From Monocercomonoides exilis PA203 (Eukaryota; Protista; Preaxostyla), in assembly GCA_001643675.2 (NCBI GenBank), contig LSRY02000003.1, forward strand, positions 248,001-312,000: 64,000 nt of DNA, read 5' to 3'. The notes beneath the pieces were generated by a model. It was not told the origin of the DNA. It saw only the letters and a program-made list of their open reading frames with translations, and did not search any database. Position numbers and translations under genes: made by a program. Each line of letters opens with the position of its first letter. The stretch's first letter is position 1. Shown here piece after piece: positions 1-64,000 of this stretch.

Positions 1-149
1 CCGATTGATAGGCAGGCCTTGTCAAAATTCAATTTTCCTGATGATATTGAATAATCTCTTTGATGTCATTCAAGTTAATTTCTTTTTCAATTTTCTGATC
101 AAAAAATAAGAAAAAAAAAATACTTCAAAAAGAATAAAAATAGAAGTTA

Positions 150-609
150 TCATACGCAATATCCAGATCTACTCAAAGCAAGCAATGCCACTTCCACTCC
201 TTTTTGCGTTGCCTTGTCGTCCTATTTCTTCAATGCAACTTTCAAAAGCAGAGCACACGAAATGATAGTTAGCACAAAGGGAAATCATAGTCAAGCGTTA
301 TATAGCATTCACAAAGATCAATTAGAAGCTTTTTGCTCTTCTTCTCTTATTTTCTTCACATCTTCGTTGAAAATGATCTCCAAATATTTTTTTCAAAAAT
401 GAATCGTTAAAGCATTAATAACATTCAATATTCATCATACAACAACATTCTTTTCGTGTTAGCAATATAACTGCATTTCTCATTGAATATTTCTTTTCTT
501 CAATCATTAAGTGTCTTTTCATGAATAATTCTCTTGGGCAAATCGAACTAAATTTTTCTTTCATTATTTCTTCCACAAATCCTTTCATTTCTTCGGTTTT
601 CTGATTCAT
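150..609 (-). pseudogene. Degraded fragment of a helical-repeat-like protein gene
   Basis: Minus-strand segments read as protein-like (LLKVALKK*DDKATQKGVEVALLALSR; ELFMKRHLMIEEKKYSMRNAVILL) but are broken by stops and frame changes; boundaries approximate. Confidence 0.35.
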
Positions 610-1849
610 TTCAATGCCGCATCAGCTATTCTGATTGTTAATATTATTATTGTGCAAAAAAATGTTAATAACAAATAAATTTAATATGAATATCAGAAAA
701 AATAAATATAAGCAAAACTTTCATACGTTCTGTTTCTTTTTGATTTTCATTTATGCTGATCTCCAACAAAACAAAGTAAACAATGATCTTGACTTCTGTT
801 TCCTTTGTTCAAAATGTTTTTCCATAAATAACAAACAGATTATGAATAAAAATCAAAAATTAACACGTGCATACGAGTTATAAATGAGTTTTTCGTTTTC
901 CACTAAAAGATATGGAAACAGCTAATTCATCATGCTGATCCAACCCATTATAAAATTTTGTTGTTCATAAAAAAGAAAGATCGATAAAAAAGAAGAGTCG
1001 TTCAATAATCACAATTTCATAAATATTAGAAGCAACAAATATGACGATATTAATAATTAATTTCACGCTATTCGACTGTCACCTAGATAATATTTCGCCG
1101 GATTATTATATTATTGAAAATGAGATTAATTGCTAAATGATTTCAATATCCATCAATTTGTATCTTTAACAACAAAAGACAAAACGAAACACATTTGAGA
1201 GTGAATGAATTAAGATATAAAGAAGATTATTCACTTTCGCTCAGTTTTCGTGTCTTCTGCTCATTCAGTTATCTGTACGTTTCATGTGAAAAAAAAAAGA
1301 TTCTCACATCTTTCATTTGTTGTTTTCTATTCATTTTACAAAAAGAAGAACCAAATGTGTCTGAAGCGTTCAAACAAAAAAACAAGACACACACAAATAC
1401 ATCGCTGCATATAAATACATAAAAAATACATATAAAGTACATATTAATATATATATATGCATACACACTGCATACATACAAAATAAGAATAACTACAAAT
1501 ATCACATGCAATCCAACATCCATTGAAGCACTTTTCAAACAAAATAAGATGTGAAATTCTCAACAAATCAAATTCACACAAAAATCACAAAAATCTGGAA
1601 AAGCTTCAAATAAACGAAAAACAAAATACATTGCGAAAGCAAAAGCAATCAATGAAAATATCTCTTTCATTTTCATATTTCTCAAATTCATTCTTTCTTC
1701 ATTTCAGTGTATTTTCATTCCCCACATTTTCTTCACTATCCATCCTCTGTTATTTGCATAATCTGCAAAAAAAACTTTTCAGAAGCTTCACCATTCTCGC
1801 ACCTTTTTCTCTTCGTTTAAATCATTTCCCCTTTCATCTCATTTTTTTC

Positions 1850-4800
1850 TCAATTACATTCCCCTTCCTTCACTTTCTTGCCTTCCTTCTCATCCATCTC
1901 ATTCTCTTCACCCCCCTCTTCTCTTCGTGTTTCCACCACCTCCACTGCATCTGACATCGTCATCACCAATGCATCCTTCGGGAAGTGCGAAATCAGCTCC
2001 CGCTTCACTTCCACAAGTGTCATCCTCCTCGAAGCCTCCTGCTCCACACACCCTTTCACAACACTCCAAAGCGACGATCCCTCTGCACCTGCCATGTTCG
2101 GCATCTCAAACATCCCAATCTTCTCCCCTGCCACCTCTGCCGCATACTCTCCAAACGGAATCTCCAGCGTCAGGCACTCCCACAGCATCATCCCAATCGA
2201 GAAGGCCACTGACTCCTTCGTCGCTCCCATCTTCCTGTTCACCTGCAGCTCTGGCGCCTTCCACCTAAGGCACTCTTTTTTGAAACTATCTTCATCCTCA
2301 AATGCAGATGAAGGAAGGGAGTCATCATCATCATCATCATCACTGGCAGATGTCACAATTGTTGATGATGAGATGGATGATGAATCTGAGTCATCATCTG
2401 ACAATAAGTCAGAATGCATCACAATGCAGATCACCATATGTTCTGAGAACAGCACAATGTGAGGGCTCAGATTGCCGAGGGATTGAAGTGGATTATCCAT
2501 CTCGTCAAAGGAATGGAGTGCGAGATTTGCCACCCAGAACAGGATTTGGGCAGCTGTTTGCTCCCTTTGTTGAAGGCTCCCGATTTCCATCTCCTTCTTC
2601 TCATTTCTTCCATGAAGCAACATGAACAAAGAATCCCTCAGATCCACAATCAGCTTCTCATGTGGAGATGAACAGGCCATTGCATCCACTAAGTTTGACA
2701 TTGACGAGGTCGTGGGGCACAGATCCTCCATTCGAACAAAGGTAGTTTCTGTATCTGTGGATGAAATGGATGGTGATCTCCTTCTTGTTTCCTCCTCTTC
2801 TTCTTTTTCATCTTCCTTTTCAAGTACCCATTCAGGAATTTTGTCTGAATCTTTCCCCAATATGTATTCTGTTGATCCACTCTCACTCAACAGATACTCT
2901 GATGACTCTGAATGCTCCATTGTTTTCTCATACACCCTCTTCTTTATTCTTTCTTCATTCTTCTTCTCTTCTCTCCTCCACTGTTCCTCTGGTGACATCT
3001 CCATCGTCACCATCTCAAACGCCTTCGGATCCTTTTTGATGTTATTATTCACAATCTTTCTCAGATCTTTATTCTCATTCTTCGCTTTCTTCCATCGAAT
3101 AACAAACAAAATAAATCCAATCAAAGCAATCAAAAACAACACAGCAAATATCGCAATTACAACAGATGCCCATGATGATTTTCCTTCTTTTCCTCCTTCT
3201 ACAAGTTTTTCATCACCTTTTGATTGAGGTTCACTTGCATTTTTCAGAATAAATGAATTTGTTGATGAAGGAGATTCTGCATTTCCAAATAAAATATGAA
3301 CGCTCACTTCTATTTCATTTCCACAACTGCTGATAAGATCTTTTGCCATACTTCCTTCAACTTCTCTTTCTGATAAGAATCCATTTGAACCAAAATCATG
3401 TTTTTCAATCTCTTTCTCTTCTCCAAGACTCTTCACAACTGCGAATGAAAGATTGCATGGAACAAGAAGCAATCCTTTGAATGTCAGCTTCAATCTATCT
3501 GTTGTTTCTTTTGCTTCTGCACTTTCCAACACAGGAATGAAGAATGATGAATCCCTTTCTGAAACAATCCCTTCAAAACTGCACCCTTCATTCAACATCC
3601 AAAGTGATGTATTTGGTAAAACTCCATCTCCTCCTTTCAAACTCATCACATTCAATGTTCCTGAATCTGAGCAGATGATGTTTCTTCTCAATGATGGATA
3701 TCCTTCAATTGATGGATTATTGTGGGAGAAATTCCCTGCTTCAATCAAAACGTTCCCTCCACTCATTGTTATTCCACCTTTTGGTGAATTCGACATTGTT
3801 GTATCTTTCATAATCACAGAACTCTTCACAACATCCACAAGAGATCCATCCCATCTGCACATCTCTTCTTCCGCATTCAATTTCTGCTCATTTCTCTCCT
3901 TTGCGCTCCCATCAAAAATGCAACTGTCCATTTTCACATCCAAGCAATTCTCCACTTTCATCAATTTTCCTTTTGTGGTCTTTGAACTTGTTCTCTCCAT
4001 TGTGCAATTTGTCAACTGAACTGTCTTTTTCATTGACAAGCAAGATATCAATGATTCTTCATTTCCTTCAACTGTGATATTTTCTGTTTTGAAATCCTTA
4101 ATTGTCAATTGACCACATTCGTTTATATTTACCAGAGAAGTTATAATTGTTGAATTACAAATCGTTAATAAATAAATCACTGATAGAAGCGGCGATGAAA
4201 GATGCAATGCTGATTCATGAAGAATGAGATTTGATATTGTGCATTCCATAAGTTGTAATTCTCCTTTTTCCATATTAAAAATGTGAAATGGAATGATTGC
4301 AAAAACTTCATTAACTCCTTCTGTCAATTGTTTTGAACTGAATGAGCAATTCACAATTTCAAGAATCCCTCCCTCTGGTGATATCAGTGATTCATGTTGA
4401 GAAACGAAATTTGGATCAAACACAAAATTCGCTCTCATCAATGAAACTGTTCCTGTTGTTGTTATCAAACAATCCTTTGCTTTTGTTATCCCTGATTTCA
4501 CTTCAACTTCACACAAGCCTCTGCTCTTTGAACTCAAATTCATCTCTTTCAGACTTATCTCTTCCCCAATCACACTCTCAGTGTCAACATACAACAGGCT
4601 CACATATTCAGATGTCAAATGCGCCAGACCATGCTCAATCGAATAACAAGGAAACACATCACTTCCACATCCCAATGTGTCATGCCCATCTTTCGAAACA
4701 GACACAACCATCCACTTCAAAGAAACAAGAAACACTCGAAGATCCATTTCTCCATATTTCCCATCTTCCCCAACAAATGCATTCTCATCATCCTTGTAAT

Positions 4801-7800
4801 CTGTGCAATCAAATGCAAAACGCTCTGTATTCACGCTGGCCACAAGATTCCCACTCTTCACAAACATGTTCTTCCCAACTGTTGCTGAGCATCCAGAAAA
4901 CGATATCGATGAAAGTTGAAATCCTCCTTCATTCAGACTGCAATCCAGATATATCCCTCCTCCTTTTCCTCCATCGCTGACATCTTCATTCACGCAGCAG
5001 CTGGAGAAGATGGTGTCACTCACCGAAAACGTATTGTCAGAGACGGTTGAGGCGAATGAGATGCACCCGCCATTGGTGGCAGTCTGTTGGCTCAACTGTT
5101 CTGAGTTGATGTTGGTGATGGTGCAGTTGGCGAGGGAGAGGGAGAGGGCAGGGGAGGTGGCAGAGGAGAGGACACAGCTGGTGGGGGTGGCTGTGGAGGT
5201 GATGTCGGTGATGTTGGAGGAGTTGAGGGTGAGAGGACTGGAGAGGAAGGTGAGGTGGAAGATGCTTTGGCTGTTGAGGGAGAGACTGGTGATTGCTGTG
5301 TGGTTGAGGGCGAGGGAGCCAGCAGTGAGGAAGAAGAGGGGAGTTTTTATTGTTATGGAGGTTGTTCCGGTGATGGTGGTTGTGTTGAGGTTGAGGGAAG
5401 GGGAGTTACCGGAGAGGTGGAAGAGGATGGGGGTGATGGTGTTTGTGGAGTTGTGAGCGATGGCGAGGGCAGAGACTGTGAGGGAGCCCTGGGTCTGTTG
5501 AAAGAGGGCAGACGAGGCAGATGGATCTGGTGAAGAAGATGCAGATGAAAATGATGAAAATGATGAAAATGATGATGTTGATTGTGATGACTGTGAATGT
5601 GAGTTTTGTGGTTGGGGAATGCCACTGGAGGCGATGGTGGTGGCATCTGTGCCATTTCCTGTGATTTTAGTGTCAACCGCGCTGAAAGTGAGTGTTTGAG
5701 TTGGAACAAATGTTGAGGTGAGGAGGGTGAGAGAGGCGTCTTGGGGATCTGTCATGCGAACAAGAGCATGTTCTATTGTTTTGCATGGACTGAGTTGTGT
5801 GATTCCGCAGAGATCGGTGTTTGTCCCATTATTTGATACGATTTTGAATGTTGTTATGAGAGGGAGCCATCTGTTGTACACTGCATTGTCAGCTGTTCCT
5901 TGATTCCACACTCGATTTGTTGGAGTTGTTGATCCACATTGCTGGAATGGGGATTGGGTGATTGCATTGCCATTAAAAAACACATCATTTCCCCTGCCAT
6001 TAGTTGCAGTGTTGCCATCGAAGAAGCAGAAAGTGATAAATCTAATTTCATTCATCCAAGTCAAAAATGCATCCAAATAAATACCAGCTCCTCCGCGTGT
6101 AGATGAAGTTGACGTCAATTCATTATTTGCAAATTGACACTCATTGATTGAAAACTGACTTGGTTTTATCTGAGGAGGCCAATTAAATGTTAGAGAGCCA
6201 GCAGCAACACCACCAGAATTTGCGATACACTTGCATTTGGTGAATAGAAATTGACCAGATGCAGACAAGTCGTTTAGCAAGAAATACCAACCAGTTCCAT
6301 AAACGCCCGTTATTTGACAATTTTCAACGATATTATCTGAGAATGAATAAACAGAATTTAATTGTGACCCACCAATACAATTTGCTCCTCCATGTTCAGC
6401 TGAGCAACCCGTGAAATTAGATTTAGCGATGTTCACATTTTGTAAACTGTAACAATATAACGCTCCACCATTATATCCTCCTGTGCATGAACATTTGCTG
6501 AATGAACACGACGTGATTGTGAGATTGGCATTTGTACAAATAACATAAAGTGCTCCACCAGGTGAAGAGTCACCATTTGAATTATTCCATTCGCACCATT
6601 CGAAGCGATGACTGTTTTGATCGAATGAACCCAATCTTCCAAGTTTCACTCTTTGAGATTCAGATCCGACATGCACGACAGCAGTATTGGCTGAAGATCG
6701 TGTTTGGTGGAGGAAAGAAGTGTTGAATACAGAGAGAGAAGTGGATGGGCTGTTGAGGTTGGGGAGAATAGAACCATCGATGGGGTTGTGGGTGTGGAGG
6801 AAGATGGTTGAGTGGATGGAGATGGATGAGTGAAGGGAGAAGGAGTGGATTGTATTGGTGTTGGTGTTGGTGTTGGTGGAAGAAGAGGAAGAGGAAAAGG
6901 TGGTTGAAGTGAATGGGTTTAGTGAGTGTGAGGGAAGGGATGGAAGAGATAGAGGGGATTGAGGAGATGAGATGTTGGAGAAGAGGGTGTTTGAGAGATG
7001 GAGATGGAGGTGGATTTGGAGGTGGGGATGGGATTGGTGATGGATATAGAGAGGGGAAGGGGAAGAGGAAATAGAAGGGGAAGGGGAAGAAAAAGAAGAT
7101 GATGAGGATGAGGATGAGATGTTGGAGAAGAGGGTGTTTGAGAGATGGAGATGGAGGTGGATTTGGAGGTGGGGATGGGATTGGTGATGGATATAGAGAG
7201 GGGAAGGGGAAGAGGAAATAGAAGGGGAAGGGGAAGAAAAAGAAGATGATGAGGATGAGGATGAGGATGAGGAAGGAGAAGAGGAAAGGGAAGGGGATGG
7301 AGAAGGGGATGGGGAAGAGAGGGAAGAAGGAGAAAAAAGGAAAGGCTGGACGAGGGAGATGAAGGAGGAGAAAGAGGAGTGGGAGATGGAGAAGGAGGCA
7401 GGGATTGGGGAGTGGGCATCTGAGAGGAGATTGTTTGGGGTGGAGAAGAGGGGGAAGGAGAAGATGGCAGGTTGGTGGGTGGTGAGGGAGAAGTTTGTGA
7501 GGGCGAGGGAGGCATGGCCAGAGAGGAAAAGTGGAGATTTTGTTGCTGGGTTGACTTGGCAAGTGGAGGAACAGATGGTGGCAGCTGAATGTTGCTGAGA
7601 AGTGAGGAGTGGACAACCGCTGAGAGGGATGATGTTGAGATGGGTCACACACAAGGAGGCGTTGACGATATTTAGACTTGTTTGAATACCGTAAATATGA
7701 TTGTCAGCTGGTTTTATTACTTTCGCCAATGGATTGTCTACATTATGTTTGTTATTGGCATTCTCATCTGCTATGTTGATCATGCTTTTCTGCATCTGCT

Positions 7801-7969
7801 CGTTCATGTCTTGTTGAAATTGCCTTTCTGAATTGTTTTTGTCATTACAGCAATTGACAACGAGTAAAAGCAATGCAACAATATTTATTGCAACTTTCAT
7901 GTAGAGATGTGTATCGATACGGATGTGGATGCAGGAAAAACGGAGAAATGAAAAATTATCGCTGCCCAT
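1850..7969 (-). CDS. Giant single-pass surface protein (GGA(I/L) beta-helix-like repeats, CG-x4-PC modules, TM, degenerate kinase-like tail); probable start 7900 (MKVAINIVALLLLVV)
   Basis: 2039-aa ORF with a signal-like N-terminus, GGALY/GGGIY repeats, TM WASVVIAIFAVLFLIALIGFILFVI followed by RWKK, and kinase C-lobe motifs (RWKAPE, VAFSIGMMLWECLTLEIPF) without HRD/DFG. Paralog of 44670-52301. Confidence 0.85.
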   Translation of the reverse strand: MGSDNFSFLRFSCIHIRIDTHLYMKVAINIVALLLLVVNCCNDKNNSERQFQQDMNEQMQKSMINIADENANNKHNVDNPLAKVIKPADNHIYGIQTSLNIVNASLCVTHLNIIPLSGCPLLTSQQHSAATICSSTCQVNPATKSPLFLSGHASLALTNFSLTTHQPAIFSFPLFSTPNNLLSDAHSPIPASFSISHSSFSSFISLVQPFLFSPSSLSSPSPSPSPSLSSSPSSSSSSSSSSSFSSPSPSISSSPSPLYIHHQSHPHLQIHLHLHLSNTLFSNISSSSSSSSFSSPSPSISSSPSPLYIHHQSHPHLQIHLHLHLSNTLFSNISSPQSPLSLPSLPSHSLNPFTSTTFSSSSSSTNTNTNTNTIHSFSLHSSISIHSTIFLHTHNPIDGSILPNLNSPSTSLSVFNTSFLHQTRSSANTAVVHVGSESQRVKLGRLGSFDQNSHRFEWCEWNNSNGDSSPGGALYVICTNANLTITSCSFSKCSCTGGYNGGALYCYSLQNVNIAKSNFTGCSAEHGGANCIGGSQLNSVYSFSDNIVENCQITGVYGTGWYFLLNDLSASGQFLFTKCKCIANSGGVAAGSLTFNWPPQIKPSQFSINECQFANNELTSTSSTRGGAGIYLDAFLTWMNEIRFITFCFFDGNTATNGRGNDVFFNGNAITQSPFQQCGSTTPTNRVWNQGTADNAVYNRWLPLITTFKIVSNNGTNTDLCGITQLSPCKTIEHALVRMTDPQDASLTLLTSTFVPTQTLTFSAVDTKITGNGTDATTIASSGIPQPQNSHSQSSQSTSSFSSFSSFSSASSSPDPSASSALFQQTQGSLTVSALAIAHNSTNTITPILFHLSGNSPSLNLNTTTITGTTSITIKTPLFFLTAGSLALNHTAITSLSLNSQSIFHLTFLSSPLTLNSSNITDITSTATPTSCVLSSATSPALSLSLANCTITNINSEQLSQQTATNGGCISFASTVSDNTFSVSDTIFSSCCVNEDVSDGGKGGGIYLDCSLNEGGFQLSSISFSGCSATVGKNMFVKSGNLVASVNTERFAFDCTDYKDDENAFVGEDGKYGEMDLRVFLVSLKWMVVSVSKDGHDTLGCGSDVFPCYSIEHGLAHLTSEYVSLLYVDTESVIGEEISLKEMNLSSKSRGLCEVEVKSGITKAKDCLITTTGTVSLMRANFVFDPNFVSQHESLISPEGGILEIVNCSFSSKQLTEGVNEVFAIIPFHIFNMEKGELQLMECTISNLILHESALHLSSPLLSVIYLLTICNSTIITSLVNINECGQLTIKDFKTENITVEGNEESLISCLSMKKTVQLTNCTMERTSSKTTKGKLMKVENCLDVKMDSCIFDGSAKERNEQKLNAEEEMCRWDGSLVDVVKSSVIMKDTTMSNSPKGGITMSGGNVLIEAGNFSHNNPSIEGYPSLRRNIICSDSGTLNVMSLKGGDGVLPNTSLWMLNEGCSFEGIVSERDSSFFIPVLESAEAKETTDRLKLTFKGLLLVPCNLSFAVVKSLGEEKEIEKHDFGSNGFLSEREVEGSMAKDLISSCGNEIEVSVHILFGNAESPSSTNSFILKNASEPQSKGDEKLVEGGKEGKSSWASVVIAIFAVLFLIALIGFILFVIRWKKAKNENKDLRKIVNNNIKKDPKAFEMVTMEMSPEEQWRREEKKNEERIKKRVYEKTMEHSESSEYLLSESGSTEYILGKDSDKIPEWVLEKEDEKEEEEETRRRSPSISSTDTETTFVRMEDLCPTTSSMSNLVDAMACSSPHEKLIVDLRDSLFMLLHGRNEKKEMEIGSLQQREQTAAQILFWVANLALHSFDEMDNPLQSLGNLSPHIVLFSEHMVICIVMHSDLLSDDDSDSSSISSSTIVTSASDDDDDDDSLPSSAFEDEDSFKKECLRWKAPELQVNRKMGATKESVAFSIGMMLWECLTLEIPFGEYAAEVAGEKIGMFEMPNMAGAEGSSLWSVVKGCVEQEASRRMTLVEVKRELISHFPKDALVMTMSDAVEVVETRREEGGEENEMDEKEGKKVKEGECN
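6966..7259 (-). repeat. In-frame tandem duplication, 2 x 147 bp (49 aa)
   Basis: GATGTTGGAGAAGAGGGTG starts at 6971 and at 7118; the peptide SPSPLYIHHQSHPHLQIHLHLHLSNTLFSNISS occurs twice here and once in the paralog. Confidence 0.9.
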
Positions 7970-8619
7970 ATTATAAAAAATAAAAATATTAAAATATGGG
8001 ACAAAATTTTTTCATTAGACCTTTTTCGTTTCAATTTATGATACTTGCAAAGAATGAGTGATTGTGAATTGGAAAGGATTAATTTGATTTGATTAAGTCA
8101 AATATGATTTTACTCAATCAGAATCTTGATCACTTTCAAATTTTGTTATATACCACTTTCGATCGACAATATTTTGTTTGTCCTTTATAGTTTGATATTT
8201 GCATTTTGGGGTATTAAGACTTTCTTTAAACTTATTATTAATGTTTTTTTCGATATTTTTGCTAACTATCAAATTTAATAACTGCTTCTGATTCGGATCG
8301 ATTCAGCTGGACAAAATCAATTTTTTGTGAACGAAGTATATTGTGCCAAAGAAAAAAACCAACAATATATATTTGTTTTTATCTCGTTTTAGCTTTTACA
8401 ACTTTGGTTTTTTGAATATCACTTCGATTTAACATCAAAACTGCAATATGGACTAATATGATTTTTATTCATAATTTTTTGAAACATCAGAATTTTTTTA
8501 AAGAAAAAAAAATTGTTAAATATGAATAATTGTTATTTATGAATGATTTGAAACATGTCATTAAATACGAATGAATGATATGAAGATATAAAAGCACTGA
8601 GAATAAGATTCAACGTATT

Positions 8620-10506
<1,887 letters not shown>

Positions 10507-11952
10507 GATATATTTTTATAAATATTTATTAATAACAATTTTGACCATTATTTTATTTCTTCTTAAATGATCATTATCCCCGAATTTCTGAATTATGAAT
10601 TGAGTCAATCAAAACTGATTTGATTGCAGATAAATAGAATTAAATCGATATATTTTATTTTGAATATATTCAAATTGAAATACTTAAATAAATATAGTAT
10701 AGTTCTATTTATGAAAAATTCAAAGATTTGTTCCAAACATTTTCTGCAATCGAATGATAATTATTCTAACATTATCGTGCAATATTTCATAGGTAATAGT
10801 CGATTAGATTGACACCCTAAAAAATCGTTAAGTCAACTTAATATTTGGAAAAATCTACTTATTTTGCAAATAGAAGTTTATTGACAAACTTTTAACAAAA
10901 TTCAATTTTCTTGCTTTTTTTACGAAAAACGAGGAGTTATACATAAAAAAGGGAATTATGATCATTTCAATAATCAAGTTTGAATCTGATTTGTTTAAAA
11001 AAGGAATTCTCAACCCAATTTACAATTTTCACATTGAAGAAACATGATGAATATGATAACAGTTACAGAAATAGACTTGTAAAATACCGAATGAGAGAAG
11101 GGAACAGCATTGGCTGTTTTCATTAATTGAGAAAATATTATAAGGGGAGAGCTGATCGAATTAAGAAATCAAAAATAAAAAGAATCTGAAGGTATAGTTG
11201 ATTTATTTTTTGATTAAACAGACGAAATATCGTTTACTAATACTTTTTAAAAAGAAAATTTGACGAATAAGATAACGAAGCCAAACCCTAAGTGATTTTA
11301 ATTAATTGCTCCTTTTCCCACTTCAAACCCTAATTTCAAAACTCAAATGCTACAAAACACATTTATTATTATAAGTTTGTTATTGTTATCAAAAAGAAAT
11401 CCAAAATTTTGTATATTTTTGTGTGTCGATCTAATCGACTAATGCCATTTCATTTTTAAATTTAAAAAATCGAAAAAAAATCTTTGAAAGAACTATGTGG
11501 AACAAAATTCATAAAACATAAAATTTTGTCCCATATGTCTGATCGTGTCTTTCAATAAATTGAAGTGATATTAAAAAGATATTGCATTTGAAAATGAAAT
11601 TTCATATTTCTGTCTATTCTATTTTCTGTTTTTATATTTTTGTATTCTTTTGTTGTCAATGGATGTAATTTTTTTTGGAAATATCACTTTTTAACAGACA
11701 AGGTGATTGATAATCAAACCTCCACTTCACCCTTTGGTACAAAATATTCGTCATTCACTTCTTTTGCTTATTTTTTTTAAAAAAAAAATGGAAAACAAGT
11801 GATTAATATGACGAACTTTTTTCTTTTCTTCGCATGGTTCATCTTTTCATTGCGTATTAATCTCGACATAAGAAAAAATATTTTTGGATCAAACACAAAA
11901 CAAAGTTTTAATAAAAATCTAAATCTAAAATGCGCACTCAAAGAAATCATAT

Positions 11953-14900
11953 TTAATAGAAAATGTCAAATGAATCAATCTGAACATTATTTAAAGAATG
12001 GACATTCTTTTCGCTTTGGTTATTTAACTTTCTCGTTCTTTTTTGAATTGCGTGCTCTTTTGCTTCCCGAGAAATGCGAAATTTTTCGTTTTGTATATTG
12101 CTATCTCCACAAATTTCCGAATCAGGCATTGCTTCCATCTCCGTATAGCTTAATAGATGTTTGCTCGCCGTAAGATGATTGATTGCCACGCTTTGAGTCT
12201 GTTTTGCTGATTCAATCGCTCTTCTTTCTTGCTCTTGCGCCCGCAAATTGCGCACAACAATTCCTTTTATCAGCATTTTCTTTGCTTCCTTCCACTTACT
12301 CTGCGGAATTCTGCTCAAATCCAACTCGCCATCTAACAGCATTTCAATCTCTTTTTCATCAATGTACGCCTCTTCCTTATTTGTTTTGCTATCTTCATTC
12401 GCTGAATCATTATCTTCGCTCCTATTTATTTCCCCTTCGGTTTCATCTTCCGCTTCAACCTGTAATGGATTGACAAGTACACCTTCTAAAAAGTCGTCTT
12501 CTCTATTTTTGACTATTTCAGCTTCTCTTCTTTCAAAAGCTTCTGCTTTCTCTCTCAGCATCTCCTCCCTCTTCTCTGCTGCCTTTTCCCACGCTAACTC
12601 CTTCGCCGCTCTTTCTTCCTCCGTCTCCAGAACCACTTCCTTTTTCAGAAGCTCTTCTTTGCTCACCCAAATCGTCTTCCCCAACAGAACAAGCACTGTT
12701 TGAACAGTCAGACACAAAGTGCCCACAAACACGCCAAACCACACACACTCAACAGCTCTTGTGAGCCAGACAAACAAAGGCGTCGCAACTGATTCAATCA
12801 CCGAATCTACTCGCCCTTCCGACAAATACTGCTCTCCCTGCGCAACAAACCGATCTGCAGCGCTCTTCGTTTCAGCCAGCCCTCGTTTCAGCCGGCTTTC
12901 GAAAGGCGGCTGCAGATAAACGCCTTCTGCAAGAAGAGGATTGAGTGTTGAGTTGCTGGCTGTGGCACTCTCCAGAATATCAAGAGCCGAACTTATCTGT
13001 GTTTTCAAAGCTTTCACCAATGGATTAGTTGCATTCTGTTTTTCACGAATTGATGGCGTGCTTATGAAATATGAGTAGAATTCAGAGAGAAAATTCGGAG
13101 AATACGAAATGAGAGTGAATGGTGAGGCATCAAGCTGAGGTGATGAAAGGTGGAACACGTCTGAAGGATGATGTGAGCGAAAGTTGGATGTGAATGAAGT
13201 GGCTGGTGAATGAGTCTTAGGCGTTTGAAATTGTTGCGTCGAAACAGAAGAAGAGCGGTGAAATGAAGAGTGTGAAATGAGCCTTGAATTTGAAGCAGAA
13301 TGTAATTCTTGCTGGTTGCTCGGCCGAACAACCAAATTCGTTCGATTAATTCTGTTCACAAAAGAAGGAAAACAATAAAAAGAAGGCAACGCATCTTTTG
13401 TTGGTCTCAGCATTTCCCAGTGGATATCTGAGGCAGATTCCATTGCATATCTATTGCTCTTTAAGCCTAAATTCTCTTTCAAATTAACTTTATCATTGTT
13501 TGGCAGAGGTGATGAGAATTTATGGAATAAAGATTCAGAAGTATTCAAAAATCCTGTTTCAACAGCTGATGCACTTGTTACATTGGACGTCTTTTTAACA
13601 AATCTTCTGAAAACAGAAGAAGACGGAGAAGCCCTTCTTTGCTCGGCATATGGCTCCTCTCCTGATCTCATTCTTGCTTTGATAAGTGGATCGAACACAG
13701 ACCCGTCGCAATTAGAGGACGAAGAACGAGAAAATACAGATTGCAATGATGAGTCTGTGTAGTGTTGTCTGACATCAACAGGAGAATAGACAATAATCTG
13801 AGTATTCAAATCTTCATTCGTTTTTCTGGTTTCAATGTTATTTTTGATAAATTCATTTTGTTCAAAAGAATTTGCTTTTGTTCCAGAGCCTGATGATTGA
13901 GGCTCCATCCACAGCATCGAAATTGGCTGTGGGTAAATCTGATTCCCTTCGTCTTCTTTCTCATCCTGCAACGATTTGAATGGACGAGCCTTTGAAACGT
14001 CACTAAGACACTGCGCATATTCAGAATAATCTCCCCATTCGCTGCCAATCACCAGGTCGCTCGCAATCTTCTGAGACGTCTGTGTTTCCAATGCCTTTGG
14101 AGCTTCTTCAAACACAAAATACGACAAATCGTGGAAGAACGGGGCACAAGAAGCGAGGACAATCATCGGCACAGCGACAAACACTGCAATAGCTGCATTG
14201 CAGCCAACAAGGCAATTGAGCGACTTCAGAGTCGGATTTCGAATGAAAAACAGAACAATAAGCAGAACGATAAATGCCAAGCAGGCAAGACTTGCAATCC
14301 CTCCAAAAAGATAGCAAATTACACTGAGCCAAACAGAGTTGTTCGAAAAAAAGCTGTTCCATCTCTGAAAAGGAGGAGAATTAATAATTTCATTTGATAT
14401 GATTTGCAAGTTTATTTTGAACAAGTCTGGAGCTTCGCGCAATGAATATGTGAAATATATCATTTTTTGAAATGTGGAAACAAATGGATTGATGGCCTTG
14501 TCAATCGCTTCAACAGAATCGCTCAGGTCAACTGAATTAGAATGAAATGAATTGTCGTCCTTTATTTTATTGTGATGTTGCACATTCTTCACTTTGCTAT
14601 GTTTTCCATTCAAATGCTGTTCTGTCTGTTCGTTTGAAATTTTCTCTTCATTAGATGATTCCCTTATTCTCGTCAGTGCCTGCTCCAGTTGAGTCAGATT
14701 CTGCTCAGCGTTGGCAATACTCGAAATGAAGTCTGAGTGGAAAATTTCAGCCTGCTGCTCAGCGTAGCTCTGAAGGATTGCAGTTCCATTGATGTACTCT
14801 GGAATGACTGACAAATTACTGCGCACAATTACTATGCCTTCGGCCTCTTGAGACATTCTGTTTCTTTTTTTGTGAAGAAAATGAGGGTTTTGAATGGAAT

Positions 14901-17116
14901 TATTCATTGCAGCTGAAATTGCATTTGAAGAACTTTCCAGTGTATTATTGTCTGAAGCGCGAACTTGATAATTCAAAGAATTTCTTTCAGAAGAATTAAA
15001 ATCACTTTGAGACCTCGACAAATTGTCGTTCGAGCTGGATGAGTCAGGCATAAACTCATTTTTCACAGCTCTGCAAGACGCATGATAATCAGCAAAAGCA
15101 AGTGGATGTATTGGAAATGTAGACGATCCAACACTAAAATTTGATTTTTCCCGAATCGAATTTTTTGAAGAATCAGCCGATAAAGAAGTGTCAGTGTCTA
15201 AATTGCGCATGTCCACAAGCTGAGCGCATCGGAGTCTGTGGAGCACACGCAGCAGCTCTTCTCTCATCTTCGCAGAGTTGCTGTCTGCCACTTTTGCGCG
15301 GGTGACGTGGTTGGAGAGCTCGATGCTGACTTGTGTGAAGTTGAAAGGCCACACAAAAGAAGTGAGATTCACAGGAAGCGATTGGTCGTAGCTCAGAATA
15401 TTTCGAGTGGCTGCAAGGAAAAATATAAAAATCACACAAAATTGTTCAAAATAATTGAAATGTGAGCATTAAAAAAAAAGAAGAAGATTGAATTGTCATT
15501 GAAAACAAGAAATTCAATAAGAGATGCATACCACTTATATCAGTCACCAACTTTATCAGGCTTCGTTCAATAGCTCCTCCTCTCTGGTCGAGTCTGCTTT
15601 CCATTGATTCGATTGCCTGCACTGTCTTTTCTCTGAGTTGCTTGTTCACATCGTCTGCTTCTGCCAGGCTGCTCATCTGCATCGCATCGTGGTTCAAATA
15701 TGCATCCACAATCACAGCGATTGTGCGGTTGATCTCAGATGTGAGTGTGTTTGGGTCGGTTGGCGTTACAATCACTTCAGAGGGATTCACAGGATCATAA
15801 GTTATCTGGTAGGGAAAATAAATGAAAAGTTTAGAAATATTTATCAAAAATAATTGAATAAATAATAGTTAGAAAAAATAAAAGGAACGATATATCATTA
15901 GATATAGAAATTTCATAAAAACAAAAATACATATAAAACAAGTTAAAAGTGCAAACATCGATTTTAATTGACTGCAAAATGTGCAGCATTTCTAAGAAAT
16001 TATCAATATATCCGTTTTTTTCGAATTCCTGATCAAATATTTCTCTATTAACTTCTTCAGCTCCTTTTTGCTCCTCCAACAGCATTCTCTCCAACACTTC
16101 ATCAGAAGTCCATCCTTTTTTCCCTCTCCATGAAAGAGAATCCCATTCACTCGGACTCTTTCTCTCTCTTTCCCTCAGCGTCCAGTAAGGATTAGCCTTT
16201 GTAAATGGATTGTCTCTGTTCAGATATTCATCTCGGATTGGATTGAAAACATATGAAGAAGTATGCCAAGTAAGCATTGGCGAGCTCTCGTTAAGGAATG
16301 GTTTTAAATAATCTTCAAAAATTTCACTTGACGATGCAAAAACTGTTATTTTGAAAAGATATCATCCAAGAATAAATAACAAAATCAAAAAATAAATTAT
16401 TCAAACCATCTGAAACAGCACTTAAATCGGAAGGCAAAGACGAAAGAAAATTTACTGTCGTGCTCATTCCATCATTAACCTTATAAATTGTTGATGGAAT
16501 AATTAAAATTCCAACTGTGGCCACAATCAAAAAGAACGATGCAATAATGCTTAGAATAAAAGTGACTGTCATTGTTACGACTTTACAAGGGAAATAGCCT
16601 CTTTCCCAGCAACAGCAACGACAAAATGGCTTTTCTTTCTTTGGGTTGCAACATTTCATCAACGAGCCAAAAAAAGAACCAATAATTATAAAAAGCAGTA
16701 CTCCCCAGATAACATATGTTGGAATCATGGAAATTATAATTGACTGTATTAATAATAAATTTTACAATTTGAAATTAACAAAAATGACGAGAAAATACCT
16801 TTTTATAAACTGATTGCGACTCTTTATTTTCGAAAAGCCCTTGCACCCCTGGAGATGTTTTGTCAGCTTCATAAAACATTCTTAAGAAACTAGGAAAATA
16901 ATGGCTTGCTTCATTTTCTTTTCCACATAAACGTCTCATTGAACGAGCAAATTGTGACGTCACTGAAGAAATAAACCAAGGAGTTTCATTTTCTAAAAGT
17001 ATAAACAACATTTAAAACATTTAAAAAATCTACAATATGAAAAATTTCAGCGAACCTTCAGGAGTATTCGCTTTGGCAATTGTAACCGCAATAAACAACG
17101 CCAAAGCTTTTAACAT
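11953..17116 (-). CDS. Multi-exon prominin-like 5-TM membrane protein
   Basis: ATG at 17116 gives a signal peptide MLKALALFIAVTIAKA. Exons lie in ORFs 16775-17011, 16324-16728 (TM1, Cys-rich CCNPK/CRCCC loop, TM2), 15831-16277, 15446-15847 and 11953-15435 (TM3/TM4 pair, long loop, TM5 VWFGVFVG, charged tail). Exact splice sites not all resolved. Confidence 0.65.
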
Positions 17117-17217
17117 ATTCTAAAATTTGTGATGGAACGAATGATCTTTTTTAACCATATTAACAAAAGAATTTTTTATTTTTTCTTTGTAACTAACCAA
17201 AAGAGCCTTTAGTCCCG

Positions 17218-20200
17218 ATGTTTAAGGCCTTTTTTTTCTGTGGGATTAAAGATACAGCACCTCCAAAACCTGTTATCTTATTTGAGTGTGCTGTTTTCAA
17301 CATGATTGTTCATTCATAAACTTTCGTTTTCAGATTTCAGGATAATCAGGGAAAATTGCCAGTTAATATTTTAAATTATTGTTTTCCAACTTTACCGGAA
17401 AAAACAACTCATTTGCAGAAGTGTGCATATTTCATAAATCTTTATTTGTAATCATCATCTATCGCTGATAATTATTCAACAAGGGAATTTACAAATTTTA
17501 TAATTCCAAATCTTGGACTAATCGGATATCGGCAGATGTTTTTACCTCAACATAAGCCTGAAACTCGTTTTCCTCTTGCCCTTTGTTTTGTTACTGATCT
17601 GTATGATCCAAAATCTTTTTAAAATTGAAATAATTTCAAACCTATTTTTTATCAAACAGGAGATGGTCAAATATTTTTCAAGTTGCACTTGATCACATTC
17701 AAAAGTTATTTTTAGCAAAGCCAAAACTGTTTTATCCTCCATCAGCAAATTCATCAACACTCCCAGCAAGGATAGCTCCTCAATTTACTCCATTTTTAAC
17801 GCTTTTTGTTTGCATTATTGTTATCTTTGCTATTTTTTTTAACTTTTTTTTAATTGAAAATTGCAAAAAATTGCAATTGAATCTCAGAAAAGTATTCCTG
17901 TTCCTCAGCCCAATCTTCATGTTGATCTTGTCACAAATGGAGTTCAAAAGATAATTCGTCCAAAAGCACGCTTTTTTTATCCAGATTTTGAGCATTGCCT
18001 GTCGATACTTGCAACTCAGCTTTGTTTTGAAGAGATTCTTGCATGCATTTCATGGATGCTCACTCAAAAGTATTAATCATTCATTAGTTGATTATTTTCT
18101 ATATATATTGCTTTTTCGTTATATTTGCTTATTTATTTTCTCTCTCTCTCTCTCTTTTTCTCATTCTCAGATCGCTTGTTATTATTTCTTCTTCAACTTC
18201 TTCCTCTTCTTCTTCTTCTCACTGCCTCATTGCACTTCTCTCACTTCTGTCTCCCTTTCGCTGGCCACACACAATTGCTGCACCAGCCACACGAGAATTC
18301 ATCGTATCAATCAAAAAAGATATCGAAGAAGGCAAAGCACAGATAAAGCCAATGCTTTTGAGTGTGGAAGAAGAGAAGGTTAAAGAAGGAGGAGAAGAGG
18401 AGGAGGAGGAAAGAGGAAAATGGGATTTTCTTGGAGATTCTTGTGTTGTTCGCTTAGATGGACCAAAAAAAGGATGTAAAATTCATCTTGTTAATAATGC
18501 TTCATCTTCATTGTCATCATCTTCTTCTTCCTCCTCTTCCTCTTCCTCTTCTTCTTCTTCTTCTTCAATGAAAGAGCACAATTCAAACGAGATTCCATTC
18601 AGCAGCGATATCTCTTCTCTCATCACATCAAACTCTTTTCCTTCTCATCTCACAGACTTCACCTCAATCTGCACATTCATTTCATCTGCTTTGAAGCTTT
18701 CTTCAGCTGTTCCTCTTCCATTCAAGTCATATCCAAGCACTTTCTCTTCTTCTTCCTCCTCTTCTTCCTCCTCTTCTTCTTCATCTTCTTCCTCTTCATC
18801 TTCTTCTTCCTTTTCCCCCTTCGAACTTCGTGATCGCCTCTATTTTGTGTTTCTCCATCTTCTTTCCTTCTACCCTTCTTTCACTTCTTCAACTGGCTTT
18901 GAATCTTCTCGTTTTCTCAACGCATTTTCAGATGCTTCTTCTTCTTCTTCTTATCCTTCAAAATTGTTTCCTTCGCAAATCACTTTCCCTTTTTTGAAGG
19001 CAATTATTAAGCCTTCTTCTTTTCCTTCTTCTTCTTCTTCTTCAAAGCAATCAGATGGATTGAATGAAAAAGAAGAGAGAGAAGAAGGAAAAGAAGAAGA
19101 AGGAAAAGAAGAAAATGAATTAGAAGGAGAAGGAGAAGGAGAAGAAGAAGTGAATGAATCTTTAACATCTCACAGATATTTCTCTTCTTTGCTTGACACA
19201 CGATCGATGATGAGGGCGAATGGGGTGTTGATGAGCGATCAACTAGAAAGGGACATTGAGAAGGAGAGGAAGAAAGGCGAAGAGAGAAGAAGCGAAGAAT
19301 ATCAGAGGAATAAAGAGAAGAAGAAGAAGGAAGAGGATGGGGAAGAGGGGGAAGGATGGGGAAGAGGAGAAGGAGGAGGAGGAGGAGGAGAGGAAGAAGA
19401 AGAAGAAGTTGATTGGGGAGATTATGAAGATGAATGGAATGATGCAAATGAAGAGGAGGGAAATGAAAAGAAAGAGGAAGAAGAAGGAGAAAAGGGAGAA
19501 GGAGAAAAGGGAGAAGAGAAGAAAGAAGAACAAGGCAATGAAAAAGAAGGCAAAGAAGAAGAAGAAATGGAAAAGATGATAGGAAATGCATCAACAAGTG
19601 TAGAAGAAGCAGGAAAAAAGGAATTTGATGCGAATGACGAGAAAGAGAAAGAGAAAGAGAAAGAGAAAGAGAAAGAAAACGAAAGAGAAGAAATAAAAGA
19701 AGATGAAATGCCAACGACAAATAAAACTGATGAAGCTTCGAATTCTTCAGTGAAATCAGAAGAAGTCGAAATGAAAGAAAAGAACGAAACAGAAAAACAG
19801 AAAGAAGAAGAAGAAGAAGAAGAAGAAAGCTCGTCTTCTGTCAGCAAACAAGAAGAGAAGGATGCAAATTTAACACAAATCGATGAAGATGAAGATTCAC
19901 AGCACAAAATCATACAAAGTGAAGTGGAAGAAGGCAAAGAAAATGAATTGAATGAGAATAAAGTTGTAATTTCATCCTTTTCAGAGAAAGAAGAAGAAAA
20001 AGAAGAAGAAAAAGAAGAAAAAGAAAAAGAAGAAAGAAGAAAAGAAAGTTTTTCAGATGAAAATGATTGGGATGACTTTGAAGCAGCAACAGAAGTTGAT
20101 GATGAGCATAAAGAGACAAAGAAGGAAGAGGAGAAAGAAAGTGGAAAAGAAGAAGAGAAAGAGAAAGAAGAAGAAGAGAAAGAGAAAGAGAAAAAAGAAG

Positions 20201-23200
20201 AGAAAGAGAAAGAGAAAAAAGAAGAGAAAGAGAAAGAAGAGAAAGATGAAAAAGAAGAAATTAAGCAGGAAGATGATGCAGTTCAAAAGAAAGAAGATGA
20301 AAAGGAAGATGAAAAGAAGAAAGAAAAAGAAGAAAAAGAGGAAGAGGAAGAGGGAAAATTAACGTTGGAGACAGAAAAAGCAGAAGAAGATGATCTTCTT
20401 CAAAGAAACGATGCAGATGTTGAACAGGAAATAAAAGAAGAAGAAACTAAAGTTGAAGAAGAAGATAAAGAAGAAGATAAAGAAGCTGAGAAAGAAGAAG
20501 ATCCTAAAGAAGAAGAAAAGAAAGAAGAAAAGAAAGAAGAAAAGGAAGAAGAAAAGGAAGCAACAAAATTTGAGTTTGATGAATGGGATGAGTTTGAAGA
20601 TGCAGTTAATGTTGCATCGGATGGGAATGCTATTTCAGAAGTGTCAAATGAAAATGCTAATGTTAATGGTATGAAAGAGGGAAAAGAAGAGAAAGAAGAA
20701 AAAGAAGAGAAAGAAGAGAAAGAAGAAGTGGAAAAAGAAAAAGAAGAGAAAGAAGAGAAAGAGGAAGATAAAGAAAAAGAAGAAAACACACAAAATTTCC
20801 AACTCACTGAAGAAGAAAGAACACAAAAAGAAGCAAAAATGAAAGAAGAAGCAATTTCTGAAGAGAACAATCAATTTGGCAGTGGAGGCGATTGGGATGA
20901 TTTTGAAGCAGCAGAAATGGAAGAATTGAATGTGAAGACAAATGTAAAGGAAAATGATGATGAAGAAGAAGATTATGATGAAAATGATAGGGGAAAAGAA
21001 GAGAGAAAAGATGAAAAGGAAGAGGTTAAAGAAGAGGTGAAAGAAGAAGAAAAAGAAGATGAGCAGAAAGAAGAAGAAGAAGAAAACAATGAGCAAGATG
21101 TTGATGAACAAGAAAATGGGAAAATTGACATTGCAAATAAGGAAGAAGCTGATGTTAAAAGAGAAGAAGATGAAGAGGAGAAAGAGAAAGAGAAAGAGAA
21201 AGAGAAAGAGAAAGAGGCAAAGATAGAGACAGAAATTGGAGATGAAGATGACTGGGATAATTTTGAGTCAGCAGAAATTAATATTACTCAACAAACAGAT
21301 GAAACTGAAGCTAAATTGAAAGAAGAAGAGAAAGAAGAAGAAGAAAAGGGGAAAGAAGAGAAAGAAGAAGACACAACAAAACAAGAGAATCAACTTGATC
21401 AAAATGAAATAAAAGAAGATGAAAAACAAGATGAAAAAGGAGAAATCGAAGGAGCTTTCAAGCAGAATGAAGGAGCAGATGAAGATTGGGATGATTTTGA
21501 GGCAGCAGAAATAGGAAATGTTGCTGTTGATGGCAAAAGAGAAGAGAAGAAGGAGAAAGAGGAGGAAGAAAAGGATGAAGAAAAAGAGAAAGAAGAGAAA
21601 GAAGAAAAAGAAGAGAAAGAAAAGCAAGAAAAACCAGAAGATGAAGAAAAAACAACCAAAAAGAATGAATCTTCATTGAATGAAGAAGATGAAGTTGAGT
21701 GGGATGATTTTGATATGGCGGAATTTGACAGCCAAACAGAAAAGAAAACAGAAAGCGAAAGAATAAAAGAAGAAGAAGAAGAAGAAATTGATCATGATAA
21801 AGAAGAGGGGAAGAAAGAAGAAGAAATAAATGAAGGAGATAAAATGGAAGAGAAAGGATTGGGTGTTGAAGAAGAAGAAGAAGAAAGGGGAAAAGGAAGG
21901 AAAGAAGAAGAAGAAGCAATTGCCACAATATCATCATCATCATCATCTCCATCATCATCATTAGCAAAAGAAGAGAATAAAAACAGCTTAGCTAATATTA
22001 CAAATGATTTTGATGATGACTGGGATGACTTTGAAGCAGCAGAAATTGATAACATTGAGAAAGATGTGAAAAGTGAAGAAGAAGAAGAAGACAATGAGAA
22101 AGAAAAAGAAGAGAAAAAAGAAGGAAAAGAAGAAGATAATGAAAAGGAAGGAGAAGAGGAAGCGGATGATGAAGAAGAAGCAATGAAGGAACTGGAAATG
22201 ATCGAAGAAAAACCAGAAGAAGAAGAAGAAGAAGAAGAAAAAGAAGGCAAAGAAGTTTCAGGAGAAAGCGAAGAAAAGCAAGAGAAAGCCGAGCTAACTG
22301 ATAAAAACAATAATAATAATAATAAAACTGATGATAATGTTGCTATTAATGGTGAAGATGAAGATGAAGATGATTGGGGTGATTTTGATGGAGCAGGAAC
22401 AGAAGCAGCAAATGCAATCGCTCCACCTGTTGCCTTTTTCTCTTCTGCTCCTTCGTTTTCTGTGGAAACAGAGAAGAAGAAGTCAGATTTAACAGCCTCA
22501 ATGAATTCTTCTTCTTCTTCTTCTTCTTCTTCTTCTTCTTCTTCTTCTTCAAATACTTCTGAGGTGTATGAAGAAAATGCAAGAAAAATGGATAACGTGC
22601 CTTCTTTCTTTGCTTCTTCTTCTTCTTCTTCTTCTTCTTCTGTTAAAGTTGATGATAAAATTGATTCTCATCTGAATGAAAAATCGAATAATGAATTGGA
22701 TATGGAAGAATCAAATGAAAAAGAGAAAGAGAAAGAAGAGAAAAAAGAGAAAGAAGATGAGGAGAAAGAGAAAGAAAAACAAAGAGAAGAAGAATCAGAA
22801 CATTCTGAAGAAAAGAAAGAAGAGATTGAAGAAGAAGAAGAAAAGAAAGAAGAGAAAGAGAAAGAGAAAGGAAAAGAAGAAGAAGAAGAAGTTACAAAAA
22901 GAAAGGAAGAAAAGGAAGAAGAGAAGAAAACAAACAAAAGAGAAAAAGTTTCATTGAAAGATCTTCTTTTCTCTTATCCGCCTTATTCTGCAAAGGAGAA
23001 AGAAGAGAAAGAAGAGAAAGAAGAGAAAGAGAAAGAGAAAGGAAAAGAAAAAGATAACAAAGAAGAAGAAAGCGAAGAAGAACTGCCAATGTTTGAAGGG
23101 CTGAAGAAAGAAGAAATTAAAGAAGAAAAAGTTGTCATTGAAAAATGCAACTATTGCACAGAATATGCACCTTCACCTGATTGTTATGATTTTGACAAGG

Positions 23201-26200
23201 AAGAAGGAGGAGAAAGAGGAGAAGGAGAAAGAGAAAGAGAAGAAAGAGAAGAAGAAGAAGAAGACACAATGAAAAATGTAGAACAAATTTCTTCTTCTTC
23301 TGATTCTGCTTTTTCTTCTTCTTCTTCTTCTTCTTCTTCTTCTTCTTCTTCTTCTCTTCATCCTTCTCTTTCTCTTTATTCTTCTGCCTCATCCACTTTG
23401 AATCTCTTAGAAAAATCTGTTCCAAAACTGCTGTGTGAATTGAGTGTGTTGGAAGCATTCATTGAAGCACGTAAAGAAGAAGAAATTGAAAAGGAGAAGA
23501 AGGAAGAGAAAGAGAAGGAGAAGGAAAAAGATAAAGAGAAAGAGAAAGAAAATGATAAAGAGGATAAAGAAACAAAAGAAGTAAAAGAAGATGGAAATAA
23601 AACAGAAAATGCAGTGGAAGATAAAGAACTTTTTTCTCCTTCTTCTCTTTCTTTCCTCTCCATTTTATCCCACAAAAATTCTTCTTCTCTTTCTTCTTCT
23701 CTTTCTTCTTCTCTTTCTTCTTCTTCTCTTTCTTCTTCTTCTCTTCTTCATCTTCCACCCATCCGCCTTCCTTTGTCTCAATCCAGTCAATTTCTGGGGG
23801 ACAAATCAATCAGAAGATTAGAGGGAGATGATGAGAGAGGAAGAGAAAGCTGTTCATTGAATTATCTTCTGAAGGATGTTGGCTGTGAACAACTGTGCAG
23901 CATTGGAAGGATGGTTGAAGAGAAGAGGAAGAGGAAGGAGAAGAAGGAGATAGAGAAAGAGAGAGAGAAGGAGAAGGAGAAGAAGGAAGAAGGAAATGTT
24001 GAAGAAGGAAAAGAAAGGAAAGGAAGAGAAGAAGAAAACAAAGTTCACACAATTTTATTCGAAAGCGAAAAACTGAATAAACTTAAAGCAAAACAAGAAG
24101 AAAAAGGAAAAGAAGGCGAAATTTCGAACATTAACAACAAATCGAAAGATATTTCGAGTTTAGAGAAACCTTCTCCATTGAAACAAGAAGAGAAAGAGGA
24201 AGAGAAAGAGAAAGAGAAAGAGAAAAAAGACGATAAAAGCACTTCTTCTGCAAAGGAGAAGAAGCCTTCATCATTCTTCTCTTTCTTCTCTTCCAATTCT
24301 TCTTCTTCTGCTTCTTCTTCTGCTTCTTCTTCCTCATCCAAGCCATCTATTAACACTTCCACTCCATCACCTTCATCTTCTCCTCCTCTTTCTGAGTCAA
24401 ACGGGTTTGTTCCATCATTTTTCTCCTCTTCTCCTTCTTCTTCCTCTACCTCTTCTTCCTCTTCCTCTTCTTCTCAAACCATTTCACATTCCAAACAGCC
24501 TTCTATCAACTTCTTTGGAGGTTCCATTGATTCATCATTTTCTTCTTCTTCCTCCTCTTCTTCCTCCTCCTCCTCTTCTTCTTCTTCTTCTTCACCAACT
24601 CCAACACCTTCTGCTTCTCCTTCATTCTTTGGGGGTGCAAATGACGTGAAGGAAGAAGAAGAAAAGAAAGAGAAGGAAGAAAAAGAAGAGAGAAAAGAGA
24701 GAAAGGAGGAGAAGGAGAAGGAGAAGAAAAGCAGAAAGGAAGAAAAGAAAGAAGAAAAGAAAGAGAAGAAGAAAGAAAAGGAGAGAGAAAAGGAGAAAGA
24801 GAAAGAGAAAGAGAAAGATGAAAAAGAAAAGAAGAGCGAAAAAGAACAAAATAACAGAGCAACACATTCAAAGAAACCCTCTTCGTTCTTTTTGCCGGCA
24901 ATTTCTGCTCCTTCTTTCTTCACTTCATCAACAGCTGATGAAAAGATAAGCGAAAAGAAGGAGGAGAAGAACGAAGAGAAAGAGGAGAAAGAGAAAGAAA
25001 ACGAAGAAAAAGAGGAGAAAGAGAAGAAAGAAGACGAAAAAGAAGAGAAGAAAACTTCCACAAAAGAAAAAGAAAAACCTATTTCTGAACCTTCTGCTTC
25101 TGTTCCTTCTTTCTTTTCTTCATTTCCTTCTTCTTCTTCTTCCTCTTCCTCCTCCTCTTCTTCTTCTTCTTCAAATGTTACAATTTCTCCTTCTTCTTCT
25201 CCATCTCCTTCTGCCGCTCCTTCCTTCTTTTCTATGTCCAACAATACTATTTCTGATGCTTCAACATCTCAAATTGATTCTTCTCCCTCTGCTTCTTCTT
25301 CTTCTTCCTCTTCATCCTCTTCCTCTTTCTTTTCTTCTTCCTCCTCTTCTTCTTCTTCAGAAACACATTCAAAAGAAGAAGACGAAGAATTTGATGATTT
25401 CGATGATTTTCAGTCTGCTCCAACTGAAACATCGTCTGAAAGTGCTTCTTCTTCTTCTTCTTCTGCCTCAAACATTGTTGTCCCTTCCTTTTTCTCTTCT
25501 TCTCAACCTTCTCCTTCTTCCTCTTCTTCCTCCTCTTCTTCTTACTCTTCAATTTCATCTTCTTCCTCTTCCTCTTCTTCTCTCTCAACCTCCAAATCTT
25601 CTGATCTTTCTCCTTTCAACCAACAATCAGACAGTTCATCTCAATCAAACACATTCATCTTTCCTGATTCTTTGCTTGCTTCATCATCTTCATCATCATC
25701 TTCTTCTTCTTCTTCTTTTGACATTTCTTCATTGATTGATCCTTCTCTCTCGTTTCTCTTACAGCCTTCTTCTTCTTCCTCTTCTTTATCTTCCTCTCCT
25801 TCTTCTTCCTCCTCTTCATTGAATAAATCTTCAATTCTTCCTCGTCCAACACCAAAACCTCAACAAAGATCAGAAATGGATGACTTTCTTGATGAACTGT
25901 TTTCATCATCTTCTTCTTCCTCTTCCTCCTCCTCTTCTTCTTCTTCTTCTTCGAATTCTTCTTCTTCTTCTTCTGTCACATTGTTTTCATCTTCTTTGTC
26001 TTCTCATAATTTGTCTGCATCAAAAGACGAAGAAAATACAACCAATGATAAAGTTATTGATTCATCTGAATCAATTGAAGAAGGGGATGAAAAAGAAGAG
26101 AAAGAGAAAGAGAAAGAGAAAGAGAAAGAGAAAGAGAAAGAGAAAGAGAAAGAGAAAGAGAAAGAGAAAGAGAAAGAGAAAGAGAAAGAGAAAGAGAATG

Positions 26201-29004
26201 AGAATGAGAATGAAGAAGAAGAAAAGAAAAAAGAAGAAGAAGAAGAAGAAGAAGAGAAAGATGAAATAACCAACAAATCATCTGCTTCTTCTTCAAAGGA
26301 AATGACAACTTCTTCTTCTCTGTCTGATCAAAAAGAAGAAAAGAAAGAAGAAAAGGAAAAGGAAAAGGAAAAGGAAAAGGAAAAGGAAGAAACAGAAAAT
26401 GAAAAGAAGGAAAAAGAAAAAGAAGAAAAAGTTGAAAAAGAAGAGAAAGAAGAAAAAGAAGAAAAAGAATCCAAACCTCAAAATCCATCAAACATTGATA
26501 ACTTTGATAATTTCGATGATTTTGATGAATTTGACGATTTTGAGTCTGCTCCAATACAAAGCAATTCATCAGAACTTCCTCGTTTTCCTTCTTTTCCTGT
26601 TTCTGATGCAACACAAATTTCTTCAAAAGAACCACAAATTCAGTTGAAAGATAAAGAAACGAATGGAAATGAATCGTTTTTCTCTTCTGCTGCTTCAGAA
26701 AATGCATCATCTTCTGTTGTATCATCTGATTCTTCTTCTTCCACTTCTTCCTCTTCCTATTCCTCCTCCTCCTCCTCTTCTTCTTCTTCTTCTCAATCTT
26801 CTTCAGATGAAAAGAAAGTTGAAGAAGTTAATCTTCCTTCAAATGATATCGAATTTGACGACTTCGATGACTTTGAAGCTGCTCCTTCTATTGCTTCATC
26901 TTCTTCTTCCTCCTCTTCCTCCTCCTCATCATCTTCTTCTTCTTCCTCCTCCTCTTCTTCTGATTCCTTCTTTGCTTCAAATCCTTCTCTTTCTTTAGCT
27001 TCTTCCCCTGAAACACAATCAACACATCAACCTCTTTCATTTCCTTCTCCATTTGCTTTCCCTTCTTCCGCTTCTTCTTCTTCCACTTCTTCAATTTCTT
27101 CTTCCTCTTCTCCGTTTTCTTCTTCAACTGATTCAAATGCTCCTTCCTTCTTTTCTTCTCAGAAATCAATTGAAACATCTTCAAATGCTAATAAAAAGGA
27201 AAACAAAAAAGATTCACAGAAAGAAGAGAAAGAAGAAGAAGTCAAACAAAATTCTTCTTCTTCTTCCTTTTCTTCATTTGAAGAAAACTTTGTTCAATCA
27301 AAAACATCATCTTCAAATGAATCTTCATCAGAAAATGGAAATATTTCGTTCTTTTCATCTTCTCCTTCATCATCAGCATTAACATCTTCTGATTCTTATG
27401 CTTCTTCTTCTTCTGTCCAGCCATCTTTATCTGATGCTCCTTCATTTTTCACTTCTTCTTCTGACTCTTCGTCCTCCTTATCTTCTGCACCAAAAGAAGA
27501 TTTGCAACAAAAATCTAATGAACATACTCAAATTGATAACTTATCTTCATCTTCTGATTCAACCACATCTGATGCTTCATCTTCACTTTCCTCCTCTTCT
27601 TCTTCTTCTTCCTCTTCCTCCTCCCCCTCTTCTTCTCCTTCTTCCTCTTCTCCATCAGAGCCCGAACAATCCCCCGATTCAGCAGCGAATGAGCTGTTTA
27701 CTCTTCTTCTCTCCTCTCTCCAAACAGACAAGACTTCAAACAATTCATCTGAAGCAGATGAAATTCTTTCTTCTCTTTTCAACAAGTCTTCAAAGAATGA
27801 GAAGAAAACAGATGAAAAAGAAGAAAAAAGTGATGTTTTGAAGAATGTTGTGGAAGAGACAAAGGAAAAGAAAGAAAAAGAAGAAGAAGGAAAAGGAAAA
27901 GAAGAAGTTAATGTGCATTCAGATAGGAAAGAGGAAGAATTTATTTCTTCTTCTTCCTCATCTTCTTCATCTTCTCTTAGCGATTCGAAAAGCGATTCTG
28001 AAGCAAATGTTATGTCAGGCAAAAGCAATGAAATAGAGAATAGCATTATCTCTAACACATCATCATCAACTATTCCTTCTATTTCAACTTCTTCCTCCTC
28101 TTCCTCTTCCTCTTCCTCTTCATTTGATGCCAAAAACAATAATCTTTCAGACAATTTCGATGACTTTGATGATTTTGAGTCTGCTCCCATTCAACCTCAA
28201 CAAAGCATTCAGTTTGCGTTCTCATCTTCTCAATCTGCTCTTCTATCAAACACTTCTGCTTATCCTAACAATTCTTTAGCTGCCTCTTCTGCTTCTTTAG
28301 TTGCTCCTGTTTCTTCCTCTTCAATTTCATCTTCTTCTCTGCCATCTTCTTCTTCTTCACCTCCTCCTTTCTCACCTTCTTCTGCTATTTCATCATCATT
28401 ATCTGCTTCAGCATCGTCATCAACAACAACAGAATCTGATTCAACATCTCAAAAGACTCATTCAGAAATCGAATTTGATGACTTTGAATCAGCTGAAGTT
28501 CAAAGCTTCTCTTCAAATCAAAATATATCAACTGTAAATTCATCATCATCATCTTCTTCTTCTTCTTCTTCTTCTTCCACTTCTTCTCTTTCATTCTTTG
28601 GTCAATCCTCTCCTTCCTCCTCTCCTTCTTCTTCTCCTTCTTCCTCTTCCTCTTCTCTTCCTCTTCTTCCCAACTACAACTCTCAACAATCTTATCCTCT
28701 TTACAATCCAATGAGCAACAATGGAATTTCCTCTGCTTACTATCAAAATCCTCCTCCTCCTCCTCTTCCTCTTCCTCCTCATCCACAAACATATTCCATT
28801 CCTCCTTCAACGGTTGCTCATCTTCTGCCTCACCCTCAGATTTCTCATGCAAATCCATCAAATGCCTCTTCGTCTGCTTCTATTCAGAATAAGGAAACAT
28901 CAAAAATTGGAGAAAAAACGGAACAAAATGTGATGAATACAGCTAATCCTTCTTCCTCTTCCTCCTCTTCCTCCTCCTTCTCCTCCTCCTCCTCCTCCTC
29001 CTCC

Positions 29005-29049
<45 letters not shown>

Positions 29050-29950
29050 CATTCCCAACCAAATCCATCATCATCGCCAGCTTCTGTGTTTGATGACCAG
29101 CTTCTGGCTGATTTGGATGCAATAGCAGGGTCAGTTGTGTCAAATGCCTTCCACTTGAACGATGAAAACAAAGCAAAAGAAGAAAAGAAGAAGGAAGAGG
29201 AAAGATTGCAGAAGGAGAGAGAAGAGAAGGAGAGGAAGGAGAAAGAGGAAGAGGAGAAGAGGAAGAGGGAAGAGGAAGAGAAGAGGAAGAAAGAAGAAGA
29301 AGAGAAAAGAATATTTGAGGAGAAGCAGCAAAAAGCACGTGAAAGAAAGATTGCAGAAGAGCAGCAAGCAAACGATCCTGTGCTATCAAACCTTTTGGGT
29401 GAGTTTTCAATCAGCAAAAGTTCTTCAACAACAACAACAACATCTTCCTCCTCCTCCTCCTCCTCCTCCTCCTCCTCCTCCTCCTCCTCCTCCTCCTCCT
29501 CCTCCTCCTCCTCCTCCTCATCTCCATCATCATCTTCTTCCTTTTCTTCTTCCTCTTTTCCTTCAAACTATCCATACAGCTCTCCTCCTTCCTTCGGCCC
29601 TTCTCCTTATTGCAATCCAGCTTATCCTCCAAATTCCTATCAGCCTTCTTATCCTCCTTTCTACCCTCCTCCTCCTTATCTTCTTCCGCTTCACGGATTG
29701 CCTCCTTATCTGAATCAAAATTATTATGCGTCACCTCCTCCTTCTTCTGCTACTTCCTCTTCCTCTTCCTCTCCTTCTTCTTCTTCTTCTTCCACTTCTT
29801 CATTAAACACACCAAAGCAAGATCATCAGTTCGATTCACGCACTACAACTCCACCGCCGTCTGTCCCGTCACCTTCTGCTGCTTCCACACACTCCCTCCA
29901 TTCCACCTCATCTGCTGCTTCTCACATCTCTTCTGGAGCAACTTTATCTC

Positions 29951-29990
<40 letters not shown>

Positions 29991-30594
29991 TTCTTCTGTG
30001 TCTTCTTCTCAAATGCCTGTTCAATCACAACAGCAACAGCAACTACAACAGAATCAACATCAGTCATTCAGTCCGTCATCTTCTTCTTCTTCTCCTTCCT
30101 CCACCTCTTCCTCCTCTCATGCATTCTATCCTCCTCCTTCCTCCTCCTCTTCCTATCTTCCCTATCAGCCACCATATAGTTCCTATCCTTCTTATCCTTC
30201 TTATCCTCCTTCATTCGCCCCTTCTGCTACGCCAACGATGATGTACCCTCCTCCACAGGGCTATCAGATGCCTATGGCTCCTTCTGGTTATCCCATTCAA
30301 TACAATCCTGCTTCTTCTTCTTCTTCTTCTGTTTCTGCTCCTCCTCCTCCTTTTTCTATGCAGAATCCTTATCTGCAGTTTAATTATCAGTACAACACTC
30401 AACATACTCCATCTGAGATTGCGCGCCCTGATCAGTCAAGTCAATCTCATTTTGCGTCTTCTTCTTCCTCTTCTTCTTCTTCTTCCTCTGTCAATCTACT
30501 CTCTCATTCGCAAAACAGTCAAAGTGTATCTCAGCGTTCTAATTCAAGCAATGAAAATTCTTCACAAGAAATAGAATGGGGAGATTTCCAATAA
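17218..30594 (+). CDS. Giant DENN-domain protein (Rab GEF family) with a very long low-complexity tail carrying WDDF/FDDF motifs
   Basis: ATG 17218 starts MFKAFFFCGIKDTAPPKPVILF, then an exon with NILNYCFP (uDENN-like). After intron 18070-18170: FEEILACISWMLTQKSLVIISS...HCLIALLSLLSPFRWPH (cDENN-like). ELRDRLYFVFLHLLSFY...FESSRFL is dDENN-like. The last exon 18171-30594 is open for over 4100 codons. Confidence 0.8.
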
Positions 30595-31046
30595 TTTGTT
30601 TATTTGTTCCTTTTTTTAAAGAGAAATTGTTTGTTTTAAATATTGTTTTTTTATTGTTCTATTCTAAAAGCAAATATCACGAAGACTTCAATCTATCTTT
30701 TTTCATTAAAAATAATTCTTATTCGGAAAAAAATTTTAATTCAAATTTCGAATCAGCGATTTGTATTCGAAAATGTTATTTCAAAAACAAAATAAGAACT
30801 TTAATAAATAATTTTTAAAATATGGCAGAAGGAAACAATACACCACAACACAAATCCATCTTCATTGTTTTCTATATGTCAGTATTTGTTGTTTAAAGCA
30901 ATTTCGGTAACTGCCAACTTCGGATTTTGTGAAAAAAAAAAAAAATAAAAATAAAATAAAAAAAAAAAAAAAAAAAAAACAGAATTTATTATTGAACATC
31001 TTTATATTTTTTGGACAAAATGAAAAAGAAAAAAATAAATTTGTCA

Positions 31047-32347
31047 TCATTCATACTCGGATGCATCTGCTCCATTACCCGCTCCAAAAGAATCAGATTC
31101 ATCTTCAGTTTCTTCATCATTTTCATTTGAAACCGGTACGTCACTATCATCAGATTCTTCAGTTTCCTCTTTTTCTGTTTTATCCATTTCTTTTTCAACA
31201 TTTAAGGGCTTATAATCAAGTAATCTTTGAATAATAATTTCAAATTCAAGTGTTTCTGATCTTTTTCCAACAAATCTAGTCACAAAGTCATCAATATATT
31301 TTTCTTTTATCCCATTTTTCGGAAGAGATTTATGAAAACTTGACCAAGTGCTTTCAATCAAATTTGTGCAGATGCCACTTTCTGGATCCACAAAATTGTA
31401 TTTGTAACAAACAGTGTGATGATCATAACCTAAGGATGATAAAGAGCTGAAGGCTTTCCGCTCATCTGAGTAAAAAGAAGATCCAGGAATTGTGTTATCA
31501 ACGATAATTAATATTAATAATTCTTTTTTTCTGTTTTTCACTCTCATAATCAAACATTTTTCTTTCTTTACATCATGTTTTCTTTCAATCATTCCGAATA
31601 ACCATATCTGTTTCTTTCTTCTTTCTTTTCGAAACTTTCTATTTCGTAGAATTGCTTCATCTATTTGTTTAAATTTTTTTGAAAAGTTCCTTTTGTTGAA
31701 TTTTCAAATAAAGAAAATTTTTCATATTTCGATCAAATTTCTGTTCCTACTTACGAAGCTTTTCTTGAATGGATATAATAACATTGTTAAGGCTTTGTTT
31801 TCATAACAGAAAAATTTGGTGTGCGTGAACAGAAATTTGATCGAAAAATGAAATTTTTATTTTCTTTGAAAATTAAATAAAAGGAACTTTTCAAAAAAAT
31901 TTAGACATTTCAACAATAATTCCCGGGCCACCAAGCTTTTCGAAAGATGTTGAACCGTTATCATCCATGCATGTCTATTTCAATGGAATAAAAACCCCCA
32001 ATAGTTTGTCTTGATACATCAGTCAAAAAGCTGCACTGATATATTTCAAAGAAAATACAGATACACAAATATATAATCATTATTTTCTCTAAAGGAATTT
32101 TTGAATTTTTCAAAGGAGTTAATCCCAACAAAGAGCAGTATTTTCCACATTTGAAACACCCGTGATATCTGCAATTATCTCTAGCTTCTGTGGAAATTTT
32201 TTCTCTGCACTTGTGGAATCTGCTGTTCACTGCGAATGGCATATTCCTTATTATCCAATTCCCTGTCGCTTCATTGTCTTGGAACAGTTTTGTTTTTAGA
32301 AAAACATTTGATTTGCGATTTGGAAGGTGAGGCATCAATGTGATCAA
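31047..32347 (-). pseudogene. Merlin (IS1595/ISXO2-like) transposase pseudogene
   Basis: Zn-ribbon-like N-terminus, LGGPGIIVE^IDE, QIWLFGMIER, NTIPGSSFYSD, HHTVCYKYNFVDPESGICTNLIESTWS; frameshift near 31960 and a MITE insertion. Confidence 0.85.
31667..31906. mobile_element. 240-bp MITE with ~80-bp imperfect TIRs and 4-bp ATTT target duplication
   Basis: Left end GTTTAAATTTTTTTGAAAAGTTCCTTTT...TCGATCAAATTTCTGTTC mirrors right end GAACAGAAATTTGATCGA...AAAAGGAACTTTTCAAAAAAATTTAGAC. ATTT occurs at 31663-31666 and 31907-31910. Confidence 0.85.
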
Positions 32348-32933
32348 AATCGATTAATCAAAGAAAAATAATTTATTTTTTTATTATTCAATAAAGATTA
32401 TTCTCAAAAATCAGGAGGTTTGAAATGATAATTCTTTCTTGAAAATGAATAATAAGTAATAATGTTCTGGGAATTAAGGTTTTGAATTGTGGCGGATTGC
32501 TTCCCTCTACCGAGTTAAATCTGATGTGATTCATTTCTACATTTTTCATGAGTGAAAATAATTTTTCATGACATTTGTGCTATGGAATTCATAAAATGTG
32601 TTGTTTGTTTGTTTTTCATAGTTTTCGTGTAAAAGACAAAAAGTTTATATATTATAAATACCCAGAACAAAGCTAATAATTCCAAAAATAATCATATACA
32701 ATGTATTTGATTTTCCAATTTTTAGAAAAGATTTTTTTTTATTATATATTCCAAAAAATCACATTAGAGTCTTTAAAAACATGTTTTTGAATTTTGAGGC
32801 ATAATGTATTTATTCCGTGAAACAAAAATATTTTCATTTCATGATTTTGTTGTTTTTTGTGTCAAAATAAAACTATTAATTTCTATAATTATTCAATGAA
32901 AGGGTTATCATAATAATATTTTTCGATTTTACC

Positions 32934-33828
32934 ATGCCACATAAATTTATGTGTGTTCATTTCGATATCTTCTTTTGTAAGTATTTTTTTAGGAGTAAAA
33001 ATCGAGCGAGAGAAGCTCAAAAAAGAAAGATGAAAGGAGCACAGCAAAAATCTCAAAATCAGGGAAAAAACGAAGGAAAGGTTTTGATATTTTGATTATT
33101 ATTTTCATAAACATGTAGAATGATCTCTATTTTCAATGGAACTGTTGTGTCATAATAGATTTGCTTTTATTGCAGGAAGCCTGGACATTCTTTTGCCAAA
33201 TGCAAACAACGAATCAGGGATCAAGCTGCACAAAAAAGTGAAATCGGAAAAAGTATATGCTTTAATTGCGGAGAAGCTGGGCATTCTATTTATGATTGTC
33301 CTCATCCAAAAAAAGATGGTTTGCCAAAAATTATTGTTTCTATAAGTTTTGGATAAATATGTTTTTAGGAGGTGCTTCGTTTGCAACATGCTTTATTTGC
33401 AAAAAAACTGGTCATTTGAGTAGGGATTGCCCAAATAATGATCATGGTATTTATATTCATGGAGGAGCATGCAAGTTTTGTGGAGAAGTTTGTTCATTTT
33501 GTTTTTTATTCTGAAATTCTTTATAAAATTGGTTAAGAAAACTCATTTGCTTGCAGATTGCCCTCACAGAACACTTCAAAAAGTTAAAGAGCAATCAAAA
33601 ACAAAAGTACCTGTTTATGCTGGAGTTTCACCTCCAAATGTTACAGAAAAATCGGATTTATCATCATCCTCAAAAGATAGCGGCATGAACGTTAGCGGAG
33701 ATGCTGAATTAAATTTGTTTACTGAAGTGGAAGGGGATGACGGAACAACAAAGCTGTTTGATGGAATTAAAATTAAAAGAAAAGGTCCAAAAGATACTAA
33801 TTCACGCAATACAAAACGTAGAAAATGA
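32934..33828 (+). CDS. Multi-exon CCHC zinc-knuckle protein, ZCCHC9-like
   Basis: Four knuckles: CFYCRKPGHSFAKC, CFNCGEAGHSIYDC, FATCFICKKTGHLSRDCPNNDHGIYIHGGAC, CKFCGEKTHLLADCP. Start and exon edges approximate. Confidence 0.75.
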
Positions 33829-33964
33829 AATATTCCTGAAAATTACAAAAATAATTATTGCACTTCACTTCATACATGTTTATTTTTTATTTTTTTCACT
33901 TCAAAAATAAATATTGATAAATCAAATAATTTGATGTGTACCATAATAAGCAATTTGCAAAAGG

Positions 33965-35159
33965 ATGGTCGTTCTTTCATTTTGTTATTTCTTTGTTGTT
34001 ATCTTTGCATGTTCCGAAGTGGAAAGTAGCGCACATACATTTTATGCCCAATTTTCTTCTTTCATGGATAATGCAGGATGGCATTCTGTTGATGTTCCAA
34101 ATCCAAGAAAAAATCCATCGAAAGCAATTCCTGCTGATAAAATTGATGAATACTTAGCTGTTTACAATGCAACTGTATTGCCTGCTTCTTGGATTTGCAA
34201 TCCAGATGGATATATAAGTGCTAGAAATTACAAAGGCGCAAATGATGATATTGACTCTTTCAACAAAGAAACGACAAGTGAGCTCGGGATCGTAGTAATA
34301 AACGTGTGCACTTTTCACTATTGAAATACGTTAATTGTAAACATTTATATTAGAGCATTGATCCAAATGAAAATATCTCTGAATTTGCTCGTAAGGTGTT
34401 TAACAATTGGGAGATTGGAAGCTCAGTTTCAAACAATGGAATTCTTTTTGTATTAAGGTTATTTACCTTATTAATCTTTTTATGAAAAATAGTTAACAAT
34501 ATGTTATTTTTTCCCTGTATTTTAGCGTGAATGACAGATTGATGCAATTTCAGAATGGTGCAGGGGCAAAAGAAATGACTCAAACAGTTATGAGCAATAT
34601 ATTCGATAATGTGAAGCCACTTCTTAGAGATGCGAACTATGATAGAGTATGCATTTTGAGCCATTGAAAATGCATTGGAAATGAAACTCAATTTTAATAA
34701 TTGTTTTTTTTTTAATAACAGGCTGTTACAACTGTAATCGAGGGAGTGAAAAATGCTTTCAAACACCAATCTCCAAACAACAACAACACCAACGGGTTAA
34801 GCACCGTCGGAACAATTTCCATTGTAATTTCAGTCGTATTAGTTGTTGCCTTAGTGCTGTTTATCTTCCTTTGTTGCTGCTGCCCTTGCTGTGCTCCTAT
34901 TCTTGCGTGCTTTTCGTGCGGAAGCCGTTCGTCTGGCTACTATGATCGCCCTGGTTACTATGACCGTCCGGGTTACTACGACCGCCCAGGATACTACGGC
35001 CGTCCAGATCCATTTTACGACCATCCTCCTCACCATGGCTTCCACGAGCATCACAGACATCACGAAAGTTCCCCCGCTGCTCCACGGTCGACCACAACGT
35101 ACAACAGCTTTGGTGGATGCTCAACTGCAGGAGGATCAAGTGCAGGCTCCTCTTGGTAA
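33965..35159 (+). CDS. Multi-exon TPM-domain (YgcG/DUF477-like) membrane protein
   Basis: Signal peptide, VDVPNPR, WICNPDGYIS, ETTSELGIVVINSID, FARKVFNNWEIG...NNGILFVL, a TM helix, and C-terminal SFGG...GGSSAGSSW. Confidence 0.75.
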
Positions 35160-35200
35160 TAATTGCATTAAATGCAGTGTTTTTGAGAATTACAGTTCTA

Positions 35201-35231
<31 letters not shown>

Positions 35232-36080
35232 TTTTTCACATTTTATTTTGTAGTTTTTCTAAAACTACAGTTTTTTGATTGACATTCTGTTAAACTTTGA
35301 TAAGTAATTTTCATGCATTTAAATGCATTGTAATGAATATTTTTATTTTTGACAATATGAGATTCTTTTGATGAACAGTATTGTGGGTTTTTTAATGATT
35401 TTCCAGTTGTTGACTCGGTTTGTATTTTGTACTTCGTTTCTTTGATTGTTTTATATTTTTTTTGTTTTCTATTGTTTGCGAATGTGTGGATATTCTCCAC
35501 GCTTGTATATTTCAGAGCTTTATTGCGCTGACTGCTTTTGTATAATTTATTGTAATCCGAGGTCACACCTTTTTTCCTGTAGTATCTTTTATTGAAATTT
35601 TATTGAATACAAAATATTTTACTACGGAAAAGTTATATTCCTTCTTTGTGAGTCAAATATTTTTAGTAAATTCATTGACTCATTACAATAAGCAAAATGC
35701 ATTTTCCATGCTAAATAATTCGAATAATCGTTTTGTAAGTGCATTTAGTTCGATAAATGTAATGACAATATGGAGAAAAAAATTATGAATTTGAACTGCT
35801 AACAGTTGTTTAACAAAATGAATATTTGAATGTTTCAGAATATGAAATGAATAGAAAATGTGATAAAGCTTTGAATAAATGATGAAATTATTAATTCCTT
35901 CTCAAAGACTCTTTCAAACAATAACTGAAATAGATAAATAAACAGGAAAATTCAATAATGCTCACTGATTTGAAATGGCTTCCTATTGTGTTTAAACAGA
36001 GATTCAATAATTGAACTCTGAAAAGGAATTCGTTTGATTTACTTCTTCTTCTTCTTCTCTTTATTTTTGACTTCCAACAA

Positions 36081-37445
36081 TCAACACGCTTTTTCGTGTA
36101 TATCTCCAGTTGATTGAGAGGGATCTTCCGCTATTGCTTCTTTGCTTGACTCGCTTTTCTCTTTGTTTTCTTCTCTTTTTTCAGAGCTGATAGCATCTTC
36201 GTCTGTTTTCAATGCTTCTTCAGAAATATCTTTTGCTTTCTCCTTTCTGGCTCTTCTCAGCCTGCGGTGCTGCCTCCTTTCCTTCTTTTCGTTTTCAAAG
36301 CTGCTTTCCGCTGAATCGTCAGATTCCTCTCCTTTCTCTAATCTCGCTTTTCTCTTTTCTGCCCTTTCTTTTCTCCGCTGTTCTCTTTGCTTTTCTTTCT
36401 CCTCTTTCCTCTTCTTCCTTCTTTCCTCCTTCTCCTTTTTCTCCTCCATCGCCATCCTCTCAAACACCCCACCAAACATCTTTTTTTCCTTCTCATTTTG
36501 GATCCTAATAAGCGCGTTCGTGTATTCAATCTCTCTCAGAATCGACTTATCATCAGGCGCCAGCAACTTCGCTGCTTCGAAATCTGCTTTCGCTCCATCG
36601 AGATCGCAGCAGCCACGCTTAGCCATGCCTCTTCGAAAATGCGCCTTGGCACTGTTGCCATCAATCTTAACGGCATTGTTTGCTTCTCTAAGCGCCTTTT
36701 GAGGTAAAGGAGGAGAAACCTTCAAATAGCACAACGACATGTTTAGATGATACGCAAGTTTTAGTGGAAGAATCTGTTCCCTGATAGAATTTTTTGCCTT
36801 GAAGGCCGTCCACACATATGTCAATCCTAATTTATAGATTTCTGTTGCTTTGTCCCATTTTCCTTCTTTCACAAATTTTGCTCCTTCCTCTTTCAATTCT
36901 GTTGCTTTTGCAATTTGATCCAAAGTATGCTTTGGTTTTAAAATACAAGAAAGCAATTCTATTGTAAATATCAACGTTGAATCGCCAGGAATTTTTGGTG
37001 GTTTCCCTTCTTTTCCATACGCTAAGAGAGATGATACTTTGAATTCTGAAATTTCTCCAACTTTCATTGTTGCAACTCCAATGTCCCAACCTTTAATAAC
37101 ATCACCTTCACCGAGTCGAAATTTAAACGGAGAATTTATGTCCTGATTTTCATCAAACACTGTTCCATCTTCAAGTTTTCCCGTGAATAAAACCTTCAAG
37201 TTGGAATGTTTTTGGGGGGAAATACCTGTTCCCTCTTTGATAATGCGCTTCACAAGTTTTCCAGAAAGAAGGGGCAATATGTCATACGTTCCATCATCCA
37301 ACAAATGAGGTTCTGGATCCTTATACTCGTCATTTGATTCAGAAGATTCATCGTTTGTATCAAAAATTGTTGTCATAGTAGCAGTAGTTTCATCTGCATC
37401 GTAATCAGTTGCAGTTGACGGAGATTCATATTCATCCTCGCTCAT
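36081..37445 (-). CDS. FKBP-type peptidyl-prolyl isomerase with TPR repeats (FKBP51/52-like)
   Basis: FTGKLEDGTVFD, FRLGEGDVIKGWDIGVATMKVGE, AYGKEGKPPKIPGDSTLIFTIELL, then three TPRs (LKEEG, LNMSLCYLK, KAHFRRG) and EKKMFGGVF. Confidence 0.92.
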   Translation of the reverse strand: MSEDEYESPSTATDYDADETTATMTTIFDTNDESSESNDEYKDPEPHLLDDGTYDILPLLSGKLVKRIIKEGTGISPQKHSNLKVLFTGKLEDGTVFDENQDINSPFKFRLGEGDVIKGWDIGVATMKVGEISEFKVSSLLAYGKEGKPPKIPGDSTLIFTIELLSCILKPKHTLDQIAKATELKEEGAKFVKEGKWDKATEIYKLGLTYVWTAFKAKNSIREQILPLKLAYHLNMSLCYLKVSPPLPQKALREANNAVKIDGNSAKAHFRRGMAKRGCCDLDGAKADFEAAKLLAPDDKSILREIEYTNALIRIQNEKEKKMFGGVFERMAMEEKKEKEERRKKRKEEKEKQREQRRKERAEKRKARLEKGEESDDSAESSFENEKKERRQHRRLRRARKEKAKDISEEALKTDEDAISSEKREENKEKSESSKEAIAEDPSQSTGDIHEKAC

Positions 37446-37778
37446 TAAAATGAAATAATATTTATGAAAATATTACGATAGAGATCAAATTATTTTTATA
37501 ATTCAATTTTTTTTTCTCATCATTATTTTTTTGTATTAGTTGATTATAATGAAAATGTTCGGTCGTAATTTTGACAGAATCTTCAAATAATTAAAAAAAA
37601 AAACGAAATTGATTTTTGAAATAACAAAAGAAAAGAAAATTTTCAATAATTCCAATTTCTTCTTGTTTTTTCACAATATTCATCAAATATAACAATATTT
37701 TAATAGCTTATCTTAAAATTGCTTTATTTATAATTTATAAATATTTTTGTTCTCAAAATTATTATAAGATATGATCAG

Positions 37779-38529
37779 ATGCCCAGACCAATAAAAGGTG
37801 CTCCGAAGCCACCAAAAATACCTAAGTCTAACGACCGTGGAGTTGTATATCTTGGAAGTGTACCACGGGGTTTTGAAGAAACGGAAATGAAGAAGTTCTT
37901 TTCCCAGTTTGGAGAAGTTACACGACTTCGAATATCACGTAATAAAAAGGTTTATACTTATTATTTTTATTTGTTCTTGGAATTATGTTGTCATGATATT
38001 TGTTCCTTGCATGTTTCTATTAATGATCGGCTTTGCTATTATTTTTTGCGTGAATAACTTAAGACTGGAAGAATGAGGCATTATGCTTTCATAGAGTTTG
38101 CCGATGAAAATATTGCTAAAGTTGTTGCACAATCAATGGATCAATACATACTTTATGAACGAATTTTGAAGGCCAAAGTTTGTTCTTTTACGATTTTTCT
38201 TTCAATTTTCATATATATTCTTTTTTTAAATTGGTAAAGTTTGTTCCAAAAGAATTTGTTCATCCAAAACTCTTCTTTCAATGGAAAAAGAAATGGAGAA
38301 AATTGAATAAAAGAGAGATAATGAACAAAAGATTAACCAAAGTTTGTTTTCTTTCATTTTTAGCTATTTATTTCAATATTATTGTGAAACTCAGCCAAAA
38401 ACTGAAAAACAGTTAGAAAAACGAAAATCAAGAATTGCAAATAAAGATAAAAGCAGGGAGAAAAAATTAAAATCTCTTGGATTTACAACAATTATCCAAA
38501 GACCATCAAAGGATTCTCCAAAAAGTTAA
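37779..38529 (+). CDS. Four-exon RRM protein, Nop15/NIFK-like ribosome biogenesis factor
   Basis: GVVYLGSVPRGFEETEMKKFFSQFGEVTRLRISRNKK|TGRMRHYAFIEF...AKVVAQSMDQYILYERIL|...VHPKLF, joined across three GT-AG introns. Confidence 0.85.
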
Positions 38530-39106
38530 AAAAAATTTTTTTTTCCACTTCACTAAAAGCATCTCACTTCATGCGAAGAAACTTCATATTCTTTCCTAAC
38601 ATTTATGCTGTATATTTGCTAAGCAATCTGATAATAAAAAATAATCACTTCGAAGAGTGAAGCTGCTGTTAAACAGTTGAAAATTGTTGAAAAAAACATA
38701 AAAATATCTTGTTGAGTAGGAACACAAACAAACAAACAAAGGGGAAAAAAAAATGAACAAGTGCACACAATATAATTATAATTACTGAAAATCAGTTAAC
38801 ATTAAGTTGATAAAATCTTATAAAACATAATTTGAAACATCCAAACACTTAAACATCAAATGAAAAACCAAAATATCAAAGGCAATAACTTGTATGTTCA
38901 AAATAAGAAATATATACAACTTATGCAAATAACAAAACTTAAAAGCAATTCAATTTGAAATGATAACTCAAGAATTGCTTTTACATTAAAAAATCTAGAG
39001 AAAAAAAAATGATATGAAATGAATTGATAGAATACACTTTGCAATACATAAAATGAAACGGAAGGCGATGCGATTTTGTATGATTTGATATAAAATTTCC
39101 GTTCTA

Positions 39107-40000
39107 TTAAATAATGTTCTGATCATTTTTCCTCTTCTTTCGTGAACAATCGCATGAAAAGCCGAATTGAGAAATTGTACCGGCAACAAAAGCGGTGAAA
39201 CAAATTACAAAATTTTGTATAAATCCTAAATAGTCATTGTTCATTTCTTCGAGAAGCGAAGGAAAACCGTACACATGAATGAAATCAGGCAAATATGTAC
39301 GTAAAACAACATCAGCCATTTGAGGCTCTTCTGTGTTATAAATACTTATCAACTTTTCTGCAACAGAGGAATTTCGAATAAAAATACTTCCAACTTGCGC
39401 AATTGATGAAAGCTCACAATAATTTTGTCTATGAGGCCCAGCACATGAGCATGGAATTGGATCAATGGAGAATATTTCCCAATTAGATGGAAGAGAATGA
39501 ACTGTATTTATTAACGTATCAAATTGAAAATTTTCTAATGAGTCTGGGGAAAATAAAATAAGTGTAATTCCATCTTGACCTTCAGTACGAGTTTTGTCAA
39601 CAATGTTAAAAAACAACTGTAAAAAAGTTTGCCAAGATGATATCAAAGAAAATGCCATATAAATGTGACCAAAATTATGCAAATGTTTTGTAAAATTAAA
39701 TTTTGTTTCAGGATGAAGGTTTGGATTGTAAGAAGGACTCTGTCCATAAGCTGATAAATAAAATAACTTTTCATCAATTGCCGAAAATTTTCGAAAGGGA
39801 ATATTCCGAAAGCTCAAAAGCATTTTTATTTTGTTTGATTGCTTAACGTTAAACGGCTTCTCAACAACTATCACATCTTGCAAATGGTATTGAGTAAGAA
39901 TTTCGCATTGCCTCTGAGTCCAGAGCTCTTTATTACACTGATTATCGCAACTTATCAACTGAAACAACGAAATTATAAAAAATATTATCGATATTAACAT
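39107..40000 (-). CDS. Secreted/membrane-anchored protein, distantly glycosyltransferase family 25-like
   Basis: Signal peptide, IPFRKFSAID, SW...LF, TLILFSPD, LPSNWEIF, MADV and a C-terminal hydrophobic segment. Spacing resembles GT25 but the EDD motif is missing. Confidence 0.45.
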   Translation of the reverse strand: MLISIIFFIISLFQLISCDNQCNKELWTQRQCEILTQYHLQDVIVVEKPFNVKQSNKIKMLLSFRNIPFRKFSAIDEKLFYLSAYGQSPSYNPNLHPETKFNFTKHLHNFGHIYMAFSLISSWQTFLQLFFNIVDKTRTEGQDGITLILFSPDSLENFQFDTLINTVHSLPSNWEIFSIDPIPCSCAGPHRQNYCELSSIAQVGSIFIRNSSVAEKLISIYNTEEPQMADVVLRTYLPDFIHVYGFPSLLEEMNNDYLGFIQNFVICFTAFVAGTISQFGFSCDCSRKKRKNDQNII

Positions 40001-40291
40001 AATTTGTAAATATTAAGACTTCCACAGCAAAAGAAATCTTAAATAACCCATAAATAATTATTCATAAAAATTTTTCTGTGACAAACGATTTATTTTTTTA
40101 AACAAAAACATTTTTTTGATATTTTCCTTTAAATTTCCAATTAATCACGCTTTCAATTTTGAAAATCAGTTAAAAAAACAATTATCCTTGCCCATAATTG
40201 TATTATAAATAATTTGATTGAAAAAAACTTTTCATGCTCATGTCAAAAGCAAAAGAATTAAAAAATACATCAAAAAAATAGTTTCAAAACT

Positions 40292-42171
40292 ATGGATATG
40301 ATGACAGTGAATGAAGAGATTGAATATTTTAAAAGTGGTTTTTATTAAAAAGTATATTCTTTGAAATTTTTTGCTCATAACTGTCAAATATTTTTTATCT
40401 TTTATTTCAACAGAAATCCGGAAAAAAGAAATTGGAGAATTGGAGCCGCTGCTGATAAGATTTTATCATTTGCTAAAATTATTGAAACCCAAGATTCATG
40501 AGTTCTCCAAATCTTTTAAACACAAATACATTATTAATAAATTGAAGGACAGCTGTGGAGCTATTGAAAGTCCTCGCGAAGTTTTGGCAGCTCGCGTTCT
40601 TGGGGGAATATCCCGAATTTTATGCCTTTCCAGCGATCTTTTTGAAGGAATATATAAAATGAGAATGAGAAAACTATCTAAGCCAGCGAAAAGACTGGCA
40701 AAATCAATTTCACTGTTTTCTGAAGAGGAAAGATATGAAGACATTGATTACGAACTGGGTCATTTGTGCGAACAGGACGATGAAGATATTTGCCTGAATA
40801 CAATTGCTTATTATAGATATCAAACAGTCAAATATGGTATTGAAATCTTTTTTGAGCAGTAATTTATTTCAAGAAATGTTTTAATTATTTATTTCTTTGA
40901 CTTTAGGAGGCACTCCAATTATTGGAGAGGAAAGACATGCTTTTGTTGGGAATTGGCTGTTTAACCTTTTATCAAACAAATATCATTCTGTTGTTATCGA
41001 AACAATCAAAATGACGAAAAAGCTGTCATCACTAAGAGTTTATTTGATATTTGGCAAGACAGTCAAAAAGAACAACATTTTGGCTCTTGATTCGTTTCTT
41101 CCAGATCCAAATGCATTCAATTCCAGACAAGCCTCTGTTGGATTGCCCAAATGCAATTCTTCTGACTGGATTCCGCCTGTGTACTCACGCGGTGCAATTT
41201 GCTGCATGGCATTTCAAGCATTCGAGTGCTTGTGCAGGCTTTCAGCCAAACACATTTATGCATTTGTTCATATATTAACTTGTCAGGACAAAATTGTGGA
41301 AAAGGTGTTTTGCTATTTGTTTGGAAGCTGGACTGAAGAAGAATGGAAGGCTATTTTCCCTGGAAGCAGATTTTTGGATGCAAGTTGCTCTGATATTTAT
41401 TCTTCAGGTGGAGCCAACTTCCAACACATGATCGATGGATTGTATTGCGAAGAGCAAAGTGTGCAAAAAATGATTTCAAAGTTTCAGATGTGTGCAATTA
41501 TGTTCATCAGATGTTTCCTTGTGAAGCAGACTTATGAGTCAATCACTCGATGCATGAAAAGAGATTTTATGAGAAGAATAGCTTCATTGTCTTGTGACAC
41601 GACAAACGATTTGTTGAGACTGGAGGCAGCAAAGGCACTTTTGGATGGATGGGTCTGTGTATCATTGGAGGCACAAATACGTCCACTTCGGGAGGATGTT
41701 GATGAAGAAGATATTGAAAATTACTCGTGCCTTCCGCAACCTTTGCGCGGAGAGCTAAAAGCAATGTTAGCAGAGGCGTGCGAAGAAGAAGGAGTTATTG
41801 ACACGTTGAATGCTCATTTGGCTCCAAATTTATCAGAAGATGTTGTCAAAGCGAAGAAGGATGAACGAATAAGAAGAAGGCTGAAGGCAAAATGTGACCC
41901 AAGCATTTGCCCGGTTTGCGCCATGTATGCAGATGCAGATATCAATTATAATGAAATGGGAAGAGAAGATAAAAAAGAGAAAGAAAAGAGAGTGAAAGAT
42001 ACAGAGGTACAATTTCATGATCTTTTGGATTCAACAGTCAAAGAAGAAGAAAAATATTTTGGACTGTTAAAAAAATGTGTGAATGCAGGTGAAATGTCTT
42101 CAAATGTGTATTCGAAGATTCTGTTTGGTGATGATTGGGCGAGCTATTATTATATTGACGATTGTTATTAG
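40292..42171 (+). CDS. Hypothetical multi-exon protein (probably alpha-helical)
   Basis: ATG 40292, AT-rich introns near 40335-40412 and 40837-40907, and ORFs 40371-40862 and 40897-42171; no recognisable domain. Confidence 0.6.
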
Positions 42172-42266
42172 ACTAAGTGGAGTCTTTAGACGAAGAAGAA
42201 AAGAAAGATCATTGAAAGGAGCAAAAATGAGTATGATGATTTTCATGAATAATGAAGAAGAAGAAG

Positions 42267-42298
<32 letters not shown>

Positions 42299-44669
42299 TT
42301 TATGTATTTATTTGCCTGTTCAATTGTTCACGAAGCTTTTGAGGACTTCATTTTGGGATATATTTTTTGACAATTTGATACAGAACTTTATTTTGCTATT
42401 TTGAAAAGAATTTTTGTTTATTTTTTGAAAGCTTATGGATTCCTGTTTAAACAAGAATGTTGTGAAGATTTTTCATCTATTTTTGGTAAATTCAAGAAAA
42501 TCTAATGATTCCCAATTCAAATTCTCTTTTTCTCAAAAATTGAGGAAAACAATTTTTGTAATGTGTTGATTTTTGAATAGTTCGTTCGATATTTCTTGAA
42601 AAATTTAGAAGTGAAACGAAATACATCAGAATATTTCAAGAAGATTTTGTAATTTGAGATTGTTGGTGCTTTTAGCCTTCAAACTGTTTGGCAACTGAAT
42701 GAAAATTCAACAAGCTCAAAAAACAGCGTCTGTTTCTGATTTTTCATGTTTCTCTTTATGCAGATAATATTGAATGTTTTCGTTATGAAATTGAAAAAAA
42801 CCACACTTATCAAAATGACCTTCTCATCTTTCTTGTTCAAAGTTTTTCTTTTTCATTTGCTTTTCTTTCTTTCCTTCTTTCTACTGACAGCTTCCCTCTG
42901 ACTTCATCAACATGCATCAATTGCCTCTGTCTTTTGAACTTTGTCATCTCATTCGCTTCTCCAATCTTCTGCTTCTTTTTCAGCCCCATTTCTTCTTTCT
43001 TCATTTGCAACTCTTTTTATTTTGCTTCCATTTTTGTTGCCAATATTCCTTCATCATCATCATCATTTCCTCCTCATATACGCCTCTTTTTGAGATCTCC
43101 TCTTTCTTCATCATCCACTGCGATTCTTCTTTGTTCTTCATTCTGTTCATCTTCACCTTCCACAGCTCTTCATTCTTCTCCTTCTGTTTCTGCTTTGTGA
43201 TTCATTCTCTTTCATCTCTTTTGTCTGTTTGATCTTCTCTCTCTCTTTCTCTCTTTCTTTAATGTGCCTCTGCTAAGAGATCTTCATTCCGATCTCTCTG
43301 CCTCTTTCTTCCTTTCCTTCGATAACTTTCACATTGACTTCCATCACACATGCTTTTCTCGCTTTTCGGTTGTTCGTTCATTCTTGTGATTATAATGGCA
43401 ATATCCTCTTTGAAATATTTCTTATTCATCATCATCTTCTTCTTCCCTTTTCTCTCTTCCTCTGCTCATCCTTTTTAGTTTTTGTTTCCTTTTCTTTTCG
43501 CTGAAATTTCCTCCCTGTGCTTTGCTTCTGGCTCAACTGCTTCCTCCTTCTCCAAAAAAAAAATAATTTCATTGAAGATTTTCTTCAATTCCACTGCTCA
43601 TCACAAGTCAACTTTCTTTTTGATTGTTTTGTGTTTTGTCGGTTGGTATGCTTCTGCTTTCTCCTTCATCAACCCATCTTTCATTTTCTTTTTCACTTTT
43701 CTGGCTTTTCTTCTTCAAAACCATCTAATCTTTCACTCTTTCAATATTTTGGATTAAAAAATAATAATCACTTCAAAAAAAAAAAAATAACGACAGCAAA
43801 CCTTCTAATCATTTTTATAAGCAATTTTCTGTTTTTTTATCCCATTGGCAACTGCTTTCTTCAATTCAATTTCATTATTCCTTCCTTTTTCGAATGTTCC
43901 ATCATCTGATTCTCCAATCATCCTTTCCAGAAGTCATTTCTCCATCAAATGCATCGATTTTATGCTCTTCTGAAAAATGTGAAATTCATGTTTTCTGCTC
44001 AAATTCCATTCTCATCATTGAAAAATATCATTGTTTTTCGTCTGAAAATATCATCTCCAATTCCCTTCCCAATCCCTTCACCCTGGGCACTTTCCATATG
44101 AATTCGCTGGCTCAACTCCATAGTCAGCCTGCACAATGAGATATAAAGCTTTCATTCATTTTCATTCATTTCCGCCTCCTGCCCTGAAAACAATGCAAAA
44201 ATAAATTTCATTCAAAGACAAATAAATATAAACTCAAACAATCTTTCTGCTCCCTTTCGGTCTTTTCGGTGAATTCAGCGAAGCATTTTTATTCAAAAAC
44301 ACTTTCTTAATTCTCCAAAATTATCATGTCTGCTTTACCTAAATCATAAAAACATTTTCAAAAAATGAAAAAGAAAAAAAAAAATAAATTCTCTTTTCAA
44401 GGGAAATCAAATCAAACATTTATCACATTTCCATTGAACAGCAAGAACAATACATGCGCAGAAAAAAAATAGTCAAAAAAAAATATAAATTACATTTAAA
44501 AAATGAAATCGTATTATGAAACAAACATTAAATATGCAATCTTTAAGTAAATAAAATGCCTTTGTCATCATTCGAGATTTCATAAAAATCTGTGAATAGA
44601 AAAAATTCTTTTAAGAATAATTTGATTGATCGCAGGAATAATTAATATTTTCATTTTTGATATGTTTGG

Positions 44670-47600
44670 ATGTCGTTTATCTTGTGGAATATGAAAGGAA
44701 ATTCGACAGCAATATTTTTATTGGCAATAACGTTGTGTATGCTTACCAGAAGCGAAGTAGTTGAAAATACTATCCCCAATGGGCAAGCGGAGAACGTTGG
44801 AAATGCAAGATTCAATCATATCACATGTGCTGAGACAAGTCTAAAAATCATCAACACCTCCTTGTGTGTGACCCATCTCACCATGGCACCTCTCGCTGGT
44901 TGTCCACTCCTCACTGCCCAACACCACTCGGCTGCAACCATCTGCTCCTCCACTTGCCAAGTCAACCCAGCAACAAAATCTCCACTTTTCCTCTCTGCCC
45001 ATGCCTCTATCATCCTCTCAAACTTCTCCCTCACCACCCACCAACCTGCCATCCTCTCCTTCCCCCTCTTCTCCACCCCAAACAATCTCTTCCCAGACGC
45101 CCACTCCCCAATCCCTGCCTCCTTCTCCATCTCCCACTCCTCTTTCTCCTCCTTCATCTCCCTCGTCCAGCCCTTCCTTTTTTCTCCTTCTTCCCTCTCT
45201 TCCCCTTCCCCTTCTCCATCTCCATCCCTTTTTCCTTCTCCTTCATCTTCCTCATCCTCACCCACATCATCTTCTTTTTCTTCCCCTTCCTCTTCTCCTT
45301 CTCCTCTCCATAACCATCACCAATCCCATCCCCACCTCCAAATCCACCTCAATCTCCATCTCTCAAACACCATCTTCTCCAACATCTCCTCTCCTCAATC
45401 CCCTCTATCGCTTCCATTCCTTCCTTCACACTCACTCAACCCATTCATCTCAACCACCTCTTCCTCTTCTTCCTCTTCCACTTCCACCAACACCAATTCA
45501 ATCCCCTCCTTCTCTCTTCACTCATCTCTCTCCATCCACTCAACCATCTTTCTCCGAACTCGCAACCCCATCGATGGTGCCATCCTCCCCAACCTCAACA
45601 GCCCATTCACTTCTCTTTCTGCCTTCAACACTTCCTTTCTCCACCAAACACGCTCTTTACCAAATGCTGCTGTGGTTCATATTGGAACAGAATCTCAAAG
45701 AAAAACACCTGGAAGGTTGACTTCTTTTGATGCTAACAGCCATATCTTCAAATGGTGTGAATGGAATGAATCAAATGGAGGAAGTGATTGGGGTGGTGCA
45801 CTTAAAGTTGTTTGCACAAATGCAAATCTCACAATCACTTCTTGTTCGTTTTTCAATTGTTCTTGCACAGGAAATGGTGAAGGAGGAGCAATATTCTGTC
45901 GATACTTATTGAAAATCAGCATCACAAAATCTAATTTCACAAACTGTTCTGCATTTGGTGGAGGAGCAGCCGCAATATGGCATCCACAATCAAATGCTGT
46001 TTATTCATTCTCAGAAAATAGAGTTGATAGTTGTAAAATAAAAGGCAATTATGGAACTGGTTGGTATTTTGGTCTCGATAACATGCCATCTGATGCAAAA
46101 TTCTTATTCAAAAATTGCTCCTGCATTGCAAATACTGGTGGAAATGCGGCCGGTGCAGTCACGTTTCATTACCCTCCACCACAAAAACCAAAACAATGCT
46201 TGCTCCAAGAGTGCCAGTTCATCAACAACAAAGTCGAAAATCCAACTTCCTATGGAGGCGCTGCTCTATGTTGCACAAACACCTTCACTTGGATGAATGG
46301 AAATAAATTCATCACATTCTGCTTCTTCGATGGCAACACTGCCACAAATGGCAGAGGAAATGATGTGTTCTTTTACGGAAGTGATATTACCCAATCCCCA
46401 TTCCAGCAATGTGGATCAACAACAGAATCAAAAAGAGTGTATAATAATGGAAAAGCTGATAGTGATGTGTACAACAGTTGGCTTCCAATCATCAACCAGA
46501 ACAAAATAGTCTCAAATGGTGGAAGTGATGTCGATGCCTGTGGCAAAACACAGCAAAGCCCATGCGCCACTGTGGAGTATGCCCTCGGATGCGTTGCTCC
46601 CTTCAGCGATGCCTCCCTCTCTCTTCTCGTCTCCACTTTCACTCCCACAAAGACTCTCACATTTCGTGCTCCAAATACAAAAATCACTGGAAACGGCACA
46701 ACTGCCACCACCATCGCCTCCAGTGGCATTCCCCAACCACAAAACTCATATTCACAGTCATCACAATCAGCATCATCATTTTCTTCATTTCCTTCTTCAA
46801 CATCTTCTTCACCAGATCCATCTGCCACTTCTGCCCTCTTCCAACAAACTCAGGGCTCCCTCACAGTCTCTGCCCTCGCCATCGCCCACAACTCCTCAAA
46901 TCCCATCACCCCCATCCTCTTCCACCTCTCCCAAAACTCCCCTTCCCTCAACCTCAACGCAACCACCATCACCGGAACAACCTCCAATTCAATCACAACC
47001 CCCCTCTTCTTCCTCACTGCTGGCTCCCTCGCCCTCAACCACACAGCAATCACTCATCTCACTCTCAACAGCCAGAGCATCTTCCACCTCACCTCCTTCA
47101 CCGCTCCCCTCACCCTCAACTCCTCCAACATCACCCACATCACCTCCACAGCCACCCCCGCCAGCTGTGTCCTCTCCTCTGCCACCTCCCCTGCCCTCTC
47201 CCTCTCCCTCGCCAACTGCACCATCACCAACATCAACTCAGCTCCACAACACCAACAGACTGCCACAGATGGCGGGTGCATCTCATTCGCCTCATCTGTC
47301 CCTGCCAATACGTTTTCAGTGAGTGATTCCACCTTCTTTAGCTGCTGCGTGAGTGAGGATGTGAATAATGGAGGAAAAGGAGGAGGAATATATTTGGATT
47401 GCAGTCTGAATGAAGGAGGATTTCAACTTTCATCGATATCGTTTTCTGGATGCTCAGCAACAGTTGGGAAGAACATGTTTGTGAAGAGCAACAATCTTGT
47501 GGACACTATGAATACAGAGCGTTTTGCATTTGATTGCTCAGGATATTCTAATGATGGGAATGCATTTGTTGGAGAAGATGGGGGGTATGGAGAAATGGAT

Positions 47601-50600
47601 CTTCGAGTGTTTCTTGTTTCTTTGAAGTGGATGGTTGTGTCTGTATCGACTGGTGGTCATGACACATTGGGATGTGGAAATGAAAAATTCCCATGTGAAT
47701 CAATGAAGAGTGGAATTGACCATATTGACAGAAGTGGGACAGTTGGAGAAAGGAAAGTGAAAGTGAAAGATGAAGTGACAATTGAAGATATTTATTCCTT
47801 CACAGATGAACTTGTGATTGATGGATGTGTGAATGAGGGAGATGCCATTAAACACAAGCCTATTCGTTTTGAATCTTCAATCAAAGAGAATTCTGCATCA
47901 TTATCATCATCTGTTATTTCATCAATTCAGCCACTCAGCTTCTTTTATTTGAAGCTGCAGATTCCAAGTCAATTTGTACCAAGTATGAATTCGTTGATCT
48001 CATCGAGTGGGGTTCTTGAGCTCGTAAACTGTTTATTTGAGATCCAATCAATAGCAGATATTGTTCAATACTCATTGATAACAACAACCACTGGAAGTTG
48101 CACATTGAAAGGATGCAGTTTGACAGATTGTTCATTTGCTGTATCTCCATTGGTGATGGCTTCTTCCGTTTTGTTAGAAAACAGTAACTTTTCAAACATT
48201 GCGAACGTAGGCAGTGAAGAAGGAGGTATTGCAAGAGTGACATTAAAAAATGACGAAGATTTGGTGATCAAATCAACAAATGCATCATCTTGCTCACTTT
48301 CATCAAGCAATGGAAAAGGCGGATTCTTGTATTTGGATTGTGAGAATTGTTTGAGTGAAAAACCATTTGTTTTTGATATTGGTGTCACTTTTGAAAATAA
48401 CAATGCAGCCACAGGGAGGAATATGTTCATTTTGGCAAATGATTTAAATACTTCTGTGACAAATGATTCATTCAAATTTGATTATTTGTCAATGATAAAT
48501 GAAAGCAATTTGTTTGTTGGAAGTGATGATTTTCATTCAAACAAAGATTTGTTCATGTTCCTCATTCCATACAGCTCCATTGAGATATTTATCTCATCTG
48601 AAGGATATGATGTTGTAAGATGCGGAAGTGAGAAAGAGCCATGTTTCACAATGTGGAAAGGGATGGAAAACATGAAAAAGGAAATTGGAAATAAAACAAT
48701 TCAGATTGAAGGATCGACAATTATTCGAGATTCATACAATGTGTCCAATTATCAGATCAAAAAGAGTGTAAAGATGGGAGAAGAAGATATAAAAGCGATA
48801 TTGAGTTTTGAAAAGGCAATTGGAAGTCAACTGGAATATTTCATGGAAAATGATGAACATCTTGAATTATCAAATATCCAACTTCAACTGACATCTGGAT
48901 TTGACAATTCAGCCAAAACAATTATTTCAAACAAAAATGGAGAATTGGTAATAAGTGGATGTTCATTCCATTCAGAGGCTGGAGTGAACAATGGATTTGA
49001 TTGTGTGTTTGTGGATGCGATTGGAGGAAGTGTAGAAGTGAATGATTTGTCGATTGAATCATGCAATGTTGGAAACAGTATTTTTTCAATTAACAATGCT
49101 GGAGTTTCTTGCCAGTTGAAGAATGTTCGAGTGAAATTGTTGAATGAAAGCGGAGGATGTCTTCTTCTGATCAAAGGATCTGAATTAACAACAAAGATAA
49201 ATGAAGTGGGTGAGGAAGTGAGTCTCAATATTGATAATTCATCATTTTCAGGAGTGAAGAGAAGTGACAATGGAGCAAGCGTTTTGGAATCGAAGAGTGA
49301 CAAAAAGATTTGTTTGATTGTAAAGGAGAGCAACATCACAGAAGATAAGGCAGAAGATAGTGAAAAAGGAGGGGCGATATTCTTCACATTGGGATCGTCT
49401 GGATCAATGAATATGATTGACTCCAAAATCACAAATTGCAATTGCAGTATTAGTTCAGGGAAAGGAGGAGGAGTATATTTGACAACAGATGAAAGAGGAG
49501 AATTGAATTTTTCATTTGCGGGTATGAAACTCAGTTCAAACACAGCAAGAGTGGGGAATGACATTTTCATTGAATGCTTCAACATCACATGGCAGATCAA
49601 TGAAAGGCAATTCCAGTTTGATCTTCGAGAAGGCCACTATTCACGAATTAATGCGATATATGGAATTGATGAATGTGAATATCCAAGCTTGACAGATCTA
49701 ATTGGATTTGTGACGATTCATCAGAGCGACACAATCATTGTGAGCAGTGTGAATGGATCGGATGATAGGCAATGTGGAACAAATGCTCTTCCATGTGATT
49801 CAATTGATTATGGACTTGTTCATTTGGCATCAGATATTCTGAGTCTGATATTTGTTGTTGAAAAGAGTGTGATTGAAGAAGAGATAAACCTGAAGGAAAT
49901 GAGTTTGAGTTCGAAGAACAGAGACTTGTGTGAAGTTGAAGTGAAATCAAACATTGGAACAACAAGAGAAGCGCTGGTGATAACAACTGGAACAGTCTCA
50001 TTGTTGAGAGTGAACTTTGTGTTTGATCCAAATTTCGTTTCTCAACATGAATCATTAATATCACCAGAGGGAGGAATTCTTGAGATAATGAATTGCTTAT
50101 TCACTTCAAAACAATCCAATGAAGAAGAAAATGAAGCTTTTGCAAACATTCCATTTCACACAATAAAAATGGTAAAAGGAGAATTACAACTCGATGGATG
50201 CACAATATCAAATCTTATTCTTCATGAATCTGCTTTGCATCTTTCATCACCATTTCCATTGGTGATTGATTCATTAACGATTTGCAATTCAACAATAGAA
50301 ACTTCTCTGATAGATATAAATGAATGTGGACAATTAACAATCAAGGATTTCAAAACGGAAAATATCTCAGTTGAAGGAAATGAAGAATCATTGATATCTT
50401 GCTTGGCAATGAAAAAGACAATTCAATTGGCAAATTGCACAATGGGTGGAGTCAGTTCAAAGACCACAAAAGGCAAATTGATGAAATTGGAGAATTGTTT
50501 GGACGTGAAAATGGACAGTTGCATTTTTGATGGGAGTTCAAAGGAAAGAAATGAAAAGAATTCAAATACAGAAGGAGAGATGTGCAGATGGGAAGGATCT

Positions 50601-52301
50601 CTTGTTGATATTGTGAAGAGTTCTGTGATGATGAAAGACACAACAATCTCGAATTCACCAGATGGTGGAATGACAATGAGTGGAGGAAATATCATGATTG
50701 AAAAAGGAGAGTTTTTGAATAATAATCCATCAATTGAAGGATATCCATCATTGAGAAGAAACATCCTCTGTTCAGATTCAGGAACATTGAATGTGATGAG
50801 TTTGAAAGGAGGAGATGGATGGAAGGATAACACATCATTGTGGATGTTGAATGAAGGGTGCAATTTTGAAGGGATTGTTTCAGAAAGGGATTCATCATTT
50901 TTCATTCCAGTTCTGGAGAGTGTGGAAGCAAAAGAAGAGACAGATAGAATGAAGCTGACATTCAAAGGGATGCTTCTTGTTCCATGCAACTTGTCATTCT
51001 CAGTTGTGAAGAAGAAGGGAGAAGGGAAAGAGATTGAACATTTTGATTTTGATTCAAATGGATTCTTGTCAGAAAGAGAAGTTGAAGGAAGTGCGACAAA
51101 GAATCTTATCAGCAATTGTGGAGATGAAATTGAGGTGAGTGTGCATGTTTTATTTGGGAATGCAGAATCTCCTTCTTCAACAAATTCATTCATTCTGAAA
51201 AATGCAAGTATTACTCCTCCAAAAGTTGATGAAAGAAAAACAGAAGGAGGAAATAAGAATAACAATGGAAATGTGAATATGATTGAATGGAGTTTGTTTG
51301 CCTTTATTGGCTGTGTTGCAGTTATTATTATTCTGTTGTTTGTTATTGTTGTGGTTGTTGTGCTTTTGCGAAGGAAATTGAGGGAAGCAGAAAAGAAAGC
51401 AGAGGAAGCAGAATCAGAAGCAAGACAAATAATGGAAAAGATTGAGAGAAGAAGGGAAAACAATGGGGGATGTATTGAGATGAGCGAGATGCCATCCACA
51501 CTGCTGGAAGGGATGACAAGCCAAATTCCACTTCTCATTGACAACGATGAAGAAGATCTTCCAGAGCCTCCGTCAATGACTGATGGAGAGCTGAATGAAA
51601 ATGATTTTCCAGATTTGGAACCACCATTGCTATTTTCTGAGGACGATTCTGCTGCTGGAGCACCAAAATCTCATTCACTCAATGTGATATCAGCGAAGAA
51701 ACCATTTCGAGAGAAAGAGAAAAAGAACATCAAAACATTACACTCAGTGATTCATTCAGTTCAGGGCAATTTCACACTGGGAACAAGAGCGATGGATGTT
51801 GTTGATGGAAAAGAGGTGGTTTTGGCAGTGGCAGAGCTATTTGAGCATTTGATTTCAGTTGATGATGAAAGGGTGGAAATGATGGCGAGGCAGCTGTGCC
51901 CATATACAATCTTTGTTGAGGAAGGGAGCAATGAAATATTTGTTTTGACAGAGGAATTGGAGGAAGAGAAGCAGAAGGAAGAAATGAAACGATGGAAGGC
52001 ACCAGAAATTGGAAATGAAGATGAGGAAGTGGAAAATGATGGAATTGAGCAAGCAGTTGTATTCACACTTGGACTGATACTCCATGAAATGACAACAGGA
52101 GAAGTGCCATTGAGTGAATGTGAAGCCGAGGAAGCACAGGAGATGATGAGGGATGGAGTGCGACCACTGACAGACGGAATCGAAGGAGAAGAAATGGTTG
52201 AGCTGATAGAGAGGATGTGGGGAGATGAGCCAGATATCAGACCCACTTTGGGAGAAGTGATTCAATCGCTGATGGAAATGGCAGAGAATGACGCAGAGTG
52301 A
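44670..52301 (+). CDS. Giant single-pass surface protein with degenerate kinase-like tail (paralog of 1850-7969)
   Basis: 2543-aa ORF with signal peptide, GGA(I/L) repeats, four G-x-D-x3-CG-x4-PC modules, TM WSLFAFIGCVAVIIILLFVIVVVVVLL, and RWKAPE / VFTLGLILHEMTTGEVP / RPTL. Confidence 0.88.
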   Translation: MSFILWNMKGNSTAIFLLAITLCMLTRSEVVENTIPNGQAENVGNARFNHITCAETSLKIINTSLCVTHLTMAPLAGCPLLTAQHHSAATICSSTCQVNPATKSPLFLSAHASIILSNFSLTTHQPAILSFPLFSTPNNLFPDAHSPIPASFSISHSSFSSFISLVQPFLFSPSSLSSPSPSPSPSLFPSPSSSSSSPTSSSFSSPSSSPSPLHNHHQSHPHLQIHLNLHLSNTIFSNISSPQSPLSLPFLPSHSLNPFISTTSSSSSSSTSTNTNSIPSFSLHSSLSIHSTIFLRTRNPIDGAILPNLNSPFTSLSAFNTSFLHQTRSLPNAAVVHIGTESQRKTPGRLTSFDANSHIFKWCEWNESNGGSDWGGALKVVCTNANLTITSCSFFNCSCTGNGEGGAIFCRYLLKISITKSNFTNCSAFGGGAAAIWHPQSNAVYSFSENRVDSCKIKGNYGTGWYFGLDNMPSDAKFLFKNCSCIANTGGNAAGAVTFHYPPPQKPKQCLLQECQFINNKVENPTSYGGAALCCTNTFTWMNGNKFITFCFFDGNTATNGRGNDVFFYGSDITQSPFQQCGSTTESKRVYNNGKADSDVYNSWLPIINQNKIVSNGGSDVDACGKTQQSPCATVEYALGCVAPFSDASLSLLVSTFTPTKTLTFRAPNTKITGNGTTATTIASSGIPQPQNSYSQSSQSASSFSSFPSSTSSSPDPSATSALFQQTQGSLTVSALAIAHNSSNPITPILFHLSQNSPSLNLNATTITGTTSNSITTPLFFLTAGSLALNHTAITHLTLNSQSIFHLTSFTAPLTLNSSNITHITSTATPASCVLSSATSPALSLSLANCTITNINSAPQHQQTATDGGCISFASSVPANTFSVSDSTFFSCCVSEDVNNGGKGGGIYLDCSLNEGGFQLSSISFSGCSATVGKNMFVKSNNLVDTMNTERFAFDCSGYSNDGNAFVGEDGGYGEMDLRVFLVSLKWMVVSVSTGGHDTLGCGNEKFPCESMKSGIDHIDRSGTVGERKVKVKDEVTIEDIYSFTDELVIDGCVNEGDAIKHKPIRFESSIKENSASLSSSVISSIQPLSFFYLKLQIPSQFVPSMNSLISSSGVLELVNCLFEIQSIADIVQYSLITTTTGSCTLKGCSLTDCSFAVSPLVMASSVLLENSNFSNIANVGSEEGGIARVTLKNDEDLVIKSTNASSCSLSSSNGKGGFLYLDCENCLSEKPFVFDIGVTFENNNAATGRNMFILANDLNTSVTNDSFKFDYLSMINESNLFVGSDDFHSNKDLFMFLIPYSSIEIFISSEGYDVVRCGSEKEPCFTMWKGMENMKKEIGNKTIQIEGSTIIRDSYNVSNYQIKKSVKMGEEDIKAILSFEKAIGSQLEYFMENDEHLELSNIQLQLTSGFDNSAKTIISNKNGELVISGCSFHSEAGVNNGFDCVFVDAIGGSVEVNDLSIESCNVGNSIFSINNAGVSCQLKNVRVKLLNESGGCLLLIKGSELTTKINEVGEEVSLNIDNSSFSGVKRSDNGASVLESKSDKKICLIVKESNITEDKAEDSEKGGAIFFTLGSSGSMNMIDSKITNCNCSISSGKGGGVYLTTDERGELNFSFAGMKLSSNTARVGNDIFIECFNITWQINERQFQFDLREGHYSRINAIYGIDECEYPSLTDLIGFVTIHQSDTIIVSSVNGSDDRQCGTNALPCDSIDYGLVHLASDILSLIFVVEKSVIEEEINLKEMSLSSKNRDLCEVEVKSNIGTTREALVITTGTVSLLRVNFVFDPNFVSQHESLISPEGGILEIMNCLFTSKQSNEEENEAFANIPFHTIKMVKGELQLDGCTISNLILHESALHLSSPFPLVIDSLTICNSTIETSLIDINECGQLTIKDFKTENISVEGNEESLISCLAMKKTIQLANCTMGGVSSKTTKGKLMKLENCLDVKMDSCIFDGSSKERNEKNSNTEGEMCRWEGSLVDIVKSSVMMKDTTISNSPDGGMTMSGGNIMIEKGEFLNNNPSIEGYPSLRRNILCSDSGTLNVMSLKGGDGWKDNTSLWMLNEGCNFEGIVSERDSSFFIPVLESVEAKEETDRMKLTFKGMLLVPCNLSFSVVKKKGEGKEIEHFDFDSNGFLSEREVEGSATKNLISNCGDEIEVSVHVLFGNAESPSSTNSFILKNASITPPKVDERKTEGGNKNNNGNVNMIEWSLFAFIGCVAVIIILLFVIVVVVVLLRRKLREAEKKAEEAESEARQIMEKIERRRENNGGCIEMSEMPSTLLEGMTSQIPLLIDNDEEDLPEPPSMTDGELNENDFPDLEPPLLFSEDDSAAGAPKSHSLNVISAKKPFREKEKKNIKTLHSVIHSVQGNFTLGTRAMDVVDGKEVVLAVAELFEHLISVDDERVEMMARQLCPYTIFVEEGSNEIFVLTEELEEEKQKEEMKRWKAPEIGNEDEEVENDGIEQAVVFTLGLILHEMTTGEVPLSECEAEEAQEMMRDGVRPLTDGIEGEEMVELIERMWGDEPDIRPTLGEVIQSLMEMAENDAE

Positions 52302-53217
52302 CATGAGATACGAATTCAATGAACACCAACCAAAAACTTGCATTTTGTGAACTTGGAGAAACTGAAACTTGCTTTTCTCTTTTTGTTTAATTTGAAGCTT
52401 CTTAAACGATTTGTGCCGATCCAGAAATGTTTTATATGATGGCTTTGTGGTTATTTTTATGAATAATCGCGTCAATACTGAAATCTAATTAAAAACCAAA
52501 ACTTGTTTTCCATTTCGTTGCTTATTCAAGTCCATTTTGATTTGGAATTGAAAAAGTGATTTGTTGAAAAGTTTAATCAGCTTTGAATGTTATTTGAATT
52601 TCATTTTATCGCTCATGCCAAACAGCTGAGAATATCATTATATTTCAAGCAACAACTGCTTCAAATCAGGTTTTCAATTATGTTCTAAAATGCATTGCAT
52701 TGGAAATGAAAGGAAAATTAAATAAAACCACTCGTTTTAGCGAAAAATATTTATTTTGTGAATTTTCATGTGAATTTTCTTATGGCTAATCCTATTTGAA
52801 ATCAAACTTTTTCTTCAGTCTTCATCATTTTTTTCTCAATGTGAATTCCATAGTGTGTTTAATGATCAATGGATTAGGGTCATATTTTTATTAGATCCTA
52901 TTTTTTTTTAAATCAATTATTTTGCCATCCACATTTCGATTTATTAATTGAGTTTTTGGTATTTAAGAATTATTTTATTAACTGAATACATCCTTTTAAA
53001 TGCGTAACCTGTTTCTTATGGGGAGGAGTGGTGGTTGAAAGCCTCCAGTTGAAACTATATCAGTTACAGGTTGGTTCAAATGAATGAAATTCTTAATAAT
53101 ATGCATTTGATGCACAAAAAAATGTTTTTAAAAGAATATTGAAATTTATTTCAATAAAATAAAAAATTGGCTAAATGATTATAACCCAAAAAATAAAAAA
53201 CGAAAAATGAAGTTGCA

Positions 53218-54653
53218 AGGAAATCTACTGCGGGTCAGCTGAAGCTGCTGGAGGCGATGCTATCATTCAAATATCTGTAATTTTGGAATCCACTGGAGCG
53301 AATAGCACACATATAAAACGATGGAGCTGTGCGTATGGTGGATGCATACAACAGCAAAAAATTCAGCAAAATTCGAATCAAGCGTGCGGTGAAGGCTGTT
53401 CGGCAAGGCAGACTGGTTTCGAAAATTGGAAGACCTACTGTGGTCATTGGCGAAAAAGAGCATACAGTGATGTACGAAACAACAATAGAATCACTCTCTG
53501 GAGCTAGCCTAACCATCAAGAAAATGCGTGAACTGGTTTGCATAAATATTCTTTGAAATGAATCAATTAATATTAATTAGATTGAAAACGTTGTTAGTGA
53601 TTTGAAACCAGAAAACAAGCCAGATGTCGAAGTTTCTGCTTCCGTTTCCTACGACTTTTTCAAAAGACATCCCGAGCTGAAGACTTCAATGCCGAAAATT
53701 GTTGATGCAATTAGACTTGCCGTATCATTCTTACAAGTTCAAAAGCCTAGATCTGAAATAATCGATGGATTACACCAGAAATGTTATGACAACAAAGTCC
53801 TCATCTTCAACGTGGACAAGACATCGCTCAGGGTTCCCGACAGCTCCAATCGGAATGTCGTTCATCCGGCTAATACAAAACCCGGTTTCGCTAAATCTGC
53901 GGTGCGAATGGCGAATTCCACACTGATTGCGGAGGTCGCAGCTGATGGACAATCACTTCCTCCATTTGTTCTGTTGCCGAGTCTCAAACTTCCTAATGAC
54001 CTGAAGCCTCTTCAGTCTTTAAATCTTGAGATTTGGCCGAACAAATGCGGATGGATTGAATCTTCAACGTTTAGGAATGATGCACTCACAATTCTTCTCA
54101 CTTCAATCAAAGAAAGAAGGCAACGCATGTCACTCGACGAATCGCAATGCTTGCTTCTCATCGACTCACACATTTCTCGAGCAGATCCAACAATCTGGCG
54201 AGAGTTCAAAAAAGAAAATGTGGATGTTGTGACATTCGTCCATCACAGCACACACATCTCCCAGCCACTTGACCAAGGCACATTTGCAGTTCTGAAGCCT
54301 GAGATGAGCTCACAGGTTGAAGTGCCTTATCCTCGCCTTCAACTTCGAAGAGAACTGCTCTTATTGAAGCTCTCCAACAATCAATTCATTCGGCGCTATC
54401 ACCTTCTGTCATTAATAGAGCATTCAAATGCAGCGGCGTGCTGAAAGACTCGCCTGGGCCAGTTCTGATGAAGCTTCCACTTTCATCGAGTTATTATCTT
54501 CCTTCACATAAAAATCGATTTGACTTCCACGGTAAAGAAATAACAGAAGAAAAGGCGCTAAATGAGTGGGATGATTATTTGAAAAAGAAAAGTGAAATGG
54601 AAAATGAAAAAGAAAACATTTCTGATGAAAAAAATGATGAAACAACAAATTAA
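53218..54653 (+). pseudogene. pogo/Fot1-like (DDE_1) transposase pseudogene, DD35D
   Basis: IFNVDKT, AADGQSLPP, LLLIDSHISR and HSTHISQPLDQGTF, with 35 residues between the 2nd and 3rd Asp. In-frame stops at the 5' end and a frameshift near 54330. Confidence 0.85.
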
Positions 54654-54828
54654 ACAAAAAAGTTGTAAAGAAAGTTCAAAATACTTCAAGATGAGAACGA
54701 TATTGAGATAAAAATCATCTGATGAAATTGAAAGTGGAAGGGGAAAAAGAAAAATCATTCGCAAAAACAATTCGAGCTTTGAATTTTTTTAAAATTTTTT
54801 TATTTCGAAAAATTTGGAAACAAATAAA

Positions 54829-56069
54829 AGAGATATGGTATATCAGCCATAGATCCATCTCGATTAGGCCAATCAATATTATCGATTTATGAATATCTGG
54901 TGGTTGTTATCATCTTGCATAATAAGTTGGAATAGGCAATGATAATAAGATAGAGATCGATGATTATTGCTGATACTCTTAGGGGTTTATCATGATTAGA
55001 TATTCAGTGATGTTCTATAAAGATGAAGTCGTTGATAGGTGTAATCGAGATATATCCATAGCGGGTATACCATATCTCCAGGAAGGAGATTAGCTAAAAG
55101 ATTAACTGAAAGACAAGCTGGAAGTGTTCAAGTTGGTAAATTAGTGGTGAAATTTGATGAAATCGTTGATGAAATACACGTGTTGAACATGTGTTGAATG
55201 TGTTGATGTTACCGTTGGTGAAATCATCGGTGTTATCGTTTGCGAAATCGTAAATAAAAATTATTGATTTTGTTTTTTGTTTTATAGCAAATGGGTTTGA
55301 AGAAGATTTACGCAACTGTGGAAGAAGCGAAAGCGGCTCAACAGAAACAAATTAAACAGTTTCAGGAAAAACGTAAAGAAGAAACTAAGTATTTCAACGA
55401 ACATGTATCTGAAAAACAGAAGTTGATAAAGATATTGAGGAGAAAGCTTATCGAAAGTGATGAGTTGTTAGATGAGTTGATGGAAAAAGTTAATGGATAT
55501 TTGCCTGCACAGGGTGGACAGGTTAAGCTGGTCAGGTTTTGGAGGTAATGCTGTGGCTGGGAAATATTGAGTTAAATCTCCGAGCTTTTCACCTGCACTG
55601 GGTGCACCGGGTGCACTGAATCAATTATATTCTCCAAAATATATGGGCAAACGGTCAAACTGAACAAATTGTGCATAATACAATTTATGTTAAAATTGAT
55701 GAAATATAACATACTACACACGTTTTTTGTACCGTTGATTGTATCAAACAGTGTCCACGGTGGCGTTGTGGTGGATTGCCAATATCTATATTTTTGCTTG
55801 GAAAAAGTGTCAACCCGTAAACTGGATACCGAATTGTGGAAATATCGAGAAGCTGGGGGAATGGAAATATTGGCTGAAATCTCCGAGCTGGAAGCGTGTC
55901 CTGGTGTCCTGGTGGAACGGTTCTTTTAATTTCATCTGAAAAAAGCTGCCAACATGCCATTTCTACCAATATGAGCATTTTACCCCTAATTTGGTATGAT
56001 TTTGAGGGTTTTTATTTATTTTTGACTGTATCATCATTTTTCCACATTGCCACATGGTATCGTTGATGG
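54829..56069 (+). repeat. Left terminal inverted repeat (1241 bp)
   Basis: Starts AGAGATATGGTATATCAGCC and ends CATGGTATCGTTGATGG. Confidence 0.95.
55291..55548 (+). CDS. Small basic coiled-coil protein encoded in the left TIR
   Basis: 85-aa ORF MGLKKIYATVEEAKAAQQKQIKQFQEKRKEE with an AT-rich leader and helical, charged composition. Confidence 0.55.
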   Translation: MGLKKIYATVEEAKAAQQKQIKQFQEKRKEETKYFNEHVSEKQKLIKILRRKLIESDELLDELMEKVNGYLPAQGGQVKLVRFWR

Positions 56070-56409
56070 CACACATCAGTTGTAATGTCAATTGTTAAGA
56101 ACAGATGTTTTGCCTGCACCGGGGACAAAATGGTGGATAATTTGGTGCTGTGGCTGGGAAATATTGAGTTAAATCTCGGTGCTGGAGGTGTGGACAGGTG
56201 GACAGGACTGGACAGGATAAATTTCATTCTCTAAAATATGTGGGCAAACGGGCAAACTGAGCAAATTGGGAAAAATACATTTAATGTGAAAATTAACTGT
56301 TTTCCGTCAAAGTTCGACATAAACCTCAACATCATCTTACCTGTAAATTTTCGTTTCAAAAATAAATCTGTTACAAAAAAATTAGTTTTTTTTTTTAAAT
56401 TTTTTAAAA

Positions 56410-58779
56410 ATGACAAACCCCCAAGCAGACTCTGACAATGTAATCCAACAATTAATTGATTCAATTTCAACAGAACAGCAAACGCTGGGAGAACGAATGA
56501 AAGATCACCTTGTTGATTTGTTCGACTACAAGAAATACTCTGATAAGTAGCAGGACCGACGAAATACAGGAACAGCTGTTGATATCAGCAAATGTGAGGA
56601 TATTTGTGTCGTTGATGTTGATATTAACAAATCCCTTCAAGCTGAACAAACGAAAACCATCAGGAATTCCATTCTCAAGAAACTCCCCCGAAATGTCGGA
56701 CTTGTTCAAACAGTTAATGGTGGTCTTCATATTTATTGTGAGCTGTGTGGTAATCCCCTCAAATGTTCATCACAAACCAAAATGTTCATGAGTCCAGAGT
56801 ACGATATCGACATTTTTGCAGGTATTGGAGAGGGAAAACAGAGGCTTGTAGTTCAAGCTGACTCTTCATACAGAGAGATAAAAGATGGCAAGAGAATCAT
56901 CACCTAATACATTCCCCTCAACAATTACAGAGAGCTCAGAGATCTTTCATCACTCGAGAGTGTTCTTGACGTATTCGGTATTGACCTCAAAACAGAGAAT
57001 ACAACAGCAGTAATGGCAGCTGAACCACACAATCTTCTCACACAAGATGGTGTCGTTGATGTATCTCCAACCATCGCTCTTGCTCTTGTTGATGGATTCA
57101 AAGATGTTGAAATACATAACGACACAGGTTCTTTGTCACTTGATTCTGAGTTAACTCTTAAACCGTTATTTGCAGCTCTCAACTCACTCGTCAACATTAA
57201 CGGTTTCGACAACCAATCGATTGATTTTCTTTACAATCAAATCAGAGAGACAGCTGCTCTAACAGCAAATGCAATCACTCGCTTTGAAGAGAAACGAAAC
57301 AGGAACAGGGATCACAAGTCACATCCATTTGTTCGACAAAAGATTGTCAAGAGATGGAATCCAACATATTACAACGATGAGATCATTCCACTCCTCAGAA
57401 AAGAGAATGAGCAAAAGGAAGAACCTCCACGAGAAATTGCAGTTCATGAAACAGATCTCAACTCATCGTTCTCGTTCTCTGAAATCAGGGATAAAGCTTG
57501 TCGAAAACAAAACTTCTCACTGTCTGAAGTCGCTAAAGATTTCACAAATGTTCTGAGGTTTGTTGGAGCAAGGATGGAATTCATTGTGAAAGAGTTTGAC
57601 ATTCACACCTCTTATTATTCAATTACATTTAAGACATAATCAACAATGTTCGAATTGTTCAAAACTATGAAACTCTGGTATGATAATAAATAGACTCTCA
57701 CAGTTGAGACAGCTTTCGAACATTTCTCACATGTTCTTTCGATTGATGGGGTGAAGTTCTTCTCAGATAACCCTCGAATATTCTCTCTGTTCCATGGGTT
57801 CAAATATCAAATGGCAAACGAACAAAACAACGAAATCATCAAACCATTCCTCGATTTCACACGAGAAGTTATCGTCAACGACAACGATGAACTCTATCAA
57901 TACATCCTCTGTTGGATTTCGTCAATTATTCAAAATCCTGGAGAAAAAACAAAAACATCACTTGTTCTCAAAGGTTTGCAAGGTATTGGAAAGAATGTCT
58001 GGACAAATGAACTTGCTGAATTGTTGGCAGGATATTCATGTCCGAATGTCATAGAAATTGCAGAACTGACAGGACAGTTCAACTCCATCGTCGAAGTGAA
58101 AATGCTGATTGTACTCAACGAATTGAAGAATGTTGGAGATGATCGAACAGCTAACTTTGACGCATTGAAGAAAATAATCACTGATTCAACAATCAGAATC
58201 AATGAGAAGAATCAGCCAAGAAGAACAGCTGAGAATGTAGCTAATTTCATATTTGTGACAAATTACACGTACCCGGTAAAGATTGAGATTGGAGACAGAA
58301 GATATGTTGTTTGTGATTGAAACTCAAAATATAAGAACAATCTCACATTCTTCAAGGATTTCACAAGCTCTTTCGACAGTGAATTCTATGAACAACTTCT
58401 CCGTTATTTCCTTAGTAAAGATCTCTCCAATTTCAACACAAGAGCTATTCCAACGACGGAAGCAAAGGAAGATATCATTGCAGCATCACTCTCTGTCATC
58501 TATGTGTTTTGTCAGGAGCATTACAACAAACTCAAAGAAGGGTGGAGATGTTCTGATGCATTTTGTTTCAGACCAGTTGAATACAAGAACGATCGCTCAT
58601 TCCAACTGGCAATTGAAGACAGATGTGAGAGAACACGAGTAGGCGGAAGAGGAAATCAAGTGTGGTGTTATAAACTCAAGCCAGAGTATGAGCAACTCCT
58701 CAATCGACGTGAAGATGAAGATGACATTGATTGTTCTGTAAAAATTATCTATACACATTCGTTTATTTGGAATCATTAA
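56410..58779 (+). pseudogene. AEP (Prim-Pol-like) primase-polymerase fused to D5-like SF3 helicase; single frame with 5 internal stops
   Basis: ICVVDVDIN (DxD), VQTVNGGLHIY, DIDIF; Walker A GLQGIGKN, Walker B LIVLNE, motif C FIFVTN, Arg finger GDRRY. Stops at 56548 TAG, 56905 TAA, 57637 TAA, 57691 TAG and 58318 TGA, with no frameshift. Confidence 0.85.
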
Positions 58780-58818
58780 TACACAAACGTTACAAAAGTG
58801 TGTGTCACTTGTTATATT

Positions 58819-60059
58819 CCATCAACGATACCATGTGGCAATGTGGAAAAATGATGATACAGTCAAAAATAAATAAAAACCCTCAAAATCATACCAAATT
58901 AGGGGTAAAATGCTCATATTGGTAGAAATGGCATGTTGGCAGCTTTTTTCAGATGAAATTAAAAGAACCGTTCCACCAGGACACCAGGACACGCTTCCAG
59001 CTCGGAGATTTCAGCCAATATTTCCATTCCCCCAGCTTCTCGATATTTCCACAATTCGGTATCCAGTTTACGGGTTGACACTTTTTCCAAGCAAAAATAT
59101 AGATATTGGCAATCCACCACAACGCCACCGTGGACACTGTTTGATACAATCAACGGTACAAAAAACGTGTGTAGTATGTTATATTTCATCAATTTTAACA
59201 TAAATTGTATTATGCACAATTTGTTCAGTTTGACCGTTTGCCCATATATTTTGGAGAATATAATTGATTCAGTGCACCCGGTGCACCCAGTGCAGGTGAA
59301 AAGCTCGGAGATTTAACTCAATATTTCCCAGCCACAGCATTACCTCCAAAACCTGACCAGCTTAACCTGTCCACCCTGTGCAGGCAAATATCCATTAACT
59401 TTTTCCATCAACTCATCTAACAACTCATCACTTTCGATAAGCTTTCTCCTCAATATCTTTATCAACTTCTGTTTTTCAGATACATGTTCGTTGAAATACT
59501 TAGTTTCTTCTTTACGTTTTTCCTGAAACTGTTTAATTTGTTTCTGTTGAGCCGCTTTCGCTTCTTCCACAGTTGCGTAAATCTTCTTCAAACCCATTTG
59601 CTATAAAACAAAAAACAAAATCAATAATTTTTATTTACGATTTCGCAAACGATAACACCGATGATTTCACCAACGGTAACATCAACACATTCAACACATG
59701 TTCAACACGTGTATTTCATCAACGATTTCATCAAATTTCACCACTAATTTACCAACTTGAACACTTCCAGCTTGTCTTTCAGTTAATCTTTTAGCTAATC
59801 TCCTTCCTGGAGATATGGTATACCCGCTATGGATATATCTCGATTACACCTATCAACGACTTCATCTTTATAGAACATCACTGAATATCTAATCATGATA
59901 AACCCCTAAGAGTATCAGCAATAATCATCGATCTCTATCTTATTATCATTGCCTATTCCAACTTATTATGCAAGATGATAACAACCACCAGATATTCATA
60001 AATCGATAATATTGATTGGCCTAATCGAGATGGATCTATGGCTGATATACCATATCTCT
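58819..60059 (-). repeat. Right terminal inverted repeat (1241 bp)
   Basis: Ends GGCTGATATACCATATCTCT; mirror image of 54829-56069. Confidence 0.95.
59340..59597 (-). CDS. Second copy of the TIR-encoded 85-aa protein
   Basis: Translation identical to 55291-55548. Confidence 0.55.
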   Translation of the reverse strand: MGLKKIYATVEEAKAAQQKQIKQFQEKRKEETKYFNEHVSEKQKLIKILRRKLIESDELLDELMEKVNGYLPAQGGQVKLVRFWR

Positions 60060-60375
60060 AATAAAAATAATATGTTTTTTTAAAAATATGACACTTATTT
60101 ATTAACTGCTATTGCGCAATTTTTTTTTATTTTTTAGATAATCACATTAAGAATAAAAATTAGGTTTAAATTACGAACGAAATTATGATTTCAAAAAGAA
60201 TCAAATGCACATGTGGGAGAAAATTTTTGAAAAATCACCACAGATCAAAAATAAGATACCATAACAATATTATTTTTTAATTTTCTCTTTCGTTAAAATG
60301 CTTTAAGTTCGTTTTTTCAATGAGTGAAATTTTATTAGAACATATCATAATAATGTTTGGGCATAGGTGTATTTA

Positions 60376-60682
60376 AGGTACATTCCCAATCCTTGGTTAT
60401 TTCATAAATGGTTGTGATAAATAAAAAGTAGATTTATTAATGAAACATTTGTATGGACTGGAATTTTGAAATTCTTTTTAATCCTTGAGAAAAATCTATT
60501 TTTAAAAATCACCCATAAATCTGAGTAATGATTTAAATTATTTATAAAAATAAAGAAATTTGAATTAAAAAGCAGCTGAACGGACATTCATTATAATATA
60601 CTCTTATTTTATTTGTGATTTTTCAAAAAGCAAAAACATTAAAAAAATAAATTGAAAAATAAAAATAATTTGATCTATCCCA
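60376..60682. repeat. Left arm of an inverted repeat of at least 307 bp (partner 63694-64000)
   Basis: Identical mirrored ORFs 60402-60587 and 63789-63974; the match runs to the window edge. Confidence 0.9.
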
Positions 60683-61350
60683 CAATCAAAGTTTTATTTA
60701 TCAAAGATTTTGTTTTAGCTTCTTTTCTATATGTACCTTTTGAATGCAAACAAATCTTCTTGAACTTCATTAAAATATTTTAGAAAAGTGAGAAAGTTTA
60801 GTATTTAGTGAGGTTAATTTGAACTGCTTTCACAGTTTCTAAAAGTGTGAAAGCTGTTCATCTTGTTAATCCGAGTGGCATCTCTGTTTAAAAAAATACA
60901 TTTCATGAATGCATAATATTTGAAACAGTTATTATCTAAAGTGTTTAATTTAATAAGTTTAATTAATACATGAAATCTGTCTTATATTTTTTGAAGTTTT
61001 CTTGAAAACTCCAAAAGGACATTTTATTCTATTTCAACAATGCAAACACCTTTTCATATACATATTGTTTTTTTAATAAAATATAAAACAAACAAATGGA
61101 TTTGAAGAATAAATTTTTAAAAAAGAAAAATATTATTCTTGCACTCAATTCTTATAATGAAGTTGAACAACAAACTCCATGCAATTATTTCATTGTTTAT
61201 ATGTCAAGCACTTTCTTTCATTATGTTCTCCTTTGACATAAATGATTCAATTGCTGCAATACTTAAAAATTACTTCAAAATTTTTGTTTATTTATCCAAA
61301 AAAAAAAAAAAAACATGACAAATTATTCTTTTTTTATAATATATGTTTCA

Positions 61351-63289
61351 CTAACATTCTCTCCCTCTCTTTCTAATCTCCTCCTCTGCTCTTCTCTTTT
61401 GCTTTCTCCATCGAACGATTAGTGCTATTGACACAATAATAACAAATAACAAAATTACAACCAATAAAACAATAATGATCAAGACGAATGATGATTTTCT
61501 TTCTTTTCCACCTTCAGTTTTTCTTTCATCACCATTTGATTCTGGCTTTCTTCTGTTCTTCAGAATAAATGAATTAGTGGCTGATGGCGAATCAGCTTTT
61601 CCAAACAAAATGCACACTCTCACTTCTGCTTCACTTGGAACACATTCAATTGTTTTCACAGGAACAGACCCATGAACCTCTTCTTCTGATATGAAGTCTC
61701 TTTCATCAAACAAATGCTTCTCAATCACTTCCTCATCCCCAATCGCTGTAACTGTCTTGAATGAGAGGTTGCACGGAAGGAGAACCGATCCTCTGAACAC
61801 AACGTCCACCTTCTCCCCTGATTTTTCCGATGTCACACTCTCCACTTTCGGGATGAAAAACGCAGATGCCCTTTCTTTCGTTATTCCTTCCAGCGTGCAT
61901 CCTTCGTCCAATATCCACAGTGAGGTGTTTTTCTCCAATCCGTCCCCTCCCTTCAAACTAGTAACTTTCAATTTTGCTGAATCTCCACACAAAACATTCC
62001 ACCTCACTGATCCATAATTCGCTATTGATGGATTATTATTCTCAAATTTCCCATCAAATATCTCCACAATTCCTCCTGACAAAAAAAGCGCCCCTTTCTT
62101 CGAGTTGCTGATTATTTTGTCTTTCATCGCTACAGAACTATTCAAGAAGCTTGCAGCTGAACCATTCCATCTGTACATTTCATTTTTGACTTCATTAAAC
62201 GCCTTTTCGTACAGTCTTCTTTGTGCTTATTTTAAATCGCATTCATTTGCATTTCCATCCAAAAGGCATCTGTCCATCGTTTCGTTTGAACAGTTTCCCA
62301 ATGTGATATGCATTCATTTTGAATTGCTTTGAGCTGAATTTTTGATCAAGTAATTGCTTTTTTCATTGCGCTCCTCACACCCAAAAACGATAGTGAAGAA
62401 AGTAGCTTTTTGAGGTGGCGACATTCTCCAATTACAGATGATTCTCAGGGATTCCTCCACTTCCTGCAACATCAATGAGCGCATCACTGGTTTCCAAGTT
62501 GCAGAACACACAGAAGAAGCAACAAATGGATTGAGCGATGCAACGCATAAAGCAGCCACCGAAAGTGCAACATCTGCCAAGCAGCATCCATCCAGAACAC
62601 ATCTCTCCGAGGCTATCCGAATGATGTGAAACGGTATTTGTGCATGAAAACGAGTTTTAGCAGATACTGTGCGTTTTGAGCCGAACGAGCAGTTGACTGT
62701 TTCCACCAATCCGCTTCGTGATTCAACAGAATTATATGAGAAAATGCAAATTCCGCATCAAATACAAATTTCTCTCTTTAAATAGTCTCCATGCTGGATG
62801 TCGATATAAAACTTGCCCTTGAACATTCGATTCTCGACAACACTTCAACATTGCACATACCGCTGCTTCCAGAACCCAGGCTCATCTTATCCAGCTCCAC
62901 TTCCCACTTGATCTCACTCTCCACATCAACAAACATCTGGCTGATGAAACCAGAAGTCAAAGGCCTCATTCCTTAATCAATCGAATGAAATGGAAGAGCA
63001 TTTGTTCCATCCACACTGCTCACAACAATTGTGTAACTCTGATGGATAGTTTTAAATCCAATTAGACAGTGTCACTTGGATAATCACATTCATCAATTCC
63101 ATATATCGCATTAATTCGCGAATAATAATTCTCTCGAAGATCAAACTGAAATTTGCTTTCATTAATCTGAGATGCAATGCTGAAGTATTCGATGAAAATA
63201 TCATTCCCCACTTTCGCTGTGTTTGCACTGAACTTCATCCCCACAAATCTGAAATCCAAACTTCCTTTTTCCATTGTCGAAAAATGCAT
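61351..63289 (-). pseudogene. Truncated, frameshifted copy of the giant surface protein family
   Basis: Fragments FSANTAKVGNDIFIE...FDLRENYYSRINAIYGID and SLKGGDGLEKNTSLWILDEGC...PCNLSF...TM match both intact paralogs; N-terminus and kinase-like tail are absent. Confidence 0.85.
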
Positions 63290-63693
63290 AACTCCCCATC
63301 ATATTGCGCTAACGGAGTTGCATTAATAATTTTTCATTTGTACATAACATTCTACATAGTTTCAATAATTAATAATCTAACAAATATGCAATTTGTTAAT
63401 TTATTCAATAAATAAGATAATTTAGATTAAATTTATACATTTATGAGCGTTATCAGTGCTTCCATATTCGTTAACTTCATGAAGAAATGCGATTCTTATC
63501 AAACTGCAACAAAATATTCACAGAAACAATCATAATCAAATAACGTTGAGGATTGAAAGAAATGTTAATAATCATCCAGTGCATACTTTTTGTAATATTA
63601 GAATATTTGATTTGGCTTATATTCGTAAGCGGGTGTTCAATTCATGGAAAAAAAAAACAAATTCTTATTTTTAGGATATATATAATTTAATTA

Positions 63694-64000
63694 TGGGATA
63701 GATCAAATTATTTTTATTTTTCAATTTATTTTTTTAATGTTTTTGCTTTTTGAAAAATCACAAATAAAATAAGAGTATATTATAATGAATGTCCGTTCAG
63801 CTGCTTTTTAATTCAAATTTCTTTATTTTTATAAATAATTTAAATCATTACTCAGATTTATGGGTGATTTTTAAAAATAGATTTTTCTCAAGGATTAAAA
63901 AGAATTTCAAAATTCCAGTCCATACAAATGTTTCATTAATAAATCTACTTTTTATTTATCACAACCATTTATGAAATAACCAAGGATTGGGAATGTACCT
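63694..64000. repeat. Right arm of the inverted repeat (continues to or past the window end)
   Basis: Reverse complement of 60376-60682. Confidence 0.9.

Follow-up and report, generated by a model that had tools for sequence, protein, structure and literature searches.

The 5231-bp unit at positions 54829-60059 of the window, by which we mean the whole 64,000-nucleotide stretch of Monocercomonoides exilis PA203 contig LSRY02000003.1 that was analysed, is best read as a dead copy from a family of small elements, which probably replicate with their own enzyme and are integrated in trans, as transpoviron-like mini-replicons. We give this reading a probability of about 0.5. New here are an arm-borne 85-aa ORF, three subterminal units of about 300 bp, 251-nt end palindromes, and identical arms around a decayed gene.

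Measured on the window sequence, the unit consists of two inverted arms of 1241 bp that align with 0 mismatches (54829-56069 versus 58819-60059) and a unique core of 2749 bp between them. Its termini, AGAGATATGG...CCATATCTCT, have the form 5'-AG...CT-3', and at this one locus a 6-bp duplication, AATAAA, flanks the unit on both sides; given the composition of the flanks, a 6-mer would match between them by chance with a probability of 0.002-0.003. All of these dimensions, along with the ends and the duplication, had been claimed in the original prediction and were confirmed when re-measured. Its statement that an integrase, a PolB, a packaging ATPase and a capsid are absent was upheld as well, in that neither the ORF list nor Pfam searches with the two element proteins gave any such ORF in the unit. 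The claim of a single gene, by comparison, holds for the core and fails for the whole unit, each arm having an intact 85-aa ORF; the replicase and this helix protein are the only ORFs within the unit that have homologs. Rfam gave 0 matches, no inverted ends were found around the neighbouring pogo-like gene, and there is no empty-site joint among the short-read joints listed. The features are as follows.

54823..54828, + strand: left target-site duplication AATAAA (chance 0.002-0.003)
54829..56069, + strand: left terminal inverted repeat, 1241 bp, 5'-AG start, 0 mismatches versus the right arm
54829..55079, no strand: imperfect 251-nt terminal palindrome, predicted hairpin (self-complement score, fold, GAGATATGGTATA)
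55291..55548, + strand: intact 85-aa ORF of the left arm, 88% identical to MONOS_17995
55549..56409, + strand: three diverged subterminal units of about 300 bp (starts 55549, 55852, 56146), candidate origin or iterons
56410..58779, + strand: Prim-Pol, SF3 helicase and winged-helix gene with 5 in-frame stops (Pfam, fold, motifs)
58819..60059, - strand: right terminal inverted repeat, 1241 bp, CT-3' end, 0 mismatches versus the left arm
59340..59597, - strand: second, identical 85-aa ORF, right arm (mirror copy)
59809..60059, no strand: right terminal palindrome, mirror of 54829-55079
60060..60065, + strand: right target-site duplication AATAAA, matching the left copy

The sole long frame of the core (56410-58779; 789 codons and a stop) specifies a Prim-Pol/SF3 helicase/winged-helix protein of the NrS-1/pRN1 type, as judged from fold, motifs and sequence, with predicted domain limits of about aa 26-199 for the Prim-Pol, 460-690 for the helicase and 695-770 for the winged helix. 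Structural comparison with pRN1 and NrS-1 bears out the earlier assignment of an AEP primase-polymerase joined to an SF3 helicase: residues 26-199 match the Prim-Pol of pRN1 (1ro2; Z 9.4, rmsd 3.5, 151 aligned), and there are matches to both the Prim-Pol (Z 8.3, rmsd 10.9, 211 aligned) and the helicase (Z 17.3, rmsd 3.7, 266 aligned) of NrS-1. By sequence, the helicase domain has Walker A, Walker B and motif C and is recovered by PF19263 (E 1.8e-18) and by NrS-1 (E 1e-26); the Prim-Pol domain is weak (E 0.4-0.8), and no Pfam primase matches the core protein. The window copy and most of 36 homologs share the DxD, GGxH and Walker A motifs; in a quick tree, which contains no named PLV, virophage or transpoviron sequences, the M. 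exilis clade has no firm position.

In the window copy this gene is a pseudogene, which corrects the original prediction: five stops lie in frame, at codons 47, 166, 410, 428 and 637, and there is no frameshift. In the alignment of copies, 49 of 659 columns are private to the window copy, stops included, and the five stops compare with 3.4 expected under neutrality. An alternative genetic code was considered and rejected: table 6 still leaves a TGA stop, the standard code keeps host frames of 2053-4168 aa open, and at the break positions sense codons stand in other copies. If the arms had decayed by 1-3.3%, 25-82 mismatches would be expected between them, versus the 0 observed. A decayed gene between identical arms therefore requires recent arm-to-arm copying, and because the window copy has no functional enzyme, its arms must have been equalised either in trans or by gene conversion in place. 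Conversion in place gives identical arms without any replication, which counts against the explanation that we prefer.

The identity of the arms is supported independently of the long-read assembly. Short-read contigs of 338-440 letters cover the inner arm with zero differences, and in three of four runs, all from one sample, their depth is about twice that of the gene region (51 vs. 24-62 in X1, 206 vs. 79-138 in X2, and 13.7 vs. 2.9-7.7 in X4; X3 is uninformative on arm versus gene). An inverted repeat created by the assembly is accordingly unlikely. At the termini, summed contig depth is 3-5 times gene depth where 2 times is expected, depth not being equivalent to copy number. Because some flank-bearing contigs have single depth and yet extend over 165-200 letters of the arm, identical arms are not universal among copies.

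The product of the 85-aa ORF is modelled as a single long helix; against Pfam and PHROG it gave sub-threshold matches only, and its best Atlas score, 0.85 to unnamed viral clusters, serves as a lead only. Immediately inward lie the subterminal units. Every unit has a conserved head of 38 nt and tandem motifs of 8-9 bp, and together they are a candidate origin or set of iterons; in other copies, short-read joints skip or repeat about 314 or 628 bp of them. The outermost 251 nt of each arm have a self-complement score of 194 (vs. 79±13, maximum 122, in 300 shuffles) and a DNA fold of -35.1 kcal/mol (z -5.3), and the exact motif GAGATATGGTATA occurs at 4 places. There are weak signs of flipped isomers of this palindrome, namely a joint 54830>55092, its side 34 letters long, in three of the four runs and 3 loose contig ends at the palindrome boundary in 1 run only, all from one sample.

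That the unit belongs to an element family, as first proposed, is supported by the presence of at least 22 D5 loci in M. exilis (the window copy included) and by the many flanks found at one terminus; in the four short-read runs, 14, 12, 3 and 9 contigs join it to unlike AT-rich sequence. The D5 gene models number 28, with 27 placed, on 16 contigs; protein identity among copies is 82-96%, and only 1 of the 28 models, KAH7829568.1, looks full-length and unbroken. Arm and gene also occur together elsewhere: short-read joints connect them in other copies on both sides (55513>56146, 55609>56238 and 55515>58794), and one further copy has its D5 gene and arm ORF under successive accessions, KAH7819005.1 and KAH7819006.1. 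The D5 loci exceed the 6 major-capsid genes reported for the same assembly (PMC10120064 Table S4), and the suggestion that integration is borrowed from a helper virus gains this much from those genes, that candidate helpers are present in the genome.

Full-length homologs from other samples form 10 clusters, of which 8 lie on contigs 2.4-3.7 kb long and one on contigs of 10.7-11.6 kb. D5 loci also exist in T. vaginalis (roughly 150-200), Histomonas and Streblomastix. Protein scans of a viral contig collection found no relatives, a search there for the 18-nt terminal motif gave 0 matches, and a genome contig collection yielded no relatives. Metagenome contigs yielded at least 7 loci in a scan of 55 of 64 parts; three (L001-L003) are short fragments in which inverted repeats are absent, and two (L006, L007) are prokaryotic and distant helicase matches.

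Polintons/Mavericks, including TvMav1-3 of Trichomonas, likewise have long inverted repeats at their termini, AG...CT ends and 6-bp duplications; those elements, however, measure 10-28 kb versus 5 kb here, their integrase, protein-primed PolB, ATPase and capsid are absent from the present unit, and the terminal palindrome sets it apart. In one account (PMC8097293), vertebrate Mavericks are defined by 6-bp duplications and AG-repeat ends, which are (AG)3 or (AGT)2 as opposed to (AG)2 here. Transpovirons, as described in PMC5499653, are small (~7 kb), capsid-less and helicase-based, with terminal inverted repeats, and have been found integrated in a protist genome. The small capsid-less build and the repeats recur in the present element, whereas transpovirons have an SF1 helicase fused to an inactivated PolB in place of Prim-Pol-SF3 and are linked to a giant virus, the present element being known from integrated sequence and short-read contigs. 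Under the 'replicative end module' model of Barth et al. for PLVs, a primase-helicase lies beside inverted repeats as a proposed origin, and helicases between repeats are proposed to be mobile (PMC11296320); that module is part of a virus which encodes a capsid as well as a tyrosine recombinase or nuclease, whereas the present one is free-standing and has ends and a duplication of its own. The polymerase of phage NrS-1 and ORF904 of plasmid pRN1 also combine a Prim-Pol with an SF3 helicase and a winged helix; they belong to prokaryotic replicons and show ~18% identity, whereas our gene lies integrated in eukaryotic DNA. Parvovirus/AAV-type ends combine hairpin palindromes with an SF3 helicase, an HUH nuclease and a capsid; the likeness consists of the terminal palindrome, the SF3 helicase and possible flipped isomers, whereas the present element has neither HUH nuclease nor capsid, and has very long arms and an integrase-type duplication.

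The NrS-1 polymerase and ORF904 provide models for priming, extension and unwinding. By analogy, the winged helix would bind the subterminal units, an SF3 hexamer would unwind the DNA, and the Prim-Pol would prime and extend. Strand displacement would then free a strand whose arms could pair as a panhandle, one arm being templated by the other; such copying would explain why the arms are identical and why the inner boundary of the arm varies. By folding back, the terminal palindrome may prime or protect the end; that the unit encodes no nickase for hairpin resolution counts against this reading. An rve-type integrase acting in trans would join the AG/CT ends, giving rise to the 6-bp duplication. 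The broader proposition of a class of one-enzyme satellite replicons in gut protists (Prim-Pol-SF3 with flip-flop hairpin arms, self-replicating, PLV-integrated in Metamonada and perhaps packaged), equivalent to a free-standing version of the mobile 'end module' that is proposed to displace the replication genes of Polinton-like viruses, we regard as doubtful.

A possible alternative, though on the unlikely side, is that the unit arose by internal deletion from a local Polinton-like virus with a D5 gene and was amplified entirely by the enzymes of its parent, carrying the primase-helicase as a passenger. The ends and duplication are of the Maverick type described in PMC8097293, Polinton-like viruses commonly have AEP-SF3 replication modules according to a preprint (bioRxiv 10.64898/2026.06.19.733378), and the genome has 6 capsid loci (PMC10120064). 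A 'Poxvirus D5' gene, sporadic in TvMav3, is reported from within 8.6% of 1705 class 3 Mavericks of T. vaginalis; this, like the broken state of nearly all gene models, favours a deletion derivative and counts against our preferred reading. Passive amplification of such a derivative fits nearly as well as the 'undescribed class' originally envisaged. It accords poorly, however, with an excess of D5 loci over capsid genes (at least 22 vs. 6) and with a retained core that is precisely the replication gene and little besides; that homologs in 8 of 10 clusters lie on contigs barely exceeding the gene is a weak point on the same side, short contigs being usual.

We consider it improbable that the unit is a composite transposon, in which two inverted 251-bp miniature elements served by a host DDE transposase captured a viral fragment. 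The terminal 251 bp do have inverted ends of their own, DDE transposase genes occur nearby, and at 55078 three contigs of X2 pass into T and unlike AT-rich sequence, as a solo element might; but flipped isomers would give the same loose ends, the identity of the arms extends ~990 bp past the palindrome, the inner end is CC and not CT, and replication genes would be unusual cargo. Less credible still is a one-off deletion among full-length Polintons, or an artefact of assembly or polishing, the two outcomes that the original prediction had named as fatal to it. The assembly paper warns of uneven polishing of multi-copy regions (PMC8767320), but the zero-difference contigs at about twofold depth, the perfect 6-bp duplication, the arm-to-gene joints in other copies, and an excess of D5 loci (at least 22) over capsid genes (6) speak against this pair of readings.

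Polinton-like viruses often swap replication modules, and the vehicle proposed for this is a mobile primase-helicase (PMC11296320). No free-standing primase-helicase module was found among the openly accessible papers searched, subscription papers and Repbase lying outside the search. The M. exilis family is a free-standing candidate; because it offers defined ends, a natural copy that looks unbroken, and a host that is in culture and has a long-read assembly, it makes the mobile primase-helicase model testable. If our preferred reading of a self-replicating small element is true, metamonad endogenous viruses gain a satellite, and the D5-bearing Mavericks of Trichomonas would seem to merit re-reading for nested inserts.

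The insertion at 54829-60059 measures 5231 bp, has AG...CT termini and is flanked on each side by AATAAA, a 6-mer match for which the chance, at the composition of these flanks, is 0.002-0.003.

54829-56069 and 58819-60059: mirrored 1241-bp arms, 0 mismatches
56410-58779: core frame, five in-frame stops, zero frameshifts

This unit, with its arms, ends and 6-bp duplication, was proposed in the original prediction and was borne out when re-read from the window. The accompanying claim that the element holds only a primase-polymerase/helicase gene is correct for the core, which contains a single frame, but overlooked an intact 85-aa ORF inside each arm (88% identity to MONOS_17995), the product of which is predicted to be a single helix. 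Integrase, PolB and capsid genes were not found in 54829-60059. There are three subterminal units of ~300 bp each, with short tandem motifs within; short-read joints reveal other copies in which the number of these units is lower or higher and the arm is shorter.

Protein searches and folding covered residues 1-774 of the 789-residue frame, the stops being written as X. Over 221 residues this copy is 100% identical to the M. exilis gene model MONOS_15182, a match that puts the window on a 2.55-Mb contig of the M. exilis assembly. Pfam returned PF19263 (the NrS-1-like helicase family; E 1.8e-18) and no primase family. The predicted structure (mean pLDDT 72) aligns with the NrS-1 helicase over 266 positions at Z 17.3 and rmsd 3.7. 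Its residues 26-199 align with pRN1 Prim-Pol over 151 positions (Z 9.4, rmsd 3.5) and, at Z 8.3 and rmsd 10.9, it matches the NrS-1 Prim-Pol; residues 695-770 resemble many winged-helix proteins at Z about 6, a level frequent by chance. With the catalytic motifs also kept, these matches back the predicted assignment as a primase-polymerase joined to an SF3 helicase. By analogy with work on NrS-1 and pRN1, proteins of this type would prime, extend and unwind DNA single-handedly.

The first protein search gave 17 matches: five from M. exilis, one Trichomonas vaginalis cluster (198 sequences, 41%), Histomonas, and ten without an organism name. Three Streblomastix relatives came from a later search, and dozens of the best 150 profile matches are near full length. 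Full-length homologs of three protein clusters also occur on contigs of similar length across separate assemblies (P0051, 2539-2719 bp; P0059, 2621-2637 bp; P0052, 10659-11647 bp), their genes placed as if between repeats. The metagenome fragment L001 encodes an SF3 helicase ORF without the primase part, then a second ORF, with a 73-bp AT-rich repeat (89-161 and 1711-1782, 82% identical) upstream of both.

In the window copy, 49 of 659 columns are private to it, stops counted in, and its five stops are compatible with the 3.4 expected under neutral decay. The same decay predicts 25-82 mismatches between the arms; since none is seen, one arm must have been copied onto the other after the gene decayed. 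The arms depart from the family majority at, for example, 54869, 54918 and 55026, and these changes are present in both. Polishing is not the cause of the identity, because inner-arm short-read contigs of 338-440 bp carry 0 differences at about double depth in three of four runs. Either trans replication through a panhandle or in-place conversion could account for the copying. Elsewhere in the family, some copies appear to carry arms that are unequal, or just one arm.

We collected 28 M. exilis gene models of this Prim-Pol/helicase (D5) gene, 27 of them on 16 contigs distinguished by length, and model overlaps give at least 22 loci, window copy included. A single model looks unbroken over its full length; among those compared, ten share 82-96% identity. 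In one other copy, the D5 model has an accession number adjacent to that of the arm ORF. Unlike flanks meet the terminus at 54828/54829 in at least 14, 12, 3 and 9 contigs of the four runs, so that the multi-copy family anticipated by the original prediction is real, its other copies being known from gene models and short-read contigs. The available supplement of PMC10120064 has six major-capsid genes for the assembly among the rows listed, in a column joint with Streblomastix; on these figures, most D5 loci are without a detected capsid gene each.

At roughly even odds (about 0.5), we favor a family that replicates itself by its Prim-Pol-SF3 protein and borrows an rve-type integrase, both activities being predicted. 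Origins would be located in the arms, and insertion would depend on an integrase supplied from elsewhere, its type suggested by the agreement of the ends and 6-bp duplication with the Maverick criteria in the accessible text of PMC8097293. The main rival, a passively amplified deletion derivative, seems less probable to us, though not by far; in its favor, AEP-SF3 modules are frequent among Polinton-like viruses (bioRxiv 10.64898/2026.06.19.733378, available portion) and, in the accessible part of PMC12289875, a 'Poxvirus D5' gene, which may differ from the 198-sequence T. vaginalis cluster, lies inside 8.6% of 1705 class 3 Mavericks.

The terminal 251 nt form an imperfect palindrome (self-complement score 194 vs. 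79±13 in 300 shuffles; fold z -5.3). An outer-type end is joined to inner sequence in one contig in three of four runs, the joint resting on 34 letters, and an inner-type end is joined to unlike AT-rich DNA in three contigs of one run, all four runs representing one sample. Both joint types would be expected of a flipped isomer of the palindrome. Solo mini-elements also fit the AT-rich joints, which favors a composite built of 251-bp mini-elements, but we regard such an origin as improbable. That the unit is a one-off or an artefact is more improbable still, the identical inner arms at about double depth arguing against an artefact.

Lacking integrase, PolB and capsid, the element falls outside Polintons and PLVs, and its different enzyme sets it apart from transpovirons as described in the available text of PMC5499653; it nevertheless likely works in a transpoviron-like manner, with Polinton-type insertion. 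It is similar to an end module, a mobile primase-helicase, that the accessible part of PMC11296320 puts forward. Within the available text of the M. exilis assembly paper (PMC8767320), 35% of the genome is unclassified repeats and the word 'virus' has 0 occurrences. Our searches of the openly accessible literature yielded no earlier description of such an element, and the family is apparently undescribed so far.

Other features of the window are as follows.

1850-8011 (-) and 44661-52301 (+): large paralogous ORFs, mutually inverted, DNA blocks 70-90%
9358-10515 (-): Harbinger/PIF-type transposase ORF (DDE_Tnp_4, E 4.8e-23)
18088-30594 (+): open frame of 4168 codons, mostly Glu/Lys and Ser runs
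36081-37472 (-): FKBP-type isomerase, TPR matches weak
53581-54653 (+): pogo/Tc5-like transposase, frameshifted (DDE_1, E 1.8e-10)
60376-60733 and 63643-64000: second repeat, inverted pair, 94% over 358 nt, truncated by the window end

The pogo/Tc5-like gene, multi-copy in short-read contigs, stops about 175 bp short of the element's left end, and a decayed membrane-protein gene (61351-62226) lies between the second repeats. The ORF at 44661-52301 has a predicted membrane segment followed by a terminal kinase domain, and in this it resembles the genome's expanded tyrosine-kinase family.
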